From positions 3,523 through 67,522 of the forward strand of contig JAGVZE010000010.1 in NCBI GenBank assembly GCA_018302815.1: a stretch of 64,000 nucleotides of DNA, written 5' to 3'. This DNA comes from Candidatus Woesearchaeota archaeon (GTDB lineage: Archaea > Nanobdellota > Nanobdellia > Woesearchaeales > ARS49). Position numbers and translations under genes: made by a program. A model generated the notes under the pieces. That model saw only the letters and a list, made by a program, of their open reading frames with translations. It did not search any database and was not told where the DNA came from. Shown piece by piece: positions 1 to 64,000 of this stretch (positions within the stretch are counted from its first letter, which is position 1; each line of letters begins with the position of its first letter).

Positions 1-5
1 TAGTA

Positions 6-302
6 TTATAGCGGAACGACACGATAAGATATTCCATCTTTTGAACCAAAAAACAAATCACACTCGTAGCAAATCATCAATACATTCTCACTCAGATTCT
101 TTGGCTCGGCAGATACTTTATGATATCCCTGGTTGGCGCACTTTCGTCTCTCTTCTAATATTGCATCAGCCATCGCCCGAACAGGGCTACCTTTCTGTGG
201 AACTTCATCCAACTCCCGTTCTAAATCTCCATGAAACAGAGAAAAAAAGGCGTCGTTTTTAAGTTTATCTTTATCTGCAAGCGCCCGCGCTCTCAGACAC
301 AA
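6..302 (-). CDS. hypothetical protein (98 aa); overlaps next ORF by 32 nt
   Basis: Complete ORF with no recognisable motifs; 32-nt overlap with the 271..648 ORF suggests one of the two may be spurious or frameshifted. Confidence 0.2.
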   Translation of the reverse strand: MCLRARALADKDKLKNDAFFSLFHGDLERELDEVPQKGSPVRAMADAILEERRKCANQGYHKVSAEPKNLSENVLMICYECDLFFGSKDGISYRVVPL

Positions 303-648
303 TCGTTCCGCCGCAGTTGTCGGTGCAAACTTTTTGAGCTGTCGGCTTGTCGTTTGCTGTCAAACCTTCATCAATACAGCTGCAAGTATAGCAGAATTGT
401 ATTTCGGTCTCAAGAGCTCTTCCTGCAGGGAAAGCTCTTGTTCCTGTGACTGCGATGCCCCGTACAGCTCCGCCGTATTCTTTTGCGGCAGGAAGCGCGA
501 AATTTCCAGTAGGACCAGGAACTGCGACAACCTCAACTTCGCCCTGCTTCTTCTCTGAAACAGGCTTTAATGCTAGAAACAATCCGATAAGCGCGACGAT
601 TACTACAGCAAGCAATACTGATGATTCCACTGAGCCTCTTTTTGACAT
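271..648 (-). CDS. hypothetical membrane-anchored/secreted protein
   Basis: N-terminal hydrophobic segment LLAVVIVALIGLFLAL followed by a Gly/Ala-rich, Cys-containing tail; no family recognised. Confidence 0.3.
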   Translation of the reverse strand: MSKRGSVESSVLLAVVIVALIGLFLALKPVSEKKQGEVEVVAVPGPTGNFALPAAKEYGGAVRGIAVTGTRAFPAGRALETEIQFCYTCSCIDEGLTANDKPTAQKVCTDNCGGTIVSESAGACR

Positions 649-680
649 AATTTCACTTATGGCAGGTTTCTTTAAAAAGG

Positions 681-2075
681 TTACGCTGCTTTCTTGACTC
701 TCGCAGATTGGCTTTTCTTATCGCTGTTCGGCGCCTTGTACTCGCCCTCAATGAAGTTTATCAGCTGAGGTTTGCCGTTAGGGTTCAATAAAGCGTGTGC
801 CTGAAGCCAATTGCTCGGACTTCCACGATTATACTCCAAATCAAGATAAGTGCTAGTTCCTACAACCCAAAGGTCACGGAAAATCTCAGGACTGTGGAAG
901 TGGCCCACTATGCCGCGCCCAATCGCAGACTCCAATCCCCTTGAAGATGCTTTTGAACCATTTGGCCCTTTATGGCCGTGGCACGCGAGTTGCCAGCCAG
1001 CAACCTTGTAATCCTTGTGGATAGGCAAGAATTTCACCTGTGAAGGAAGCTCTCCGAAAGCTTTTCTGACGCCGACCTCCAATGGATCGTGCTTGTCATC
1101 AATTGCGGCTCTTACAAGCTCACAAGCAAGATAGAGATTGCGAGGATCATCACCAAACCTGCGCTCCTGCAGATAACGCAGAACCGCTTCGTCATGATTT
1201 GATTTGACCACTATATGCTTTGCCTCAGGGGCCCTTGCGACCTGATCGGCAATGAAGTTTCCAACTCCGTGCAATTCGGCTTCCAATGAATCTTTGCCGT
1301 CCCTTGCCTTTCGCGCCTGAAGAAGAACATCCTTTAGATGATGATGGTTGATACTGTACGCGTCACATATGTCGTGGTAAAATATGTGCCTAGGATTGAC
1401 CTCATCCATCAATCGATGAGTCGCCTCAAGAACGCCAGGGTCTGTGAAGCCTACATGCACATCACCCATAACTAGCGCGAGCACCTGCTCTTTCACCGGC
1501 TCGTTTTCGCCATCATATTTCACGCCAAGATCATAAAAAACGCCATTGGTTCCTGCATACAGCTGGCGGTAGTGGAACTTCACATCAGACTGCACATTGA
1601 CCACAATAGCAGCATACCGATGGTCGAGCCTAGCTTTCATACCCCAACTGTTGTCCTTATAATTCGGCTCAGTCACGGCGCCTGTGCTCATAAGAATCTT
1701 CGGCAAGTCTTGATTGCTATTCGCATAGCACTTAAGCATCAACTTAGGGCTCGCCATTATTGCTGACTTGTCATACTGAACGAAGCGCCCCCAGCTAGTA
1801 ATTGGAATCATCTGCTGGGCTTTAACAGGGAAATCACGAATGTACAACTTATTGTTTATCTTGTAATCGCCAAGCACGATGTTACAGTCTTTCTCGAACG
1901 CAGGGTCAAGCTCTTCCTTGTCCTTTTCGCGAGTGGATGTCGGATTCGCGCCGTTCGTTGGAAGGATGAGTAATTCAGCGTTGTTGTGCGCACAGTACGT
2001 CTGCAAAGAACGCAGAAACGCGGCGTTCGGCTTTGCCCCTCGCTGGGCAGTCGTTATAACATATGTTTTTGTCAT
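681..2075 (-). CDS. calcineurin-like metallophosphoesterase with ~190-aa N-terminal domain of unknown function
   Basis: C-terminal half carries metallophosphatase motifs in order: GDVHVG, HDICDAY, SNHDEA, GHKG, GHFH. N-terminal half has no recognised similarity. Confidence 0.6.
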   Translation of the reverse strand: MTKTYVITTAQRGAKPNAAFLRSLQTYCAHNNAELLILPTNGANPTSTREKDKEELDPAFEKDCNIVLGDYKINNKLYIRDFPVKAQQMIPITSWGRFVQYDKSAIMASPKLMLKCYANSNQDLPKILMSTGAVTEPNYKDNSWGMKARLDHRYAAIVVNVQSDVKFHYRQLYAGTNGVFYDLGVKYDGENEPVKEQVLALVMGDVHVGFTDPGVLEATHRLMDEVNPRHIFYHDICDAYSINHHHLKDVLLQARKARDGKDSLEAELHGVGNFIADQVARAPEAKHIVVKSNHDEAVLRYLQERRFGDDPRNLYLACELVRAAIDDKHDPLEVGVRKAFGELPSQVKFLPIHKDYKVAGWQLACHGHKGPNGSKASSRGLESAIGRGIVGHFHSPEIFRDLWVVGTSTYLDLEYNRGSPSNWLQAHALLNPNGKPQLINFIEGEYKAPNSDKKSQSARVKKAA

Positions 2076-2364
2076 GGCACCTCGTATTTGGCTTTTGTGT
2101 TGTGGTCAGCAAGAAATGAGGCAAGGATGAATTTTGTGCACAGAGCACAATGTCTTCGAAGAGCGCCCTGTGGCGCGTGCACGTTCCGATTAAATAATGA
2201 AGATGCTATGGTAGAAAGATTTAGGTAACAACCCATCATGAATTGTGTTTTGTTCCCAGCTTATCACTGAAAATAATCAAGCGAGTCAACCTCTTAAACT
2301 TTTGTGTTCACTGCTCAGTGTTTTTTACGCAATTAATTTAAAGAGCCTCATAGAAATAAAGAGC

Positions 2365-3042
2365 ATGAGACTTGGCGTGTTATATTCCGGAGGAAAAGAC
2401 TCGACGCTCGCGTTGATGAAAGCAAAAGAGCACCACGACGTCGTATGTCTAATAAGCATAATTTCTGAAAATAAAGAGAGCTACATGTTCCACACGCCAA
2501 ATATCGACGTGACAGAGCTGCAGGCGCAGGCTATGGGGCTTGCGCTTGTGCGCGTTACGACAAAAGGAGAGAAAGAAGCAGAACTCAAAGATTTGAAAAA
2601 AGCAATAAAAGACGCCATTAAACGGCATAAAATTGAGGGAATAGTCACAGGCGCTGTGCGTTCCACATACCAAGCGAGCAGAATACAAAAAATATGCCAA
2701 GAGCTCAAGCTCTGGGTCTTCAACCCGCTCTGGCTTAAAGACCAAGTCGAGCTGTTAACCGAAATTAGAGCATCCGGAATCAAAGCGATAATAGGCGGCG
2801 TATTCGCAGAAGCGCTGGACGAAAGCTTCCTTGGAAAAGACATAAGCACAGTCATACCGCAACTGGTTAAAATCGCAGGCGAACATCACATCAACCCAGC
2901 AGGAGAAGGCGGAGAAATAGAGACAACAACACTTGACGCTCCAGTTTTCAAGAAAAAAATAGTCATCGAGGAGTTTGAGAAGCGCTTCGAGAAAAATAGC
3001 GGCACGTTCATCATCAAAAAAGCGAGGCTTGCCGAGAAATGA
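2365..3042 (+). CDS. PP-loop ATP pyrophosphatase of the MJ0570/Dph6 (diphthine-ammonia ligase) family
   Basis: Starts MRLGVLYSGGKDSTLAL (SGGKDS PP-loop); ~225 aa typical of the archaeal MJ0570/Dph6 family. The upstream in-frame extension from 2245 was rejected as the N-terminus. Confidence 0.6.
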   Translation: MRLGVLYSGGKDSTLALMKAKEHHDVVCLISIISENKESYMFHTPNIDVTELQAQAMGLALVRVTTKGEKEAELKDLKKAIKDAIKRHKIEGIVTGAVRSTYQASRIQKICQELKLWVFNPLWLKDQVELLTEIRASGIKAIIGGVFAEALDESFLGKDISTVIPQLVKIAGEHHINPAGEGGEIETTTLDAPVFKKKIVIEEFEKRFEKNSGTFIIKKARLAEK

Positions 3043-3554
3043 TACTCGTAATCAGCACTTGCAAAGACGATCTGAGCATATTCGAATTCGTTGGGCCACT
3101 TCAAAAGCTTGCGAATGGCTGTTCATTCAAACACTATAATGAGTTAACCTCAAGAGACCTGAACTCTGCAGACAAAATAATCATCAGCGGAACCGCGCTC
3201 GCAGATTTCGACTATCTTGAAGGCGATTGGGAATGGCTCAAAACATTCGACAAGCCAGTTCTTGGCATATGCGCAGGAATGCAAGTAATCGCAAAAACAT
3301 TCGGATTGAAGCTCGCCAAGAACGTGATAATCGGACCGCAGCCTGTTGAAACAGTAAAGGACAACCCGCTTTGCGAGGGAATGTTCAATGCATATTTCCT
3401 TCACACATACACTGCAGGAAAGCCATTTGAAATTCTGGCAAAAACCAACGGCAAATCGTGCATGATAAAACACCCAGAAAAACAGATTTATGGAGTTAGC
3501 TTCCATCCGGAAGTCATGAATGAGAACATTATCAAAAACTTTGTTAAACTATAG
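3039..3554 (+). CDS. class I glutamine amidotransferase
   Basis: GICAGMQ nucleophile elbow (Cys) and downstream FHPE (His/Glu) typical of GATase-1. Start overlaps the upstream Dph6-like stop by 4 nt (ATGA). Confidence 0.6.
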   Translation: MILVISTCKDDLSIFEFVGPLQKLANGCSFKHYNELTSRDLNSADKIIISGTALADFDYLEGDWEWLKTFDKPVLGICAGMQVIAKTFGLKLAKNVIIGPQPVETVKDNPLCEGMFNAYFLHTYTAGKPFEILAKTNGKSCMIKHPEKQIYGVSFHPEVMNENIIKNFVKL

Positions 3555-3605
3555 CTTAATTAATTTGTCACAACATATTTATTCTTCATACAAATTGATA
3601 AGTAT

Positions 3606-3845
3606 ATGAATGATGATGCGGTGAAGTCGTATTTAATACGATATTCAACTGAGATCTATCCGACAGTCAGCGAAGGATGCGCGCCTTATTCCCTCCTGGA
3701 AATTCTTTCCCAATACGGATTTGAACTCTATGAACACTGCGCCAAATCAAAAATGATCGCAGGAGAATTGCCAACGGTTCATGAAAAAGTTGTAGGAAAG
3801 CTTGCCGGAATTGAATTAGTTGTGCGAAACGGCCCGTCTGAATAA
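3606..3845 (+). CDS. hypothetical small protein (79 aa)
   Basis: ORF in a gap between annotated genes; no motif recognised. Confidence 0.3.
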   Translation: MNDDAVKSYLIRYSTEIYPTVSEGCAPYSLLEILSQYGFELYEHCAKSKMIAGELPTVHEKVVGKLAGIELVVRNGPSE

Positions 3846-3856
3846 ATCTTGAACTA

Positions 3857-4252
3857 TCAGCAGTATTCTTCCTTTCCGGATTTCAATCTCACCCTTGTTT
3901 GTTCAATTGTCAAGATGACAAGACCTGACAAACCCTCAAGCTTTCTTACCGAAAGGCTTGGCGGCTCAAAATAGAAAACTGGAGAACCCTGCACGAGAGA
4001 TTCAAGCGCCTCTTTAGCTATGCCTGCACCGATAGAGCCATCGTCAAACGGCAAAATAACCATCGCCGAAGTTTCTCTTACCATTTTGGCAAAATACGCC
4101 ATTCCTTCTTTTTTGTACGCCGCCTCATGAAGAGGAGCGTTAGGATTCACAATCTCCAGAGAAGGGAAAGTTTTGGCTATCAGCTCAAGAGCTTTAAGCT
4201 CTATCGGCCTATTGTACGTGTTAACAGGATGCGCGAAGTAAATCTTGTCCAT
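3857..4252 (-). CDS. hypothetical protein, possibly nucleoside 2-deoxyribosyltransferase/SLOG-like fold
   Basis: N-terminus MDKIYFAHP resembles the (I/V)YLAGP start of NDT/DNPH1-like Rossmann proteins; weak. Confidence 0.3.
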   Translation of the reverse strand: MDKIYFAHPVNTYNRPIELKALELIAKTFPSLEIVNPNAPLHEAAYKKEGMAYFAKMVRETSAMVILPFDDGSIGAGIAKEALESLVQGSPVFYFEPPSLSVRKLEGLSGLVILTIEQTRVRLKSGKEEYC

Positions 4253-4314
4253 TAAGAATCGACTGACTGGCTAATATATTAAGATTTTGAAGAAACAGAA
4301 TAACATAGAGCCAA

Positions 4315-5286
4315 TCAATACGCAGTCGTGATTGTCAAATGATGCGGTTCTTTAGTTTTCCTTGCCTGCGACCACAATCTGTAATCTATATGCAGCGCGT
4401 TAACGCTTTTTTCACCGCGCAATTCATTCACTTTATCAGTGAGCCTTTTTGCAGAGTGTATAGTTGACGCGCGCAGCTCAAGCTCTTCTTGACTGTCCTT
4501 TGAAATCAGCGTTTGTTCATCCACACGCTTTGCAAGAGAAGCAGAGTAAACTAAAATGCCAAGACTCCTTAGCGCCTTCGGAAGCACATAATCCGCGAAA
4601 ACAGTGAGCTCATCTATGTCCTCAACATCGAATAAGCCAGTCTTGTTTAAGCGCGCATAAAGCTTGGCTGCAGATAACTGCGCCTTTTTATCAAAACGAA
4701 CTAAAGTTCCGTTGTACTGTGCAGAATCTTCATACGCAGGAAATTCCTGCACCAACCTGTCTATCATTCCCTTTCCACCATCAAACAGCCTATTTGGGCA
4801 GCTCTTGATGAAATTGTGGAACCACCCATCATATCGCTCGCACAAAATCGCGCCGACTTCATTAAAAATCCGCACACGCTCGTCAAGAAGCGGAATATTG
4901 CTCTTTGGCGCGAAAAACTTCTGCGCATCATCCCTTGTGAAATTTTTCAGATAATTCCCGTCAAGAATCGGCAGCCCTGCTTCGATCGCCCTTTTCAAGG
5001 AAGCCCACATTCCAAAAGCTCCAACCCACTCTTTTCCTTTGAAATCTGTAGCGTATTTCTCTTTAGTGTAAAAATCAGTATACGCAAAATTTATCGAATT
5101 TCCAAGCAAAAAGAAATCAATTGTCGACTCATCGTTATTTTCAGGAAAAACAGGCGCATCCCAAGACGGAACTTCAAGAACCTCATCGCAGAACATTTTG
5201 GCTGCAGATTTTATTGCATCTTCATCAATTCGCACATACTGCGAATTCTCAATAATGCGAGAAGTCGTGAGCAATACTGGATTCAT
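4315..5286 (-). CDS. DUF2419/Qng1-like queuosine-salvage family protein (tentative)
   Basis: ~320 aa. FFLLGNSINFAYTDF and the C-terminal HHLTITTAY resemble conserved blocks I recall for the DUF2419 (queuosine 5'-phosphate N-glycosylase) family. Assignment is from memory, not a search. Confidence 0.4.
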   Translation of the reverse strand: MNPVLLTTSRIIENSQYVRIDEDAIKSAAKMFCDEVLEVPSWDAPVFPENNDESTIDFFLLGNSINFAYTDFYTKEKYATDFKGKEWVGAFGMWASLKRAIEAGLPILDGNYLKNFTRDDAQKFFAPKSNIPLLDERVRIFNEVGAILCERYDGWFHNFIKSCPNRLFDGGKGMIDRLVQEFPAYEDSAQYNGTLVRFDKKAQLSAAKLYARLNKTGLFDVEDIDELTVFADYVLPKALRSLGILVYSASLAKRVDEQTLISKDSQEELELRASTIHSAKRLTDKVNELRGEKSVNALHIDYRLWSQARKTKEPHHLTITTAY

Positions 5287-5329
5287 TGACAGGGCTAATT
5301 CACCCCAACTATAAAAAGTTTATACTTAT

Positions 5330-5650
5330 TTACCGCATATCACAATCCCTTTCGTAAAATTCTTCAAGCGTCCCGTACTGAGGAACTAGCAGTCTTATCT
5401 TTTGGAATAATACCCCATCAAGAGGCTTGCACACTTTGCACGGGCGATATCCTTGCGACACTGCATCCTCAAGGCAGAGAAAGAAAACCCTGTTCTCTTT
5501 TTTCATCCTAACGCCTGACCTGCAGTCAAGAGTGCCAAAGATTTTGCCTGTTTTCCAGCCGGCATAAAGACCTGGAATATCGCTTTCGACCAGAATTCCT
5601 TGATTTAGCACACGATAGGCACCCATACCAGTCATAAAACAGCAAAGCAT
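5330..5650 (-). CDS. stand-alone Ada-like zinc-binding domain protein
   Basis: GKIFGTLDCRSG ... FFLCLEDAVSQGYRPCKVCKP matches the Ada N-terminal metal-binding domain pattern (TGIFCRPSC ... GFRPCKRCxP). True start is probably an internal Met (MTGMGAYR). Confidence 0.5.
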   Translation of the reverse strand: MLCCFMTGMGAYRVLNQGILVESDIPGLYAGWKTGKIFGTLDCRSGVRMKKENRVFFLCLEDAVSQGYRPCKVCKPLDGVLFQKIRLLVPQYGTLEEFYERDCDMR

Positions 5651-5678
5651 ATAAATGTGTTCTCATCAATCAGTAGTT

Positions 5679-6089
5679 ATGAAATGGATAATCGCACTCC
5701 TAGTACTATTGGTTGCATGTTCAACCGTAGAGCAGACCGTTATGTCAAAACCAGCAGTACAGCCTGAACAGACAATCGTTCAGCAAGCGCCGGCAGAACA
5801 GCAAATTCTTGAAGCAGAAGTAAAAGCGCCTGTTGAGACCGCCCCCGCCCAACTTGAGCCAACAGAACAAGTCCAATTAACTTGCGATGACCTTTGCCAG
5901 CAAGACTGCGAAAGAGACGCGCAAAACGCCTGCAAACAACAAGAACGCTCAGATTGCAAATCTCAGTGCGGAGACATCATAGACCCGTCAGCTTGCAGCC
6001 AAGCCTGCTCGTTCCTACACCAAAGCGCCACCTGCAAAACCCAATTCGAACAATTCTGCAAGGCAAAATGTGTTGAACGGTGCAATTAA
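5679..6089 (+). CDS. secreted cysteine-rich lipoprotein (14 Cys in the last ~70 aa)
   Basis: MKWIIALLVLLVACST is a lipoprotein-type signal. A Gln/Pro/Glu-rich linker is followed by a Cys-dense C-terminal domain (CDDLCQQDCERDAQNACKQ...CVERCN). Confidence 0.5.
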   Translation: MKWIIALLVLLVACSTVEQTVMSKPAVQPEQTIVQQAPAEQQILEAEVKAPVETAPAQLEPTEQVQLTCDDLCQQDCERDAQNACKQQERSDCKSQCGDIIDPSACSQACSFLHQSATCKTQFEQFCKAKCVERCN

Positions 6090-6092
6090 GCA

Positions 6093-6806
6093 ATGGATGT
6101 CGAGCTACGCGATTTAGAGCGTAAAGTCCGCGAAGGAAACACCGACGCACTCGCACCATACGCACAAGCATGCGTTCGAGCGCAAAAGAACATGTACGAG
6201 TTTCTTCCGTTATTTGTTGAGAACAGACGGAATGCCGGCTTAAGGAGAGTGCTTAATGACGCAGGGTTGCTTGGGATGCAGCAGTATGGCGATATGGCTT
6301 TGCTTGAGCTAGATGATCGAGTCACACCCTCTGGAAACGTCATAGCGTTCAATCAGTTGATGAATAACTACCCTGACGCAACTGAGTTTTTTACATCGAG
6401 CGAATCTGTTCGCGTAACGAAAACTCCCAACAATCATCTCAAATATACCTTCATGAAGCCCAACGGTGCTTGCAAACAGGAAATTGATCTGTCGGAAGGC
6501 ACCATACGTGATTCTCCGAATCCGAAGTTAATAGAATTCATCTTCGGCAATCTGACCAACACATATCTCAGCAGAGGACGAATCATCCAAAATCGCAACT
6601 ATCGATTTGTTCCCAACTTCGGAGGATCCGCATTCGAATCGGTTCTTCTTCAGCTTAACTTATCATTCATACTACAATTCAATCCTCCGAATTATACATT
6701 GAATATTACGGCCAGGAACACTCAGAACTCAGCTCCAAGAGTTTCCGGAGTCACCCGCCAAGCCGCAGACCTTTTGAGCCCGCCATCCGAGGCAACAAAT
6801 GGATGA
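6093..6806 (+). CDS. unrecognised-family protein, paralog A (conserved N-domain, variable body, LLSPPS tail)
   Basis: The first ~95 aa are near-identical to the next gene (TDALAPYAQACVRAQ, YEFLPLFVENRRNA). C-terminal tail is VTRQAADLLSPPSEATNG. No signal peptide or TM segment. Confidence 0.55.
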   Translation: MDVELRDLERKVREGNTDALAPYAQACVRAQKNMYEFLPLFVENRRNAGLRRVLNDAGLLGMQQYGDMALLELDDRVTPSGNVIAFNQLMNNYPDATEFFTSSESVRVTKTPNNHLKYTFMKPNGACKQEIDLSEGTIRDSPNPKLIEFIFGNLTNTYLSRGRIIQNRNYRFVPNFGGSAFESVLLQLNLSFILQFNPPNYTLNITARNTQNSAPRVSGVTRQAADLLSPPSEATNG

Positions 6807-7458
6807 CGATATCCGCACATTAGAGCGAAGAGTACGTCAAGGAGAAACTGACGCACTCGCACCATACGCACAAGCATGCGTTCGAGCCCAAAGAAATGTG
6901 TATGAGTTTCTGCCATTGTTTGTAGAAAATAGAAGGAATGCCGAATTGAGAAAAGTGCTCAACGACACAGGATTGCTCAGGATGAGGCACTATGGAAGCT
7001 ACGACTTGCTCCAAGCAGACGATTATGTCCTGCCGACAGGGAATGTGCTTGCGTTCAATGACTTGATGGATGAGACTCCGCGATTCGAGGATGAGTTCAT
7101 TCTTGCAGAACAGAACAACATAACTACCACAATATTGACAATTAAAAAAGGCAACATGCCTCAAGTCAGCATAGATCTAAGTACAAACGGCCGTCGGTTT
7201 CTTCCAGAAGACAAAAACACCGTTTTTTCAGTCCTGTTTGGCAACCTTTCATCAGCATTTACAGAAATGGAGCCAAACAAACCCAGTTATTGGTCCGGTG
7301 ACCAACATATTGTGATAAGGTACCATAATGGAACAATAAGTGAATTACAATCTATTAGTTACCAAGATCTTTCACGAACACACAGCCGCATTCAGCACAG
7401 TTGCATCTGGGGCGTTCCACGTCACGCAGTCAAACTGCTCAGCCCACCATCTCAATGA
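6799..7458 (+). CDS. unrecognised-family protein, paralog B
   Basis: Tandem paralog of 6093..6806, sharing the N-domain and the tail VPRHAVKLLSPPSQ. Start ATGGATGA overlaps the upstream stop by 8 nt. Confidence 0.55.
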   Translation: MDDDIRTLERRVRQGETDALAPYAQACVRAQRNVYEFLPLFVENRRNAELRKVLNDTGLLRMRHYGSYDLLQADDYVLPTGNVLAFNDLMDETPRFEDEFILAEQNNITTTILTIKKGNMPQVSIDLSTNGRRFLPEDKNTVFSVLFGNLSSAFTEMEPNKPSYWSGDQHIVIRYHNGTISELQSISYQDLSRTHSRIQHSCIWGVPRHAVKLLSPPSQ

Positions 7459-7460
7459 AT

Positions 7461-8813
7461 CTAGAACTTCATCTGAGGACCGGCTTTCCTGCCGAGCTTC
7501 TTCATAAGCTTCTCAGGAGATTCGCCCTTTAACATCTTTATCATCTTCTTCGACTGCTTATACTGCTTAATAAGATCGCGAATGTCGCTTGTTGAGACTC
7601 CGGAACCTTTGCTGATACGCTCAATGCGTTGGGCGTCGAGCATCTCAGGGTCCTCTAATTCAGCTTTTGTCATACTGTTCATCGCGTGCTTCCACTTCTT
7701 GAGCTTGCCTTCCTGCACCTGAAGCGCTTCTTTTGGCATCGAAATGTTGCCAAAGCCAGGAATCATTTCCAAAACTTTGCCCAATGGGCCCATCTTCGAC
7801 ATCGCTTCCATCTGACTATAGAGGTCGATTAAATTGAATTCGCCCTTGAGAAGCTTTTTTTCTAGGTCTTTTGCTTCGTCTTCAGTTATGGCCTCTTTTG
7901 CCTTTTCAAGGAGCGCTTCGAGATCGCCCATGCCAAGCAAACGGCCGACAAAACCCTTCGGATTGAACTGCTCGAAATCATCGACACGCTCACCGACACC
8001 AATGAACTTGATAGGAGCTCCAGTCACAGCGCACGCGCTCAAAGCGCCACCGCCCTTCGCAGTACCATCCATCTTTGTGACGATAACGCCAGTGATAGCT
8101 CCTGCAGCGTGGAATGCAGAGGCTTGCTGCTGAGCGGCCTGACCGATATCAGCGGAAATCACAAGCAAAGCCTCATTGACATTCGCAGCCTCGTGAACAT
8201 TCTTGAGCTCTGCTATCAAATCAGCAGAAAGAGCGTCCCTTCCAGCAGTATCGATTATTAACAAGTCAAACTTCTTGAACTCAGGCTCGAAATGCCTGTA
8301 AATCTTGATAGGGTCTTTCTCGTCCTTTAAAATGAAGACTTGCGCATTAATCGCTTTTCCAACTTGCGAGAGTTGGTCCATCGCGGCAGGACGGTGCACG
8401 TCAAGACCTAGCAAAGCAACCTTTTTGCCTCGCTTCATAAAATATTTCGCGAGCTTTGCGGCAGTCGTGGTTTTACCTGAACCGAAAAGACCGATAAGCA
8501 TTATTTTAGAAAGACCTTTCTCTTCGATCTTAAGCTCTGACTTGTCACCGCCCAAAAACTTTGTCAATTCCTCATAAACGATGTTGACCAAATGCTCGCG
8601 CTTTGTAAGCGCGCCAGGAGTTTGCTCCTTTGTAATCCTGTCCTTGATTTTTTGCGTGAGGTCAAAAACAAGCTTCACGTTGACGTCTGATTGAAGAAGA
8701 GCGCGCTGGATGTCTTTTATAAGCTCATTGATGAGTTTTTCATCTACAAAAAGCGACTTCGCAATCTTTTGCAGAGTTCCTTTAAGACCCTCTGAAAGCT
8801 TCTCTAATACCAT
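7461..8813 (-). CDS. srp54: signal recognition particle protein SRP54
   Basis: N domain MVLEKLSEGLKGTLQKI is archaeal-style. G domain has GLFGSGKTTTAAKLAKY, DTAGR and TKMDG. Met-rich M domain at the C-terminus. Confidence 0.95.
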   Translation of the reverse strand: MVLEKLSEGLKGTLQKIAKSLFVDEKLINELIKDIQRALLQSDVNVKLVFDLTQKIKDRITKEQTPGALTKREHLVNIVYEELTKFLGGDKSELKIEEKGLSKIMLIGLFGSGKTTTAAKLAKYFMKRGKKVALLGLDVHRPAAMDQLSQVGKAINAQVFILKDEKDPIKIYRHFEPEFKKFDLLIIDTAGRDALSADLIAELKNVHEAANVNEALLVISADIGQAAQQQASAFHAAGAITGVIVTKMDGTAKGGGALSACAVTGAPIKFIGVGERVDDFEQFNPKGFVGRLLGMGDLEALLEKAKEAITEDEAKDLEKKLLKGEFNLIDLYSQMEAMSKMGPLGKVLEMIPGFGNISMPKEALQVQEGKLKKWKHAMNSMTKAELEDPEMLDAQRIERISKGSGVSTSDIRDLIKQYKQSKKMIKMLKGESPEKLMKKLGRKAGPQMKF

Positions 8814-8835
8814 AGATTAACTCGTATAATGGCGG

Positions 8836-8843
8836 TTTATAAA
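8836..8843 (+). promoter_or_regulatory. TATA-box-like element (tttataaa) ~48 nt upstream of the 8891 start
   Basis: AT-rich octamer in the divergent intergenic region between srp54 and the 8891 ORF; speculative. Confidence 0.2.
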
Positions 8844-8890
8844 GGTTTTCGGTCATCAGCAATAAATACCCTGCAGAATAATGATTACGC

Positions 8891-9241
8891 GTGAAGGACC
8901 TGGAGAATAAAATCCTGGCAGGTTACGATGCGTTCTTTGCAAGTTACGTCAGCATAGATTTTATTCTTGACACGCAAGCCGGCGATCAGCCGTACCTTTT
9001 AGCACCGATAATCGCCGCGACAAGCGGATTTTACAAGGCATATGCGCAAAGCATCAACGCGCGAATCACAGACGCCTGCATTTTCGCCGCAGCAGGCTAT
9101 CTCGCAGCAGGGCTTGATGCGATGGAACGCTCAAATGACATACCGCACTGCGTTCAAGGGGCAGCATACGTAGTCATCGCAGGAATTTACCTCTGGCAGC
9201 AGTCACTAAGCGACAAAACTTCAGTAAGTTACGCCGATTGA
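8891..9241 (+). CDS. hypothetical protein (116 aa, GTG start)
   Basis: ORF divergent from srp54; Ala/Gly-rich, possibly membrane-associated. Confidence 0.3.
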   Translation: MKDLENKILAGYDAFFASYVSIDFILDTQAGDQPYLLAPIIAATSGFYKAYAQSINARITDACIFAAAGYLAAGLDAMERSNDIPHCVQGAAYVVIAGIYLWQQSLSDKTSVSYAD

Positions 9242-9849
9242 TGAAGTTCAACCAAGAAGGGCATCAGCGGGTCCAACAAGACACCTGGCATGGTAACCGC
9301 AATGAACACAAAAACCATGGCAATGATGAAAAGCAATACTGCAGGTACAACATACATCAAGATAGCCGTCGACTGCCTGATCCCATGAACTCTCTGTGTG
9401 CCCACAATCAAAAGATAAAACGAGTAAATCCAAACGAAAAAGTTAATGATTGGAATCCAACTAAAGAGCAGATCAGGCGTCCTTGAATAAACGTAAAGCT
9501 GATACGATTTCACATAGTCTGCCTTTCCACCGAAGATGAGAATCCACACGTGAAGCAAAGCTGCAGAGACAAAACTAAGCAGAAGACCCAAAGGATAACC
9601 CAGACCAATTGCGAGCGCCCACTCAAACGCAACGGGCTCTTGCGGCGCCGCTTCTCCTAAATACTTGGCAAGAAGCTCATCTACGATAGGCTGCATAGCA
9701 TAACCAATCGCAGTTGAAAGAACAACGCTTATCAACAGCCACACCGCAAGGAACGTGAACGAATCAGCGAAACCACGCTCTGACTTGATTTTCGTGAAGA
9801 ACTTAGATGGATGGAATAAAATGTCCGAAATTATAGTGAATGGCCTCAT
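9229..9849 (-). CDS. Yip1-domain membrane protein
   Basis: ~200 aa with five hydrophobic segments and overall Yip1/DUF1282-like organisation. Confidence 0.55.
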   Translation of the reverse strand: MRPFTIISDILFHPSKFFTKIKSERGFADSFTFLAVWLLISVVLSTAIGYAMQPIVDELLAKYLGEAAPQEPVAFEWALAIGLGYPLGLLLSFVSAALLHVWILIFGGKADYVKSYQLYVYSRTPDLLFSWIPIINFFVWIYSFYLLIVGTQRVHGIRQSTAILMYVVPAVLLFIIAMVFVFIAVTMPGVLLDPLMPFLVELHQSA

Positions 9850-9881
9850 AATGTAACATAATGAAGTATTTGTTTAAAAAA

Positions 9882-10550
9882 TTAGCGTTCCCTTGCCGCG
9901 TGGATAGCGTGCTCGATTACACTAGGAGTCCAACCTTTATTCGCAAGCTCCATGCGAATCTCGTGCACTGTGCGTTTGTGCTCAAGCTGATGAGCCACAT
10001 AATTGATTAAATCCTGCGGGGCAGGATGTATGTGGTCTTCTTTATGCGTCTCTTTGTGCACATAATATTGTTCACGAAGCCAGAAGATAAGTATGATTAC
10101 CACTAACAAGAGAAATACGTTGAGCCCTAGCAGGGCAACAAGTGTCGGCGGAAAAGAGGTTTGAGCAGGAACCTGCACATCAGGCGACGCAACGGCAAGA
10201 CCTGAAATCGAATCCCTTGAATTCTGCATCGATGAAAGCTGCGCGAGCACAGTGCGCTGGAACTGATCCATCGCTGCCTGTATCGAGCTAAGCTTCATAT
10301 CAAGCTGGGCTTGAGAAGCCTTGTGACCCGCGTTGTACTGCTCCAAATCTGCCTTGAGAAGCGAAACATTCCCGCCCAATGAAGTGGCAGCTTCCTGAAG
10401 CCTTAATATATGAATATTGTCCAAAGGAAAATCAGAATAGCGAGTGATACCCATCGCAGGAGCGTTAGGATATGTCGAATCATACGGCACGTTAACCTGA
10501 GCGAACGCGATAGAAGCTAACAGCAACACGAACAGCACACCCTTTTTCAT
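9882..10550 (-). CDS. secreted coiled-coil protein with C-terminal membrane anchor
   Basis: Signal peptide MKKGVLFVLLLASIAFA (internal Met chosen as start), a Gln/Leu-rich coiled-coil region, a TM segment LVALLGLNVFLLLVVIILIF and a His-rich cytoplasmic tail. Confidence 0.45.
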   Translation of the reverse strand: MKKGVLFVLLLASIAFAQVNVPYDSTYPNAPAMGITRYSDFPLDNIHILRLQEAATSLGGNVSLLKADLEQYNAGHKASQAQLDMKLSSIQAAMDQFQRTVLAQLSSMQNSRDSISGLAVASPDVQVPAQTSFPPTLVALLGLNVFLLLVVIILIFWLREQYYVHKETHKEDHIHPAPQDLINYVAHQLEHKRTVHEIRMELANKGWTPSVIEHAIHAARER

Positions 10551-10764
10551 AAACCAGTAGAACTGAAGATGGTATTTAAACATTATGCTATCAATCACTC
10601 AGGACTGCACTCGAACTGAGCGTTGAACATCGTGATTGCGAGCCTATCAAGGCAAGACTCGCACGTTCCGTGCATAAAAATCTCATTCTTGTGACATTGC
10701 TTGCAGAGCATAACATCACCACCTGACCTGAACATTAATAAACATTACATATCGCCGAGCAATC

Positions 10765-11385
10765 ATGGCAGAGATGAAATTGGAACGCATACTGGGCAAG
10801 ATCCACCACGCGTCTTTTGCGACACAATACGAAGCCGCGAGCACAATGATTCGATTCTCAGAATACTACGAGAACCCGAAACTACGAGGGACCGCATTCA
10901 CTCTCGATGAAGTCATGGATTTCTGGGCTCAAAAAAATGGGAAGATGGAGTATTTTGAATACTGGGAAGGATTCAATGTCCCATCAGTTGTATTCGAGCA
11001 ATTCATCAATGGGAAAATGGATCCCTTACGCGATAAAGAAAAAATGCTTTTGGACGCGCTCAAAAAGATACCGTGTCCTTTTTACCTCATCGCAACCCGC
11101 GAAGGAATAGACCCTGCCACTATGAAACACGAAATAGCGCACGGACTCTTCTATACAAACGCAGAGTATTACAAGAAAGCCATGCACATCATATCTGAAA
11201 TCGACAAAGCGCCCATTTTTGAATTTCTTCGCGATGAGAACTATCACAAGTCCGTGTGGTTTGATGAAACACACGCATATTTGCTCGATGGAGGCTCAGA
11301 CCTTCGCAAAGCAGGAATCGCGCTTAAACCATACCGCAACGCGCAAAAACAGCTCCAAGCGCTCTATCGCGAATTTACAAAATAG
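10765..11385 (+). CDS. hypothetical protein with HExxH (HEIAHGLFY) zinc-hydrolase motif
   Basis: Single HEIAH motif at ~aa 130; no family recognised. Confidence 0.4.
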   Translation: MAEMKLERILGKIHHASFATQYEAASTMIRFSEYYENPKLRGTAFTLDEVMDFWAQKNGKMEYFEYWEGFNVPSVVFEQFINGKMDPLRDKEKMLLDALKKIPCPFYLIATREGIDPATMKHEIAHGLFYTNAEYYKKAMHIISEIDKAPIFEFLRDENYHKSVWFDETHAYLLDGGSDLRKAGIALKPYRNAQKQLQALYREFTK

Positions 11386-11455
11386 ATATTTTAATTCTCA
11401 TAGGAATATTTCTACCACGCACAATTATTAACAGAATATTTAATTCGTCACATAG

Positions 11456-11941
11456 GTGATACAAATGACAAAAATATACCACACAGACTGGGGCGGAAAT
11501 AGGCAAATATACACAGAAGCGAACAAGCCAAACATCGAAGGGCTCATCGAACACGAGCTTAAAAACCACGAATTCGGCGAAAAAATACAATCATTTGCAG
11601 GATGGACACCGCACTATCAATTCGAAGAAGCAGGATTCAAATTAGAGAAAAAAGTGGACCTCTTAAGAATCGGAAAACCAGTCAAAAGAATCAAAAACGG
11701 CGCGTTCCAAGTAAACGTTGAAGGCGTAATAGAAATAACTCCTGAAGACGAGCAATACGGCAGAGCAAACGCAGGAACAAAAGGCATACTTAGAACGCCC
11801 GAAAATAAGCTTTTGCTGCGAAACGAATACGAACGGTTAAACAACTCGCAGATACCATTCGTTGTGTTCAGAACATACAGAGGATGGCCTGCGATTTGGG
11901 ATAGCGTGTATTTTTTCTCACAGGGGGAGTTCAAAGGATAG
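11456..11941 (+). CDS. hypothetical protein (161 aa)
   Basis: Clean ORF with no recognised motifs. A 7-bp hairpin (cagcccc atac ggggctg) lies just downstream. Confidence 0.4.
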   Translation: MIQMTKIYHTDWGGNRQIYTEANKPNIEGLIEHELKNHEFGEKIQSFAGWTPHYQFEEAGFKLEKKVDLLRIGKPVKRIKNGAFQVNVEGVIEITPEDEQYGRANAGTKGILRTPENKLLLRNEYERLNNSQIPFVVFRTYRGWPAIWDSVYFFSQGEFKG

Positions 11942-11976
11942 ATTTAAAAGTAAAATGGGAGAACACAGCCCCATAC

Positions 11977-12066
11977 GGGGCTGTCTGCTAGGGGTAGGCT
12001 ACACCCTTGGGGCGACGTAAATGTCTCAAAATGGGTGTGACGCGAGTTCAATTCTCGCCAGTCCCA
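11977..12066 (+). tRNA. tRNA with putative ~19-nt intron (tentatively tRNA-Pro GGG)
   Basis: Manual fold. Acceptor ggggctg/cagtccc pairs 7/7 with one G-U. T-arm gcgag-ttcaatt-ctcgc has a consensus T54T55C56R57A58 loop. Anticodon stem caccc/gggtg. D-stem is only 3 bp with a GG-containing loop. 90 nt total implies an intron. Anticodon GGG assumes the canonical 37/38 intron position. Confidence 0.55.
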
Positions 12067-12128
12067 TGAAACTGCCATGCGAAGCTTTTGTTTAAAATCG
12101 ACAAGGCAGGATTGAACGCTGGCCACGA

Positions 12129-12160
12129 AGTGGATTGAGTTCAATTCTCGTAAGTCCCAT
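12129..12160 (+). repeat. partial direct copy of the tRNA 3' end (T-arm + 3' acceptor), att-like remnant or 3' half
   Basis: gagttcaattctcg..agtcccat recurs 92 nt downstream of the same block in the tRNA (~4 mismatches over ~30 nt). No matching 5' acceptor strand found upstream. Confidence 0.4.
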
Positions 12161-12167
12161 CAAATTT

Positions 12168-12899
12168 ATGAGTCTTAAAACCGCAGTAATATTCACAGGC
12201 CCAACAACAACGGGCAAGACTGACATCGCAACAGCGCTCGCAAAGCGATTCGATGGAGAAATAATCAACTCCGATAGATTGTACGTCTACTCATTCTTGA
12301 GAATTGGGAGCGGATTGTCCGATACGCTTGAATCATCAGATGTCGCGCGGCATCTCTATGGAATATGCGGGCCTTCAGACATACTTTGCGCAGATGAATA
12401 CGTTCGCCGCATTGAAGAACTCGTGCCGAAAATCTTGTCAAGGAAGAAACTGCCAATAATTGAAGGCTGCTCATCAATCTACAACCCTGCGCTAATAGAG
12501 AGCAACCGACAACCAGGCAGGACATTCCACTATTCACCAATAATCGCGCTAAGATGGCCAAGCGGGACGAATTTAAGAAGCAGAATCGAAAAACGGCTTG
12601 AACAAATGTTTGAAGAAGGCCTTTTGCAGGAAGCAACCGCGATTTTCAATTCAGGGTACAAAAGCATACATCCAATCGAAATAAGCGTCGTTTACAACCC
12701 ACTCATGAAATATCTGGATGGTAATCTGACTCTAGCTGATGCGAAAGAGAAAATCATTGATCGTTTTATAGAGGTTGCTCATATGCAGCTAGAAAAATTC
12801 GAGACAATACCTGAAATCCAATGGATAGAAGCCAATCCGAATACACCCCAGAGGACACTGCAGCAGGCAATCGAGATTATAACTGGAGTGTGCCGATAA
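12168..12899 (+). CDS. isopentenyltransferase (IPT family; Tzs/adenylate-IPT-like or short MiaA-like)
   Basis: P-loop GPTTTGKTDIA. Blocks SDRLYVY, LRIGSG and LPIIEGCSSIYNPAL align with Tzs LDRVQCC / IATGSG / LILEGGSISLL and with the MiaA N-terminus. At 243 aa it matches adenylate IPTs rather than ~310-aa MiaA. The ATG at 12168 was chosen so the CDS does not overlap the tRNA-like repeat. Confidence 0.65.
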   Translation: MSLKTAVIFTGPTTTGKTDIATALAKRFDGEIINSDRLYVYSFLRIGSGLSDTLESSDVARHLYGICGPSDILCADEYVRRIEELVPKILSRKKLPIIEGCSSIYNPALIESNRQPGRTFHYSPIIALRWPSGTNLRSRIEKRLEQMFEEGLLQEATAIFNSGYKSIHPIEISVVYNPLMKYLDGNLTLADAKEKIIDRFIEVAHMQLEKFETIPEIQWIEANPNTPQRTLQQAIEIITGVCR

Positions 12900-12936
12900 C
12901 GACATCTTTAAAAACCGCGTTCTAAGCTTTCAGAAT

Positions 12937-13380
12937 ATGAAAAACAACCAACTACTCGAAATCTTTCTAGAGCATTACTGGCACAAGGATACGCGAGACA
13001 CCGAGTACAAACAGCGGAACGTTCCTTACCAAGTCCAGGTTCCGACAACCGTCTTTGAACTCCACAACATACTTAAGCCTAAAAAAACCGATGACCTCTC
13101 AGCCATAGAATACTGCGAACTTATCAAATCAGCTTACGTGAATGAAACACTTGAAGAAATGAAACTTAGCCACGGGCAGAGCACACAGGGAAGAACTCCG
13201 CAATCGTTTGTTTATACTGACAGGCTCGAACCAAGCGTCATCATCACATCAGAAATAGACCTAGCGGCATTTGGAAGGATCTGGTTCACGGTCAGCGCAC
13301 TTGAAAAAGAACGATTCGATAGCCTTGTCAACTTGACGCACGCATTCATGGGAAAACTCAACATACCACGCGCCCAATGA
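12937..13380 (+). CDS. hypothetical protein (147 aa)
   Basis: ORF only; no motifs. Confidence 0.35.
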   Translation: MKNNQLLEIFLEHYWHKDTRDTEYKQRNVPYQVQVPTTVFELHNILKPKKTDDLSAIEYCELIKSAYVNETLEEMKLSHGQSTQGRTPQSFVYTDRLEPSVIITSEIDLAAFGRIWFTVSALEKERFDSLVNLTHAFMGKLNIPRAQ

Positions 13381-13415
13381 GAATATTTATATAACAAAAC
13401 GACCCTGCGCACTTC

Positions 13416-14237
13416 ATGAAAAAAGCGGTGCTGTATGCAAGCCTTCTTGGCGCCGCCGCAAGCATATTCTTTCTGAAACCCGAAAGTGAATTCTCACAAT
13501 CGTACAGAAATCCATCTGAAATTCAGGCAAGACAATCAATCGAGTCCATCCTAACATTACCAGAGAAAACTGTTGAAAACAAGAAAAAAGTCCAAGCAAT
13601 CGCGCCAATTTCAAGCATTGAGTACGTATCTGAACACAAGCCAATCCCGAACAAAGATGAACATGGTTGCCTGCTCTTTGATAGAGAGTTGAACCGCCCA
13701 GAACCTGATCAGGCAATACCTGAGCGAATAATTGAAGAGAACAGCCCGCTTTCCTGCGCTTTTCGATATTTTAGGCCGATTCGAGAAGCCATGCTTGAAT
13801 ATCACTGCACGCCAAACACTGCGCTTAGAAATGAATCGATTGAGCGAGTACGACAGGAACTAACCGAAGAACTGCGTGCGATGCCAAACTTCGATGCGCG
13901 ACTCTCAACAATACTTCACCTCCAGCAATTAGTATCCGATGAACTGGCGAGAGCCACAGACGTGAGAGCGAGTTCTTATCTGCAATCAATACGAGACAAC
14001 CTTTGCGAAGAGGGAACTGCAATAAATACTCACGCGTTGAATTCTGCGAACTGCTACCAATACCTCGTGATAATGAAATCGCTGCCGAACGAGTCAAAAA
14101 GGCACTGGTATAACCTCTGGATCGGTATAAAGCAGCAAGCTCAAGAACACGAGATACGAGTCAGGCAAGGACAGGCAACAGATTCTCAAGCGCCGCTCGA
14201 ACAAATTCTCCAATTGCGGTTCACTGAAAGCTATTGA
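13416..14237 (+). CDS. secreted hypothetical protein
   Basis: Signal peptide MKKAVLYASLLGAAASIFF; the rest is unrecognised. Confidence 0.45.
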   Translation: MKKAVLYASLLGAAASIFFLKPESEFSQSYRNPSEIQARQSIESILTLPEKTVENKKKVQAIAPISSIEYVSEHKPIPNKDEHGCLLFDRELNRPEPDQAIPERIIEENSPLSCAFRYFRPIREAMLEYHCTPNTALRNESIERVRQELTEELRAMPNFDARLSTILHLQQLVSDELARATDVRASSYLQSIRDNLCEEGTAINTHALNSANCYQYLVIMKSLPNESKRHWYNLWIGIKQQAQEHEIRVRQGQATDSQAPLEQILQLRFTESY

Positions 14238-14281
14238 AACTAGATACCCCTTTATATAATACCTGCCATTAAATGATGTAA

Positions 14282-14578
14282 ATGGTAAGCTATAAGCAGT
14301 TATGCGCACGGTGCAAAAAACAATTCGTTCTTATCAGCGGGAACCAGTTCCCCGTATGCTATGACTGCCAGAAAAAAGAGCTTTCGGGCGAAATAAAGGA
14401 TCCGAAAATGAAAAAAATGTTTAAACTGCCAGAAGAGCTCTATATGAACAATCCATTTCTTCGCGACATAAAAGCTAAATACCTTCGATTCGGGAATCTA
14501 ACTGAAAAACAAATAGACGCGTTCAAGAGAGTATCGAAAGAGCTTCTGGATGCCTCGCTTAAGAAATCCACAGACTAG
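14282..14578 (+). CDS. small zinc-ribbon protein
   Basis: CARCKK...CYDCQKK (CxxC..CxxC) followed by a basic helical tail. Confidence 0.4.
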   Translation: MVSYKQLCARCKKQFVLISGNQFPVCYDCQKKELSGEIKDPKMKKMFKLPEELYMNNPFLRDIKAKYLRFGNLTEKQIDAFKRVSKELLDASLKKSTD

Positions 14579-14618
14579 CGAGCGGTTCTTGGAAATTCAA
14601 TAAAGAAATTGTCTGAAA

Positions 14619-14669
14619 CCAATAAAATGCAGTGCATTTTATTGGCCCAGAAAACGCCCTGCGTTTTCT
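14619..14669 (+). terminator. two adjacent hairpins: a perfect 13-bp palindrome, then a 9-bp stem + T-run (intrinsic-terminator-like)
   Basis: ccaataaaatgca g tgcattttattgg (14619-14645), then agaaaacgc cct gcgttttct t (14649-14669), immediately 3' of the 14282..14578 gene. Confidence 0.4.
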
Positions 14670-14683
14670 TGGACTCGCTATCC

Positions 14684-14873
14684 CGCGCAGCAAGCTGCGG
14701 AGTATTACACTAGTTTTCTCCTGTGGGACCGACAATTTCTGTCTGTCAAAAATCACTAAAGCCATACTAGTAGTAGTGATTTTTGAGCACACTCGGAATT
14801 CCATGCAATTTCAATTAGCAACAGGGAATTCCGATGTTTCATTTTAGGAACGTCCAACCGCAGCAAGCTGCGG
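14684..14873. repeat. two copies of palindrome cgcagcaagctgcgg[a/g]gtatt flanking an 11-bp-stem hairpin and two ggaattcc sites
   Basis: Copy 1 at 14686-14705, copy 2 at 14859-14878. Hairpin caaaaatcact / agtgatttttg at 14747-14785. ggaattcc at 14795 and 14825. All lie in the 330-nt intergenic region upstream of the glycosyltransferase cluster. Confidence 0.4.
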
Positions 14874-14911
14874 GGTATTGGACCCAAAATGAAATAAGAT
14901 AATGCTATTAT

Positions 14912-15922
14912 ATGACTGCCGTATTTGGCATCAAAAGAACCGACAAAATGAACATTGACGCACACGGGCAAAATCACAAGATGAAAGCAACAATACTGCT
15001 AACCACATATGCGACAAGAAAGACCGTGCTGCCCACAGTATACGCATTATTGAACCAAGAATTCGCAAAAGATCAATTCGAGATAATAATAACCGACAGC
15101 GAATGGTTGTCGACAGAAGATAAATTCGCATTGGCACACATTTGCAAAGATAATCCGAACCTGCTCCTAAGATCGTTTGAAAACAAAAATTCCGCCGAAT
15201 CATACAATGCTTCGATCCAAGAATCAAACGGAACACATATTTTGTTTATCGCGCCGCATTGCATACCCAAACGAAATTGGCTCAAAAATTGGATAACCTT
15301 AGCATCAAAACACGAAAATTTCATGGCCGCCGGCCATATTGAATGTATCGACTCAAAATATGCAGTAGGAATATATGAAAAAAACCAGCACGAGCGCATA
15401 ATCGCGAAAAATCAGGACAAAAAAGAGAACGCACATTTTGATTACCACAACTCGATAGCAGAACGAAAACTCATCATGGAAAACGGAATGTTCGATACGA
15501 CATTCACGTCACCTGCCTGCGTCACGGAATTCGGATTACGCCACACAATAACGGGTGGAAAAATAGCAGTCATAAGAAGCAACCCCGTGCACCACTTAAA
15601 TGAAATTCGACTTTCGACCTACTGTAAACTCGCATATGCTGATGGCTTTGATGCAGGAATATTGAATCTCAAGTACGCAAAAAATGAAAAATTCAGGACA
15701 ACCCATCCGACCTTGATGAAACATCTCACTTTATTGAATTATGCCTGGCCCGCAGTCGAGATTTCAGCTCGAATAATCTCATTATTTTTCATCGCAACCT
15801 ACTTCGCAGCCCACATAATCCGCTCAAATAACTTAAAACAGCATTCAATATATACCTCCGTGAAAAATTCACACAGACTAGGACAACTCAAAAGCATACG
15901 ACTTCACAAAGAGCTGATTTGA
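14912..15922 (+). CDS. glycosyltransferase family 2-like protein
   Basis: N-terminal Rossmann-like region ILLTTYATRK...FEIIITDSE resembles a GT-A fold; a hydrophobic segment near the C-terminus. True start may be an internal Met. Confidence 0.45.
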   Translation: MTAVFGIKRTDKMNIDAHGQNHKMKATILLTTYATRKTVLPTVYALLNQEFAKDQFEIIITDSEWLSTEDKFALAHICKDNPNLLLRSFENKNSAESYNASIQESNGTHILFIAPHCIPKRNWLKNWITLASKHENFMAAGHIECIDSKYAVGIYEKNQHERIIAKNQDKKENAHFDYHNSIAERKLIMENGMFDTTFTSPACVTEFGLRHTITGGKIAVIRSNPVHHLNEIRLSTYCKLAYADGFDAGILNLKYAKNEKFRTTHPTLMKHLTLLNYAWPAVEISARIISLFFIATYFAAHIIRSNNLKQHSIYTSVKNSHRLGQLKSIRLHKELI

Positions 15923-16870
15923 ATGAAAGCATCAGTAATAATTTCTGATGTGAATTCACAAGGCATGCTGATCGCATCAGTATATTCTACAGTCACTCAA
16001 GATCTGCCCTGCCAAGATTTTGAAATCTTACTTCCGATCAATAACGAAATCAACTTTGAAGACCTGCAACTACTTAGGGCAATCCAATCAGAGCACAGCA
16101 ACCTGCACCTCATTGATTCAACCGGAAGTAACCGAAGCCAAGCGATAAACACTGCATGTAAACTCGCCAAAGGAGACATCCTGCTTTTCACAGAATCGCA
16201 CTGCTTAGCCCCCAGAAATTGGATACGAAAATTCGTGGAGCAATTCAAAGATAAAAAAATCAAGCTTTCACTCGGCACAACAATATCCGTGGCAAGCGCT
16301 TCACCAGTGTCCATCGCCGAATCAAAGCAACAAAAACAATCGACTGATAACTCCATCAAATTAGGGCTGGATAAATCATATTTCGATTTTCATAATTGCG
16401 CCATCAGAAAGGACTCATTTTGGGAATTAAACGGATTGAATGAAGAAATCCCAATATTCGCTGAATTCGATTTTGGAGCACGAGCGGTCGATCAAGGCAG
16501 ATCCATCAAAAAATCAAATGGAACTGTGCTGCATTTTAATGATACCAGCCTTGCGCGCCATTCACTAATAATATCCGCACAAGGAGAAAATAAGATGAAG
16601 CTTTATCTGCAAAAGGATGAAAAATACATACGACGCTATTTTCCCATGCCAAAACTGATACGTTTCAAAAGAATACTGGTGCCCTTTAGACGGTCGATAG
16701 AGTTAGCTCTCATATTCCTGAAAAATGTTTGGATAATCGGATTCGTACTGACAGTAATATTAAATATGCCATCTGCACAAGTTTCATTCTTCAGGCAATT
16801 CGCGATAGCAAGCCACAGACTTGGAACCATAAAAGCACTGTCGAAGACACAGCCGAGAAAAAGGAAATAA
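15923..16870 (+). CDS. glycosyltransferase family 2-like protein (paralog of 19661..20605)
   Basis: ASVIISDVNSQG...FEILLPINNE, FDFHNCAI; C-terminal TM segment. Confidence 0.5.
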   Translation: MKASVIISDVNSQGMLIASVYSTVTQDLPCQDFEILLPINNEINFEDLQLLRAIQSEHSNLHLIDSTGSNRSQAINTACKLAKGDILLFTESHCLAPRNWIRKFVEQFKDKKIKLSLGTTISVASASPVSIAESKQQKQSTDNSIKLGLDKSYFDFHNCAIRKDSFWELNGLNEEIPIFAEFDFGARAVDQGRSIKKSNGTVLHFNDTSLARHSLIISAQGENKMKLYLQKDEKYIRRYFPMPKLIRFKRILVPFRRSIELALIFLKNVWIIGFVLTVILNMPSAQVSFFRQFAIASHRLGTIKALSKTQPRKRK

Positions 16871-16871
16871 A

Positions 16872-17855
16872 ATGTTAAAAAAAATATCAACATACTTGAA
16901 AAAAGTGATGAAACTGCAGTTGAGTGCACCTGCCCACGTGAATATAGAGATTTCAACCGCCTGCAATCTGAAATGCAAGATGTGCAAACGAGAGAAATTC
17001 GATTTCGGGAATAAACTGATGCCATTTGAGACATTCACCGCAATAATGGAAAAACTTCCCAAAGGAGTCGAAATAATATCTTTCGGAGGATATGGCGAGA
17101 TGACGCTCCACCCCCGATTCTTTGATATGGTAAAATATGCAAAAGAAAAAGGATACCGAACAGAAACAACATCAAATGGAACTTTATTTTCAACTGATGA
17201 AAAAATTCACAAGCTTCTTGAAAGCAAACTTGACACCATACGAATATCAGTGGATCACATACGCGAACCGCTCGAAGAAAATGATGCAGGACACGTATTC
17301 TCTTCGACACTATTGCAAAATCTGAAAAGGCTTAACGAACTTAGACGCGAAACAAAAAAATCCATGAAATTATGCATAAACACAGTAGTTCACGCAGGAA
17401 ACATCGATGAACTTATCGAGCTAGTGAAATATTTTGAAGATATAGGCTTTGATATGGTCGAGTTCATAAGACTTGACACTAATATGAACAATGCGCAACG
17501 AACACTCCAAATACAAAAAGAAAAAGAAACATACACAACAATATTGAAAATGAATAAAAGAATAAAAGTCATAACTCCTTTAAACAGATTCGCAAAATGG
17601 CGAAAGTACTATGCATCCAACAACACATTCTGCATATTCCTTCATCAATGCGCACACATAAGAATCAACGGACAAGTCACACCTTGCGCATTTGGATTCG
17701 CCATGCACGATTTTGGCAACATACACGAGCAAAGCTTGACGCAAATCTGGAACAATGATGAATTCTTGCGCATCAGGAAAAACCCCGAGAATCCAACCTG
17801 CCAAAACTGCAAAATATTCAAATGGCCAGCCAATATTTTGCCCACAAAACAATAG
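16872..17855 (+). CDS. radical SAM protein with C-terminal SPASM-like Cys cluster
   Basis: NIEISTACNLKCKMCKRE (CxxxCxxC). C-terminal CAFGFAMHDFGN...CQNCKIF cysteine cluster typical of a SPASM/twitch domain. Confidence 0.7.
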   Translation: MLKKISTYLKKVMKLQLSAPAHVNIEISTACNLKCKMCKREKFDFGNKLMPFETFTAIMEKLPKGVEIISFGGYGEMTLHPRFFDMVKYAKEKGYRTETTSNGTLFSTDEKIHKLLESKLDTIRISVDHIREPLEENDAGHVFSSTLLQNLKRLNELRRETKKSMKLCINTVVHAGNIDELIELVKYFEDIGFDMVEFIRLDTNMNNAQRTLQIQKEKETYTTILKMNKRIKVITPLNRFAKWRKYYASNNTFCIFLHQCAHIRINGQVTPCAFGFAMHDFGNIHEQSLTQIWNNDEFLRIRKNPENPTCQNCKIFKWPANILPTKQ

Positions 17856-17931
17856 AATTCACACAAAATAAATAAATTGCCCAGATGAAACCATCAACAA
17901 AAGAAGTCATATATTCGCTGAACTTACAAAT

Positions 17932-18522
17932 CTAACTATTCATTCCCTGCGGGAAAACAAACTCGCCCTTCTGGCACAGAACTACATCTTCTCCATTCAT
18001 CTTGCCAAGAGACCAGCCCTTTTCCCTACCCATCTCGTAAATTCGTTCCAAAAGCTGAGTTCGGTTGTAAGGAGTTCGCTCATAGCAGTACACATCGCCG
18101 CCAATCTGATAGAACGGCTTTGCAGCAGCTGAACTTGAAGGCCAGAAAAAGCCAGTGACTTCCTCTGCAGGGCTCGTAGTTGGAACAGAATAACAGCTGA
18201 ACGCGTCCTGAGGCGCTGGAATCTTGAATGACAAATCATTCCAACAAACGCTCATCTCGCGGATTGTTCTAAATTCTCCCTTAAAAAAAATCATTATGGG
18301 CGTTCGAGAGCCGATTGTCTGCATAGGTCCGGAAGGAACCTGAGGCGAAGGGCCGCCAGGCATATACCTTGGCAAAGCAGTTGTTTGAGCTATACCGCCA
18401 CCGTAGACTTCACTCACACCATATGCTGCAAGACCCTTGTTGACTGTTAAAAGAACTAACGCGGAAATAGCAACAATTAGAACAATACCAAATATAAACG
18501 TTGACGTCTGCCCTCTTTTCAC
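17932..18522 (-). CDS. archaeal type IV pilin-like protein (class III signal peptide)
   Basis: MKRGQTSTFIFGIVLIVAISALVLL has the K/R-G-Q/A/S prepilin-peptidase motif plus a hydrophobic helix. Ser/Thr/Asn-rich body consistent with a glycosylated surface protein. Confidence 0.6.
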   Translation of the reverse strand: MKRGQTSTFIFGIVLIVAISALVLLTVNKGLAAYGVSEVYGGGIAQTTALPRYMPGGPSPQVPSGPMQTIGSRTPIMIFFKGEFRTIREMSVCWNDLSFKIPAPQDAFSCYSVPTTSPAEEVTGFFWPSSSAAAKPFYQIGGDVYCYERTPYNRTQLLERIYEMGREKGWSLGKMNGEDVVLCQKGEFVFPQGMNS

Positions 18523-18602
18523 AAATATCAGAAAGACCTTCCAGTTCTTAAACCTTTGCTAGTTGCGATTACTTTTTATACCCTCCACCGGTTCTTTCAA
18601 TC

Positions 18603-19664
18603 ATGCACGTAGGCATCTATACTGAATGTCTCACTAAACGGTACACGGGAGTAGAAGTGATGGCTCACAGGCTGGTTGAAGAAATCTCTAAAACAAACAA
18701 AGTAACGTGCTTCCACACAAAAAACAAGACACATCCACTATTTACAAATGTAAAACACCACTTATTCAGACGATCTCTGCCAATTCCGGCGTACAACCAA
18801 CTCGCCTCTTTTTTCAGAATGAACTGTTTTAACAAAGTAGACTTGCTCCACCTTCCGCACCCTCACGTGCCCTTCGTGAAAATGCCAAGCATACCTGTTG
18901 TCATGACAGTGCACGATATAATCCCTGCATTTCACCCTGAATTTCATAACACAAAAAGAAGTTTCTATTTTAAACACATACTCCCTGGATTTATTCGCAA
19001 AATGGACGCAATACTTGCGAGCAGCGAAACAACCAAAACGGACCTCATCACACATTACCGGTTGGATGAACAGAAAATCCACGTAGTACCACTGGCGCTG
19101 CCTGAAAAGAAAAACGTAGTGCGCACTCCGCAAGAATTCATTTTATACCTTGGCACTCTTGAACCACGAAAGAATGTCGATGGAATAATCAAAGCGTACT
19201 CACTTCTTAGAAAACAAGGAATCACACATAAACTTGTAATCGCAGGAGGCATGGGCTGGAATTACGAGCACATTTTCAAACTCGTCAGGCAATCAGGCCT
19301 TGAAAACGAAGTGATATTCAAAGGGTATGTCGATGAAGATGAAAAACGAAGACTCTACCAAACCGCAGCACTCTTTGTTTGGCCCTCATTCTATGAAGGA
19401 TTCGGCCTTCCGGTTCTCGAAGCGATGCAGTACGGAGTTCCTGTCGTGACGTCCACCGCGTCCTCCCTTGCGGAAATCGCGGCGGATAGCGCACTCCTTG
19501 CGGATCCGCACTCTCCTGAGTCAATTGCTGATGCTATGAGCGCAGCGCTTGAACCAGTCATGCAAAAAAAACTCTCTCGAAAAGGAATCGAACGCGCCCG
19601 CCTCTTCACAATAGATAATTACGTGAAGAAAACGATTGACGTATATTCAAAGGTGGCTCGATGA
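18603..19664 (+). CDS. glycosyltransferase family 4
   Basis: C-terminal EGFGLPVLEAMQYGVPVVTS is the classic GT4 (GT-B) signature. Confidence 0.8.
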   Translation: MHVGIYTECLTKRYTGVEVMAHRLVEEISKTNKVTCFHTKNKTHPLFTNVKHHLFRRSLPIPAYNQLASFFRMNCFNKVDLLHLPHPHVPFVKMPSIPVVMTVHDIIPAFHPEFHNTKRSFYFKHILPGFIRKMDAILASSETTKTDLITHYRLDEQKIHVVPLALPEKKNVVRTPQEFILYLGTLEPRKNVDGIIKAYSLLRKQGITHKLVIAGGMGWNYEHIFKLVRQSGLENEVIFKGYVDEDEKRRLYQTAALFVWPSFYEGFGLPVLEAMQYGVPVVTSTASSLAEIAADSALLADPHSPESIADAMSAALEPVMQKKLSRKGIERARLFTIDNYVKKTIDVYSKVAR

Positions 19665-20605
19665 AAGTCACAATACTCGTATCCGAAATGGACAACCAAG
19701 GAATGATATTATTCACACTGCACGCGCTCTGCACGCAAAACTACCCCGAAGAACTATATGAAATCATCGTACCCGATATGGGCACTTTTTGCGCGGAAGA
19801 TCGAGCGTTAATAGCTCAATTGCAAGAACAGTTCCCTCAATTGAAAATATTGAAAGACCCATCCAAGAACCGCGCAGAACTCTTCAATCTTGCAGCAAAA
19901 CAAGCGAAAGGAGAACTATTCTGCCTCATAGAAAGCCACTGCTATGCTCACAAAAACTGGATAGCGAACTACGTGAATCTGTTCAAGAAAGAAGGATTCG
20001 ACCTCGCGGCAGGAACCTTCAAAACAGTGCCTACTGATTCTCCCGTAGGTCATGCGCAGGACGAATTCTTCAATGAAGTATGCAGAAGAATCGAGAAACA
20101 AAAAGTCAAATGGTCCTATTTTGACTGCCACAACTCAGCCATCACCCGCACCTGTTATGAAAAACTCAACGGAATGGACGTGCGCTTGCCGAATATGTGC
20201 GAATTCGAGCTGGGAGCCAGAGGCTGCGAACTTGGACTTTCAATACTGCGCACACCAACCAACTTAGTTTGGCATTTCAACGACAACCGCCTCTCCAATT
20301 ACTCGAAAATCGTCCACTGGCAGGGAATAGACCGCACACGCATGCTCATCATCCACGGACCAGAATTCATTAGAAAATATTTTCCTAACCCCCGCTTTGT
20401 CAAACTGCTCCCATACCTCACCCGCCTGCGGCCCATTTTCCTCGCTGCCACACTTTCACTCGTATATCTTTCCAGAATAGGAATCATGGCATCAAGACTC
20501 CTCAAACTCAAAAAGCAGTCAGCTCACTTTTTCATGCACCACGCAGAAAACAGCGTACGCTACGGAATGATAAAAGGCCTTAAAAATTCAAATCAGGTTC
20601 GATGA
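19661..20605 (+). CDS. glycosyltransferase family 2-like protein (paralog of 15923..16870)
   Basis: VTILVSEMDNQG...YEIIVPDMG, FDCHNSAI; C-terminal TM segment; 4-nt overlap with the upstream GT4. Confidence 0.5.
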   Translation: MKVTILVSEMDNQGMILFTLHALCTQNYPEELYEIIVPDMGTFCAEDRALIAQLQEQFPQLKILKDPSKNRAELFNLAAKQAKGELFCLIESHCYAHKNWIANYVNLFKKEGFDLAAGTFKTVPTDSPVGHAQDEFFNEVCRRIEKQKVKWSYFDCHNSAITRTCYEKLNGMDVRLPNMCEFELGARGCELGLSILRTPTNLVWHFNDNRLSNYSKIVHWQGIDRTRMLIIHGPEFIRKYFPNPRFVKLLPYLTRLRPIFLAATLSLVYLSRIGIMASRLLKLKKQSAHFFMHHAENSVRYGMIKGLKNSNQVR

Positions 20606-20609
20606 AACC

Positions 20610-21680
20610 ATGCGCATACTACACCTCGCCAAATACTACCCTCCAACAAAAGGAGGCATGGAAACCCACATCTCAACACTATGTGAAGAGCTCAGCTCAC
20701 AAGGACATGACGTCACATGCTACGCGTTCGGACAGGTGAAGGAAAACACAAAAGGAGTGAACGTAAAAATCTTCAAGAGCCTGTTCAAAACACCACCCTT
20801 CTCACCTGCTCTCCTATGGACTCTATTAACCAATCGAAATAAATTTGATATTGTACATGTACACATGCCAAACCCATGGGTTGAACTTTGCGCACTCATA
20901 GCAAAACCAAAAAAACTCGTCGCATCATACCATTCAGACATCATAGGCAAACGCGGAGCGTCGTTGTATTTGCCCTTCCAAAGAATTCTGCTTCGACGCG
21001 CTAACGCAATAATATCCGCATCAAAACAATATTCTCAAACATCCGACCAACTAAGGCGATTCCACTCAAAAATCACACTAATACCGTACGGGATAACTCC
21101 TTTAGCCATATCAGATACTCAATTGGTCAAAGAAATACGTTCTCGCTCAAAGGGCCCAATTTATCTTTTCGTCGGAAGACTAGTCCACTATAAGGGAGTT
21201 CGCTACCTGATAGAAGCTATGGGAAGCACCGATGGAACGCTCATAATTGTCGGAGATGGCCCCCTCAAAAAAGAGCTAGCCGATCTTGTGCGCTCTCTCA
21301 AACTCAGCGATAAGATTGTTTTTGCGCAAAACGTGACTGATGAGCAGCTGCCATCATTTTATGAAGCGTGCGACGTTTTTATCCTCCCCTCTATAAATCG
21401 AGCTGAAGGTTTTGGAATAGTACAACTAGAAGCGATGATGCGCGCAAAGCCAGTCATCAGCACAAGACTTGGAACAGGAACCGATGAGATCAACATTCAC
21501 GGTAAAACCGGACTCACAGTTGAACCTGAAAACCCAAAACAGCTATCAGACGCAATGAATACTCTTGACCGCGACCCCTTGCTAAGAATAGCTCTTGGAA
21601 AGGAAGCAAAGAAAAACGCGTCAAAATATAGCGCCTCAAGAATGACCCGCGATATTCTTGCTATTTATCGAACTATTTGA
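20610..21680 (+). CDS. glycosyltransferase family 4
   Basis: EGFGIVQLEAMMRAKPVIST motif; ~356 aa. Confidence 0.8.
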   Translation: MRILHLAKYYPPTKGGMETHISTLCEELSSQGHDVTCYAFGQVKENTKGVNVKIFKSLFKTPPFSPALLWTLLTNRNKFDIVHVHMPNPWVELCALIAKPKKLVASYHSDIIGKRGASLYLPFQRILLRRANAIISASKQYSQTSDQLRRFHSKITLIPYGITPLAISDTQLVKEIRSRSKGPIYLFVGRLVHYKGVRYLIEAMGSTDGTLIIVGDGPLKKELADLVRSLKLSDKIVFAQNVTDEQLPSFYEACDVFILPSINRAEGFGIVQLEAMMRAKPVISTRLGTGTDEINIHGKTGLTVEPENPKQLSDAMNTLDRDPLLRIALGKEAKKNASKYSASRMTRDILAIYRTI

Positions 21681-24236
21681 TTTCATACTAGAAAAATTAG
21701 AGCGCGAATTTGATTCTGGCGAACGCTCCCATTCTATTCTCCACACGAGTATCCGCTCAGGATCGAATTCCTCGTGGGCAAGAGAGAAACCATCGAACGC
21801 GCCCCCCACATAGAATCCGACAATCATACTGTTCACATATTCCTCGGACACTATCATCGACTTGAAGACGCCCTCGTCCTCAAAGACAATCAATGAATGC
21901 TCTGAAGGAGCATCATCATACAATCGTTCATATCTAGTCTCATTCATAATAATCACTACCCGTCTTGGATGGGTCTTTCCCTTCACCGCACCCACTTTTT
22001 CTGAATCGACCAAGAAATCCCCGCACATTAAATCAGCCTCATTCACAGGCCTGCACATCCTCAAAGGAGACACATATCCGTCAGGCGGCGCTATCTCCTG
22101 CGCAAACGCGTCCTCGTACAACTGCTCAGCGCCAGATTGGGACAAACCCAACTCTTCACTGATTCGCGATATCGCTTGTTCCTGCGGAATCTTCAGCACC
22201 AACTCACGCACGATGCCTAAAGTCTCGTTCCACTTCGATATTGTTGAGATTGACGGAATCACATCAAGGATATCCCTATTCATCAAAAAATACGCTTCAG
22301 GGGGAGCGCAATGCGTGAGATTAAGCAGATCACCAGCCGCGCGCTCATCCAAGATTTTTTTTGCGGTTTCTTCATCACTACGAAGAACTTCCTCAATAAC
22401 GTACCCCGCAGAAAGCCCTAACCGGGATTCTAACACCTGCAATCCATCATGACCTGCGCAGTCAATCATCCGAAACACATTCATCGCGAAAGATTCGTTA
22501 TCGGACAGAAGCGCCCTTGACATCCAATGAGCCACATCAGTAGGACCAGCATCAAGAACTGTGCCTCGCCTCGATGCGTATTGCCAAACATAACCAAAAT
22601 CCCACCACGTATTAATTATGCTAGCCCTGGACGTGTTGGCCTGAAACCACTCCCCTGTTTTTGCTATCGCATCATTCATCCTAGGCAAAGGCACAGTATC
22701 AGTATCAATCATTGAAACACCAACTGTTGAAGAGAGCGCCAAAAGAACCACGACACAAACAACACGCCGGGAATTTATGTCCAAACTGGAGAAAAAGTCA
22801 GCAGTCCAACGAGCCAATTTCGCGAAAGAAAACCCTGCCAATATGCACGCAGGCGGAGCGAGGAAAAACATAAAACGGTTCCCCTGCAGAGTCGGCAAGA
22901 AAAGAACAGCCATCCACGATAGGAAGAAAAGCTCAGCCGGCATCAAAGTACGACGAACGAGCCGCGCGCATAACATCACAAGCGCGGCAAAAACAAACCC
23001 TACAAACACCAACCCACCGAAATTTTCCACCCACACCGATACGCTTGGAGCCATCAACTCCATAACCGTCTCGTGGATTCCAGGCATCTTGTTCGTAAAC
23101 TGAAACTTCCTTAGAACCTTTCCAACATATCCGAACCACCATAAAAACGCCAGCGAGGCCACGCCCAACAGGGCAGCTAAAGACGCGCGAGTTATCTTAG
23201 ACTCTCTATCAGGCGCGCACCAAACTGAAAACGCGGAGTACGCCAAAAAAAATGCTGCCAAAACACCCAGCACAAAATACCAGCCTCCCCAGCTAAAACG
23301 CAGACCAACAAGAGCAAGGCAAGCAATCACGACTGCGGCCACCTTTTGAAGCACGCCTTTTCGCATAAACAAAACCACTCCAAGAAAGAAAATTAAAGAC
23401 AGAGGCATTATCACTATAGTAGTATCGGTAAAACCAGCCATATTCTGACGAAAAAAAAAAGGGTGCATCGCGAACAACAAAGACGCAAGGAAAGCCACAA
23501 TCCTATCTTGGAACCCAAGAAACGCGATAATAAATACCAGCACAACAGATATCATTCCTAAAAAGACAGGAAGATAAAATGCAGACTCCATCAATGACGA
23601 ATCTGAATCGAAGACGTTCCAAACTTTAAAGAAATACGCCTCGATGAACGGCAACAATGTGAACTCAGCTCCCACACCCTGCGGTTTTCGACGCAAGGAG
23701 TCGAATGGAACTTCATCCTTTAGCGTATCGCCCTGATGCCCTCGTTCCAACACGTTCCTTGCGTATCGAAGAAAATAGTACGCATCATACTCCAAAAGAT
23801 ATGGATGCCCCTCTTTTGCCTTGAACTTAGCCTTGTTTTCCTCAATCGCTGATTGAAGTGCGCCGCTTTGCTTTAGCTTAGCAAGAGTCTCTTTTATCTT
23901 TGGCCCCGCAATAGCGGAAATCTCGCCCCCGAGCAACTGAGGATACTGCGCTTGAATCTGACGCGTGACCTCATTTGAAACCGCGCCCTCTATCTGCTTT
24001 TCAAAAATCCCATCCATCACGCTCAAAGAGGCAGTCGAAGATAGTATCAAAGCGCACACGATAAGCGGAATCAAAATAAGCATCCAAAGCGCAGGCTCGA
24101 AAAACGGCTCGCGCTCTTTTTGAACCGGCTCATCTTTTACCTCCTCAGCTTTTTTTTGCTTTTCGAAAAACTCGCCCATGTTAAGATATTGACCCACTGA
24201 TTGATGAGCGTGCTTTTCAGGCAAGGACTGAGTCAT
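21636..24236 (-). CDS. aglB: oligosaccharyltransferase AglB (STT3 family)
   Basis: 866 aa; N-terminal multi-TM region and C-terminal periplasmic domain with WWDFGYVWQY (the WWDYG motif). Confidence 0.8.
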   Translation of the reverse strand: MTQSLPEKHAHQSVGQYLNMGEFFEKQKKAEEVKDEPVQKEREPFFEPALWMLILIPLIVCALILSSTASLSVMDGIFEKQIEGAVSNEVTRQIQAQYPQLLGGEISAIAGPKIKETLAKLKQSGALQSAIEENKAKFKAKEGHPYLLEYDAYYFLRYARNVLERGHQGDTLKDEVPFDSLRRKPQGVGAEFTLLPFIEAYFFKVWNVFDSDSSLMESAFYLPVFLGMISVVLVFIIAFLGFQDRIVAFLASLLFAMHPFFFRQNMAGFTDTTIVIMPLSLIFFLGVVLFMRKGVLQKVAAVVIACLALVGLRFSWGGWYFVLGVLAAFFLAYSAFSVWCAPDRESKITRASLAALLGVASLAFLWWFGYVGKVLRKFQFTNKMPGIHETVMELMAPSVSVWVENFGGLVFVGFVFAALVMLCARLVRRTLMPAELFFLSWMAVLFLPTLQGNRFMFFLAPPACILAGFSFAKLARWTADFFSSLDINSRRVVCVVVLLALSSTVGVSMIDTDTVPLPRMNDAIAKTGEWFQANTSRASIINTWWDFGYVWQYASRRGTVLDAGPTDVAHWMSRALLSDNESFAMNVFRMIDCAGHDGLQVLESRLGLSAGYVIEEVLRSDEETAKKILDERAAGDLLNLTHCAPPEAYFLMNRDILDVIPSISTISKWNETLGIVRELVLKIPQEQAISRISEELGLSQSGAEQLYEDAFAQEIAPPDGYVSPLRMCRPVNEADLMCGDFLVDSEKVGAVKGKTHPRRVVIIMNETRYERLYDDAPSEHSLIVFEDEGVFKSMIVSEEYVNSMIVGFYVGGAFDGFSLAHEEFDPERILVWRIEWERSPESNSRSNFSSMKSNSSINSKNIAGHS

Positions 24237-25183
24237 TCTTTCACCCTACGCGCGATCACAAAGAGCTGTATGCCTCCCGTTGGAAACAGCCAAAAAATCG
24301 GATAGGTCAATAGCGCAGGAACAATAAAAAGTCGACGGCACGCCCTTAAAATCAAGCGCTTCAAACTAAATCCTCTAACATCAACTGACCTATATGAGTT
24401 TCTTGCGCTTGGAAGAGCAAGAGCCACAATCCGTTCAAACGTGAAAACCCAATTGCCAAAATGATGAGTTTGTATCTTCGCAGAAAACCCATTGCGCCTC
24501 AAAAATTGCCTCAATGAGCGAGCATTCCACCTCAAAAAGTGATGAGGCGGACTATCCATCTCCTTTGGAAGAAGCCGAGATGAAATAGGACGATTCGGAA
24601 CAGTAAGAACCAGCACACCGTCACGCTCCAACATCAAGGAAATGCCGCGCAAGAAACCAGCAGGATCAGACTGATGCTCAAGAGTCTCAAAACAAGTTAT
24701 AATGTCAAAACACCCGCGTTTTTTCAAGCAGTATTCCTGCGGGCTTGCCGCAGAAAGCATCAATCCATACTCCCTCTTCCCATATTCAATCAGAGAACGA
24801 TTGAAATCCATACCTTCGACCGAGTATCTGCCCCTGCACTTATTCAGAAAATTCCCAGTGGCACACCCTACATCAAGAAGCGTTTTTTTGCCATTGAAAC
24901 GTTTCCCGCAAAAAACTTTGTGATACCATGCAAGAGGAACATCACGCTCCAACTGAGCGTAGTCAGGATGACTCTCATAAAAAACAGGGTCTATCACAGA
25001 TGGACTTGAAAACACAAGATCGCACCTAACGCACTTGAAAAGCGTAAAATCCATCCAACGCTCAACAAAAACGCAAGGAGCTTCCAACTCGCAAGAAGGG
25101 CACATTGAAGAAACCTCAACCATTTTTCCTCCAAGCCAGCCTAAACAGCTCAACATGCAACTGAGCGCATTGATCCCAATCAT
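24233..25183 (-). CDS. class I SAM-dependent methyltransferase with N-terminal zinc ribbon
   Basis: CPSCE...CVRCD ribbon; LLDVGCATGNFL (motif I) and DIITCFETLEH. Confidence 0.7.
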   Translation of the reverse strand: MIGINALSCMLSCLGWLGGKMVEVSSMCPSCELEAPCVFVERWMDFTLFKCVRCDLVFSSPSVIDPVFYESHPDYAQLERDVPLAWYHKVFCGKRFNGKKTLLDVGCATGNFLNKCRGRYSVEGMDFNRSLIEYGKREYGLMLSAASPQEYCLKKRGCFDIITCFETLEHQSDPAGFLRGISLMLERDGVLVLTVPNRPISSRLLPKEMDSPPHHFLRWNARSLRQFLRRNGFSAKIQTHHFGNWVFTFERIVALALPSARNSYRSVDVRGFSLKRLILRACRRLFIVPALLTYPIFWLFPTGGIQLFVIARRVKE

Positions 25184-27527
25184 ACCTCTTAGACACCATC
25201 AGGCGCGCAGCCTCATTTTGCACTGCCTTGCCTGCGCGAGCCTCAAGAATGGTTATGCCTTGCGCCACATCTTCACTTGACTTAAAATAACTACCTGATT
25301 TTCCAAGCACTTCCCTATTGAATAAATTCTCGTGAGCTATAATAGTGCACCCAGCGCCGGCTGCCGAAAGCAACGATGGATTCGTCCCTCCGACACTATG
25401 ACCGTGGAAATATGCAAACGAATAAAACCTCAGCGCGTCAGTAATCCTATCGTCAAATATGCCCCCCATGAATCGCACACTCGCACATTCAAAACTTTTT
25501 CTTAGTGATTTTCCATACGGAGTATTGGCAGGACCCACAATTATCAAGTCTTTTCCGCTTTTCGAATTCAAGAAACCAGTTATTATTAAATCAACGTTAT
25601 TTTCAGGCTCAAGACGCGCTATGACCAGATAATAATTATTTGCACGAACTTTTATCCCTTCAAGAAAACTTTTGTCTGCTGTTCGACACACATCCGCGCC
25701 ATACGCTGCGTATTTTGCATCGACACCGTATGTGGTGTCGTAATAATCAACGAGAACTTTTGAATCCACAACTACCATAGCCGCGACCTTTGTGGCGAAC
25801 CACTCGGAGAAACGCAAATAAAGACGGGCAAATGCGCCCCATTTAGACCGTTTCCATTCCAATCCATCCATATTTATCAGAACAGTCTTGCCGAGCATCC
25901 TTGGAACGACGCAGAATATGCTGCTTGAATAGCCAAGCACATACACAAATCTGCTATCATCAAAGCTCGCCCGCACAAGACAATGCAAGTCATATAAAAG
26001 CGTTCCTGCCGCGCCAAGATAATAACTGTAATCTCGAACAACAACTCTCCTAATCCCCCGATAGACTTTTTTAGTGAACTCTCCTTTCGGACAACAAACA
26101 CTTACCTTGAATCCCTTTTTCAAAAGCCCAATCCCGAGCCGCTCTACAAATGTCTCAAATCCACCATATTTCGCAGGAATCCCCCTTGTTCCAAGTATCG
26201 ATACCGATTTGCTGTCCAATCGAGGCATACTGGTCAAGCGGTCAAGAGCAAAAGAAGCAAACGGATAGAGCGCGAGCAGCGCGGTAAGTCGCCACCTGAC
26301 AAATGGAGCGATAGTCACTACAAAATACGAAAGAAATAGAAACATTCCCAGAGCGTACCCGCTCAAAACGTACGATTGCTTAACCCTGCGCGACAGAAAT
26401 AACCCAATCAACACAAATGGAATGAGCGCATACCACCACAGAATGGACACTGAATAAAGCAGTTCATACAAACTTTTTGCACCCCATGGAAACGGCAGGA
26501 AAAATCCATATGCCATCGCCAAAGGAAAAAACTTCACCACATCAAGACCTGATTTGAACTCGACAAAGACAGCACTATCATCAAAAAACGCATGATGACT
26601 CGCCATATTGCTTTGCCGCACGGAAGTTATTATTCTTGCAACCCTTGACGGACTACTTTTTAACGCGATAAACGCACTCGATTCTACAGCCTGCTCTGAA
26701 AATGCAGTTTGTGCGAAATCGGTTTCACCTGATTGCGAATCAACCGACACATCAAATATACTCAAAGTGGGCGATATCGAAACCAAAATAAACACCACTG
26801 CTATCGCCGCGAACGTCAAAATTCGCCTCCACGCGACATCAAATATAGAAACTGCCATCATCGCAAGAAGCAATATGAACGCGAAATAGCTGCGATAAAA
26901 AGTATGCATCATAAAAAAGCCCGCTGCAAATAAAAATATGTCATACCATCGATTTTTTGAAATGAAAACATACATCAAAAAACCAACCAAGAACACAGTA
27001 ATAGCCTCTTTTAAAAGCTGAACCGCCCAATAATTCAATGCGGGATCTATTAAAATCAAAAGACTGCAAATGCGAGAAGCAGCCGCACCAAATAAACGAT
27101 ACGCGCAAAGCGATAAGAACAACAATCCAAATGAGGAAAGAATGACGTTAAACAACTCGACGAACGCCACGTGCCGTCCAAAAATCGCGAAAAAAAAAGT
27201 CAGAAGCTTCTCAGGAGTCGGTTTTTCAACAAAAATATCCTTTGTTAAGAATCCTTCATCTGCTAGTTTCTGGGACTCAACCATATAGAATCCACTATCG
27301 GGATGCTCGAACACATTTCCAAATAACCAAACGTTCACCAGTAATATGACGATAATCTTTAGCACAATTGAAAGAAGAAACACACCCAGAAACCATCTCC
27401 GAAGAGGCTCTTTATTAAGCAATAAAAAGAGCCCGACCGCTGAGAAAATAACACAGAATACCAAAAAGCCCATCCCGAACATATCCTCGCGAAAAGCGCA
27501 CTTATTAATAAACATACCGCACATCAC
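25116..27527 (-). CDS. fusion: polytopic membrane domain + glycosyltransferase family 4 (DUF1972-type N-domain)
   Basis: N-terminal ~400 aa multi-TM (polymerase/ligase-like). C-terminal half has ILGTRGIPAKYGGFETFVERL (DUF1972 hallmark) and a GT4 C-domain. Start overlaps the MTase gene by ~68 nt, so the true start is likely an internal Met. Confidence 0.65.
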   Translation of the reverse strand: MMCGMFINKCAFREDMFGMGFLVFCVIFSAVGLFLLLNKEPLRRWFLGVFLLSIVLKIIVILLVNVWLFGNVFEHPDSGFYMVESQKLADEGFLTKDIFVEKPTPEKLLTFFFAIFGRHVAFVELFNVILSSFGLLFLSLCAYRLFGAAASRICSLLILIDPALNYWAVQLLKEAITVFLVGFLMYVFISKNRWYDIFLFAAGFFMMHTFYRSYFAFILLLAMMAVSIFDVAWRRILTFAAIAVVFILVSISPTLSIFDVSVDSQSGETDFAQTAFSEQAVESSAFIALKSSPSRVARIITSVRQSNMASHHAFFDDSAVFVEFKSGLDVVKFFPLAMAYGFFLPFPWGAKSLYELLYSVSILWWYALIPFVLIGLFLSRRVKQSYVLSGYALGMFLFLSYFVVTIAPFVRWRLTALLALYPFASFALDRLTSMPRLDSKSVSILGTRGIPAKYGGFETFVERLGIGLLKKGFKVSVCCPKGEFTKKVYRGIRRVVVRDYSYYLGAAGTLLYDLHCLVRASFDDSRFVYVLGYSSSIFCVVPRMLGKTVLINMDGLEWKRSKWGAFARLYLRFSEWFATKVAAMVVVDSKVLVDYYDTTYGVDAKYAAYGADVCRTADKSFLEGIKVRANNYYLVIARLEPENNVDLIITGFLNSKSGKDLIIVGPANTPYGKSLRKSFECASVRFMGGIFDDRITDALRFYSFAYFHGHSVGGTNPSLLSAAGAGCTIIAHENLFNREVLGKSGSYFKSSEDVAQGITILEARAGKAVQNEAARLMVSKRYDWDQCAQLHVELFRLAWRKNG

Positions 27528-27533
27528 CCCGTT

Positions 27534-28790
27534 ATGCGAACCGCACTCAAGCGCGCGATTTTAAACGGAAAAATAGTAGCACAGAACATCAAAGCGCTGG
27601 ATTTATCCTATTTCGCCAAAGGAGCGTTTTGGCTTGGCAGCTCATACGTGATAATAGCACTAATACGCCTTGCACAATCCTCAATCCTCGCGCGCGGCTC
27701 AAGCGTCGAATTTTTCGGCCAGTTCCAATTCGTTCTAAGCATCATCGCAACCCTTACCCTTGCGGCCCTTCCCGGAATGGAAACTGCTATCACACAGGCA
27801 GTCGCGAATAAAAAAACCGCATCGCTTATACTCGGAACAAAAGCAAAACTTAAGTCGAGCCTCATTGGAAGCATATCCCTTCTTGCGCTCGGCGCATTCT
27901 TCACGTTCATAAAACCCCAACCATTCGCTCAAGCGCTAATCGTGGCAGCCCCGCTGTTTCCGATTTACACAAGTTTCAACAGCATTCAAGGATACTATCG
28001 CGGAACGGGCAATTTCAAGATGGCTTCCTTTTGCGAGACCTTGTTCTACTCGGTGAATGCCATCGCATTAATCAGCGCATTTCTAATCACTCATTCGCTC
28101 ACAATCATGCTTCTCTCCATGATGATCGCGGGAGCCACCATAATGATGGCACTATACCTGAACGTAGCGCGAAATATCAGATCCGAAGAATCAGACCCAT
28201 CAACGGTTTCGCTTGGAAAAAGTTTAACCCTTATGAGTGCCATCCAATTTACAACTCCGCACATAGACCGATACATCATCACTGCATTTCTTGGCTTTGA
28301 AGCGCTTGCCATTTACACAATCGCGATATCAATCTCACTATACCTCACATACGGAGGAAAATTGCTGAGCACACTGGTTCTGCCAAAGCTCGCACGCATC
28401 CAAGCCCACCACGAAACGCGCATAAAACACCTATTATTCGCCTATGCTTTTTCCATCGCGGCCACCCTCGCGCTCATCGCACTAGTACTCCCCTATGCAA
28501 TTCCTCTTCTCTTCTCGGACCAATATACGTCATCAATACCGCTGGCCCAGCTCTCCTTGACAGCCCTCGCATTTTCACTGCCATCAATGATTCTAATCAC
28601 TTATTTCCAGACCCGCAAAAACCTGGCGCTCCTTTATAAATTTCAGTTCGCCAAAGGCGCGTTCAACTTCGTACTGCTCATTTTGCTCGTCTCCTGGCTT
28701 GGAATCATGGGCGCAGTCATCAGCAAAATAATCCTTGAACTTTGCGGATTCATCTTCCTTTCAAGACGATTTTATGCAATAAAGATTTAA
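27534..28790 (+). CDS. Wzx-like oligosaccharide flippase (MOP superfamily)
   Basis: 418 aa with ~12 predicted TM helices, positioned among the GT/AglB genes. Confidence 0.55.
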   Translation: MRTALKRAILNGKIVAQNIKALDLSYFAKGAFWLGSSYVIIALIRLAQSSILARGSSVEFFGQFQFVLSIIATLTLAALPGMETAITQAVANKKTASLILGTKAKLKSSLIGSISLLALGAFFTFIKPQPFAQALIVAAPLFPIYTSFNSIQGYYRGTGNFKMASFCETLFYSVNAIALISAFLITHSLTIMLLSMMIAGATIMMALYLNVARNIRSEESDPSTVSLGKSLTLMSAIQFTTPHIDRYIITAFLGFEALAIYTIAISISLYLTYGGKLLSTLVLPKLARIQAHHETRIKHLLFAYAFSIAATLALIALVLPYAIPLLFSDQYTSSIPLAQLSLTALAFSLPSMILITYFQTRKNLALLYKFQFAKGAFNFVLLILLVSWLGIMGAVISKIILELCGFIFLSRRFYAIKI

Positions 28791-28814
28791 AGCGAACGCG
28801 ATTCCGCACATTTT

Positions 28815-29810
28815 ATGTTCATACCTCCCCTCTTTTTCGCGGCAGTAATCAGTTTTTTATTGAGCGCGTTCGTCATTCCAAGATGGATTGAACGTTCAAA
28901 ACAGCACGGGCTTCTGGTAACTGATGTCCAGAAACTTCCAAACAGGAAAATACCATTTCTTGCAGGACTTGGCGTAGTATTCAGCGCAGTGGTCGGTATC
29001 CTAGGATATATCGCCATCCAGACCTTTCTGTTCAACGAGTCAGCGAATACTACGGTGCTCCTAGCTGCGATCGCGAGCCTTCTAATCGCCCTAGTCATCG
29101 GAGTCGTGGATGACTTGCTTGGAGAGAAAATAGGGCTCACCCAGATTCAAAAACCATTACTAAGCATAGTAGCTGCCCTTCCAATTTCCGTAATCAACGC
29201 CGGACGCAACGTAATGACTCTCCCAATATTGGGAAAAATCCAACTGGGCAATGCGTACCCCTTCGCAATCGTTCCTCTCGCGATAACAGGAGCAGCCAAC
29301 GGTTTCAATATGCTCGCGGGCCTCAATGGACTTGAAGCAGGAATGGGCCTTATCATACTCTCAGCACTAGGTTATTATTCGCTCGCGATGACAGAATACG
29401 CAGCGGCAGTAATAGCATACTGCGCGGTGTTCGCCATCGCACCGTTCTTCTACTACAACAAATACCCCGCGCGCATACTGCCCGGAAACGGATTCACTTA
29501 TTCTATCGGGGCAATCATAGCGATTGTCGCCATCCTGGCTGATGCAGAGCGAACAGCTCTTCTTTTATTCACACCCTACTTCATCGAACTTATGCTCAAG
29601 GCAAGAGGCAGATTCAAGAAAGAAAGCCTCGCAGTACCTCTTCCAGACGGAAGCATCAAGAATCAGTACGCGAAATGGTATTCGCTAAACCATGTCGCAA
29701 TATCATTTCTGCGCGAGATAAAAGGCAAAGCCTACGAATGGGAAGCGTGCTTTGCACTATTAGGGTTTGAACTGATAATAGCATTAATCGCTATTTGGCC
29801 GCATATTTGA
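28815..29810 (+). CDS. aglH: UDP-HexNAc:dolichyl-phosphate HexNAc-1-phosphate transferase (AglH/GPT, MraY-WecA family)
   Basis: NGFNMLAGLNGLEAG matches the NxxNxxDGxDGL signature; 10-11 TM. Confidence 0.75.
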   Translation: MFIPPLFFAAVISFLLSAFVIPRWIERSKQHGLLVTDVQKLPNRKIPFLAGLGVVFSAVVGILGYIAIQTFLFNESANTTVLLAAIASLLIALVIGVVDDLLGEKIGLTQIQKPLLSIVAALPISVINAGRNVMTLPILGKIQLGNAYPFAIVPLAITGAANGFNMLAGLNGLEAGMGLIILSALGYYSLAMTEYAAAVIAYCAVFAIAPFFYYNKYPARILPGNGFTYSIGAIIAIVAILADAERTALLLFTPYFIELMLKARGRFKKESLAVPLPDGSIKNQYAKWYSLNHVAISFLREIKGKAYEWEACFALLGFELIIALIAIWPHI

Positions 29811-29944
29811 ACAGTGCGAATCGTCCGACTAAACACCAGTGATTTATAAATAACCTGCCCTGCAGAATCTGATCAGACGAAAGGAATAAAAAGCACCTGA
29901 AGCTTCACGGTTCATACTGAAAATAAACCAGACAGCAAATAACC

Positions 29945-30748
29945 ATGGATCATCTTGACATACTCGAAAATAAAAGCATACACATCATACGCGAAGCATA
30001 CAAACAGTTCCATCAACTAGGACTTCTTTGGTCCATCGGAAAAGATTCGACCACTCTGCTTTGGCTCTGCCGAAAAGCGTTCTTTGGCAATCTCCCCTTT
30101 CCAGTAATCCACATCGATACGACCTTCAAATTCCCTGAAATGTACACGTTCAGAGATCACTGGGCAAAAGAATGGAAGCTCAACCTAATCATCTCGAAGA
30201 ACCAAGAAGCGCTAGACCGGGGAATCGGCTATGCCACGCACGACGCGATCACCTGCTGTGATGAGTTAAAGACAAAAGCGCTAAAACAGTTAATCGCGCA
30301 AAAAAAATTCAAAGCCATACTTGTAGGCATCAGACGAGACGAGCACGGAATCCGCGCGAAAGAACGGGTCTTCTCTCCACGAAGCGAGAACTTCACATGG
30401 AACTACAAAAATCAGCCGACTGAACTTTGGGACCAATACAATTCATCCGCAGAATCAAGCGATCATATGCGAATCCACCCGTTGCTGCATTGGACAGAAC
30501 TTGACATCTGGGAATACATCAAACGGGAAAACATCCCAATCAACGAACTCTACTTCGCGAAAAATGGCAAACGATACCGCAGCCTTGGCTGTATGCCCAT
30601 AACTAAACCGATTGATTCTACCGCCACCACCGTCGATGCAATCATCGCAGAGCTTAAAACCACAAAAACCGCAGAACGCGCAGGCAGATCACAAGATAAA
30701 GAAACCGCGTACGCAATGCAAAAACTCAGAAGCCTCGGGTATATGTAA
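29945..30748 (+). CDS. cysD: sulfate adenylyltransferase subunit 2 (CysD)
   Basis: SIGKDSTTLLWLCRKAF PP-loop and full-length colinearity with E. coli CysD (IHIDT..KFPEMY.FRD, RRDEH..RAKERV, LGC.P). Confidence 0.9.
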   Translation: MDHLDILENKSIHIIREAYKQFHQLGLLWSIGKDSTTLLWLCRKAFFGNLPFPVIHIDTTFKFPEMYTFRDHWAKEWKLNLIISKNQEALDRGIGYATHDAITCCDELKTKALKQLIAQKKFKAILVGIRRDEHGIRAKERVFSPRSENFTWNYKNQPTELWDQYNSSAESSDHMRIHPLLHWTELDIWEYIKRENIPINELYFAKNGKRYRSLGCMPITKPIDSTATTVDAIIAELKTTKTAERAGRSQDKETAYAMQKLRSLGYM

Positions 30749-30749
30749 A

Positions 30750-30950
30750 ATGGAACATCACAAACGAACATTACTCAAAACTGCCACTTGGAGAATAACC
30801 GGCACAGGATTCACCCTCATTTCAGTCTACGCAGTCACAGGAAGCATGAGCCTGAGCATGACCGCCAGCGCGGCTGAACTCGCGCTCAAACCCATAATAT
30901 ACTACTGCCACGAGCGAGTATGGAATAACATCGGCTGGGCGCGAAAATGA
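30750..30950 (+). CDS. small membrane protein (66 aa)
   Basis: [31 protein letters not shown] has one TM segment; overlaps the cysN start by 4 nt. Confidence 0.3.
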
Positions 30951-32185
30951 ACACTCTTAATTTTGTCATTGTCGGCCACGTGGACCATGGAAAATCAACA
31001 CTAATAGGAAGACTGCTCTATGACACCAACGCGCTCCCGACTGACCGTGTAGAAGAACTCAAAGCAGCATGCAATGCTCTTGGACGAGAACTCGAATTCT
31101 CATTCATAACTGATCATCTTCAGGAAGAGCGCGAGCAAAACGTCACGATAGATACTACCCAAATCAAGTTCAAGACGCAAAACAGAGATTACACCATAAT
31201 CGATGCACCGGGGCACAAAGAATTCCTGAAAAATATGATGACCGGAGCATCCCAAGCAGAAGCAGCCGCGCTAATAGTGGATGCAAAAGAGGGCGTGCAG
31301 GAACAGACAAGACGCCACGCATCCATAATCGCATTGTTAGGCATAAAACAAGTGGTTGTGCTGCTCAACAAGATGGACCTTGTCGAATTCTCAAAAGAAC
31401 GCTTTGATCAACTAAAAGCACAAACTGAAACATTCTTCAAAACACTAGATATGACTCCCGCACACATCATTCCCATAGTCGCAAAAGATGGAGACAATTG
31501 TGCGAACCCGTCAACACGGATGCAGTGGTATTCTGGTTTGACATTTTTAGAGGCGCTTGACCAGTTCACCATCAAAGAAAAACCAACAAACAAGCCGCTT
31601 CGATACTCAGTACAAGACGTGTACAAAGTCGGTGAAAAAAGAATCCTGGTTGGCAGGGTGGAAGCAGGAGTTCTGAAATCAGGACAAAAAATCACATTCC
31701 TTCCATCAAATAAACAAACAGTTGTCAAAACAATAGAAGTCTTTGGAAACGAAGGGAAAAAAGAGGCAGAAGCGGGAGAATGCATCGGAATCACAATATC
31801 CGACCCATTATTCATAGAACGAGGAGAAATAGCGTGCGCAGTGGAACAGCCGCCAATTATCGCACAAAAAATAGAATCAAATGTATTCTGGTTCTCCAGC
31901 AAAAACTTCGAGAAAAAAGATAAAATCACAATAAAACTCGCGACGCAAGAAGCATCCTGCCGCGTTGAACAACTTGAACGAATCGATTCATCGACATTTG
32001 AAGTGATAGAACACGATGCGACACAGCTTTGCCCCACAGAAATAGGCAGATTCGTACTCATACCTGAAAAACCAATAGTGATAGAGGATTTCAATGAAGT
32101 CGAAGAACTCGGCAGATTTGTCCTTGAACTGAATGGGGAAGCCGCAGGAGGCGGCATAGTAGTCTCAAAACAAGACAAAGCATGA
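30947..32185 (+). CDS. cysN: sulfate adenylyltransferase subunit 1 (CysN, GTPase)
   Basis: [36 protein letters not shown]; CysN-like rather than EF-Tu-like spacing. No C-terminal APS-kinase domain. Confidence 0.85.
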
Positions 32186-32901
32186 CAAAACTCATTATTC
32201 TCGGAATGGACGGACTTGAATACGACCTTGTCACAAAATTCGGCTATAAAAACCTCATGCAAGACCATTTCGGGAAAACAGATATTTCGGAATTTGAGCT
32301 TCCGCGAAGCGTCATATTATGGTCCTCGTTTATCGCAGGAAAAAGCAAAGAAAAAGAACTCACCGCGCTGACGAATTTTTGGCACGCAAAAATGCCTATC
32401 GCGCAGACCTTCTTTGCGAACGCCAAAAATCCACTCGCACTAGATGTTCCCGGATTCACATACATTAACGAACAGCATGATCGTGAACGACAAAATATGA
32501 AAGATTTCCTTGAAGGCAAGAATATCACCATAGAAGAATATGACAAACACGTATTCGCACACCATCAAAAAATCAAGGAACAATTTTTCAAGGCGCTTGA
32601 AACAGGAGAACATGACGTCATCATGGCATATTTTAGCGTGTCTGATGTCATAGGGCATTTGAGCTTTGGCATAACGCCCAAAATGAGAATGATATACCAA
32701 GATTTAGATGAAATCGCGGCCAAAGTCAAAGCAAAATTCAGGGGGAAATTGCTCATAATATCAGACCACGGCATGTTCGCGCGCGGAAGATTCGGCGATC
32801 ATACAACATACGGCTTCTGGTCAACTAATTTCGACGTTCAATTCAAAAATCCGAAACTCACAGACTTCTTCAAAACACTAATCGATGCACAGTTGGAATA
32901 G
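32182..32901 (+). CDS. small alkaline-phosphatase-superfamily metalloenzyme (NPP/phosphodiesterase-like)
   Basis: [13 protein letters not shown] start and ISDHGM near the C-terminus; 239 aa. Confidence 0.4.
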
Positions 32902-32903
32902 CA

Positions 32904-33674
32904 ATGAAATTTCTTCCACGATTGAAAGAATATCTGAACTTACTGGTAGTCTTCACTAAGATGGAGTTCCTTACGAAATATCAGGGGAGCTTCTTAGGCT
33001 TCGCATGGTATTTTATAAACCCCATACTGACATTCGCATTGCTTTATTTGATATTCTCAACAAGATTCGGCGCAGACATAGAGAATTACGAGGCATACCT
33101 ATTAATCGGCATAGTGCAGTGGAATTTTTTCCAATCTGCCGTAGGCAAATCAATCGGCGCAGTGTTTGAAAACCACGCGCTCATAAAATCAATAAATTTT
33201 CCGCGGGAAATAGTCATAATGGCATCAGTGTTGGCCGCCTTAATAAGCCACCTATTTGAACTGGTGTTGCTCGCGTGCACAATGATATATCTTAAGATGA
33301 GCATTGTGAACATGATATTCATTTTGCCAATACTATTCATCCAATTATTATTCGCGCTCGGAGTTTCTTTGATATTATCATCAGTAGTAGTATATGTGAG
33401 CGATGTGCAGCAAGCATGGGTTTACATATCGCGCCTCTGGTGGCTTGGAACGCCCATATTCTACATGGCAAATGAAGGATCGAAATTGTTCTTGTTCAAC
33501 ATACGATTTAACACGCAATTCCAATTCATTTACACCACAAGAGAGCTGCTCATCAATAATACGTTCCCTACACCATCGCTGGTATTCTCAATGACTATCA
33601 ATTCGATATTGATATTTATAGCGGGATACCTGGTATTCAATAAACTCAAAGTTCGTTTTCCGGAGCTCATATGA
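32904..33674 (+). CDS. ABC-2 type polysaccharide exporter permease (Wzm/TagG-like)
   Basis: 256 aa with 6 TM; directly precedes an ABC ATPase that overlaps it by 4 nt. Confidence 0.7.
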   Translation: MKFLPRLKEYLNLLVVFTKMEFLTKYQGSFLGFAWYFINPILTFALLYLIFSTRFGADIENYEAYLLIGIVQWNFFQSAVGKSIGAVFENHALIKSINFPREIVIMASVLAALISHLFELVLLACTMIYLKMSIVNMIFILPILFIQLLFALGVSLILSSVVVYVSDVQQAWVYISRLWWLGTPIFYMANEGSKLFLFNIRFNTQFQFIYTTRELLINNTFPTPSLVFSMTINSILIFIAGYLVFNKLKVRFPELI

Positions 33675-34414
33675 AACAAGTAATAGAAGCAACAAATGTA
33701 TTCAAAAAATACCCAATAGAGTTGATGAGAAAAAAAAGAAGGCAATTCTTTAAAATATTATTCGATGGATTTCCAAAAATAGAGCATGTACAAGCGTTGA
33801 ACGGTGTTAGTTTGCGCATACAACAAGGAGAATGCGTTGGCATAATAGGTCCGAACGGGAGCGGCAAATCGACTCTCCTTAGCATAATCGCAGGAATCCT
33901 GAAAGCAGACAGCGGCAACATAAAGACAAAAGGGAAAATAGTATCATTGTTCGACACTAAACTCGGAAGACAGGAAATGAGCGCAGATACAAATCGCCGC
34001 TTTCTTTGCGGACTTTTTGGAATGCCGCGAAAACAGATCAGCAAAACGAAAAGCGCGGTGTTCAAGACAGCAGGATTATCAAATTTCGCGGATACACCGA
34101 TGATAAAATACTCGCGCGGAATGAGGGATAGACTGATGTTATCTTTATCGCTCAGCGTCAAACCGGACATACTTCTCCTCGATGAAGTACTTTCAGAATC
34201 AGATGAAGCATTCAGGTCGAAATTCGCAAAAGCCATAAGAAAATACGCTTCTTCGGGAAAAACAGTCATCATGATAAGCCACGAGCTCGCGCTCGTAGAG
34301 AAAATGTGCGCAAGGACAATCTGGCTCGATAAAGGCACCATACGAATGGACGCAAACACAGCGAAAGTCTTAAAAACCTACAGGGAGGCGTCTTGCAATG
34401 CAACAAAAATATGA
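33671..34414 (+). CDS. ABC transporter ATP-binding protein (Wzt/TagH-like)
   Basis: Walker A GIIGPNGSGKSTLL, signature YSRGMRDRL, Walker B ILLLDEVLS. Confidence 0.85.
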   Translation: MKQVIEATNVFKKYPIELMRKKRRQFFKILFDGFPKIEHVQALNGVSLRIQQGECVGIIGPNGSGKSTLLSIIAGILKADSGNIKTKGKIVSLFDTKLGRQEMSADTNRRFLCGLFGMPRKQISKTKSAVFKTAGLSNFADTPMIKYSRGMRDRLMLSLSLSVKPDILLLDEVLSESDEAFRSKFAKAIRKYASSGKTVIMISHELALVEKMCARTIWLDKGTIRMDANTAKVLKTYREASCNATKI

Positions 34415-35795
34415 CCACGTGCTATTCATATCGATGGACACGTGCAGGGCGGACCATCTTGGCTGCTACGGACATTCAAGGAAAACCACGCCAATACTGT
34501 CAAAATTCTGCGAAGAAAACATAATATTTGAGAAATCGTTTTCATCGAGCGTGCCAACATTACCCTCACACACAACAGTATTTACCTCGCTCTATCAAGG
34601 CGTCCATGGCGCAGAAGTGACACTCTCTGCGCCCATGCCTGAAAAACTCACCACGATAGCTGAAGTCCTGAAACGGCAAGGCCACATAACCGCAGCATTC
34701 CACAGCGGCGCCCAATTAAGCGAGATATGGAATGTCTTCAAAGGATTCGACATCGTTAATTATGCGTCCACACAATCAATAAAAGAAACAGCGGGATTTT
34801 ACAAAGAGTTCATAGAAGCCAACAAAGACAAGAAGACATTCGGATTCGTCCACGGATTGGATATGCACTTCCCACACTACAAACCAGGCCTGTTCTCTGA
34901 TGAATTAAAAGTCGATAAACAAAGAGTGATAGACAAAATCAACGATTGCGACCACGACCTGACTGGTGAAGGCACAAAAACAGAAGTCTGCGCACTATAC
35001 GATGACAGCATAGTATTTTTTGACCGGCACATAGGCACGATATTTGACAAGCTAAAAGAGTTAGGTATATACGATAAGACAATCATAGTAATCTTCGGAG
35101 ATCATGGCGAAGAATTCGGCGAACGATCAAGAATGGCCGCGCACCACAAGAACCTTTTTGATGAACTTATAAGAGTCCCATTCCTACTTCGGATACCCGG
35201 ATTAGAACCTAAAAAAATCAGAACGAACGTGCGGCTCATAGATATAATGCCGACAGTGCTGGCCGCCATGGGAATCAATGAACAAATAATCATGCAAGGA
35301 GAGAATCTGCTGCCGACAATCCTTGGAACGAAAAGCATAGACCTTCCTGTTTTCACAGAATACCTGCACCGTAATTCATATGCAATCAGCATCAAAACAA
35401 GCTTTTTGCAATTAATCTGTGAAAGGGAAAGCACTTTTTTGAGAAAGCTCATATTGCGCTATAGATCCATAAGAAAACACGCATCTAAAGAACCGAGCTT
35501 ATTGCGTAGATTGGCAGTCATGACAAAACTACTCATCATAAAATCAAAATCATTCACCGAATTTGACACTATAACATTCTGTGATGCGCGATCGGAAGAA
35601 AGAAACAAACCGCGCCTCATAGTCGCCAGATTAGGAAAATATGAGCGAAGAATAGTGAACAGACTTCTTGAGTTGATAAGCAAGCAAATGGAAGAGAACA
35701 AGCTGCTGCAACAAGAACTCACCGGAGGAGTAAAAACAACAGTGGAACTTCGAGGAGAAATGAAAAAAAGCCTTGAAGAGTTAAACTACCTATGA
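34398..35795 (+). CDS. sulfatase-family (alkaline phosphatase superfamily) enzyme, Thr-type nucleophile motif
   Basis: SMDTCRADHLGCYGH N-terminus; TLPSHTTVFTS sits at the position of the sulfatase C/S-x-P-x-R motif; GDHGEEFGE metal-binding block. Confidence 0.65.
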   Translation: MQQKYDHVLFISMDTCRADHLGCYGHSRKTTPILSKFCEENIIFEKSFSSSVPTLPSHTTVFTSLYQGVHGAEVTLSAPMPEKLTTIAEVLKRQGHITAAFHSGAQLSEIWNVFKGFDIVNYASTQSIKETAGFYKEFIEANKDKKTFGFVHGLDMHFPHYKPGLFSDELKVDKQRVIDKINDCDHDLTGEGTKTEVCALYDDSIVFFDRHIGTIFDKLKELGIYDKTIIVIFGDHGEEFGERSRMAAHHKNLFDELIRVPFLLRIPGLEPKKIRTNVRLIDIMPTVLAAMGINEQIIMQGENLLPTILGTKSIDLPVFTEYLHRNSYAISIKTSFLQLICERESTFLRKLILRYRSIRKHASKEPSLLRRLAVMTKLLIIKSKSFTEFDTITFCDARSEERNKPRLIVARLGKYERRIVNRLLELISKQMEENKLLQQELTGGVKTTVELRGEMKKSLEELNYL

Positions 35796-37225
35796 ACACT
35801 CCCCCTAAGAACGTGATATACATATCTATTGATTGCGGAAGACGCGATCATTTCAGCTGTTATGGCTATCCTGATACTACGACACCGAACATAGATCGGT
35901 TCAGCAAAAAAAGCACACTATTCAGGAACGCGTTCACACAGGCGCCATCAACACTTCCATCACACTCGACGCTATTCACATCAACATACCCCTCAGTGCA
36001 CGAGGCGGAAATATCAACAGGTAAAGCCCTGCCAAAAACAATCCCGACCATCGCGTCAATACTGCAACACGCAGGTTATGCGACCGCATCTTTCAACGGA
36101 GGAGCGCAACTCGACCCCTCATGGAAACTTGACCGAGGTTTTGACACGTACCAAACAGGGAAAAGCTTGGTAAATAATATCGAACTTGCGATCGACTGGG
36201 TGAAAGATAATAAGTCAACGCAGTTCTTCTTATTCCTGCACGGTTATGACGTACATAAACGCCTAAAACTCATGGGTCCGCGTTTTCTCGCGCAATTCGA
36301 TAATGCAGAACAAGCAGAGAAAGAAAGGGCAGCATTGAATGAGCGCCTCAAAAAAAATCCGACCGCATCTGAAGAAGACAAGCGAAAATACCTGCTTCTT
36401 TATGATGATAATTTAGAACTTGTGGATACAGCTCTGGGTCACCTGTTTACTTTTTTGGATGAGATTGACCTATCTGAAAACACCATCATCGTCATCTTTG
36501 CAGACCATGGAGAGGAACTTGGCGAGCGTTCAAGTGTGGCTTTGCACTCGCACACGCTCTATGATGAACTGTTACGCGTCCCCTTGCTATTGAAAATACC
36601 CGGAACAGAACAAAAAGAGATCGATAATCCTGTCGGACTTATCGACGTCACACCAACCATACTTGAAACGTTGGGAATAGATATTCCACAGATAATGCAA
36701 GGAAAAAGCGTCCTTCCAATAATGGCCGGCAAAGAAACACAAGACCGCACCATCTTTAGCGAATTCCATTATCCGCATTTTGAAAAAATGTGCGTACGCA
36801 CAAGACACCATAAATTGATAGAGACGCTACACACGAATTACGGCGAAGCTATGCTGAAAAACAAAGCCTTCAAAGGCTCCCAGTATTCAAAAATACAAAA
36901 AATCAAGGAATTCTCAAATAGACCGGCATACCTTCTTGCAAACGCAATTTATTTCATACTCAAAAGAATAGGATTATGCTCTCTTTGGATTCGGCTTTTT
37001 GGTCTTTTCAAGACGTATGAATTCTACGATCTTAAAATCGATCCGAAAGAGGAGACCAATATCTACTATGACGACCCTGCGAAAGCAAGCAGCCACCTGA
37101 AACTTCTTGAGAAATTATGCAAAATAAACCAGCAGAGAAGAGACGTTAAAGATTCAACACCCCGAATCGTTCAAATGAGTGAAAAATTAAAAAAACGGCT
37201 TAGCGAGCTCGGATACATTCAATAA
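35792..37225 (+). CDS. sulfatase-family (alkaline phosphatase superfamily) enzyme, paralog
   Basis: SIDCGRRDHFSCYGY; TLPSHSTLFTS; ADHGEELGE; overlaps the upstream paralog by 4 nt. Confidence 0.65.
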   Translation: MNTPPKNVIYISIDCGRRDHFSCYGYPDTTTPNIDRFSKKSTLFRNAFTQAPSTLPSHSTLFTSTYPSVHEAEISTGKALPKTIPTIASILQHAGYATASFNGGAQLDPSWKLDRGFDTYQTGKSLVNNIELAIDWVKDNKSTQFFLFLHGYDVHKRLKLMGPRFLAQFDNAEQAEKERAALNERLKKNPTASEEDKRKYLLLYDDNLELVDTALGHLFTFLDEIDLSENTIIVIFADHGEELGERSSVALHSHTLYDELLRVPLLLKIPGTEQKEIDNPVGLIDVTPTILETLGIDIPQIMQGKSVLPIMAGKETQDRTIFSEFHYPHFEKMCVRTRHHKLIETLHTNYGEAMLKNKAFKGSQYSKIQKIKEFSNRPAYLLANAIYFILKRIGLCSLWIRLFGLFKTYEFYDLKIDPKEETNIYYDDPAKASSHLKLLEKLCKINQQRRDVKDSTPRIVQMSEKLKKRLSELGYIQ

Positions 37226-38426
37226 CTTTTTTCATGCCATTCACGAATACCGAAAGATCAAATTCCTTCGCACGCGCCATTCTTAAAGCAGAATCAGTTG
37301 GAATATCTTCTTTAATCGCCTGAGCAAGAGTCTTCGCAGTCATCTGCGGCACAAGTTTTCCCACACTTGGAAGAACAGTTTCAACATATCCTCCTGATTG
37401 AGGTGCGATAACGTATTTCCCAGAAGCTAAAGCCTCTATCACAGTCATCCCGAAATCCTCGTCTATCGCGGTTGTAATGAAACCCCTGCATCCCGCATAT
37501 AACTCGGCAAGTTCCTCTTCGCTCACTGCGCCTTTATATGTGACATTTTCAGGTAACCTATCAAGAATACCATTGAACGATGCATCATCTCCTTTCGCAC
37601 CCACGATGATCAAGTGTTCATCAGGCAAATCAGCGAATGCCTTTATTTGCATCATGATTCGTTTATGCCGCTCTATCCTATTCACACTAAGCCAGAAATT
37701 TTGAGGGTTTTTACATGAGTATTTTTGCGTGTCAATCCCAGGATACACAACCACCGATTCCCTGCCGAAAATGCCCTTCACTGAGTTCGCAGTGTATTTA
37801 CTGTTCACAACAATCGCAGTCACGCAATTCACAAATGATTTATCACTTTCAACATTCTTAAAAAAACGCAACGCCTTGAAATTCCTAATCAATTCACGCA
37901 AACCCTTCAATTTGCTATTTCGAATAATCCTAAATGCATCAGCCATTTGCCGCAATATCGGCGCTCTTTTTGACACTGCCTGCTTAAGTTTAATGAACAA
38001 GGTACTCTGCACCGGATAATGTAATCCTTTATCAGGATGATGGCAGTACCAAATAGACGGCTTATGCTTATCTGCTGCGTGTAAAGAATGTATGCCGCTG
38101 AAAATAAAAAAGTCATATTTTCCCTGAAAATCGCACTCGCTAAAGCGCTTGATTGTAACTCTGGTGCGTAAAATAGGCTCATTAATAGGTTCTCCTAAAC
38201 GAACAATATTTACCCCCTGCGCCTCAAGAACAGCGACAACCTCATCACTCGCCTGCCCAGTAATAATATCCGCACCCACTGCTTTAGCGAGGCATATCAT
38301 CAATTTCTCAGCGCCACCTATCGTTGAGAACGTGTCGTGTAAAATCGCTCCTTTCACCACGATCCAAGAAGGACAAGCATATATAAATTTGACCACATCT
38401 CCCGCAGAATTGGCAATCTCAATCAC
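37200..38426 (-). CDS. glycosyltransferase family 4
   Basis: C-terminal EDFGMTVIEALASGKYVIAP GT4 motif. Convergent with, and overlapping, the end of the sulfatase-family gene, so the true stop/start may differ. Confidence 0.65.
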   Translation of the reverse strand: MIEIANSAGDVVKFIYACPSWIVVKGAILHDTFSTIGGAEKLMICLAKAVGADIITGQASDEVVAVLEAQGVNIVRLGEPINEPILRTRVTIKRFSECDFQGKYDFFIFSGIHSLHAADKHKPSIWYCHHPDKGLHYPVQSTLFIKLKQAVSKRAPILRQMADAFRIIRNSKLKGLRELIRNFKALRFFKNVESDKSFVNCVTAIVVNSKYTANSVKGIFGRESVVVYPGIDTQKYSCKNPQNFWLSVNRIERHKRIMMQIKAFADLPDEHLIIVGAKGDDASFNGILDRLPENVTYKGAVSEEELAELYAGCRGFITTAIDEDFGMTVIEALASGKYVIAPQSGGYVETVLPSVGKLVPQMTAKTLAQAIKEDIPTDSALRMARAKEFDLSVFVNGMKKVIECIRAR

Positions 38427-38519
38427 AGTATTATCTTCATAGTTCTAGAAAAAAACTTAACGTTCGTTAAAAACATTACACAATATTTAAAAAGCACATT
38501 TTCACCGTAAATAGGCATT

Positions 38520-39662
38520 ATGAGCCCAGTAGTAAAGACACAATACCACTCATGGTGCACAGGAAACTTATCAGAAGGATGCATCCAGTGCGTCAACGGC
38601 CGAAAACTAGTACTTTTCATCACAGGGCTTTGCGCGCAGCGATGCTGGTACTGCCCTGTAAGCGAACAAAAATTCGGAGAAGATGTCGCTTTTGCCAACG
38701 AATGGAAAATCAGCGACCCGAAAAATCCTGTTGAATTATTCGAAGAAGCGCGGCTAACTAACGCGACAGGAGCCGGAATAACAGGCGGAGACCCCCTCGT
38801 TCTAACAGAACGGTGCGTTGAATATATCAAACTTCTAAAAAAACGATTCGGCAAAGAATTCCACATACACCTATACACTCCACTAAAACTAGTCACACAA
38901 GAACGCCTCAAAAAACTATACGACGCAGGACTTGATGAAATAAGATTTCACCCCAATATCGAAGACAAAACCTTGTGGGACAGGCTTAATCTCGCAAAAC
39001 AATTCAAATGGAAAATTGGAATAGAAATACCAGTCATACCTTTCCTTGAAAAAGAGATGAAAGAACTCATAGATTACGCAAAAGGCAAGATTGACTTCAT
39101 CAATTTGAACGAACTAGAACGCTCAGACACCCAAACAAGCCATTACAAAATCGATGAGAGAAACTTGAAGCAGAAAGACGCAATAAGTTACGGCGTGAAA
39201 GGCAGCAAAGAACTCGCATTAAAACTATTGAAATACGCGCAAAGCAAAGGACTCGCCGCGCACTTTTGCACTGCAAAACTAAAAGATTCCGTGCAGATGA
39301 AAAACAGGTTACAGATACGCGCCAAGAATGCGAAGTACGATTTTGATGAAATGACTGAAGAGGGCCTGCTTCTAAGGGGATGCGCATATTTGAAACAGCT
39401 CGCCCCAGGAGCAGGATACCGCGAGAAAATAAAGCAAGCGGATAAACAAAAATTATTGCGCGAATTAGAGATTATCAGAAAAACAGTACTCTCCAAATGG
39501 GAAACTCCCATTGAAATAGACAGCGAAAAACTGCGCATCATACTTCCAATAGAATTCGTCAAAAAGCATAAGCTAGCGCTTAAAAAAATAGGAGTAATAC
39601 TCGCAATAGTAGAAGAATATCCTACCGCTGACGCCATAGAAATGACTGTCGACTTTCTTTGA
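38520..39662 (+). CDS. radical SAM domain protein
   Basis: ITGLCAQRCWYCP (CxxxCxxC) plus an upstream CxxC; 380 aa. Confidence 0.65.
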   Translation: MSPVVKTQYHSWCTGNLSEGCIQCVNGRKLVLFITGLCAQRCWYCPVSEQKFGEDVAFANEWKISDPKNPVELFEEARLTNATGAGITGGDPLVLTERCVEYIKLLKKRFGKEFHIHLYTPLKLVTQERLKKLYDAGLDEIRFHPNIEDKTLWDRLNLAKQFKWKIGIEIPVIPFLEKEMKELIDYAKGKIDFINLNELERSDTQTSHYKIDERNLKQKDAISYGVKGSKELALKLLKYAQSKGLAAHFCTAKLKDSVQMKNRLQIRAKNAKYDFDEMTEEGLLLRGCAYLKQLAPGAGYREKIKQADKQKLLRELEIIRKTVLSKWETPIEIDSEKLRIILPIEFVKKHKLALKKIGVILAIVEEYPTADAIEMTVDFL

Positions 39663-39772
39663 TTGAACTGTTCAAAGTGCGGGAAAAGAGCATCAAAAGC
39701 AGGTGTAAATACTCCACTCTCACTGGACAATCGTCCATTATCTTTATAAATCATCCATAGCGGTTATACTAT

Positions 39773-41689
39773 ATGGGGTTCAAACTGCACTCACGATTCT
39801 CGCCCGCAGGAGGGCAGCCGGAAACTATCAAAAAGCTTGTTGAAGGATTCAAACAGCGAAGCTGCCAAACCCTGCTTGGAATCACAGGAAGCGGAAAGAC
39901 TTTTGTGATGGCAAATGTTATCGACAAGGTTCAAAAGCCAACACTGGTCCTTGCCCACAACAAAACACTAGCAGCACAGCTTTACGCAGAACTCAAAGAC
40001 CTCTTTCCTGAGAATCGCGTCGAATACTTCATCAGCTACTACGACTACTACCAACCAGAAAGCTATCTGCCCACGACCGACACATACATCGAAAAGGATT
40101 CGAGCGTCAATGAGCAAATAGAAAAAATGAGACTCAAAGCGACATCAAGCCTTCTTTCACGCGATGACGTCATAATAGTCGCATCAATTAGCTGCATTTA
40201 CGGCCTTGGAGACCCAGGCAACTTCAAAGAACTATCCATCGAACTCAAAAAAGGAACAACGCTAAAACGCCAAGACCTGATCTCAAGCCTTGTACGCACG
40301 CAATATGAAAGAAACGATACTGCGCCCACCACAGGGCAATTCAGAGTACGAGGCGATGCGATAGACATCTATCCCGCGTATGACGACACGTTAATTCGCG
40401 TAGAACTCTTCGGCGACTCAATAGATAGGATAAGCGAACTGCACCCACTCACAAACGAAACCATCGCTTCACTAGAACACCTTCGAATCTTCCCAGCCAA
40501 ACAATTCGTTGTTCCAGAAGAAAAACAGCAACGCGCAATAGAAGAAATCAAATCAGAGCTCGAAGACTGGGCGCCCAACCTGCCAGAACTTGAAAGGCAG
40601 CGCCTCACAAAGCGAGTCAAATACGACCTTGAAATGCTAAATGAACTTGGCTATTGCTCAGGAATCGAAAACTACTCGAGGCATTTCGATGGCAGAAAAC
40701 AAGGAGAGCCGCCGTTCGTGCTTCTCGACTACTTTCCAGAGGATTTCCTTCTAATAATCGATGAAAGCCATCAAACAATACCCCAATCAAAAGCAATGTA
40801 CAAAGGAGACTATTCACGCAAGAAAAATCTCGTGGACTTTGGATTCCGCCTTCCCTGCGCGTTTGACAACCGCCCACTCAAATTTGAGGAGTTCGAGCAA
40901 TACTTCAAGAATGTACTCTTTGTCAGCGCGACGCCAGCAGAATATGAACTGCAAAAATCCAACCAGATAGTCGAACTAATCATCAGGCCGACAGGACTTC
41001 TTGACCCGCTCGTGGAAGTGCGTCCAATAACGGGACAAGTCAAGGACCTAATCGGCGAAATAAACAAAACAACAGCAAAGAACGAACGCGTCATCGTCAC
41101 AACACTAACCAAAAGAATGGCTGAGGACCTAACCGATCATCTCGCGAAAGCAGACATCAAAGTAAGATACCTGCACAGCGACATCGACAGCCTCGAACGC
41201 ATAGAACTCATACGTGCGCTTCGCGCCAAAGAATTCGACGTCCTTGTCGGAATAAATCTACTGCGAGAAGGACTTGATATTCCTGAAGTATCCCTTGTCG
41301 CAATACTTGACGCTGACAAAGAAGGATTCCTTCGAAACGAACGAAGCCTAATTCAAACAATCGGAAGAGCCGCGCGCAACGTCAATGGAAGAGTCATACT
41401 CTATGCAGACGTCATGACTGAATCAATGCAGAGCGCCATGGCGATAACAAAACGCAGGCGAATGGCACAAGAACAGTTCAACAAAAAGAACGGCATAACC
41501 CCACAGACAATAATAAAATCAGTCGCGAAAAAAACACGCGAGCTCAAAGGAACAAAACACATGTCAAAAACAGACATCAACAGAATGCTTGTCCAGCTGG
41601 AAGCGGATATGCGAACGGCAGCAGAACAACTCAACTTCGAAAAAGCCATACAAATCCGCGACCAACTGCGCGAACTTAGAGGTGAATGA
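39773..41689 (+). CDS. uvrB: excinuclease ABC subunit B
   Basis: QTLLGITGSGKTF helicase motif I, beta-hairpin region, C-terminal UVR domain (AIQIRDQLRELRG). Confidence 0.95.
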   Translation: MGFKLHSRFSPAGGQPETIKKLVEGFKQRSCQTLLGITGSGKTFVMANVIDKVQKPTLVLAHNKTLAAQLYAELKDLFPENRVEYFISYYDYYQPESYLPTTDTYIEKDSSVNEQIEKMRLKATSSLLSRDDVIIVASISCIYGLGDPGNFKELSIELKKGTTLKRQDLISSLVRTQYERNDTAPTTGQFRVRGDAIDIYPAYDDTLIRVELFGDSIDRISELHPLTNETIASLEHLRIFPAKQFVVPEEKQQRAIEEIKSELEDWAPNLPELERQRLTKRVKYDLEMLNELGYCSGIENYSRHFDGRKQGEPPFVLLDYFPEDFLLIIDESHQTIPQSKAMYKGDYSRKKNLVDFGFRLPCAFDNRPLKFEEFEQYFKNVLFVSATPAEYELQKSNQIVELIIRPTGLLDPLVEVRPITGQVKDLIGEINKTTAKNERVIVTTLTKRMAEDLTDHLAKADIKVRYLHSDIDSLERIELIRALRAKEFDVLVGINLLREGLDIPEVSLVAILDADKEGFLRNERSLIQTIGRAARNVNGRVILYADVMTESMQSAMAITKRRRMAQEQFNKKNGITPQTIIKSVAKKTRELKGTKHMSKTDINRMLVQLEADMRTAAEQLNFEKAIQIRDQLRELRGE

Positions 41690-41690
41690 A

Positions 41691-44540
41691 ATGAACGACA
41701 ACCTGATAGTTCGAGGAGCACGAGAACACAATCTTAAAAATATCAGCGTCGAGATGCCCCGCAACAAATTCATCGTAATCACCGGACTTTCAGGAAGCGG
41801 AAAATCCACACTCGCGTTCGATACAATCTACGCAGAAGGACAGCGAAGGTATGTTGAATCGCTTTCAGCATACGCGCGCCAGTTCTTGGGCCTTATGAAT
41901 AAGCCCGATGTCGATTCAATCGAAGGACTAAGCCCGGCGATCAGCATTGAGCAGAAAACAACCTCAAAGAATCCACGCTCGACAGTAGGAACAGTCACAG
42001 AAATATACGATTACCTGCGCCTTCTGTTCGCAAGAGTTGGAACAATGCACTGCCCCGAATGCAATAGCTCGCTTCGACCGCAAAGCGCGGAAAACATAGT
42101 CAACCTCATAATGTCGGACGCGGGAAAAGAACTGCTAATCCTCGCGCCAATCATCAGAGGAATGAAAGGAACACACGAAAAACTGTTCGAAGACGCAAAA
42201 AAAGACGGATTCGCCCGAGTGCGCATAGACGGACAAGTAATCCGCACAGATGAAACGCCTCCAAAACTCGAACGATACGAAAAACACTGGATGGAAGTCG
42301 TCATCGACCACGTCAAAATAAATGAAGAAAATAGGCACAGGCTAACAGAAGCTGTCGAAAGCGCACTGCACAAAGGAAAAGGCACGCTGATAGCAATAGA
42401 CGCGAAAGATGACAAGACAAAACTCAAAGAAATAGAGCGCTCATCCAACGAAACAGTCTTCACAAGCTTTGGAGCCTGCCCTGACCACCCTCACATCGTG
42501 TTCGAACAACTTGAACCGCGAATGTTCTCATTCAACAGCCCATTTGGCGCGTGCCAATCCTGCCTTGGACTTGGAGAGCACCTTGAGATATCGCCTGACC
42601 TTGTGATTCCCAACAAAGATAAGAGCATAATGGACGGCGCGATAATAGTCTATGGAAAAATGGATCTGCAGTGGAGAGCTCAACAAATAGGCGCTGTCGG
42701 CAAGAAATTCGGATTCGACCTTTTCACCCCCATAAAGAATTTCACCAAAAAACAACTTGACGTGCTGCTCTTTGGAACAAGCGAACCCATCACAGGACGA
42801 TGGAGCACAGGACAACAAATGAATTTCGATAGCGGATGGGAAGGAGTCATTCCGCAAACGATGCGCCTTTACAAACAGACAGAATCGGACTGGAGAAAAC
42901 AAGAGATTGAAAAATTCATGATAAGCAATCCTTGCACTGTCTGCAAAGGAAAACGCCTCAAAGACACCATTCTCTCTGTCAAGATAGCAGACAAATCAAT
43001 AATAGATGTAACCGACCTCTCTGTCGAACGCGCTCTAGCGTATTTCAAAGAACTTCCTTCGAAACTTGGCGAAAAAGACCTGTTCATCGCAAAACAAGTG
43101 CTCAAAGAAATAAACGATCGACTAGGATTCTTGCACAACGTAGGACTTGGCTATCTGAACCTCTCGCGAAGCGCGCGCACGCTATCAGGCGGAGAAGCGC
43201 AGCGAATAAGGCTTGCGACGCAAATAGGCTCGAACCTCATGGGAGTCCTATACGTGCTTGACGAACCTAGCATCGGCCTGCACCAGCGCGACAACGAAAA
43301 GCTCATAAATACACTGCACAGGCTGCGCGACCTTGGAAACACACTCATCGTCGTCGAACACGATGAAGACACTATGCGCTCCGCAGACTATCTAATCGAT
43401 ATGGGCCCTGGAGCCGGAGAACACGGAGGCCACATCTGCGCGAGAGGAAAACCATCAGAAGTGATGAAAAACAAAAAGTCCCTCACAGGACAATATCTTG
43501 CCGGCTTAAAAAAGATTGAATCTCCGAAGGAACGAAGAAAGCCAACTGATCATCTAACAATAACAGGCGCTAGCGAGAACAACCTCAAAAATGTAAGCGT
43601 GAAATTCCCCCTCGGAGTTCTCTGCGGAATCACAGGCGTTTCAGGAAGCGGAAAATCAACACTCATGAACCAGACATTAATACCTGTCTTGCAAAAACAT
43701 TTCGGCGCAACACCAGGAAAAATCGGAAAATACCAAGACCTCAAGATACCATCGACAATTGACAATGTAATAGTCATAGACCAAGAGCCAATCGGCAGAA
43801 CCCCTCGCTCGAACCCCGCGACGTATACAAAACTCTTTGACGAAATACGCGCCATATTCGCAGACACAAAAGAAGCACGCGCCAGAGGATACAAAGAAGG
43901 CAGATTCAGCTTCAACGTCAAAGGAGGACGATGCGAGAGATGCCAGGGCGATGGAGTCATCAAGATAGAGATGAATTTCCTGCCTGATGTGTACGTTCCT
44001 TGCGAAGACTGCAAGGAAAAACGATACAACAAGGATACGTTGTCTATCACTTACAAGGACAAATGCATCGCAGATGTTTTGGAACTAAGCGTAGAAGAAT
44101 CTATTAAGTTCTTTGAGAATCACCCTTCAATAATGCGCAAACTCCAAACGCTCTTTGATGTCGGGCTTGGCTATATCAAACTTGGCCAAAGCTCCACAAC
44201 ACTTTCAGGCGGAGAATCCCAGCGCATAAAACTAACGCGCGAACTTGCTAAAAGCAAACGAGGAAGCACTCTTTACCTGCTTGATGAACCCACAACAGGG
44301 CTTCATTTCGAGGACGTTCGAAAACTAATCACTGTGCTGAACAGGCTTGTCGAGAAAGGCAATTCAGTCTTTGTAATCGAACACAACCTTGACGTCATAA
44401 AATGCTGCGATCACATCATCGACCTTGGACCTGAAGGCGGAGACAAAGGAGGGGTTGTAGTGGCGCAAGGAACCCCTGAAGAACTATGCGAATATGAACA
44501 ATCCTACACCGCAAAATTCCTTAAAAAATTGTTGAAATGA
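41691..44540 (+). CDS. uvrA: excinuclease ABC subunit A
   Basis: MNDNLIVRGAREHNLKNI start; two ABC modules (GLSGSGKSTLAFD, GVSGSGKSTLMNQ); zinc-finger cysteines. The ORF-track N-terminal extension from 41589 was rejected. Confidence 0.95.
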   Translation: MNDNLIVRGAREHNLKNISVEMPRNKFIVITGLSGSGKSTLAFDTIYAEGQRRYVESLSAYARQFLGLMNKPDVDSIEGLSPAISIEQKTTSKNPRSTVGTVTEIYDYLRLLFARVGTMHCPECNSSLRPQSAENIVNLIMSDAGKELLILAPIIRGMKGTHEKLFEDAKKDGFARVRIDGQVIRTDETPPKLERYEKHWMEVVIDHVKINEENRHRLTEAVESALHKGKGTLIAIDAKDDKTKLKEIERSSNETVFTSFGACPDHPHIVFEQLEPRMFSFNSPFGACQSCLGLGEHLEISPDLVIPNKDKSIMDGAIIVYGKMDLQWRAQQIGAVGKKFGFDLFTPIKNFTKKQLDVLLFGTSEPITGRWSTGQQMNFDSGWEGVIPQTMRLYKQTESDWRKQEIEKFMISNPCTVCKGKRLKDTILSVKIADKSIIDVTDLSVERALAYFKELPSKLGEKDLFIAKQVLKEINDRLGFLHNVGLGYLNLSRSARTLSGGEAQRIRLATQIGSNLMGVLYVLDEPSIGLHQRDNEKLINTLHRLRDLGNTLIVVEHDEDTMRSADYLIDMGPGAGEHGGHICARGKPSEVMKNKKSLTGQYLAGLKKIESPKERRKPTDHLTITGASENNLKNVSVKFPLGVLCGITGVSGSGKSTLMNQTLIPVLQKHFGATPGKIGKYQDLKIPSTIDNVIVIDQEPIGRTPRSNPATYTKLFDEIRAIFADTKEARARGYKEGRFSFNVKGGRCERCQGDGVIKIEMNFLPDVYVPCEDCKEKRYNKDTLSITYKDKCIADVLELSVEESIKFFENHPSIMRKLQTLFDVGLGYIKLGQSSTTLSGGESQRIKLTRELAKSKRGSTLYLLDEPTTGLHFEDVRKLITVLNRLVEKGNSVFVIEHNLDVIKCCDHIIDLGPEGGDKGGVVVAQGTPEELCEYEQSYTAKFLKKLLK

Positions 44541-44549
44541 GCCAACCAA

Positions 44550-46142
44550 ATGATCAATTCCATCAATCACACTGTCAATCCAAAAACGATACCGACTGAG
44601 CCAGGAGTCTATCTGTTCAAAGATGAATCAGGCACGATAATTTATGTTGGCAAAGCGCGAAATCTGCGAAACAGAGTATCATCCTACTTCAACAACACAG
44701 AAAAGTCGGTGAAAACTCAAGTGCTTGTCAAGCGAATCCACAGCGCAGAATATTTCATAGTGGATAATGAAACAGAAGCCCTTCTGCTTGAAAACAAATT
44801 AATCAAGCAACACAGCCCGAAATACAACATCAGCCTAAAAGACGCGAAAACTTATGCGTACATACAGCTAACAGACGAGAAGTTTGCGCGAATACTATCT
44901 TCAAGAAAGCCCGGCAAAGACGGCACGTTCTTTGGACCATATGTCGATGGAACCGCCCGCCACGAACTTGTCCAACTATCAATTCGACTGTTCAAACTTC
45001 GATCTTGCAAAAAACTTCCAAACAGAGCGTGCCTCAACTACCACATCGGCCTTTGCACAGCGCCCTGCATCAAAGCCGTGAGCGAAACACAGTATTTTGA
45101 ACAAGTGAGCGAAGCAAAAGAATTCCTCAAAGGCAACACAAAAGCCATAACTGAAAAACTAACTGTGGAGATGAAAGAAGCGTCAGATTCGCAAAAGTTC
45201 GAACTCGCGCTTGAAAAAAAGCGGCAGATTGATGCAATAGCCTCTCTGCACGAAAAACAGAAAGTAGACACTCTTAAAAACTACGACCAAGACGTCATCG
45301 TCCTGCTTGAGAACGACGAAAATGCAATCATTGAACACTTCTCAATCAAGAAAGGAGTAATATCAGGTAAGCACGAATTCAGATTCGAAAAACAAGAGGA
45401 CCTGCTCGAATCATTCATTAAATTGTACTATTCCGGAAATCTAATACCCCGCGAAATAATCTTAAACAAAGCCGCGTGGGCGGACAATACTGAGAAAAAC
45501 GCAATCGAATCATACCTATCACACCTGCGAAAAGGAAAAGTCGAACTACACGTGCCTGAACGAGGAGAGAAAGCAGGACTCGTACGGCTCGCTGAAAAGA
45601 ACGCCGCGCTCGCGCTTGAAAACACCACACTAAAAGAACTGCAAGAAACGCTCATATTACCTCGCCTGCCAAGAGTGATAGAATGCTTTGACATCAGCAA
45701 CCTAGGAACGCAAGATATCGTAGCAGGAATGACCCAATGGGTTGACGGCAAACCAAACAAGCCAGGCTATCGCAAATTCGAAATTCGCACAGTTATAGGA
45801 AAAAACGATGATTTCGCAAGCATGCGCGAAGTCATACACAGAAGATACCAGCGCCTATCTCAAGAGAATGCGCAATTCCCTGACTTGATAATAATCGATG
45901 GCGGCAAAGGCCAGCTTGACTCGGCGCTATTCAGCCTCGGAGAACTCGGATTGTCAATACCAATAATCGCTCTTGCCAAACAAGAAGAAGAGATTTACAC
46001 ACCACACGAAGAGTTTCCGAAGAAATTTGATAAAAATAGCACAGTGATGCTTCTTTTGCGTCAGATACGCGACAGTGTGCATAACTTCGCACTAAGCTAC
46101 AACCGCAAAAAACGACAAATGCGCCTAAGAAACGACGCTTAA
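44550..46142 (+). CDS. uvrC: excinuclease ABC subunit C
   Basis: GIY-YIG N-terminus (GVYLFKDESGTIIYVGKARNLRNR), UVR domain and a C-terminal endonuclease domain. Confidence 0.95.
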   Translation: MINSINHTVNPKTIPTEPGVYLFKDESGTIIYVGKARNLRNRVSSYFNNTEKSVKTQVLVKRIHSAEYFIVDNETEALLLENKLIKQHSPKYNISLKDAKTYAYIQLTDEKFARILSSRKPGKDGTFFGPYVDGTARHELVQLSIRLFKLRSCKKLPNRACLNYHIGLCTAPCIKAVSETQYFEQVSEAKEFLKGNTKAITEKLTVEMKEASDSQKFELALEKKRQIDAIASLHEKQKVDTLKNYDQDVIVLLENDENAIIEHFSIKKGVISGKHEFRFEKQEDLLESFIKLYYSGNLIPREIILNKAAWADNTEKNAIESYLSHLRKGKVELHVPERGEKAGLVRLAEKNAALALENTTLKELQETLILPRLPRVIECFDISNLGTQDIVAGMTQWVDGKPNKPGYRKFEIRTVIGKNDDFASMREVIHRRYQRLSQENAQFPDLIIIDGGKGQLDSALFSLGELGLSIPIIALAKQEEEIYTPHEEFPKKFDKNSTVMLLLRQIRDSVHNFALSYNRKKRQMRLRNDA

Positions 46143-46450
46143 AGCCTTCCGAAACGAGACTGAAGATGCTTTTGAACAGAATTAACTACTGAACTTAAAT
46201 GCTTACGTGCAACCTTGCGCCTCTTAACAGTTCGTCCATGCAATACCGGAACGGTGACGCCACGTATAGTGACAGTTCTTTGTGCCATAAGAATACTCAA
46301 GGCAAGCCCAAATATAAACCTTTTGTGCCACCTAATTGTGACTTTCCTGTCACCAAAGAATAAATCATTGAACGTCTTAAACATAGGAAATATGACGGAA
46401 TAGTCCATGGTATGCGCACCACACAGATACATAATCGATTCAATGGCCAC
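46139..46450 (-). CDS. hypothetical basic protein (103 aa)
   Basis: ORF only; overlaps the + strand ORF 46407..46841, so one of the two may be spurious. Confidence 0.25.
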   Translation of the reverse strand: MAIESIMYLCGAHTMDYSVIFPMFKTFNDLFFGDRKVTIRWHKRFIFGLALSILMAQRTVTIRGVTVPVLHGRTVKRRKVARKHLSSVVNSVQKHLQSRFGRL

Positions 46451-46841
46451 AGGAGGCGTAGGATACAGCTACAGAAAAACTCCACAGTACGACCTGCCAA
46501 AGGCGTACCAACCTGCATACCAAGTTCAAACATACGCGCCAATCACCCGCGAAATGCTGCCATTGCGATACCAACGCTCATATTACACCTCAATGACCGC
46601 CCTACCAGAGATGACAGGGATAGCGCGACCAGCTACCTTTTCCCAACCGGAAATAAAGACAAACGCGGAGCAACAAATAGCCCAACAAACGGAGGACACG
46701 ATGAAAATAGAACAGCCAAAACCTGAAACGATGACGACTAAAAAGAGCACAAAGCAGGACCTTGCCCGCAAAATACTACAAGAACTAGACAAACTTGGAC
46801 GAGAAGAGCACGAACACGGAGAACACACGCATGTGCACTGA
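46407..46841 (+). CDS. hypothetical low-complexity protein with His-rich C-terminus
   Basis: Stop overlaps the ATG of the downstream AAA ATPase (ATGTGCACTGA), suggesting coupling; composition Q/Y/T/E-rich. Confidence 0.3.
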   Translation: MVCAPHRYIIDSMATGGVGYSYRKTPQYDLPKAYQPAYQVQTYAPITREMLPLRYQRSYYTSMTALPEMTGIARPATFSQPEIKTNAEQQIAQQTEDTMKIEQPKPETMTTKKSTKQDLARKILQELDKLGREEHEHGEHTHVH

Positions 46842-47922
46842 GACAGACGCCAAACGGCTGATACAGGAAGCATTGGAAGGCGAACTCGAAGACCCTGTCC
46901 AAAGCAGAAAAAAATACCTTGAAGCCGCAGAAATAATGCTCTTGTTATCTGAACAGAACAAGGAACACGAAGAAAAATGCGTTCAACTCGCAGGCATCCT
47001 CTACGATAAATCAGAAACGCTCAAAACAGCAAAACCAATAATCAAACAAGCCGCAAAAACAAGCCTCACGTTCGCAGACATAGGCGGACTGCACAAGCTC
47101 AAAGAAGAAATAAGATTCAAAATCATAGAGCCATTCAACAATCCAAGCGTATACCAATACTTCGGCAAAAACGTCGGTGGAGGAATAGTCATGTACGGCC
47201 CTCCTGGCTGCGGAAAAAGCCTCATCGCAGAAGCTACAAGCAATGAAGCAGGCGCGGCGTTCTTCCACGTAAAAGCATCGGACCTCAAAGGCAAATATGT
47301 AGGAGAAACTGAGAAAAACATAGCTGAACTATTCAAAAAAGCAAGAGCGCAGGCGCCCAGCATAATATTCTTTGATGAATTCGAAGCATTGGGCAGCGAC
47401 CGTACGAACAGCCCTGTGCACGAGCGCAACTCTGTCGCGCAACTCTTGACCGAAATGGATGGCGTAGGCTCGAAAAATCAGCAGATACTGCTCCTCGCAG
47501 CAACAAACGAGCCGTGGAGCCTTGATTCGGCACTGCTTCGGGAAGGAAGATTCGGAACAACCCTATTTATACCGCCACCTGACCTTGACTCGCGAAAAGA
47601 CATACTCAAACTTTGCCTCGCAGGAAAACCGCTTGCTGCAGATGTCTCACTAGGAGAGCTCGCCAAAAAAACAGATAAATTCTCAGGAGCAGACCTCAAA
47701 GCATTATGCGAGAAAGCAACCGACATTCCTTTACGCGAATATTTCAAGACTAAAAAACTGCGGCCGCTAACTCAAGCCGACTTCGAGAAAGCATTGAACG
47801 AAGTCAAATCAGTCATACCCCTCTGGATGAGAAAAGCGGAAGCCACTGTCAAAAAACTAGGCATGGAAGAAACGTTTCCCGACATCTCTACCGCAAAAGC
47901 CCCGCTACAAGATCAGGCGTGA
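46831..47922 (+). CDS. AAA ATPase, Vps4/CdvC-like with N-terminal helical domain
   Basis: Walker A GPPGCGKSLIA, Walker B IIFFDEFEALG, second region of homology, preceded by a ~100-aa helical (MIT-like) N-domain. Confidence 0.7.
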   Translation: MCTETDAKRLIQEALEGELEDPVQSRKKYLEAAEIMLLLSEQNKEHEEKCVQLAGILYDKSETLKTAKPIIKQAAKTSLTFADIGGLHKLKEEIRFKIIEPFNNPSVYQYFGKNVGGGIVMYGPPGCGKSLIAEATSNEAGAAFFHVKASDLKGKYVGETEKNIAELFKKARAQAPSIIFFDEFEALGSDRTNSPVHERNSVAQLLTEMDGVGSKNQQILLLAATNEPWSLDSALLREGRFGTTLFIPPPDLDSRKDILKLCLAGKPLAADVSLGELAKKTDKFSGADLKALCEKATDIPLREYFKTKKLRPLTQADFEKALNEVKSVIPLWMRKAEATVKKLGMEETFPDISTAKAPLQDQA

Positions 47923-49456
47923 TCTTTATCTCGCCATTCTGCGCGTAAACGCCAGCATGGAAAATTATTTGATGAAATAGTTTATGAGCAAGAGCATTCA
48001 ATGAACGAGCGCCGGTCTCTTTGGGAGCGAGCCTTGCAATCTGCGCCGCCACACCAGGCTCGAATTCAAGATTGAAACCGCGCTCTTTGAACAATTTTTT
48101 GTACTTCTCAAAAATCCCTTCCTTTGTACCGGACAGGATAGATTCTAGCTCGTCCACAGTAAGCTGCTTTAACGTAGCAATAGCAGAATGCCTGCCAACC
48201 AATTCAGACTTAAGCCCGTATTTTATAATGTCATCAGGAGTCACGTACTCTAACGAGTCTATCATCTTTCGCTCAGAGCCTTGAGCAAAGCCGAACGAAC
48301 GCTCATCAATACCCACTCTCGCACGGATTATCGAATCGAGACTGTGCTCATCACCGCCGCCGAACGCTCCTGCAGTCACGAACATCAAATTCTCAGTGCT
48401 AATGCGCCTCTTTTCATCAATAGTCACGCTCGCACCATCCAGCCAGCCGATAAGCGCATCCTGCAATTCCACACCAAAACCAAATCCGCGCCTATCAGGA
48501 TATGCAAGCTTATCTATTTCGTCGAGGAAAACTATGCCGTACGGCGCATCATCTTTAGTTTGAACTGCCAAACTTCTAAGCGCGTTCGAAGCGTTATCGC
48601 CAACAAAACCCTCCCCTGACTTGCTCGTAAGAACATCCTTGATGAACGGAAGCTTCGCCTTGCGCGCAAGAAGCCTCATCATCAATGTCTTGCCAGAACC
48701 GGTAGGGCCGATTATCAGCATATTATCTTTTGGCAAAGACGAATCCTTGCTTCTATAACGAACCATATAATTCGAAAATACCACTGACACACTTTGCTTA
48801 GCTTCCTGCTGACCCACAACATACTGGTTCAAATAATCATAGATAGCCCGCGGATTCTCCCACTCGAACTCTTCTTCGCACACAGACGCGCTCTTTGGCC
48901 TCACTATAACCAAACTTTTGACGCGATCGTCTTTTCTAAGCGAAGCCCAATATTTTTTCACTTTATCCAACACTGCGCCCTCAAGAGTTTGAGGAATTAG
49001 CGACACCCCTGCGCTAGAATCAGCAACCAGCCTCATCGCAAGCCCTTTTTCAGTCTCAGAAACCAAAAGAAGAGGATACGCGTGCTCTGCACCCTGAACT
49101 CCAAGAAGTTTTGCGCCTCTCCTCAGATGAGAGTATTTAGTCACCTGAAGAGGAACGTACAACGTCTTGCCTCTTGCGCGAGAGGGGCACAATTTGCCTG
49201 ATTGAAGAGTATAATAATTACTGGTTGAAAAAGAAGTCTGCCTGCAAAAACCCATCTTTTGAGCTGAATTCGCGCCTTCACCCGCAAGAATCCTATAAAG
49301 CGAGTCATTTTGCGCCTCAACCGCAAGAACGTAGAGGGGAGTCGTTTCACGTTTGCTTCCCTGTTTGACACAAATCGACATGTCCTGAGCGAAATGCAAA
49401 CTGCTAATAAGCCGTTCCAGAGAATCACTCTGTTCACCGAATCTTCCGCCAGACAC
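47888..49456 (-). CDS. ClpX/HslU-like AAA+ ATPase with ~200-aa N-terminal domain of unknown function
   Basis: VVGQQEAKQSVSVVF, NMLIIGPTGSGKTLMMRLLA, LPFIKDVLTSKSGEGFVGDNA and GIVFLDEIDKL mirror HslU/ClpX blocks. The N-terminal 200 aa has no zinc finger and no match. Confidence 0.6.
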   Translation of the reverse strand: MSGGRFGEQSDSLERLISSLHFAQDMSICVKQGSKRETTPLYVLAVEAQNDSLYRILAGEGANSAQKMGFCRQTSFSTSNYYTLQSGKLCPSRARGKTLYVPLQVTKYSHLRRGAKLLGVQGAEHAYPLLLVSETEKGLAMRLVADSSAGVSLIPQTLEGAVLDKVKKYWASLRKDDRVKSLVIVRPKSASVCEEEFEWENPRAIYDYLNQYVVGQQEAKQSVSVVFSNYMVRYRSKDSSLPKDNMLIIGPTGSGKTLMMRLLARKAKLPFIKDVLTSKSGEGFVGDNASNALRSLAVQTKDDAPYGIVFLDEIDKLAYPDRRGFGFGVELQDALIGWLDGASVTIDEKRRISTENLMFVTAGAFGGGDEHSLDSIIRARVGIDERSFGFAQGSERKMIDSLEYVTPDDIIKYGLKSELVGRHSAIATLKQLTVDELESILSGTKEGIFEKYKKLFKERGFNLEFEPGVAAQIARLAPKETGARSLNALAHKLFHQIIFHAGVYAQNGEIKITPDLVAGLLR

Positions 49457-49576
49457 AAGAATGAATAAACGGATTTTCTACTTAAATGTTTGTTTAAGTA
49501 ATTATTAAAGAATGAGTATGTATAACCGTACAAACCAAGAGTCATGCATTTAATATCCACGTAATGAGCATAAATC

Positions 49577-51070
49577 ATGCATAATACTGAAAGCCCTCAC
49601 CAAGAAACAGAAGGAATCACCATATTTCCATCATTCGAACCCGGACAAATAATCAACGGGTATGAAATCATCAAACCTCTGCGAAGAGGCGGAATGGGAA
49701 TGCCCTACTTATCCCGAAACTGCATACCGGGCCTAGAGGACATGCAGGCAGTTCTAAAATTCCCCGCCATACCTGCTAATGAAAGCAGAGAACAATTCAT
49801 GCGCCGCTGGCTACACGAAGTGAAGGGACTCCTAGCAATAGACCATCCCAACGTGGTCAAAATCTATGACGCCCAAATCCACCAAGGAATGCCATACATA
49901 CGCATGGAATACGCGAAAGGCCATGAATTATCCTGGATGCTAGCATACCAAGCGATACCAGAACCGCACGTAATAAACTGCATGACGATAGCAAAAGGAC
50001 TACTGAGCGCGATAGCAGACATACACCAAAGAGGGATAACTCACCGAGACGTCAAGCCCCAGAACATCATAATCGATCATAACCTAACTCCAAAATTGAT
50101 AGATTTTGGAATCGTGAAATTGCAAACAGAAGACCTTACACGTGACGGAGAATTCTTAGGAACAATCGGTTACATGTCGCCAGAGGTGCTTGAAGAAATA
50201 GAAGACCCAAGACGAGACGTATGGGCCGCAGGCATGGCACTCTACTCAATGCTGACTTACTATGAACCCGCACGCGATCCAAAGAAAGGCAAAACTGATT
50301 TTGAACAAATGGATTATTTCAGGAGATGGCAGCCAGAATCGCTTGAATTAAAAATCGGCCATCAGGCAAAGTCAATAGACTCCCTCTTAAAAGAAATGCT
50401 CAAACAAGACTACGAAAAAAGGATTCACGCCAAAGACGCCTACGAACTCATATGCTCCATAATTCCAGACCTTAGCGCCAATTCAAAAACCACACTTGTG
50501 CCTCAACAGCTCGGGACTCTCGAACTATTCATAAGAGATGCCACGCACATGAGCGACATAGAATTCGTCTCGAAATATGGCCACGCGATATTAATGAGAG
50601 CAGACACTTACCAACATACAACACGAGCTCCCCTGGGCGCGAGCAGATGGGTTGATCAATGCTTGGATACACTTTTGTTCTCAACTTCAAAGAAGCACAT
50701 GCAAGTAATCGGAAGAAACCCTGAAGCAGACATTAGAATAAACCACAAATATGTGTCAAACAAGCACGCAGCAATCATACACAAAGACAATAATTACTCG
50801 ATACAAGATCTCCTTTCAAAGAACGGCACACGCGTGGGCGACCTTCCAAAGACCGCATCAGAAATATACCTCAACCCCGGAGACATCATAGCATTCGGAC
50901 ATCCATCAGTACAATATGTCTTTGAAACCACGCTTTCAATTCGCACTAAAATCCAATCAGCGCAGGAAACAAACAACCACGGCAGTATCCAAACCAAGAC
51001 CCAAAGGCGAATATGCCCAGGAACAACGAAAAAAAGCAACGGGCAGTCAATTCAGCACGACTTAGACTGA
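49577..51070 (+). CDS. Ser/Thr protein kinase with C-terminal FHA domain
   Basis: HRDVKPQNIII catalytic loop, DFG, GTIGYMSPE. C-terminal VIGRNPEADIRINHKYVSNKHAAI...SKNGTRV is an FHA signature. Confidence 0.8.
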   Translation: MHNTESPHQETEGITIFPSFEPGQIINGYEIIKPLRRGGMGMPYLSRNCIPGLEDMQAVLKFPAIPANESREQFMRRWLHEVKGLLAIDHPNVVKIYDAQIHQGMPYIRMEYAKGHELSWMLAYQAIPEPHVINCMTIAKGLLSAIADIHQRGITHRDVKPQNIIIDHNLTPKLIDFGIVKLQTEDLTRDGEFLGTIGYMSPEVLEEIEDPRRDVWAAGMALYSMLTYYEPARDPKKGKTDFEQMDYFRRWQPESLELKIGHQAKSIDSLLKEMLKQDYEKRIHAKDAYELICSIIPDLSANSKTTLVPQQLGTLELFIRDATHMSDIEFVSKYGHAILMRADTYQHTTRAPLGASRWVDQCLDTLLFSTSKKHMQVIGRNPEADIRINHKYVSNKHAAIIHKDNNYSIQDLLSKNGTRVGDLPKTASEIYLNPGDIIAFGHPSVQYVFETTLSIRTKIQSAQETNNHGSIQTKTQRRICPGTTKKSNGQSIQHDLD

Positions 51071-52153
51071 ACGCGCGGCCTGCTGCATCACTTTACGAAG
51101 CTCATCCTCAGAAAGCATCTTTGCGTGCACTCTTGAATGAGCCTTTTCTATAAGTTTGTACGCGGGGCCTGCCTGATTGATGACCATTCCAAGGCCGTTC
51201 ACCAAATGCTCTAGCTTTTCAACACGCGCATGCCGCAACGTGACGGTATTGTCAGCGCCAGCTTTAGGCAAAACAATGTCAACGATGACGACAGCAGGAT
51301 TTATCTCTTTCAACCGCCTTAGAATCTCAAGCGAAATAGTGTTATTGTATTCCGGATGCGCTGGAGCAAACGCGCTCATCTCAACCAACGGACCATCAGC
51401 TCCCTTTTCAGTGCAATTGACAATAACATCGGGCTTTACAATCGTGTTGAGAACATTGCCCCGAATCAAGTCTTCAGGAACAGCATACGTGACAAGAGAA
51501 GGATAATCGCGGCTTAGTTCCTGAGCAAGAACTGTTCCCTTGCTAACTGTGCGATTGACTATCGATATGCGCTTCGCGCCTTCTTTAGCCAATTCTTTTG
51601 CAAAAGGCTTTGCGACTCCTCCCGCGCCGAAAAGAACGTAATTAGAATCAACGCCTTTACCGAGTTTTACAAGCTCATCTTTTATGCTCAGAAGAAGACC
51701 TCTTGCGTCAGTATTGTAGCCGACAAGCTTTGAGCCTTCTTTCACAACAATATTCACTGAATTCAATCCATCAGGAACAGTGCTGTCAAGATACTCAACA
51801 ACGGTTTCCTTAAAGCCAACCCCTGCGCCTCCGCCCAAATACTTTGGGTCCTTTCGCAAAGCTTCAGTTATTTGCGGCAAATCCTTCGGGTCAGCCACGA
51901 CCATTATGTTCCTGATGCTAAGACCAAGACTCTCGTAAACAGTATTCCACATAACAGGAGTCTTCGCCCCATAATCATGAGCTATAAGCGGAACAGTGTA
52001 TCCAGCAAGGTCATCAAGAGCAGAAATTTCAAACTCATTCTTCATAGGAAGCCTTGCTAATTTGACAATACCCGCCTCAAACAATTCTTTTAAAGTTGAA
52101 TACCCCATACGCCGCTTGCCACCACACGGATTTATAAGCTTTATGGACAACAA
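51062..52153 (-). CDS. shikimate/quinate 5-dehydrogenase family protein (AroE-like)
   Basis: GYNTDARG and LFGAGGVAKP Rossmann motif. Has an N-terminal extension, so the start may be an internal Met (MGYSTL). Confidence 0.6.
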   Translation of the reverse strand: MLSIKLINPCGGKRRMGYSTLKELFEAGIVKLARLPMKNEFEISALDDLAGYTVPLIAHDYGAKTPVMWNTVYESLGLSIRNIMVVADPKDLPQITEALRKDPKYLGGGAGVGFKETVVEYLDSTVPDGLNSVNIVVKEGSKLVGYNTDARGLLLSIKDELVKLGKGVDSNYVLFGAGGVAKPFAKELAKEGAKRISIVNRTVSKGTVLAQELSRDYPSLVTYAVPEDLIRGNVLNTIVKPDVIVNCTEKGADGPLVEMSAFAPAHPEYNNTISLEILRRLKEINPAVVIVDIVLPKAGADNTVTLRHARVEKLEHLVNGLGMVINQAGPAYKLIEKAHSRVHAKMLSEDELRKVMQQAARSV

Positions 52154-52184
52154 GTTTTAATAGTTCTCATCATCACGCAAGAAT

Positions 52185-52550
52185 ATGTCAATAGCACACG
52201 GAGAAGTTCTAGGAGATTGGGAAGACAAGCTCACACAGTATCATTTCACGTACCGCAGAGCAGAATCAGAATATATGAAAACCCGAACTCCCGATAACAG
52301 GCAAAAATACCATCATTGGAAGGCAATATGCAACGCTTTCACGCTCACACTCGGAATTTTACGAGAATCAATAGTAGAAGCTATACTCTTGGAGGGCGAT
52401 CCAATATCATTTTTCCGAGATCGCCTTGTACCGCAAAAACCAACACTAGACTCAATGCTATTAAATGCAGGGCCGGCCACGCAACAAAAATTCAACGAGC
52501 AATGCGAACAGCTCTTCAACGATTTAGAAACATACGGAGGACGAATATGA
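52185..52550 (+). CDS. hypothetical protein (121 aa)
   Basis: ORF only. Confidence 0.3.
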   Translation: MSIAHGEVLGDWEDKLTQYHFTYRRAESEYMKTRTPDNRQKYHHWKAICNAFTLTLGILRESIVEAILLEGDPISFFRDRLVPQKPTLDSMLLNAGPATQQKFNEQCEQLFNDLETYGGRI

Positions 52551-52894
52551 AAAAATTAATCGCTTTTGTATTGCTTCTCACGCTAATCGCGTGCGCAGCG
52601 CCGCAACAACAACGAGGAGACACATCCGCAAGGACAGTCGAACCAACAGGAAACGTTGTCGATGTCACAATTGAAGGATTCGCATTCAACCCGACTGAAC
52701 TCACAGTGAACGCGGGCGACACTGTACGCTGGACGAACAAAGATTCAGTCACGCATACAGCAACAGGACAAGGATTCGACACAGGACCTTTGAATCCGGG
52801 CCAAAACGGCGAAGTCACATTCGACAAACCGGGAACGTACACCTATAAGTGCACTCCTCACCCAAGCATGAAAGGAAAAATAATCGTCAACTAA
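52547..52894 (+). CDS. cupredoxin (plastocyanin/amicyanin-like blue copper lipoprotein)
   Basis: Lipoprotein signal MKKLIAFVLLLTLIAC; type-1 Cu ligands H (VTHTA) and C-x2-H-x4-M (CTPHPSM). Confidence 0.75.
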   Translation: MKKLIAFVLLLTLIACAAPQQQRGDTSARTVEPTGNVVDVTIEGFAFNPTELTVNAGDTVRWTNKDSVTHTATGQGFDTGPLNPGQNGEVTFDKPGTYTYKCTPHPSMKGKIIVN

Positions 52895-53297
52895 CTGTCT
52901 GCCTAAAAATGGATTTTGGCGGAAGCGAACCGCTCATGTCAACCCCATGCAGCTCACTTATAAATTGCAGAATCAACGGGTTAGCGGCATACGTCTTCAT
53001 CGCTTCCTCATCGACAAGACGTTCCAATCTGTCATCAGCAACGCCAAATCTCTTGCGCGAATAATAGCTCAAAAAATCATCCCTTGCGTGGATTAGTTCA
53101 TGAAGCACTGTCACCGCCAAATCATCGAAAGATTCAACATGAGGGAGAATCACTACTGCCTTGCACACCTCAAAATATCCTTTCGATAAACATCTTGAAG
53201 GAAGACATATCTGCGGAACATGCCTTTTTAGCAAATGAAGAGTCAACCCCTCTTCGTAACAGCGCATTATATGATTCTGAGTCAACATATTGCGCAA
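52887..53297 (-). CDS. putative zinc metallopeptidase (HExxH)
   Basis: VLHELIHARDD motif; small, SprT/DUF45-like organisation; weak. Confidence 0.35.
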   Translation of the reverse strand: MRNMLTQNHIMRCYEEGLTLHLLKRHVPQICLPSRCLSKGYFEVCKAVVILPHVESFDDLAVTVLHELIHARDDFLSYYSRKRFGVADDRLERLVDEEAMKTYAANPLILQFISELHGVDMSGSLPPKSIFRQTVS

Positions 53298-53363
53298 TAT
53301 TCGCTTGAAATTGATAAAATAAACGACACATTCATAATTATTTTAAAGCGTATTGATTAAGCG

Positions 53364-54083
53364 GTGTTTGTGAAAGCAGTCATACTAGCTGCAGGAAGAG
53401 GTACGCGCCTTGCGCCCTTAACAGACACTATTCCCAAGGCGCTCGTGCCAATAAACGGACGGGCGATGCTCGACATCATTCTTGAACAGCTGAGCTTTGC
53501 AGGAGTAACTGAAGCAGTAATTGTTGTCCATTATCTCAAAGATAAAATAATAGCTGCTATTGGAAACGAACGACACGGAATCAAGATAAAGTACGCCGAA
53601 CAAGAGAAGATAAATGGATCGGCACCAGCGCTTCTTTGCGCAGAACCGCACATAACTGATGAAAAATTCATAACGTTGGCATGCGATTCGCTGTTTGAAA
53701 CGGACCTGCTCTCACGTCTTCTTGAACACGATTCAGACGGCGTATTCACCTGCAGGGAAGTTGAAGATGGAAGGCGATATGGAATACTTGAAACTTCAGG
53801 CAGAAGAGTCACGCGAATAATAGAAAAACCTGAAAATCCCCCTACAAATCTCGCGAATTTTAGCGTTTACCTTCTTCCACACGACATATTCGATGCTTGC
53901 AGGCAAGTGCCTTTTGGAAAAAATGATGAAAAATGGCTACCTGATGCTATTCAAAACTTGATAGAACAAGGAATGATATTCACCTTTGAGAAAAGCGCGC
54001 ACATTTTAGACATAGGCACGAACGAACAGCTAGCTGAAGCGCAGGAACTCGCGAAAAAACTCAATCTGGCAAACGCGGAATGA
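53364..54083 (+). CDS. sugar-phosphate nucleotidyltransferase
   Basis: AVILAAGRGTRLAPLTDTIPKALVPI (G-x-G-T-R signature); GTG start. Confidence 0.75.
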   Translation: MFVKAVILAAGRGTRLAPLTDTIPKALVPINGRAMLDIILEQLSFAGVTEAVIVVHYLKDKIIAAIGNERHGIKIKYAEQEKINGSAPALLCAEPHITDEKFITLACDSLFETDLLSRLLEHDSDGVFTCREVEDGRRYGILETSGRRVTRIIEKPENPPTNLANFSVYLLPHDIFDACRQVPFGKNDEKWLPDAIQNLIEQGMIFTFEKSAHILDIGTNEQLAEAQELAKKLNLANAE

Positions 54084-54215
54084 TGACATATGCAAGCGCC
54101 GCGAGCAAAATAAGTCCCAGCCAAAACAGTCTGAGCGTAATGACTGTCAAACCGGCCAAGATAAGAAGCGCTATCGCGATCATAATTCCAATAATGCCCA
54201 AAGCTTTTTTCAAGC

Positions 54216-55043
54216 TCATTTTGCCTTGTTCACCGCAGCTATCGCGACCTCAACTTGCGAAGCATCAGGCTGCCGTGTCGTCAACTTTTGTATCCAAATA
54301 CCAGGATAAGTCAGGAATTTTAGAACTTTGAACTTCGCGCTCGCCTTCAAAAGCTCATAAGATATTCCTGCCACAACCGGGATGAGAAATATTCTTGCAG
54401 GCACGTTGATGTACCAATACTGCGTTCTAATCAGCGAGAAGAAAACTATGCTGACAGCGACGACGAAAAACAACAAGCTCGTTCCGCACCGCGGGTGCTC
54501 AGGAGGGAACTTCTTCACATTCTTAACCGTAAGGTCAAGCTTGTTCTCATAACAATGCACAGCCATATGCTCTGCGCCGTGGTACTCGAACATCCTTCGC
54601 ACGTCCGACATAAAACCTATAGCGAATAGATAAAGCACGAACACAACTAGGCGCAAAACACCATCCAATATTCCAAACGAGATAGTCGTAGGATCAAAAA
54701 CAAGCTTTGATAGATAATAAGGAAGCACGATGAAAAGACCTATCGTGAGCAACAATGCGAAACCAAATGTCAATGCCCACTCAAGAGGGCCAAGCTCTTC
54801 CTCCTCTCCCTGCATGTTCGCGCTCCAAGTTATCGCGCGAATGCCTATGACAAGCATCTCGCTCAACTGAACGACTCCGCGAATGAGTGGAAAGCCCAGA
54901 ATTCTGTATCTTTGACTAAGCGAAACGTGCTTATGCTTCACGCAAACAATCTTCTTGTCAGGAGTCCTTGCCGCCATGGAAACGCTATCCGGCGATTTTA
55001 TCATGACCCCCTCTATCAGCGCTTGGCCGCCCAACGGTTTCAT
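54216..55043 (-). CDS. DUF1385-family membrane-associated protein
   Basis: MKPLGGQALIEGVMIKSP start, characteristic of DUF1385/YqhQ; hydrophobic C-terminal half. Confidence 0.5.
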   Translation of the reverse strand: MKPLGGQALIEGVMIKSPDSVSMAARTPDKKIVCVKHKHVSLSQRYRILGFPLIRGVVQLSEMLVIGIRAITWSANMQGEEEELGPLEWALTFGFALLLTIGLFIVLPYYLSKLVFDPTTISFGILDGVLRLVVFVLYLFAIGFMSDVRRMFEYHGAEHMAVHCYENKLDLTVKNVKKFPPEHPRCGTSLLFFVVAVSIVFFSLIRTQYWYINVPARIFLIPVVAGISYELLKASAKFKVLKFLTYPGIWIQKLTTRQPDASQVEVAIAAVNKAK

Positions 55044-55669
55044 ACGTCAACACTCTCCCCCTGATCAAGGATTCTTACAGAAACTTTTGCAAGCTCGGAA
55101 AACAATTCAGCGGAATCTTTGGATCCCGTCATGGCGCCCCAATGTATAGGAATCGCAAGCTTAGGACCTATCGCGTTAGCTATGGACGCTGCCTCTTTTG
55201 CTTCAGAAGTGAATGTGCCTCCAACTGAAACGAACAAAACATCAGGACGAATTTCACCAAGCGCGGGATAATAATCAGAATCGCCCATGAAAAAAACCTT
55301 CTTTTTCTCTGCGATAACCACAAAACCCATACCTTCTTCTTCAACTCCATGACGCGCGACATCTGAATGGGGATTGATAACCTTAGTACCCACTATCTCA
55401 ACATCGCCGTGCAAAATACTCTGCCCCGGAACAAGGACTGAACAGGGAAATAGATTCTTAGCTGTCTCTTTTGTGCCTATACGAAGAGTCTCATCAGTCG
55501 AAATTTTTCGCACCTTCTCCATATTACAATGATCAAAATGAAATTTTGAAATAAGCACAATGGTCGCTGGCGTGTACCACTCATTTTCTCCAGCATAAGG
55601 ATCAATGTAAATAGTATCAGAACCAGTCTGAATCTTAACCGAAGAATGCCCAAGCCAAGTGATGCGCAT
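55040..55669 (-). CDS. MBL-fold metallo-hydrolase (UPF0173-like)
   Basis: MRITWLGHSSVKIQT start and HxHxDH-like FHFDHCN; internal Met chosen over the ORF-track extension. Confidence 0.7.
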   Translation of the reverse strand: MRITWLGHSSVKIQTGSDTIYIDPYAGENEWYTPATIVLISKFHFDHCNMEKVRKISTDETLRIGTKETAKNLFPCSVLVPGQSILHGDVEIVGTKVINPHSDVARHGVEEEGMGFVVIAEKKKVFFMGDSDYYPALGEIRPDVLFVSVGGTFTSEAKEAASIANAIGPKLAIPIHWGAMTGSKDSAELFSELAKVSVRILDQGESVDV

Positions 55670-55691
55670 AAGCACACTGTGGAAACTCTTT

Positions 55692-56705
55692 TTATAAAGG
55701 TTTGGGGTAGAACCGGCCGTGTTTTTTCCCTTCAGCAAGATATTTGAACAGCCCCATTCGAAGCACAAGACCGTTGCCCGCCTGCGGAATATAGTGCATT
55801 CTTGGATCGTCGTCTATTTCGTCAGCGACCTCTTGAAGCTGCGAGATTCTGCCATCAATTGGAAGCGGATGAAGAATTTTAGCGGATGGTTTGACACGCT
55901 CGATGAATTTCGCATCCATGCGGCACGTCGGCTTTAAGGAACTCACCCGCTTCGTTATTTCCTTATCTTCATATCTCTCTTCCTGGAAGCGAGTCTGATA
56001 AAAGAAATCGACATCTCCTGCGGGAATTTCGGCCAGAGACTCTGCCCTCACAATCGAATTTCCCCTGCCAGCAATGAAACGTGAAAGATATCCATCAGGT
56101 ATCTGGATGATTTTCGGCGCGACCAAATAAAGCTTCAACCCTTTGTAAATGGAAAGCATCTTGACAAGCGAATGAACGGTTCGACCGTGCAATAAATCAC
56201 CAACGATCGCTCCCACTTTGCCATCGGCTCCGCCCAAATCCCGGTCAATAGTGTAAATATCGAGCAATGCCTGCGTTGGATGCTCACCATCGCCATCGCC
56301 CGCATTTATTATCGAAGTCAATGAATTCATAGGAAGATATTCAACCGCTTTTGCCGCGCTGCCTTTCTCTTTATGACGCAAAACAATCGCGAAAGGACCA
56401 TATGAATCAAGCACACGGATCGTGTGCTTTAGCGATTCGCCCTTAACACCGGATGAGAAACTTGCGGCGCTCTCCGAACTAACCACGCTTCCTGCGAGCT
56501 TGTGAACAGAAGTCTCGAAACTAAAGCGCGTCCTCGTACTGGGCTCATAGAAAACGCTGTACACAACGTGACCCATCAAAGGATTGTCCGAGCATAGCCA
56601 CCTATTGCCCCGCTTATAATAATCGGCGTAACCAAAAATCTCATTCATAGAACCCGGATCGTCAATAAACTGGTCCGCTCCGATTATGTGCTTCAAGCCG
56701 CTCAT
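55692..56705 (-). CDS. pyrB: aspartate carbamoyltransferase catalytic subunit
   Basis: STRTR, AGDGDGEHPTQALLD, HGRTVHSL, HPLP and a PQAGNG tail, colinear with E. coli PyrB; no pyrI adjacent. Confidence 0.8.
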   Translation of the reverse strand: MSGLKHIIGADQFIDDPGSMNEIFGYADYYKRGNRWLCSDNPLMGHVVYSVFYEPSTRTRFSFETSVHKLAGSVVSSESAASFSSGVKGESLKHTIRVLDSYGPFAIVLRHKEKGSAAKAVEYLPMNSLTSIINAGDGDGEHPTQALLDIYTIDRDLGGADGKVGAIVGDLLHGRTVHSLVKMLSIYKGLKLYLVAPKIIQIPDGYLSRFIAGRGNSIVRAESLAEIPAGDVDFFYQTRFQEERYEDKEITKRVSSLKPTCRMDAKFIERVKPSAKILHPLPIDGRISQLQEVADEIDDDPRMHYIPQAGNGLVLRMGLFKYLAEGKKHGRFYPKPL

Positions 56706-57370
56706 TGTTTCACCTGCGGAAAAATAAGAGCGTCAATGTATTTTTTGATGTCTTCGAATACCGCTGTTGGTGGACGATTGCCATTGATCATGTGAATATT
56801 GTGGTCTTTAAACTCACCAACCATATCTTTATAGATTCCATCCAAACGTTTTTGCAGCTCATATTTAGTATCGAACCCATCTCCGCAAAGACCCATGCGC
56901 TTTAATCGTACGTCAGCAGGAGTGTCTATAAAGAAAGTTATGTCTGGCACAGGCATACCTTTGTGCGCTTGCCAAAACCTCTCTTTTGAGACTCCGTTGG
57001 ATACCTGGTAAGCCCAAGTCGCAAAATAATATCTATCGAGCGCGACAATCGTTCCAGCGTTCATGTTGGGCAAAATAGTATTCTGCACGTGCGTTTTTCT
57101 ATCACCAACGAAAAGCTCGAAAAAAGTTTCATTATCGAACTCTCGATTCTCAAGACGCCTCCTAATCTCAAGACCCTGCGGAGTGTTGTGCGGCTCACGG
57201 CCTCGCAGAACCTGGATAAACTTATTTGTGTCCGCAGGGTGATCGAACAAATAATCGCACAAGAGCCTGTGCTGAGTGCTTTTACCACACTTATCAGGGC
57301 CGTCGAAAACTATGAAATAGCCGCGCATTGGACGACTCGACTCATTCATTGGAAGCCCTCTTATCTTCAT
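56702..57370 (-). CDS. tmk: thymidylate kinase
   Basis: FIVFDGPDKCGKST P-loop, REP, DRYYFATWAYQ (DRYxxSxxAYQ). Start may be the internal Met at 57328. Confidence 0.8.
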   Translation of the reverse strand: MKIRGLPMNESSRPMRGYFIVFDGPDKCGKSTQHRLLCDYLFDHPADTNKFIQVLRGREPHNTPQGLEIRRRLENREFDNETFFELFVGDRKTHVQNTILPNMNAGTIVALDRYYFATWAYQVSNGVSKERFWQAHKGMPVPDITFFIDTPADVRLKRMGLCGDGFDTKYELQKRLDGIYKDMVGEFKDHNIHMINGNRPPTAVFEDIKKYIDALIFPQVKQ

Positions 57371-59060
57371 CGAGCTGGCGCTTTTGCTTTTCTTCCGCGC
57401 GCTCCTCGGCTTTTTGCCTTCCCATCGAAGAATCCGCCATCACAGGACGAATGTATTTCGCGAATCTTGGAAGCACACGCTCAATCTCGCGATAAACGTC
57501 GCGGAATAGAGTCTTATAAGATGTGTGACCTGGCTCAGGAGTCCTAAGCTCTATGACATACTGCGCCTGCCTTGGATGGAACTCATAAATGCTTCTGCCC
57601 AAATGCCCCATTGCAGGGATGTAACAGGCATCATGTGGGAACTCATTTCTTACTTCACGATGCAGCGCACTTGTTTGCTCCATCAAACGCTCATAATCTT
57701 TCTTAATTTCTTCAAGACCCTTAGCATCTTCTACAAACTCAGGATAGGCAAAGCCCAAATCCGCAGTTATCTCCTGTTTTAGCTGGGTTCCAACGCGCTG
57801 ACGCTTCACATCACGCCAAGCGCCGTTGTCCATAACAAACTCGAAAAGGAAACGGCCGAGTTTCGTGCCCCTTAGCATCAAATCGTGCTCGCCTCTTTTC
57901 TCAAGATACGTTTTGAACACTTCATCTTTTTGCTCACTGGTAAAACCGCTAACCTGCGAGCGAATGCCTTCGAAAGAAATGCCGTTGCCAAATTCATAAA
58001 ATATGCCAGTAAGAAGCAAATCCTCAAGACCAGGAGTATGCTCTATCAACTTGACACGCTGGACCGCTCTGTCGCCGCGATGATATTCCGTCTCTGGCGC
58101 TCGAAGAGCAAAAGACGCCAAATTGAAAAGACCCTGCGTCGCATTACTGAAATAATCATTTTGCTGCACGTGTTTTAGAAGGCCGGGCGTCACCTTGATA
58201 CCCTCTTCAAGAATAGCAGAGCCTATGACCCGCACTTCTTCAAGTTCGTGGCTTAGCATCTGTGACACATGGCTCTCAGCAGTTCTTGTCGGCCACGTTG
58301 CGCCCATCGCGGTCGTCGAACCCATCGGCAGGAAATAACGCATGATATCGAACGTCGCGGCATTAAGAGTCTGCTTGTATGCGACCTGCCCTTTGAACTT
58401 TGAACGATCAAGGACATTCGCTTCAAGCCAGCCGCGCACAACAGGCTCCCATCTTTTGTAAGCGCTCATCAATTCATCATTGTTTGCCGCTATAGACGCG
58501 CCAAATCTCGAACTTTGCAAGCGAGGAGGAATAATGACTGCGATATCGTTGAACGGAACATACCTTGTGCTCTTCTCCTGATAATCACCAAGCTCGGGGT
58601 CAGGCATCTGGATGAAATTCGTAGCCACCTGGCTTACGCCCTCCATCGCAACGCGAAGCTTGTCAGCGTCTTTTAGCGACTTATGGCCGAACTTGACGCC
58701 CCACTTGCTAAGAAAATCCTCTGAAACAGTGAAAAAGTAATCGAGCACTGCAAGCTTGCTTTGTTGGATCGCATCAGCTGCCTGCTCAACAGTGACCATT
58801 TTTTCTGCAGGCCACTCTTTCTTCTCGACCTTCTTTTTCATGCTATCAAAAACTTCCAAGAAACGTTCACGCATCGTCAGATCGGACCTGCTGTATTGGC
58901 CAACCAAATGTGCCCAAACCGGAAAAGGCATATTCCCAGTCGGACAATAAACATTACGGTCGGTATTCGTGAAAAAATGATTTAGCACGACCTGCTCGGG
59001 CTCAGTATATTCTCTTCTTCCCTGCATTGGCACCAAAGTTCCAGTAGTCATAATCGTCAC
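57342..59060 (-). CDS. large (572 aa) ThyX-related protein (flavin-dependent thymidylate synthase-like, divergent)
   Basis: FLFEFVMDNGAWRDVKRQRV aligns to ThyX FTFHV......RQWFRHR with H->Q. An upstream QEKSTRY resembles the S-x-RY block. Sits between dcd and tmk. Roughly twice normal ThyX length. Confidence 0.4.
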   Translation of the reverse strand: MTIMTTGTLVPMQGRREYTEPEQVVLNHFFTNTDRNVYCPTGNMPFPVWAHLVGQYSRSDLTMRERFLEVFDSMKKKVEKKEWPAEKMVTVEQAADAIQQSKLAVLDYFFTVSEDFLSKWGVKFGHKSLKDADKLRVAMEGVSQVATNFIQMPDPELGDYQEKSTRYVPFNDIAVIIPPRLQSSRFGASIAANNDELMSAYKRWEPVVRGWLEANVLDRSKFKGQVAYKQTLNAATFDIMRYFLPMGSTTAMGATWPTRTAESHVSQMLSHELEEVRVIGSAILEEGIKVTPGLLKHVQQNDYFSNATQGLFNLASFALRAPETEYHRGDRAVQRVKLIEHTPGLEDLLLTGIFYEFGNGISFEGIRSQVSGFTSEQKDEVFKTYLEKRGEHDLMLRGTKLGRFLFEFVMDNGAWRDVKRQRVGTQLKQEITADLGFAYPEFVEDAKGLEEIKKDYERLMEQTSALHREVRNEFPHDACYIPAMGHLGRSIYEFHPRQAQYVIELRTPEPGHTSYKTLFRDVYREIERVLPRFAKYIRPVMADSSMGRQKAEERAEEKQKRQLDEDKRASNE

Positions 59061-59133
59061 CTCTTTAGCTCAGCAACCTGAGCCTTGCACTCCATTAAAT
59101 GGTTATTACAACCAAAAATGCAACAGTGTTGCA

Positions 59134-59928
59134 CTATTTGCCCCTAACTTCCCTATCTTTCCACATCTTTGGAAGCATAGCCTCAGGAGTCCATTTCGCC
59201 TTGAGCTCACCTAGCGATTCTGACACTTGATATTTCCCTCCCGCATTGGAATAATCTTTTTGCTGAATGGGTTCTACGCCAAAAAACACAATCTGCGCGA
59301 TTCTTCTCCCAACGACAAGCGGAATAGTATAATGCTGAGAGTTATTTGTTATCTCCATCGTCCAACGATTGATATAGCCCACATCGCCCCAACCCGCGCA
59401 CTTGCATACCGCTATGAAGTTACGACCCATCGATGAACGCGCCTTCATCATCGTAGTAACATCAATCTTTCCCCCAATATATTCATCAGTATGTGCAAGA
59501 ATAGTCTCCCCTGGACTTATCAAAATCACACTATCCTCTGGTGAGATATTATCCCCGAATGCATCAGACCAATTCGCATTTTTTGCTTCGGTTCGCAAAG
59601 TCTGCGCTTCATGAAGCTGCCAAATAGTCCTAACGTGACGTTCATCGTACGGATTAAGAACACGCCTATCCGCGTGGCCTGGTTTCACCTCACGATAAAA
59701 ATACTGGCCCAAAGTCACATCATAACTAGATGTGGCAAGATTCTCACGCTTGAACGGGTCTATCACCACAGAACCTTCACGTATGTGCCTTAAAATCGCA
59801 GTGTCGGACAAACAAGACCGCTCAGAGAGAACACCTTCTAGTCCGAGCGATTTAGAAAGCTCTACCGAAGAATAGTTCTTCTTCAATTCACCTAACAGCT
59901 CGCCTAATTCCTCTTTTGACCAAGCCAT
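59134..59928 (-). CDS. dcd: dCTP deaminase (dUTPase fold) with ~45-aa N-terminal extension
   Basis: LSDTAILRHIREGSVVIDPF...SSYDVTLG matches the Dcd N-terminus. C-terminal GWGDVGY/nucleotide-binding blocks. The true start is possibly internal. Confidence 0.75.
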   Translation of the reverse strand: MAWSKEELGELLGELKKNYSSVELSKSLGLEGVLSERSCLSDTAILRHIREGSVVIDPFKRENLATSSYDVTLGQYFYREVKPGHADRRVLNPYDERHVRTIWQLHEAQTLRTEAKNANWSDAFGDNISPEDSVILISPGETILAHTDEYIGGKIDVTTMMKARSSMGRNFIAVCKCAGWGDVGYINRWTMEITNNSQHYTIPLVVGRRIAQIVFFGVEPIQQKDYSNAGGKYQVSESLGELKAKWTPEAMLPKMWKDREVRGK

Positions 59929-60008
59929 AAGAAAAAGACGCTCGCTTTCACTTTAAAACGATTGTTATGATTAGGGATATAGAATAGAAAATATAAAAAA
60001 GAAAAAAA

Positions 60009-61136
60009 CTAAGGGGCTACCGGCAAGCCGAAACCTGCCGCAGGATCATCACCGGCAGCGTCAAGATCGTTCAGCATTGCAAGCTCATGCAAGTACGTTC
60101 TAGTCGCAGATGCACTGCCCTGCCAAAGCTTTGCCGCAAGACCAGACACGTGAGGCGTTGCCATCGACGTTCCGCTTATAGTGTTGTAGCATCCATTGTT
60201 CCAAGTCGATTCTACAGAAACGCCTGGGGCTGAGAGCTCAACTTCTCGCGCTTCGATAGTGAAGTCGCCGTCATTCACGCCTCTGCTGCTCCAGCTTGCG
60301 ACATTATTGTTCACATCAATTGCTGCGACAGCTACGACATTCGGATTCGCACCCGGATAATCTATCGAGCCGAAATCAGGACCATCGTTTCCTGCCGCTG
60401 CGACAATAAGAACGCCCTTTGAAACTGCATAATCTATCGCATCGCGAATCAAGCTGTTCTCAGCATCTGACCCGAGACTCATTGAAATTATATTCGCGCC
60501 CTGATCTGAAGCGTAACGAATAGCTGCCGCGATATCATCAGACCAGCAGCTGCCGCTTGAACCGCAAACTTTCACCGCCAAAAGAGTCGCCTCTGGAGCT
60601 ACACCGAATATTCCTAAATTGTCAGAACCGCCGTTAGCTGCGATTGTTCCTGCAACATGGGTTCCATGGCCATTGCCATCCTTGCAGCCATTCTGAATGC
60701 CAGAACGCGTCGCGTCCTTGCACAATGAAACTTTCAAATCACGATGGGAATTCACACCAGTATCAAGCACTGCGACTTTAACGCCAGCACCACCTGAACC
60801 GCCATTCACCCTAGAAACGCCCCAAGGAGTTCTTGAACTTGGCGTGCACGTCCTAACATTAGAGCTTGGCTTGCCTAAAATGTGATATGCTGGAAGCTCT
60901 TCAACCGCAGCTTCCTTTTTTAGCCTTGAAACCTGCTCAGGACGAACATCAGCTGAGAAACTTCTTCCGAATTCATGATGAATGCCAACCAATGCGCGAA
61001 CATTCGAAGCATCACTATGCGGAGTTATAAGCACACGAGTAAATTCCGGAACGTCATTTGCAAACGACATCAAAGCTGTCGTAAGCATCAACATCATTCC
61101 AAAAAATAAAACTGCGATTGTTTTTACGTTATTCAT
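60009..61136 (-). CDS. secreted subtilisin-like serine protease (S8)
   Basis: Signal MNNVKTIAVLFFGMMLMLTTALMSFA. Catalytic triad contexts DTGV (Asp), HGTHVAG (His) and GTSMATPHVSG (Ser). Confidence 0.85.
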   Translation of the reverse strand: MNNVKTIAVLFFGMMLMLTTALMSFANDVPEFTRVLITPHSDASNVRALVGIHHEFGRSFSADVRPEQVSRLKKEAAVEELPAYHILGKPSSNVRTCTPSSRTPWGVSRVNGGSGGAGVKVAVLDTGVNSHRDLKVSLCKDATRSGIQNGCKDGNGHGTHVAGTIAANGGSDNLGIFGVAPEATLLAVKVCGSSGSCWSDDIAAAIRYASDQGANIISMSLGSDAENSLIRDAIDYAVSKGVLIVAAAGNDGPDFGSIDYPGANPNVVAVAAIDVNNNVASWSSRGVNDGDFTIEAREVELSAPGVSVESTWNNGCYNTISGTSMATPHVSGLAAKLWQGSASATRTYLHELAMLNDLDAAGDDPAAGFGLPVAP

Positions 61137-61284
61137 ACAGATCACCTTGCACAAATTAGAGCACACCAGTATATAAATATTGCTCGTATCGTAATCATTC
61201 GTCAAACACCCTTTACTCACAAGATAGCAACTTTTTTAAACCACCCTCATCTAGCAGAGCAAATAACAATTGGGGGTTGTTAAT

Positions 61285-63327
61285 ATGATTTGGATCGTAT
61301 GGACTATCAGTATAATATCTATTCTTGTAGCGTTATGGATTATGCGAGGCGTTCTCGCAATGCCATCAGGCAATAAGCAAATGCAGGAAATTGCTGAAGC
61401 TATCCGCGTGGGAGCGAACGCGTTCATGAAACGCCAATATACCACAATTGGAATACTGAGCTTAGTACTTGCAGTAATCATATATGTCGTATACTACTTA
61501 ATCGGACAACAGGCGCTTGGTTTTAACACCTCGCTCGCATTCTTATTCGGAGCGATATGTTCCGCAGCAGCAGGCATCCTAAGCATGTGGATAGCTGTTC
61601 GCGCAAACGTGCGTGTAACCGCAGGCGCACAAAAAAGCTTAAACGATTCATTAAAGCCCGCGCTTCGCGCAGGACTTGTAAGCGGCCTATTTATCGTGTC
61701 ACTTAGCCTCCTTGGAATCGCAACGCTTTACACAATCTTCCAAGCAATGGGCGTTGACCCAAAAGAAATCCCCTTCCTGATCGTAGGGTACGGCTTTGGC
61801 GCATCATTTGTCGCACTATTTGCCCAACTTGGCGGAGGCATCTACACTAAAGCAGCAGATGTCGGCGCAGACCTAGTAGGCAAGATTGAGAAAAACATCC
61901 CAGAAGACGACCCGCGCAACCCAGCAGTCATCGCAGATTTAGTCGGCGACAACGTAGGCGACTGCGCAGGACGAGGCGCAGACATCTTCGAAAGCACCGC
62001 CGCGGAAAACATTGGAGCAATGATTATCGGAGTCGCATTGTACCCCGTATTTGGCACTAACGGGCTCCTCTTCCCCCTCATCGTGATGGCAATTGGCATG
62101 CTCGCAAGCATGATCGGCGTCTTTGTCGTCAAGGTTCGCGAGACAGGCAGCATTATGGGCGCACTCATCAAAGGTTATGCAGTGACGTCAATACTCGCAA
62201 CAGGAGCATTCTACTATATAACCATGAAAATGCTCGGCTCGATTTGGCTCTTCTACGCAGGCCTTGTGGGCATTGTGACCAGCATATTAATCGTCTTAAT
62301 CACAATATACTACACAGAGTCAGCATACAGACCAGTTAAGAAAATCGTAAAAGCATGCGAAACAGGACACGCGACAAACATCATCCACGGCTTCGCAATG
62401 GCACTAGAATGCACAGCAGCCCCCGTCCTTGTACTCAGCGGCGCATTACTCCTTAGCTATTACTTCGGCATGCGAACAGGAATCGACCACGGAGGCATCT
62501 ACGGCACCGCGGTTGCGACAATAGGCATGCTATCAACCGCAGCATACATCCTCGCAATGGACAACTTCGGACCAATCACTGATAACGCGGGAGGAATTGC
62601 AGAATTCTCCCACGCGCCAGCAGCAGTACGCAAGCGAACAGACAAGCTCGATACCGCAGGAAACACAACTAAAGCTTTGACCAAAGGTTACGCAATCGGA
62701 AGCGCCGCACTCGCAGCATTCCTCCTGTTTAGCGCATACCAAGACGAAATCGTGAAAATTGTCGGAGAATCGGGCCGCGTTGTGAATCTCACCAACATCA
62801 ACGTCTTCGTAGGCGCATTCATCGGCGCAATGCTTGTCTTTTTGTTCAGCAGCATGGCGATTCGCTCAGTCGGAGACGCCGCGCACGAAGTAGTCAATGA
62901 AGTCCGCAGACAATTCAAAAGCATACGCGGACTAATGGAAGGCACATCAAAACCAGACTACGCAAAATGCGTAGACATCTGCACCAAAGCAGCGCTTCGC
63001 GAAATGATGCTCCCAGGCCTTCTTGTAGTCGTTACGACCGTGCTTGTGGGTTTGTTACTAGGCGCTGAAGCAATCGCAGGCTTCCTCATGGTCGGCACAA
63101 TCGCGGGCATCTTAATGGCGCTCGTGCTGAACACCGGCGGCGGAGCTTGGGATAACGCCAAGAAACACATAGAATCAGAAGGCGGCAAAGGCTCACCAAG
63201 CCACCAAGCAGCAGTCACCGGCGATACTGTCGGCGACCCATTCAAAGACACAGCAGGCCCGAGCCTGCACGTGCTGATAAAACTGCTCGGCACACTAGCG
63301 CTGGTTTTAGCGCCGCTGTTCATTTAA
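61285..63327 (+). CDS. hppA: membrane H+-translocating pyrophosphatase (K+-independent type)
   Basis: GGG...[23 protein letters not shown] and the other H+-PPase motifs. GNTTKA (Lys rather than Ala) indicates the K+-independent subtype. Confidence 0.95.
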
Positions 63328-63375
63328 TTTTTTATTACTTTTTTATTTTTCTAATTCTTTTTAATTATCAAATAA
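63328..63375 (+). terminator. T-rich archaeal-type terminator region
   Basis: ttttttattacttttttatttttctaattctttttaatt immediately after the hppA stop. Confidence 0.3.
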
Positions 63376-63485
63376 CAAGTTAATAACAAACGCACGAACC
63401 ATTGAATTTTAAATCATACGGTCTTGAAAGACCATTATCAAGTCGATTTGATAAGAACCAGAAATAAAATACTAAAAATAAAAAA

Positions 63486-63848
63486 TCAATCTTTGCTTAA
63501 AGCTAGCGTGCCGGACCCAGAAAGATAGAGCGAAACTAAGCCAGACAGTATTACGACGTCTTTTAGCGCCATCATCGCTTGTCCGCCCATCGCAGTCACG
63601 ACAATTGCCACTATTAAAACGACCATCAACGGAGCAGTCGAATACTTCAAGTGGAAACCAGTCAAAACAGCGGCTCCGCCAAGCAATTCTGTCAGGATTA
63701 AAAGCCAAGTCCACAATCCGGGAGCCGGAAAACCAAGCCCACCGAGCATCCCTACAACCATACTCGGATCGAGAAGCTTCATCGTACCTGCTACGACGAA
63801 AATGCCGCCGACACCAATCCTTAACGCAAACGGTCCATATTGTTTCAT
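63486..63848 (-). CDS. DoxX-family membrane protein
   Basis: MKQYGPFALRIGVGGIFVVAGTMKL and 3-4 TM segments in 120 aa are typical of DoxX. Confidence 0.6.
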   Translation of the reverse strand: MKQYGPFALRIGVGGIFVVAGTMKLLDPSMVVGMLGGLGFPAPGLWTWLLILTELLGGAAVLTGFHLKYSTAPLMVVLIVAIVVTAMGGQAMMALKDVVILSGLVSLYLSGSGTLALSKD

Positions 63849-64000
63849 AAAAACACCTCATCAGAAGCAGTAAAGAAATCGTATAAATGCTTTATTGTGC
63901 TGACTTCTCTAGTTGGCGGTACACGTGCGCAGCGGCAATCGCGCTAAGAGGCACCGTTAGAATGAGGCCAAGACCTGCAGGAATTGAGCCTAGCAAATTG

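Follow-up and report, generated by a model that had tools for sequence, protein, structure and literature searches.

A putative glycan-sulfation operon with two threonine-type sulfatase-fold paralogs in an AglB glycosylation cluster of Candidatus Woesearchaeota

Positions 29945 to 37225 of the stretch analysed here (the window, 64,000 nucleotides of Candidatus Woesearchaeota DNA) form a single tightly coupled operon within an AglB glycosylation cluster. On balance, we favour the reading that this operon serves to sulfate a lipid-linked surface glycan at the cytoplasmic face of the membrane before exporting it. Its two sulfatase-fold paralogs are probably the glycan sulfotransferases, a role that we infer from precedent, genomic context and active-site logic. 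If this is true, “sulfatase-like” enzymes would run in reverse, attaching sulfate to a surface sugar chain, and the absence of the usual second activation step would suggest that the sulfation chemistry may take a shortcut.

The genes run in the order cysD, a DUF2061 mini-gene, cysN, a gene for a small alkaline-phosphatase-superfamily enzyme (mini-AP), an ABC-2 permease, an ABC ATPase and the two sulfatase-fold paralogs, with abutting or overlapping (4–17 bp) gene ends from cysD through to paralog 2 (Table 1). The DUF2061 stop and the cysN start overlap as ATGA, and mini-AP is translationally coupled to cysN, its start overlapping the cysN stop. Pfam and NCBIfam profile matches recovered all of the genes named in a preliminary description of this DNA, with the coordinates reported there, and agreed with its account of the flanking glycosylation genes. 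Its gene list for the interval was incomplete, having overlooked the DUF2061 gene and mini-AP.

Table 1. Features of the operon and its surroundings, with positions in the window.
Feature	Position	Strand	Evidence or remark
Additional GT2/GT4 genes	14912-21680		upstream of operon
Radical SAM/SPASM gene	16872-17855		in glycan cluster
AglB/STT3	21636-24236	minus	Pfam/NCBIfam match
SAM methyltransferase	24233-25183	minus	Pfam/NCBIfam match
803-aa protein with DUF1972/Cps2T-like glycosyltransferase domain	25116-27527	minus	Pfam/NCBIfam match
Wzx-like flippase	27534-28790	plus	Pfam/NCBIfam match
AglH-like PF00953 phosphosugar transferase	28815-29810	plus	Pfam/NCBIfam match
cysD, catalytic subunit of sulfate adenylyltransferase	29945-30748	plus	Pfam PAPS_reduct E=7e-45; NCBIfam PRK05253
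DUF2061 small membrane protein, 66 aa	30750-30950	plus	Pfam DUF2061 E=1e-15; between cysD and cysN
cysN, GTPase subunit of sulfate adenylyltransferase	30947-32185	plus	412 aa; GTP_EFTU E=1e-49
mini-AP, 239-aa stripped-down NPP-like alkaline-phosphatase-superfamily enzyme	32182-32901	plus	Pfam PF01663 24.4 bits, cutoff 23
ABC-2 type (Wzm/TagG-like) exporter permease	32904-33674	plus	Pfam ABC2_membrane E=1.5e-7
ABC exporter ATPase (Wzt/TagH-like)	33671-34414	plus	ABC_tran E=1.5e-24
Sulfatase-fold paralog 1, 465 aa	34398-35795	plus	PF00884 E=7e-42
Sulfatase-fold paralog 2, 477 aa	35792-37225	plus	PF00884 E=4e-42
GT4 glycosyltransferase, convergent	37200-38426	minus	Glycos_transf_1 E=2e-22; downstream of paralog 2
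Second radical SAM gene	38520-39662

By homology, CysD and CysN are the two subunits of sulfate adenylyltransferase, and together they would convert sulfate, ATP and GTP to APS. CysD scores 366 bits against NCBIfam PRK05253 (cutoff 195) and ends in ...AMQKLRSLGYM, while CysN scores 329 bits against TIGR02034, under the cutoff of 336. The DUF2061 gene is also matched by a 74-aa query from family f10 (tblastn, E=2e-15). The permease has several hydrophobic segments and matches the NCBIfam galactan Wzm/RfbD model under cutoff (E=9e-11); the best NCBIfam models for the ATPase, Wzt/RfbE and TagH, likewise fall under cutoff (E ~1e-40), and the protein has no C-terminal carbohydrate-binding extension.

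The sulfation genes hold together as a set. A second contig (L001) carries cysD-cysN-miniAP-wzm-wzt-sulf1-sulf2 and the minus-strand GT4 gene in matching order at 55–87% identity, the highest being that of CysD (87%). This copy has no DUF2061 gene, and its surroundings are unrelated, with ribosomal proteins and RNR and no AglB. Each paralog is closest to its own orthologue there (~61%; 61.5% for paralog 1), and cross-comparisons give 33–38% (38% for paralog 1). The GT4 gene travels with the sulfation genes, its L001 counterpart having equal position and orientation at 55% identity. At locus L021, a Thr-type sulfatase domain is fused to a GT2 glycosyltransferase in an 829-aa protein, whose gene adjoins cysD-cysN-miniAP, an ABC-2 exporter and another sulfatase-like gene; this set beside cysDN comprises other PF00884 subtypes in opposite orientation, and the fusion supports a biosynthetic role of the sulfatase fold. 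An ABC-2 pair adjoins cysDN-miniAP, differently arranged, in L021, L105, L107, L120, L121, L134 and L146.

The two paralogs are 31% identical to each other, with the active-site motifs VPTLPSHTTVFTS in paralog 1 and PSTLPSHSTLFTS in paralog 2. HMMER alignments to solved sulfatases place a Thr on the formylglycine (FGly) position and a His on the Arg of C-x-P-x-R (T54 and H58 in paralog 2), and neither paralog has the canonical motif. In a family alignment of 61–62 sequences, T54 is invariant and H58 is kept in at least 90%, the other conserved clade residues are also rich in His (H70, H150, H155, H239, H252), and no conserved Lys lies near the active site. The earlier claim that Thr and His replace Cys and Arg, and that the paralogs are not FGly sulfatases, is borne out, with the motif appearing clade-wide rather than special to this locus. 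Neither paralog has a signal peptide or an N-terminal membrane domain. Paralog 1 shows no transmembrane segment and its ORF, at maximal extension, starts at the first β-strand; paralog 2 has a moderately hydrophobic insertion (residues ~350–405) and ends in ...KLKKRLSELGYIQ. A database protein 100% identical to paralog 2 carries the name Ca. Woesearchaeota.

In both sequence and structure, the nearest neighbours of the paralogs are S1 carbohydrate sulfatases, and the best PDB folds for the AF2 model of paralog 2 (pLDDT 91) are of this class, including BT1596 (5G2T/5G2U). The paralogs share with the FGly enzymes of SulfAtlas S1 the two-subdomain fold, the DHG metal motif and a C-terminal ...DL..DP.E..N... 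element, but differ in having Thr/His for Cys/Ser and Arg, no signal peptide, no recognisable maturase and a biosynthetic context. We regard it as very improbable that they are genuine sulfatases, working through a Thr that a radical-SAM maturase has turned into a keto residue or hydrolysing sulfate esters with the Thr directly, whose role would be to edit or recycle sulfated glycans or to supply CysDN with scavenged sulfate. The fold would fit, two radical SAM genes lie nearby (Table 1), and a DPANN metagenome study read “atsA” genes as arylsulfatases degrading marine polysaccharides and, with sulfate adenylyltransferase, as catabolic (PMC8091004). However, an oxidised Thr would be a ketone, and FGly has never been shown to arise from Thr (PMC5066984). 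The radical SAM/SPASM protein best matches a tungsten-cofactor maturase model, under cutoff, its 25 best NCBIfam matches do not include anSME, and its gene is missing from the L001 copy. Cytoplasmic enzymes co-transcribed with ATP- and GTP-consuming sulfate activation and an exporter also argue for biosynthesis rather than scavenging, as does the L021 fusion.

A second alternative, which we consider unlikely, is that the paralogs are Thr-nucleophile phosphotransferases or hydrolases that add phosphoglycerol, phosphoethanolamine or phosphocholine, or trim phosphodiesters, with no chemical link to a CysDN serving other sulfation or assimilation. To our knowledge, all characterised Thr-type PF00884 enzymes (LtaS, EptA/MCR, OpgB, BcsG) are phosphotransferases, the His-rich, Lys-free conserved site is presumably closer to a phosphoryl than to a sulfate site, and 13 related loci contain LicC/MobA-like nucleotidyltransferases. 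LtaS, EptA and MCR share with the paralogs a Thr nucleophile in a PF00884 domain and, as proposed here, a ping-pong logic of covalent Thr intermediate and acceptor hydroxyl. They are distant matches (E ~1e-9 to 1e-15) without the S1-type C-terminal subdomain and, unlike the paralogs, have a five-helix membrane domain and act outside the cytoplasmic membrane on phospholipid donors. From the preliminary assignment to an LtaS/EptA/phosphonate-monoester-hydrolase type, then, the Thr stands and the remainder does not, given the missing membrane domain and signal peptide and the S1 neighbours; phosphonate-monoester hydrolase, listed there as Thr-type, uses FGly. Also against phosphotransfer, both paralogs are translationally coupled with the cysDN operon, which contains no phospho-donor synthesis gene, they are kept in L001 with a similar set in L021, and a sulfatase-like fold can serve sulfation, as Agl30 and Agl31 show (PMC11980604).

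These two proteins of Halobacterium salinarum, Agl30 (VNG1056C) and Agl31 (VNG1057C), are the best precedent for the paralogs. They are sulfatase-like N-glycan sulfotransferases of the AP superfamily, encoded in the aglB cluster (Zaretsky et al. 2025, PMC11980604). Whereas Agl31 is cytosolic, Agl30 is associated with the membrane; before flipping, each of the two sulfates a different sugar of a DolP-linked tetrasaccharide (PMC11980604), as established by deletions and transfer into Haloferax volcanii (PMC11980604; PMC12624080). Compared by published description rather than by sequence, both systems have two adjacent sulfatase-like genes with an AP core in an aglB-anchored N-glycosylation cluster, and Agl30 and the paralog 2 model find their best structural matches in one class, the bacterial carbohydrate S1 sulfatases (BT1596, 5G2U). 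As with Agl30 and Agl31, two enzymes may serve two positions here, working ahead of flipping in the cytoplasm or at the membrane. The differences are the host, a DPANN archaeon rather than a haloarchaeon, and the operon shared here with CysDN, mini-AP and an ABC-2 exporter. The Halobacterium papers leave the donor and catalytic residue unaddressed (PMC11980604; PMC12624080).

The best-supported reading, absent from the preliminary description, is that the “missing” sulfotransferases would be paralogs 1 and 2 themselves. Like Agl30 and Agl31, they would work in the cytoplasm on two different positions or sugars. With Thr in place of FGly, a covalent sulfo-enzyme could not collapse through the aldehyde elimination used by true sulfatases, and would instead need an attacking hydroxyl to resolve it, the mechanism of the Thr-nucleophile transferases LtaS and EptA. 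The GT4 enzyme and adjoining glycosyltransferases would assemble the acceptor on dolichol phosphate after priming by the AglH-like enzyme, the Wzm/Wzt-type exporter would carry the highly charged sulfated product outward, and AglB may afterwards attach the sulfated glycan to proteins. One observation counts against this reading. The Thr/His motif marks a large, mostly bacterial clade. Outside the archaeal gene set, the proteins nearest to the two paralogs are mostly bacterial members whose N-termini resemble, by eye, export or lipoprotein signals, with no adjacent CysDN in the single case examined; the ancestral activity of the clade was therefore probably extracytoplasmic and could not depend on APS.

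The preliminary description had seen no APS kinase or sulfotransferase in the window, and this holds for APS kinase and for classical sulfotransferases. PF01583 and Sulfotransfer domains were not found by Pfam among window ORFs of at least 150 aa (excluding 60009–61220 and 61270–63327), and E. coli CysC gave only P-loop noise by tblastn across the whole window, the same query finding a real CysC elsewhere (E=2.5e-43). Pfam and NCBIfam found no APS-kinase domain in CysN, and related loci hold no CysN-CysC fusion, their longest CysN being 480 aa. Across 165 loci (~1.9 Mb), counting the ~10 kb around each rather than whole genomes, cysC was found once (L135), in a second, canonical cysC-cysD-cysN set beside the cysD-cysN-miniAP set. 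With APS kinase missing from this locus and from almost all of its relatives, the sulfate donor would most simply be APS, not PAPS, and the module may be PAPS-independent. Sulfation modules of the classical bacterial type, which pair cysDNC or NodP/NodQ with a PAPS-dependent sulfotransferase (NodH, Stf0), likewise devote a heterodimeric CysD/CysN ATP sulfurylase to a glycoconjugate that is secreted or on the surface, not to making cysteine. Unlike them, this locus has no APS-kinase domain or gene and no Sulfotransfer-family protein, an NPP-like mini enzyme follows cysN in place of cysC, and the putative transferases are sulfatase-like in fold.

Mini-AP is the most conserved partner of CysDN. 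In 60 of 76 loci it lies directly 3′ of cysN, overlapping it or no more than 20 bp away, in the slot held by cysC in classical cysDNC operons. Its family (532 cluster representatives at ~50% identity) has invariant residues D10, D155, H159, D195, H196 and H207, which we take to match the NPP bimetal site, by position and order rather than superposition, and a Thr or Ser at position 43 within an NPP-like motif, P-R-T/S...W-S-S-F-x-x-G. The six proposed metal-ligand positions and the Thr/Ser nucleophile thus come in equal order in NPP/ENPP enzymes (PF01663). An AF2 model (pLDDT 96.5) finds its best PDB folds in ENPP7/6/5/3, Xac NPP and iPGM, several of the NPPs being solved with AMP or nucleotides; a search of the PDB found no close solved structure, TM-scores to ENPP/NPP being only ~0.5 and identity 10–17%. 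Mini-AP differs from these enzymes in size (239 aa, the solved matches having ~370 aa or more), in being cytoplasmic and in its strict coupling to cysN.

APS is formally a nucleotide mixed anhydride, and mini-AP, as a conserved enzyme putatively acting on a universal small molecule of the pathway, is the most obvious candidate for handling it. It could accept the sulfuryl group from APS, or remove pyrophosphate and thereby pull APS synthesis. We know of no characterised enzyme that transfers sulfuryl groups with a Thr nucleophile or at an NPP-type bimetal site. PAPS is the donor for nearly all characterised sulfotransferases, AP-superfamily bimetal enzymes are good phosphomonoesterases, and any PAPS user needs PAP removal. 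It is accordingly possible, if doubtful, that the route is classical, with CysDN making APS, an unlinked APS kinase making PAPS for the sulfatase-like enzymes or for unlinked classical sulfotransferases, and mini-AP serving as a PAP 3′-phosphatase or pyrophosphatase that sustains the pathway. L135 does place cysC side by side with a cysD-cysN-miniAP set, APS kinase is reported elsewhere in the genomes of some module-carrying lineages (ANME) (PMC6286981), and PF03567-type putative sulfotransferases are reported in some DPANN, namely Woese- and Pacearchaeota (review, PMC11625862). Against this, the L135 cysC belongs to its own cysDN pair, CysN-CysC fusions are lacking, and 164 of 165 loci have no cysC while mini-AP or another AP enzyme fills the slot after cysN; it would be odd for an accessory phosphatase always to be linked and the essential kinase never.

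The core cysD-(TSUP/DUF2061)-cysN-miniAP occurs in ~130 species genomes of DPANN, methanogen/ANME relatives and CPR bacteria, mostly surrounded by glycan genes. Among 85 neighbourhood loci collected through mini-AP, CysN is present in 78, adjoining cysD, and CysD in 69, the others being contigs that end early. Their commonest order is rhh-cysD-(TSUP or DUF2061)-cysN-miniAP. Between cysD and cysN, 16 related loci have DUF2061 and 24 have a TauE/TSUP permease. Frequent neighbours are a Wzx flippase (31 loci), NDP-sugar epimerase (27), UDP-glucose dehydrogenase (17) and GT4 enzymes (17), along with GT2. The suggested tie between CysDN and glycans is strengthened by this clade-wide setting. For the sulfated and/or phospho-decorated glycan first proposed, the sulfated part gains from the same setting and from the L001 gene set, and the phospho part found no specific support. 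Thr-type PF00884 or PF01663 enzymes recur near mini-AP, nearly all without a signal peptide, but a large AP-superfamily enzyme is within reach in only 17 of 28 well-flanked loci, which suggests that the large enzymes are accessory, not obligatory. In the reverse test, 80 metagenome loci were picked solely by CysD; among the 36 with cysN and sufficient sequence beyond it, mini-AP followed cysN immediately in 20, and a PF01663 enzyme of 420–530 aa did so in about nine more.

The sulfate-activation genes of the window belong to a single operon of eight forward genes, not six, spanning 29945-37225, as assigned from an ORF listing with Pfam and NCBIfam searches; neighbouring genes abut or share 4-17 bp, and a 134-bp gap separates the AglH-like gene from cysD. 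All of the genes listed here in the preliminary description (cysD, cysN, an ABC exporter pair and two sulfatase-family paralogs) are confirmed, but two had been overlooked: a DUF2061 gene, placed between cysD and cysN with ATGA-type overlaps, and a gene after cysN for a small alkaline-phosphatase (AP)-superfamily protein, referred to here as mini-AP. In related loci the slot between cysD and cysN is filled by DUF2061 in 16 cases and by a TauE/TSUP anion permease in a further 24, from which a role in sulfate supply may be guessed. CysD (ATP-pyrophosphatase fold) scores well above its family threshold, while CysN falls slightly under its own and is matched equally well by an EF-1alpha model, although its gene adjoins cysD, both here and in 78 of 85 related loci. 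The best NCBIfam models for the exporter pair are Wzm/RfbD and Wzt/TagH, both under their equivalog cutoffs; a permease and an ATPase encoded together within a glycan cluster are nevertheless predicted to form an exporter of the Wzm/Wzt (ABC-2) type.

Features of the operon and of the surrounding glycan cluster
Feature	Position	Strand	Family evidence
GT2, GT2, radical SAM/SPASM, GT4, GT2, GT4	14912-21680
Radical SAM/SPASM, 327 aa (among the preceding genes)	16872-17855	+	best NCBIfam, tungsten-cofactor maturase, 154 bits, far under cutoff
AglB/STT3	21636-24236	-
SAM methyltransferase (after AglB)
DUF1972/Cps2T-like glycosyltransferase, 803 aa	25116-27527	-	C-terminal 360 aa
Wzx-like flippase	27534-28790
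AglH-like PF00953 enzyme	28815-29810
cysD	29945-30748	+	PRK05253, 366 bits vs cutoff 195
DUF2061 membrane protein, 66 aa	30750-30950	+	Pfam, E=1e-15
cysN	30947-32185	+	TIGR02034, 329 vs cutoff 336
mini-AP, 239 aa	32182-32901	+	PF01663, 24.4 vs cutoff 23, over part of the profile
ABC-2 permease	32904-33674	+	PF01061 above cutoff
ABC ATPase	33671-34414	+	PF00005 above cutoff
Sulfatase paralog 1	34398-35795	+
Sulfatase paralog 2	35792-37225	+
GT4, convergent	37200-38426	-
Radical SAM, 380 aa, no SPASM	38520-39662	+	weak family matches
uvrB-uvrA-uvrC	39773-46142	+

AglB lies ∼10 kb upstream of the sulfatase paralogs, in the same cluster. Within the 803-aa protein, only the C-terminal part resembles the rhamnosyltransferase Cps2T, and the N-terminal ∼440 aa have no family match. 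On the 3′ side of the operon, the convergent GT4 gene is followed directly by a second radical SAM gene, which is not kept in a second contig with the same gene set (L001), and then by a complete set of bacterial-type uvrBAC genes, which in this DPANN archaeon sits directly downstream of the glycan cluster.

Both paralogs carry the motif T-L-P-S-H-(T/S)-T-(V/L)-F-T-S. HMMER alignment to solved sulfatases pairs the Thr with the position of the formylglycine (FGly) precursor and the Arg of C-x-P-x-R with the His, as had been read from the sequence beforehand, and the C/S-x-P-x-R-xxxx-TG signature is absent from both proteins in this alignment. In the family alignment, T54 (paralog 2 numbering) never varies, H58 is conserved to at least 90%, and the other invariant residues, D14, D19, H70, H150, H155, D238, H239 and H252, form a His-rich set. 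The motif is not a peculiarity of this locus: there are more than 2800 homologs at E≤1e-10, and nearly all of the best 120 of these, which are mostly bacterial and have N-termini resembling lipoprotein or signal peptides, contain P-S-T-L-P-S-H. Unlike these apparently exported relatives, the window paralogs have no N-terminal signal. Neither contains a signal peptide or transmembrane segment (maximum KD19 hydropathy 1.3-1.5), both ORFs are maximal, with no upstream extension possible, and both start at the first β-strand of the catalytic domain; a location on the cytoplasmic side is predicted for the two from sequence. A low-confidence, moderately hydrophobic insertion occupies residues ∼350-405 of paralog 2.

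The AlphaFold (AF2) model of paralog 2 (pLDDT 91) points to the two-subdomain AP-like fold of S1 sulfatases. The top 50 PDB matches of the model in Foldseek consist entirely of S1 sulfatases, sulfamidase or choline sulfatase (E ∼1e-22 to 1e-25, TM 0.61-0.68) and include the S1 carbohydrate sulfatases 7STT, 7LJ2, 4MHX, 5G2V and 5G2T/5G2U. Sequence searches likewise place S1 sulfatases closest to the paralogs, with LtaS and EptA models ranked below them (E=1e-5 to 1e-15, far under cutoffs). The earlier assignment of the paralogs to an LtaS/EptA type thus holds for the nucleophile residue alone: a Thr nucleophile within the PF00884 domain is common to both groups, whereas the N-terminal multi-helix membrane domain of LtaS and EptA has no counterpart in the paralogs, and only distant matches connect the two.

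The other half of that assignment, that the paralogs are not FGly-dependent sulfatases, stands, given that the signature motif and a signal peptide are absent and that no recognised maturase accompanies them. An anSME-like maturation of the Thr was considered with the radical SAM/SPASM protein encoded among the GT2 and GT4 genes as the candidate, and was rejected, as this protein does not have anSME among its 25 best NCBIfam matches and L001 has no copy of the gene. Thr is found at this position in many PF00884 members, which cannot be assumed to be sulfatases (SulfAtlas, PMC5066984).

What such proteins can do instead is illustrated by Agl30 and Agl31 of Halobacterium salinarum, an adjacent pair encoded in the aglB cluster as VNG1056C (membrane-associated) and VNG1057C (cytosolic) (PMC11980604). 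Both are annotated as AP-core or sulfatase-like proteins with structures nearest to BT1596 (5G2U) and FA22070 (6HHM); their deletion abolishes sulfation, and their transfer into Haloferax volcanii confers it (PMC11980604). The reaction takes place on the cytoplasmic face, before flipping (PMC12624080). The donor, PAPS, APS and catalytic residues go unmentioned in both papers (PMC11980604; PMC12624080). In the window, paralog 2 has the same AP core with carbohydrate S1 sulfatases as nearest structures, and the two paralogs are likewise a pair of distinct enzymes in an AglB-anchored cluster, with a predicted location on the cytoplasmic side. The preliminary description saw no sulfotransferase in the window. 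This is true of the classical Sulfotransfer domain in the ORFs scanned, but by analogy with Agl30 and Agl31, which to our knowledge (2025) are the only known archaeal N-glycan sulfotransferases, the “missing” enzymes are most likely the two paralogs themselves.

A Pfam scan of window ORFs of at least 150 aa, two ORFs near the 3′ end excluded, found neither the APS-kinase family PF01583 nor a Sulfotransfer domain, and an E. coli CysC sequence, used as query in tblastn and phmmer, had no match in the window or in L001, in line with the earlier remark that no APS kinase is visible here. The same query found no match in the first 85 related loci and none in 164 of 165 loci overall (10 kb flanks). 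The sole CysC (E=2.5e-43) is at 18972-19511 of locus L135, where a canonical cysC-cysD-cysN set (∼17000-19511) lies a few genes from a set of the order rhh-cysD-cysN-miniAP on the same contig; this true match indicates that the query works. No CysN was long enough to be a CysN-CysC fusion, and a crude regular expression for the PAPS 5′-PSB loop, a weak test, had no match in the first 85 loci. Thus, in this clade the gene after cysN encodes an AP-superfamily enzyme, not an APS kinase. Elsewhere, some ANME are reported to have an APS kinase (PMC6286981), and some DPANN to have PF03567 sequences (PMC11625862).

Mini-AP has 532 cluster representatives among its relatives (E≤1e-3, ∼50% identity), many of them without a precomputed Pfam match. 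D10, D155, H159, D195, H196 and H207 are invariant, and by position and order this set matches the two-metal site of nucleotide pyrophosphatase/phosphodiesterase (NPP) enzymes. T/S43 is at least 90% conserved within a P-R-T...W-S-S-F-x-T-G context, which mirrors the NPP nucleophile motif. The best PDB folds for the mini-AP model (pLDDT 96.5) are ENPP7/6/5/3, Xanthomonas NPP, phosphonoacetate hydrolase and iPGM (TM ∼0.5), with no close sequence relative among solved structures (E at least 0.02). Mini-AP lies downstream of cysD-cysN in all of the first five loci and directly after cysN in four, the exception being L003, where it is two small genes beyond; across 76 mini-AP-selected junctions, cysN and mini-AP overlap in 44 and are 0-20 bp apart in 16. 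The protein is conserved at 45-56% identity between archaea and CPR bacteria, which argues for a universal small substrate and not a variable glycan, and the acceptor-specific step is for this reason not assigned to it. Gene order and the absence of cysC from these loci suggest that mini-AP may handle APS or PPi. A further small AP-superfamily variant of ∼280-320 aa, with the motif ILDACRYD and a weak PF00884 match (E=6e-4), is found again in several cysDN-miniAP loci (L002 4759-5720; L034, L046 and L081 4022-4963) and is seemingly split into two ORFs in L002.

A scan for mini-AP with one genome per species gave 133 matches, of which 80 loci were retained. These come from DPANN (Woese-, Pace-, Nano-, Aenigm-, Micr-, Iain-, Alti- and Undinarchaeota), from other archaea (Thermoplasmata, Methanosarcinales/ANME-2/Methanoperedens, Methanofastidiosum, Hadarchaeota and Thermoproteota) and from bacteria, mainly CPR (Patescibacteria, Saccharibacteria) with few others. 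ORFs were called and clustered over 85 loci (mini-AP-selected plus the window; 10 kb flank per locus, 1.19 Mb). CysN is found in 78 and CysD in 69 of the 85, the remainder being truncated contigs, and the genes usually run rhh-cysD-(TauE/TSUP permease, DUF2061 or nothing)-cysN-miniAP, where rhh denotes a small ribbon-helix-helix (RHH)-like protein. The recurrent neighbours are surface-glycan genes: Wzx flippase (31 loci), NDP-sugar epimerase (27), UDP-glucose dehydrogenase (17), GT4 (17), and also GT2, sugar-1-phosphate nucleotidyltransferase and DegT aminotransferase. An assimilatory operon is rejected on the same survey: the recurrent neighbours include neither CysH nor any sulfite-reductase family and are glycan genes instead. 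The coupling of CysDN to glycan genes bears out the core of the earlier reading, a sulfated glycan pathway. In the relevant part of PMC8091004, DPANN “arylsulfatase atsA” together with sulfate adenylyltransferase is interpreted as sulfur catabolism, and in that of PMC6286981, ANME/Methanoperedens CysDN is interpreted as assimilation; these passages do not mention linked AP-superfamily genes.

Large AP-superfamily enzymes also recur in the 85 loci: 19 of these hold between them 23 PF00884-like ORFs, complete or partial, and there are 21 PF01663 proteins of ∼500 aa. Every PF00884-like ORF with a readable active-site region has Thr at the nucleophile position, and nearly all of the large enzymes start at the first strand, which places them in the cytoplasm by prediction. 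At least one is present in 17 of the 28 loci that are flanked by 6 kb or more on each side. Since selection by mini-AP is circular, a reverse test was made with 80 metagenome loci collected by CysD similarity alone (63-87% identity). Among the 36 of these with cysN and at least 3.2 kb downstream of cysD, mini-AP is immediately 3′ of cysN in 20, and a PF01663 enzyme of 420-530 aa is beside cysN in ∼9 more. Some AP-superfamily gene is present in ∼33 of 37 loci with enough downstream sequence, as counted by eye on gene maps, and six loci have an ABC-2 permease/ATPase pair directly upstream of rhh-cysD.

The second contig, L001, shows how tightly this set is kept. It carries cysD-cysN-miniAP-wzm-wzt-sulf1-sulf2 and the convergent GT4 in window order at 55-87% protein identity, lacking the DUF2061 gene, and its flanks are ribosomal-protein and ribonucleotide-reductase genes without AglB. 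Conservation of this order amid unrelated flanks indicates that the sulfation genes are a functional unit that does not depend on the cluster around it. Identity between the two paralogs is 31%, and each is kept as its own orthologue: each is 61% identical to its L001 orthologue, which for paralog 2 is the closest homolog, and 33-38% to the other paralog, which argues that the two are old and non-redundant. In another locus, L021, an 829-aa protein (945-3434, minus strand) joins a PF00884 sulfatase domain of the Thr type and a GT2 glycosyltransferase in one chain, and its gene neighbours another sulfatase-like gene, cysD-cysN-miniAP and an ABC-2 exporter.

Taken together, these genes suggest a pathway in which CysDN would make APS, with the TSUP or DUF2061 proteins of the operon probably tied to sulfate supply, although this is a guess. 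The two cytoplasmic sulfatase-fold enzymes would then sulfate two positions of a lipid-linked glycan, the ABC-2 exporter would carry the charged product outward, and AglB or another system would use it. Replacement of FGly by Thr removes the elimination step that converts the sulfo-enzyme to free sulfate, so that an acceptor hydroxyl would have to resolve the covalent intermediate; this is how LtaS and EptA work, and the same is proposed for the paralogs.

Sulfation in biology is taught as PAPS-dependent. Here, gene order and the absence of cysC from nearly all of the loci would favour APS rather than PAPS as the donor. Extending this to a general scheme, we tentatively propose, as a possibility that we hold to be rather doubtful, that sulfation which is independent of PAPS and draws directly on APS, through sulfo-Thr AP-superfamily enzymes, is widespread in DPANN, anaerobic Euryarchaeota and CPR. 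Under this scheme, cytoplasmic Thr-nucleophile AP enzymes would move the sulfuryl group from APS to glycans or other acceptors, a sulfatase scaffold run as a transferase. Mini-AP would stand in for CysC after cysN, acceptor-specific sulfatase-fold or NPP-fold enzymes would act alongside it, and a shared ...RLxxLGY tail on CysD, RHH proteins and several of the enzymes could dock them all into one complex.

Sulfatase-like proteins were already known as N-glycan sulfotransferases from Agl30 and Agl31. New here are an operon that couples sulfatase-fold enzymes to CysDN in the absence of CysC, the conserved mini-AP, and the wide occurrence of the module in DPANN, other anaerobic archaea and CPR bacteria. 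Because one transcript would carry the sulfatase-fold enzymes and the sulfate-activating enzyme without an APS kinase, the donor question, APS or PAPS and sulfo-Thr or not, becomes directly testable. Mini-AP is in itself an uncharacterised family of small enzymes with high conservation; over ∼130 species genomes it accompanies cysN in almost all loci of sufficient length to reveal it. “Arylsulfatase” and “sulfate adenylyltransferase” annotations in DPANN and related genomes may often mark synthesis of sulfated cell-surface glycans, which bear on episymbiont-host interaction.

The shared tail, ...(K/R)L(K/R)xLGY(L/M/F), ends 140 of the 1314 ORFs in the first 85 loci (mini-AP-selected plus the window). 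It is confined there to CysD (65 of 70), the small RHH-like protein (63 of 64), six sulfatase-like enzymes including paralog 2, three large PF01663 enzymes, one AP-like protein and two singletons resembling the RHH protein. Paralog 1 has the variant ...LEELNYL, and one mini-AP variant bears the tail as an acquired extension. The sites in the window are 30700-30748, 35750-35795 and 37180-37225, with others in loci L001-L084. E. coli CysD ends in ...ELKKRQGYF. That the tail docks onto the EF-1alpha-like CysN is an appealing idea but not a clean explanation: it is also carried by 93 of 120 paralog 2 homologs, of which most are bacterial and apparently exported, and the paralog 2 model has a confident terminal helix (residues 464-472, pLDDT ∼94) that may pack on its own domain. 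The tail could serve in docking, in dimerisation as a helix, or as an intramolecular element. The small RHH-like protein (70-110 aa) is encoded directly upstream of cysD in 47 of the 85 loci (for example L002 5765-5986, L003 3311-3634 and L004 5112-5767) and is absent from the window and L001. It combines an N-terminus that is ribbon-helix-helix-like by eye with an acidic linker and the LGY tail, and has no significant Pfam match.

In some of the related loci, CysD itself is enlarged to ∼690-707 aa, or an ORF of ∼296 aa with LAGLIDADG-like motifs (GVLDGDGY, LYDSDGY) lies between cysD and cysN. One or the other is seen in L006 (4726-6801), L012, L027, L034 and L068, and they may represent inteins or homing endonucleases within sulfate-activation genes.

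Follow-up and report, generated by a model that had tools for sequence, protein, structure and literature searches.

The flavin-dependent thymidylate synthase ThyX is an antibacterial drug target. Canonical members of the family (T. maritima TM0449, M. tuberculosis Rv2754c and PBCV-1 A674R; PF02511) carry the contiguous signature RHRxxSxxxxSxR(Y) in one domain, and the ThyX homolog PolB is a single-domain protein with the whole motif in one chain. The ThyX mechanism relies on active sites common to three subunits, over which roles have been described for RHR/R199, S71/R190 and Q103/S105/R107/Y108 (PMC6514825), and the canonical assembly has 222 symmetry (PMC3498832). Thermus thermophilus Thy1 (PDB 6j61, 270 aa) is, according to its title, a ThyX enlarged by an extra C-terminal domain. 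A duplication of ThyX in Chloroflexi was noted as uncharacterised by Valas & Bourne 2009 (PMC3224940), who state that such Chloroflexi have only the duplicated form; this remark is all that was recovered from the searchable literature, in which no biochemically characterised tandem ThyX is reported.

The dTMP-synthesis locus

In the window (the whole 64-kb stretch of DNA analysed), positions 55692-59928 are occupied by four co-directional genes on the minus strand, dcd, a 572/569-aa ORF, tmk and pyrB, a row that an earlier note on this DNA had read correctly. Encoded by dcd (59134..59928, minus strand) is a 264-aa protein of the dCTP deaminase family (PF22769, 2.1e-31; TIGR02274 exactly at cut-off) with an N-terminal extension of ~39 aa; the protein's nearest relative of solved structure comes from M. 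jannaschii and is bifunctional and dUMP-forming (PDB 1ogh, E=1.8e-11). Downstream is the tandem-domain thyX (57342..59060, minus strand), which gives 572 aa from a GTG at 59060 and 569 aa from the ATG at 59051 that serves as the start in public gene calls; its product matches, with 100% identity, an NCBI entry that carries the name FAD-dependent thymidylate synthase. The dTMP kinase gene tmk (56702..57370, minus strand; PF02223, 4.2e-29; TIGR00041 above cut-off) is publicly called at 56702-57349 (215 aa), and this call overlaps the thyX stop by 8 nt. Last in the row is pyrB, for the aspartate carbamoyltransferase catalytic chain (55692..56705, minus strand; TIGR00670, 242 bits against a cut-off of 237), the start of which overlaps the tmk stop by 4 nt (ATGA).

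The thyX-tmk pair, with its overlapping stop and start, is conserved in relatives and always lies beside a dUMP-producing gene (dcd or a dCMP deaminase gene), which bears out the earlier proposal that the gene context points to a thymidylate synthase. The adjacency of pyrB is not conserved, so that pyrB probably stands outside the functional unit; its inclusion was rejected on account of relatives that have no pyrB at that place. As also noted earlier, pyrB is here without pyrI: neither pyrI nor any other pyr gene was found among the ORFs of at least 150 aa in the window or among the genes called in the 10 kb that flank thyX on each side. The 64-kb window contains no thyA or second thyX, and no tRNA genes.

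Domain architecture and the tandem subfamily

The N-terminal ThyX domain (residues 1-320; 58101..59060, minus strand) is supported by a Pfam Thy1 match (PF02511; residues 92-292, E=2.4e-11, 44.2 bits against a 24.8-bit cut-off), by the match of a family profile to the M. tuberculosis ThyX structure 3gwc (E=9e-9), by an hhalign map and by conservation in 105 sequences. For the C-terminal ThyX domain (residues 326-545; 57426..58085, minus strand), the evidence comes from a model of the C half, Foldseek, an hhalign map and the Thy1 matches of relatives, whose C halves, including that of one member of the RQR clade described below, pass the Pfam profile with E-values down to 1.7e-25 and scores of up to 90 bits. 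Alone, the C half of the window protein stays below the threshold (E=0.04, 14.1 bits). The profile check that had been proposed is thus significant for the N half and not for the C-terminal segment that the earlier note had stressed; of the core pattern read there, F.F.V......R...RxR, the part V......R...RxR is exact and the part F.F.V is off by one residue.

Structure prediction recovers ThyX both with the full-length model and with the C half by itself. The model of the whole protein has a pLDDT of 91 and a pTM of 0.89, and all 25 of its 25 Foldseek matches in the PDB at E<=0.001 are ThyX. For the model of the C half only (pLDDT 92.7), the top 50 matches are all either ThyX enzymes or their homolog PolB, and this predicted model aligns with T. 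maritima ThyX over ~211-224 columns at a target-normalised TM of 0.69-0.74. The Thy1 profile matches and the Foldseek matches of the tandem protein are far above chance level. As judged by profiles and predicted models, the large protein joins two ThyX domains in a single chain, the tandem pseudo-duplicated fold suspected earlier. Following the second domain is a charged C-terminal helix (residues 546-572; 57345..57425, minus strand; helical at 546-571 in the model), in which the family-invariant columns R548 and E552 are located. The halves have no similarity when compared directly by BLASTP and hhalign, and the duplication is detectable only by profiles and structure. With phmmer, the whole tandem protein has no match in the PDB, and a family profile was required; in NCBIfam it has no match at E<=0.01 and hence is missed by every curated ThyX model of that collection.

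The protein had been called unusually large, a description that the family does not support: the two-domain architecture is present in 1,901 representative clusters at E<=1e-30, mostly as single matches spanning both halves, and at no fewer than 585 species-level genome loci (at least 585, 80 of them kept), and where sources name such proteins it is almost always as ThyX. Full-length relatives of the window protein number 46, the conservation counts given here rest on 105 family sequences, and a profile search with A1 added one new protein, P0047. The Chlamydia trachomatis ThyX CT632 is presumably ~529 aa long and therefore possibly of the tandem type too, but Chlamydia is absent among the names of ten representatives of 527-531 aa. 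CT632 has been expressed and assayed as ThyX (PMC3498832).

The duplicated ThyX proteins of Chloroflexi (Chloroflexus L076 and Chloroploca L041) share the two-domain layout and the split motifs of the window protein and align with its residues 18-560 and 18-572, respectively, at 25-27% identity. Their motif is RHR, the position equivalent to H53 is Asp and not His, and the N half has Arg at the third place of RHR, whereas the DPANN/CPR branch to which the window protein belongs has RQR, E156 and an insertion of two residues (PDPELG). Unlike the window protein, the Thermus thermophilus Thy1 has an extension too short to form a second ThyX domain.

Active-site residues divided between the halves

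Residues were mapped by hhalign to TM0449 (T. maritima numbering, Tm; sequence verified against 1kq4). These maps are statistically weak, with probabilities of 17% and 41%, and draw support from the agreement of the motifs and from the structure matches. Retained in the N half are H126/S128 (Tm H53/T55), E162-K-S164-T-R166-Y167 (Tm E86, S88, R90 and Y91), D238/R241 (Tm E144/R147) and R259 (Tm R165); RHR is gone, being replaced by D154-P155-E156, and a residue other than Arg occupies the R174 position. The segment E-K-S-T-R-Y (residues 162-167; 58560..58577, minus strand; translation checked) is the dUMP-binding loop with its Tyr lid; within it, K-S-T-R-Y (residues 163-167) includes the S-T-R-Y that had been taken for a dUMP-binding block, an assignment with which both the map and the conservation agree (E, S and R each in 105/105, Y in 102/105). 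An Arg at the third RHR position of the N half is kept in 88/105 relatives and is gone in the subclade of the window protein.

Retained in the C half are R416/D417 (Tm R74/Q75), R420-Q421-R422 (Tm R78-H79-R80), R497 (Tm R165), R506 (Tm R174) and H512 (near Tm H178), while SxRY and the R147 equivalent are both missing. The flavin/dUMP-binding motif R-D-V-K-R-Q-R (residues 416-422; 57795..57815, minus strand; translation checked) ends in R-Q-R at residues 420-422, inside FLFEFVMDNGAWRDVKRQR, so that the Gln reported in place of the canonical RHR His is indeed there. The contiguous signature RHRxxSxxxxSxR(Y) is accordingly absent from either single domain and split between the halves, and in 105/105 sequences the motifs are complementary, SxRY being kept by the N half and RxR, together with the R174 equivalent, by the C half.

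The full set of FAD/dUMP contacts of the canonical enzymes (Tm T55, R78, R80, E86, S88, R90, Y91, R147, R165 and R174) thus occurs once per chain, spread over both halves, with Q421 in place of H79; the contact residues are invariant or nearly so (n=105), each role residue reaching this conservation in exactly one half. That the R165 equivalent is better conserved in the C half (91/105) than in the N half (69/105) is not predicted by this simple role assignment.

Such a distribution would arise if, after duplication, the halves retained complementary portions of the active site. The C half would act as subunit 'A', holding the phosphates and the ribityl of FAD as well as the phosphate of dUMP through R-x-R, the R174 equivalent and H512. 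The N half would act both as subunit 'B', with the FAD contacts of the S/T55 and R165 type, and as subunit 'C', with the E-x-S-x-R-Y substrate loop, the Tyr lid and the R147 equivalent. From the residue pattern we infer that two chains form a pseudo-tetramer in a 222 arrangement, with the C halves on the diagonal, and that such a homodimer would have two complete composite sites and two degenerate ones, in contrast to the four complete sites of the canonical homotetramer. Owing to the fold of each half, the common contact residues and the pathway position expected from the gene context, we regard the gene with good confidence as encoding a flavin-dependent thymidylate synthase of a duplicated-domain type, its halves bearing complementary active-site parts and its predicted dimer mimicking the canonical tetramer, and most likely a working enzyme. 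dUMP would probably be fed directly by the adjacent dCTP deaminase, possibly of the dUMP-forming bifunctional type, methylated at C5 through reduced flavin and methylene-tetrahydrofolate, and handed as dTMP to the dTMP kinase, which is encoded downstream with translational overlap.

The RQR variant and alternative readings

Within the C-half motif, R416, D417, R420 and R422 are invariant (105/105), with D417 universally in place of Tm Q75, and position 421 is His in 96 sequences and Gln in 9. RQR is specific to the subclade of the window protein, most of the family having the canonical RHR. The change is rare (9/105) and arose in two independent lineages, both with dTMP-synthesis gene contexts. 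In the second of these the Tyr lid is also lost, and the neighbours of the tandem thyX encode a dTMP kinase (tmk), SHMT, a FolC-like ligase, an FMN reductase and a dCMP deaminase. The NADPH-dependent FMN reductase gene lies two genes from thyX, a hint of a separate reductase.

The substitution is most likely a conservative swap at a hydrogen-bonding position, tolerated and fixed in this Woesearchaeota subclade. Replacement of the highly conserved His79 by Gln might weaken FAD binding. A further-reaching idea, to which we attach little weight, is that RQR marks a changed way of holding or supplying the flavin: the grip on the cofactor may be looser because the FAD-phosphate-binding His and, in the RQR clade, the residual Arg of the N half are lost, and an exchangeable or FMN-type flavin would be reduced by a separate reductase, the tandem family being a natural two-site ThyX with two degenerate sites free for another role.

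It is improbable that the ThyX fold here serves another substrate or product, as a C5-methylase of UMP or dCMP like PolB or as a hydroxymethylase. PolB, the UMP/dUMP C5-methylase of polyoxin biosynthesis (PDB 4p5a/4p5b), shares the fold and flavin-dependent C5 methylation with the tandem protein and is present among its structural matches (4p5b), and D417 for Tm Q75 and RQR for RHR might be read as signs of a different specificity. PolB is, however, no closer a match than genuine ThyX and has a context of antibiotic biosynthesis rather than dcd and tmk; the mapped dUMP contacts (equivalents of S88, R90, Y91, R147, R78 and R174) are all conserved; a dUMP-producing gene and the dTMP kinase gene flank the tandem thyX in every close relative examined; and the Chloroflexi are reported to have the duplicated form only (PMC3224940).

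Very unlikely, too, is a catalytically weakened or dispensable paralog resembling the atypical Corynebacterium glutamicum ThyX, with thymidylate coming from salvage or another enzyme. DPANN archaea with reduced genomes are commonly dependent on salvage, and the C half lacks the RHR His and the N half any RHR Arg. Two PDB titles (3ge9 and 3fnn) refer to a ThyX that is dispensable for dTMP synthesis. Yet six RQR-clade sequences, 49-64% identical to the window protein, have lost none of the other mapped catalytic residues, which indicates that the active site is under purifying selection; linkage with dcd and tmk in an operon is conserved, and the window encodes no other thymidylate synthase. That two adjacent thyX genes were joined into the long ORF by an error of assembly or annotation, for which nothing speaks beyond the double length, is effectively refuted by the recurrence of the identical protein on 10 contigs from several independent assemblies and by the 1,901 clusters of the same architecture, and is at odds with the dissimilar sequences and complementary motifs of the halves and with the confident single-chain model.

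The window gene is what databases already call it, of normal size for an extensive but under-studied subfamily of which it is an ordinary member, and its change from His to Gln is a small, lineage-specific variant of the motif. This large tandem family, reported as the sole thymidylate synthase in some phyla, is recorded in the searchable literature only as uncharacterised. With active-site residues sorted into two non-equivalent halves, the fusion could act as a built-in heterodimer system and would let single mutations probe the role of each subunit, which is impossible in the homotetramer.

The thymidylate gene cluster and its surroundings

Four minus-strand genes lie in a row, and an ORF check with profile searches placed them exactly where the earlier note had: dcd (59134–59928; PF22769, E = 2.1e-31; TIGR02274 exactly at cut-off), a Thy1/ThyX gene (57342–59060; PF02511, E = 2.4e-11), tmk (56702–57370; TIGR00041 above cut-off) and pyrB (55692–56705; TIGR00670 above cut-off). 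In public gene calls on the identical sequence, thyX begins at an ATG at 59051, for a 569-aa product, and tmk begins at 57349, which leaves an 8-nt overlap between thyX stop and tmk start; between tmk stop and pyrB start the overlap is 4 nt. Residues are numbered here on the 572-aa product counted from the GTG at 59060. Beginning at the dcd stop codon and reaching into the 73-nt dcd–thyX spacer is an 8-bp hairpin followed by a T-run (59117–59135, minus strand), which, as a consensus match only, could partially uncouple dcd from thyX–tmk–pyrB transcription.

The dcd product carries an N-terminal extension of ~39 aa outside the DCD domain, and among solved structures it is closest to the M. jannaschii bifunctional enzyme that forms dUMP (1ogh, E = 1.8e-11). 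The dcd adjoining thyX in close relatives is of another, longer type (374–383 aa, DCD_N+DCD+DCD_C). pyrB is an orphan, as first described: neither pyrI nor any other pyrimidine-biosynthesis gene is found among window ORFs of at least 150 aa or among the called genes within 10 kb either side of thyX. By locus comparison, tmk is followed by pyrB in the window's own contigs alone, relatives having none at that place.

The order dcd–thyX–tmk, with thyX and tmk overlapping, is kept around the close relatives P0007 and P0005. Around a third relative, P0012, a kinase–dCMP deaminase fusion is divergent from thyX–tmk–cmk, and at locus L004 (4886–11918) a compact cluster for the thymidylate cycle brings together within 7 kb tmk, thyX, an NADPH-dependent FMN reductase, SHMT, a Mur ligase that is FolC-like and a kinase–dCMP deaminase fusion; at locus L012 the tandem ThyX gene was confirmed to have tmk and the FolC-like ligase beside it. 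In the contexts examined, the tandem thyX therefore always lies between a dUMP source (dcd or dCMP deaminase) and the dTMP kinase. At the P0005 locus (L083), the 406-aa gene after thyX (9710–10930) has no more than a faint thymidylate-kinase match, as a divergent tmk or a fusion gene might.

Elsewhere in the window is a complete bacterial-type UvrB–UvrA–UvrC excision-repair set (39773–46142, plus strand); the rest of the window is archaeal, with genes for diphthamide synthase (2245–3042), SRP54 (7461–8813) and AglB/STT3 (21636–24236). A large glycosylation region (14912–37225) encodes several glycosyltransferases (GT2 and GT4), along with radical SAM/SPASM, AglB and a flippase-like protein. 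After these come a CysD/CysN-like pair, made up of a PAPS-reductase-family protein and an EF-Tu-like GTPase, and then an ABC-2 transporter and two sulfatases. One possible interpretation is sulfated glycans.

Two ThyX domains in one chain

The earlier note had placed the ThyX match in the C-terminal segment and had hinted at a tandem, pseudo-duplicated fold. The significant Pfam Thy1 match is instead in the N half, covering residues 92–292 (E = 2.4e-11), and the window C half alone reaches only E = 0.04. C halves that align end to end with that of the window do much better against Thy1: the one in P0009, which belongs to the same RQR subclade, reaches 1.9e-10, and those of distant bacterial members 1.7e-25. 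With a profile of 25 family sequences (A1), the N half matches M. tuberculosis ThyX (E = 9e-9) and the C half weakly matches T. maritima ThyX (E about 0.1). No similarity between the two halves was detectable by BLASTP or profile–profile comparison, and direct sequence search of the whole protein against the PDB gave no match.

Structure prediction places both halves. The full-chain AlphaFold2 model (pLDDT 91, pTM 0.89) has ThyX as all 25 of its PDB matches at E ≤ 0.001, and a separate model of residues 326–572 (pLDDT 92.7) aligns with ThyX structures at a target-normalised TM of 0.69–0.74 over ~211–224 aligned columns, the target being the 220-residue T. maritima enzyme. These confident models and their matches confirm, at the level of predicted structure, the tandem ThyX fold with a ThyX domain in each half. 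At its C terminus the protein has a long charged helix (57345–57425, minus strand) holding the family-invariant R548 and E552 (G-R-x-x-Q-E-E); the 220-residue T. maritima ThyX has no equivalent of this helix.

Active-site residues divided between the halves

Both motifs first noticed by eye are present, K-S-T-R-Y at residues 163–167 and R-Q-R for R-H-R at residues 420–422. The T. maritima sequence (TM0449, here Tm; 219/220 identical to 1kq4) was aligned to the profile of each half by hhalign. Statistical support for these alignments is weak, with E = 3e-4 and 5e-5 and probabilities of 17% and 41%, but the resulting maps fit both the motifs and the matches to known structures. In the N half, H126/S128 correspond to Tm H53/T55, E162/S164/R166/Y167 to E86/S88/R90/Y91, D238/R241 to E144/R147 and R259 to R165; the RHR position is occupied by D154-P155-E156, and the R174 position has no Arg. 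In the C half, R416/D417 correspond to Tm R74/Q75, R420-Q421-R422 to R78-H79-R80, R497 to R165 and R506 to R174, with H512 two residues past the H178 position; SxRY and an R147 equivalent are absent from this half.

The ThyX active site is formed by three subunits (PMC6514825, section 3.1) of a tetramer with 222 symmetry (PMC3498832). In M. tuberculosis numbering, subunit A supplies RHR and R199 (Tm R174), subunit B supplies S71 and R190 (Tm T55 and R165), and subunit C supplies Q103, S105, R107 and the lid residue Y108 (Tm E86, S88, R90 and Y91) (PMC6514825). Read together with this arrangement, the residue maps indicate that the A role falls to the C half, and the roles of B and C to the N half. 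This predicted assignment holds across 105 family sequences (the 25 of A1 and 80 genome loci): S128, E162, S164, R166, D238, R241, R416, D417, R420, R422, R506 and Y515 are invariant, and 102 sequences have Y167, as 102 have H512. The R165 equivalent departs from the expected pattern, being retained by 91/105 C halves as against 69/105 N halves.

If the C halves of two chains occupied a diagonal of the 222 arrangement, exactly two sites would be complete, each with a C half as A and the two N halves as B and C; the remaining two sites would be without RHR and R174. The residue mapping leans towards a homodimer with two active sites. In 88 of the 105 tandem sequences the N half retains an Arg where the alignment puts the last residue of RHR, and some actinobacterial lineages have R-P-R or R-G-R at this position. 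The window's subclade has a two-residue insertion here (PDPELG; 58596–58604, residues 153–155), with Glu replacing the N-half Arg. Such differences at the RHR position mean that the degree of degeneration of the N-half 'dead' site varies by lineage.

At position 421, 96 of the 105 sequences have His and nine have Gln; the nine fall into two lineages with only 26–32% identity between them. The window's subclade has six members, the five relatives being 49–64% identical to the window protein, and keeps all other catalytic residues. As the RHR residues hydrogen-bond the AMP phosphate, the ribityl and the FMN phosphate (PMC6514825) and Gln is able to form the same bonds, the substitution is probably tolerated. 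The second, independent lineage (L004, L012 and L015) has RQRGD, STRAL rather than STRY, and GID instead of GH, having lost the Tyr lid and H512; the loss of the lid, with the adjacent flavin reductase, might reflect altered flavin handling.

Function and family

NCBI has a 100% identical protein from a Candidatus Woesearchaeota archaeon under the name FAD-dependent thymidylate synthase. This kind of protein is already annotated in databases, and RQR is a small motif variant. We consider it likely that the gene encodes a working flavin-dependent thymidylate synthase of a duplicated-domain subfamily, the predicted activity that the earlier note had favoured and that the dUMP source, tmk and the ThyX fold of both halves support. 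A C5-modifying enzyme with a different substrate is unlikely. That the gene is a weakened or dispensable ThyX paralog is rather improbable; no thyA-like or second thyX-like ORF is present in the 64-kb window (the ThyA query having been validated against the PDB). An assembly or annotation artefact hardly deserves consideration.

Although first described as unusually large, the protein is of normal size for a large tandem ThyX family. When genomes were scanned, one for each species, at least 585 loci proved to encode long-form relatives, in DPANN archaea, Patescibacteria, Armatimonadota, NC10, Acidimicrobiia, Solirubrobacterales, Chloroflexus/Chloroploca and Sorangium cellulosum. At E ≤ 1e-30, a bacterial long-form profile matches at least 5,701 clusters and an exhaustive HMM search gave 1,901 representatives (50%-identity clusters), of which the best 150 are 469–741 aa, most matching across both halves. 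A 530-aa tandem ThyX (P0291) comes from transcriptome data of the glaucophyte Gloeochaete wittrockiana (MMETSP/EukProt) and represents either bacterial contamination or a copy of eukaryotic or plastid-related origin.

For the organism, a DCD of the bifunctional dUMP-forming type may spare a separate dUTPase. For the family, the sole mention of tandem ThyX found in the searchable literature is Valas & Bourne 2009 (PMC3224940), according to whom such Chloroflexi possess the duplicated ThyX alone, and a very large group with a neatly partitioned active site is, as far as that search found, uncharacterised. The Chloroflexus and Chloroploca members have the same split motifs as the window protein; if Valas & Bourne are right about the Chloroflexi tandem ThyX, the split-motif form must be a competent thymidylate synthase.
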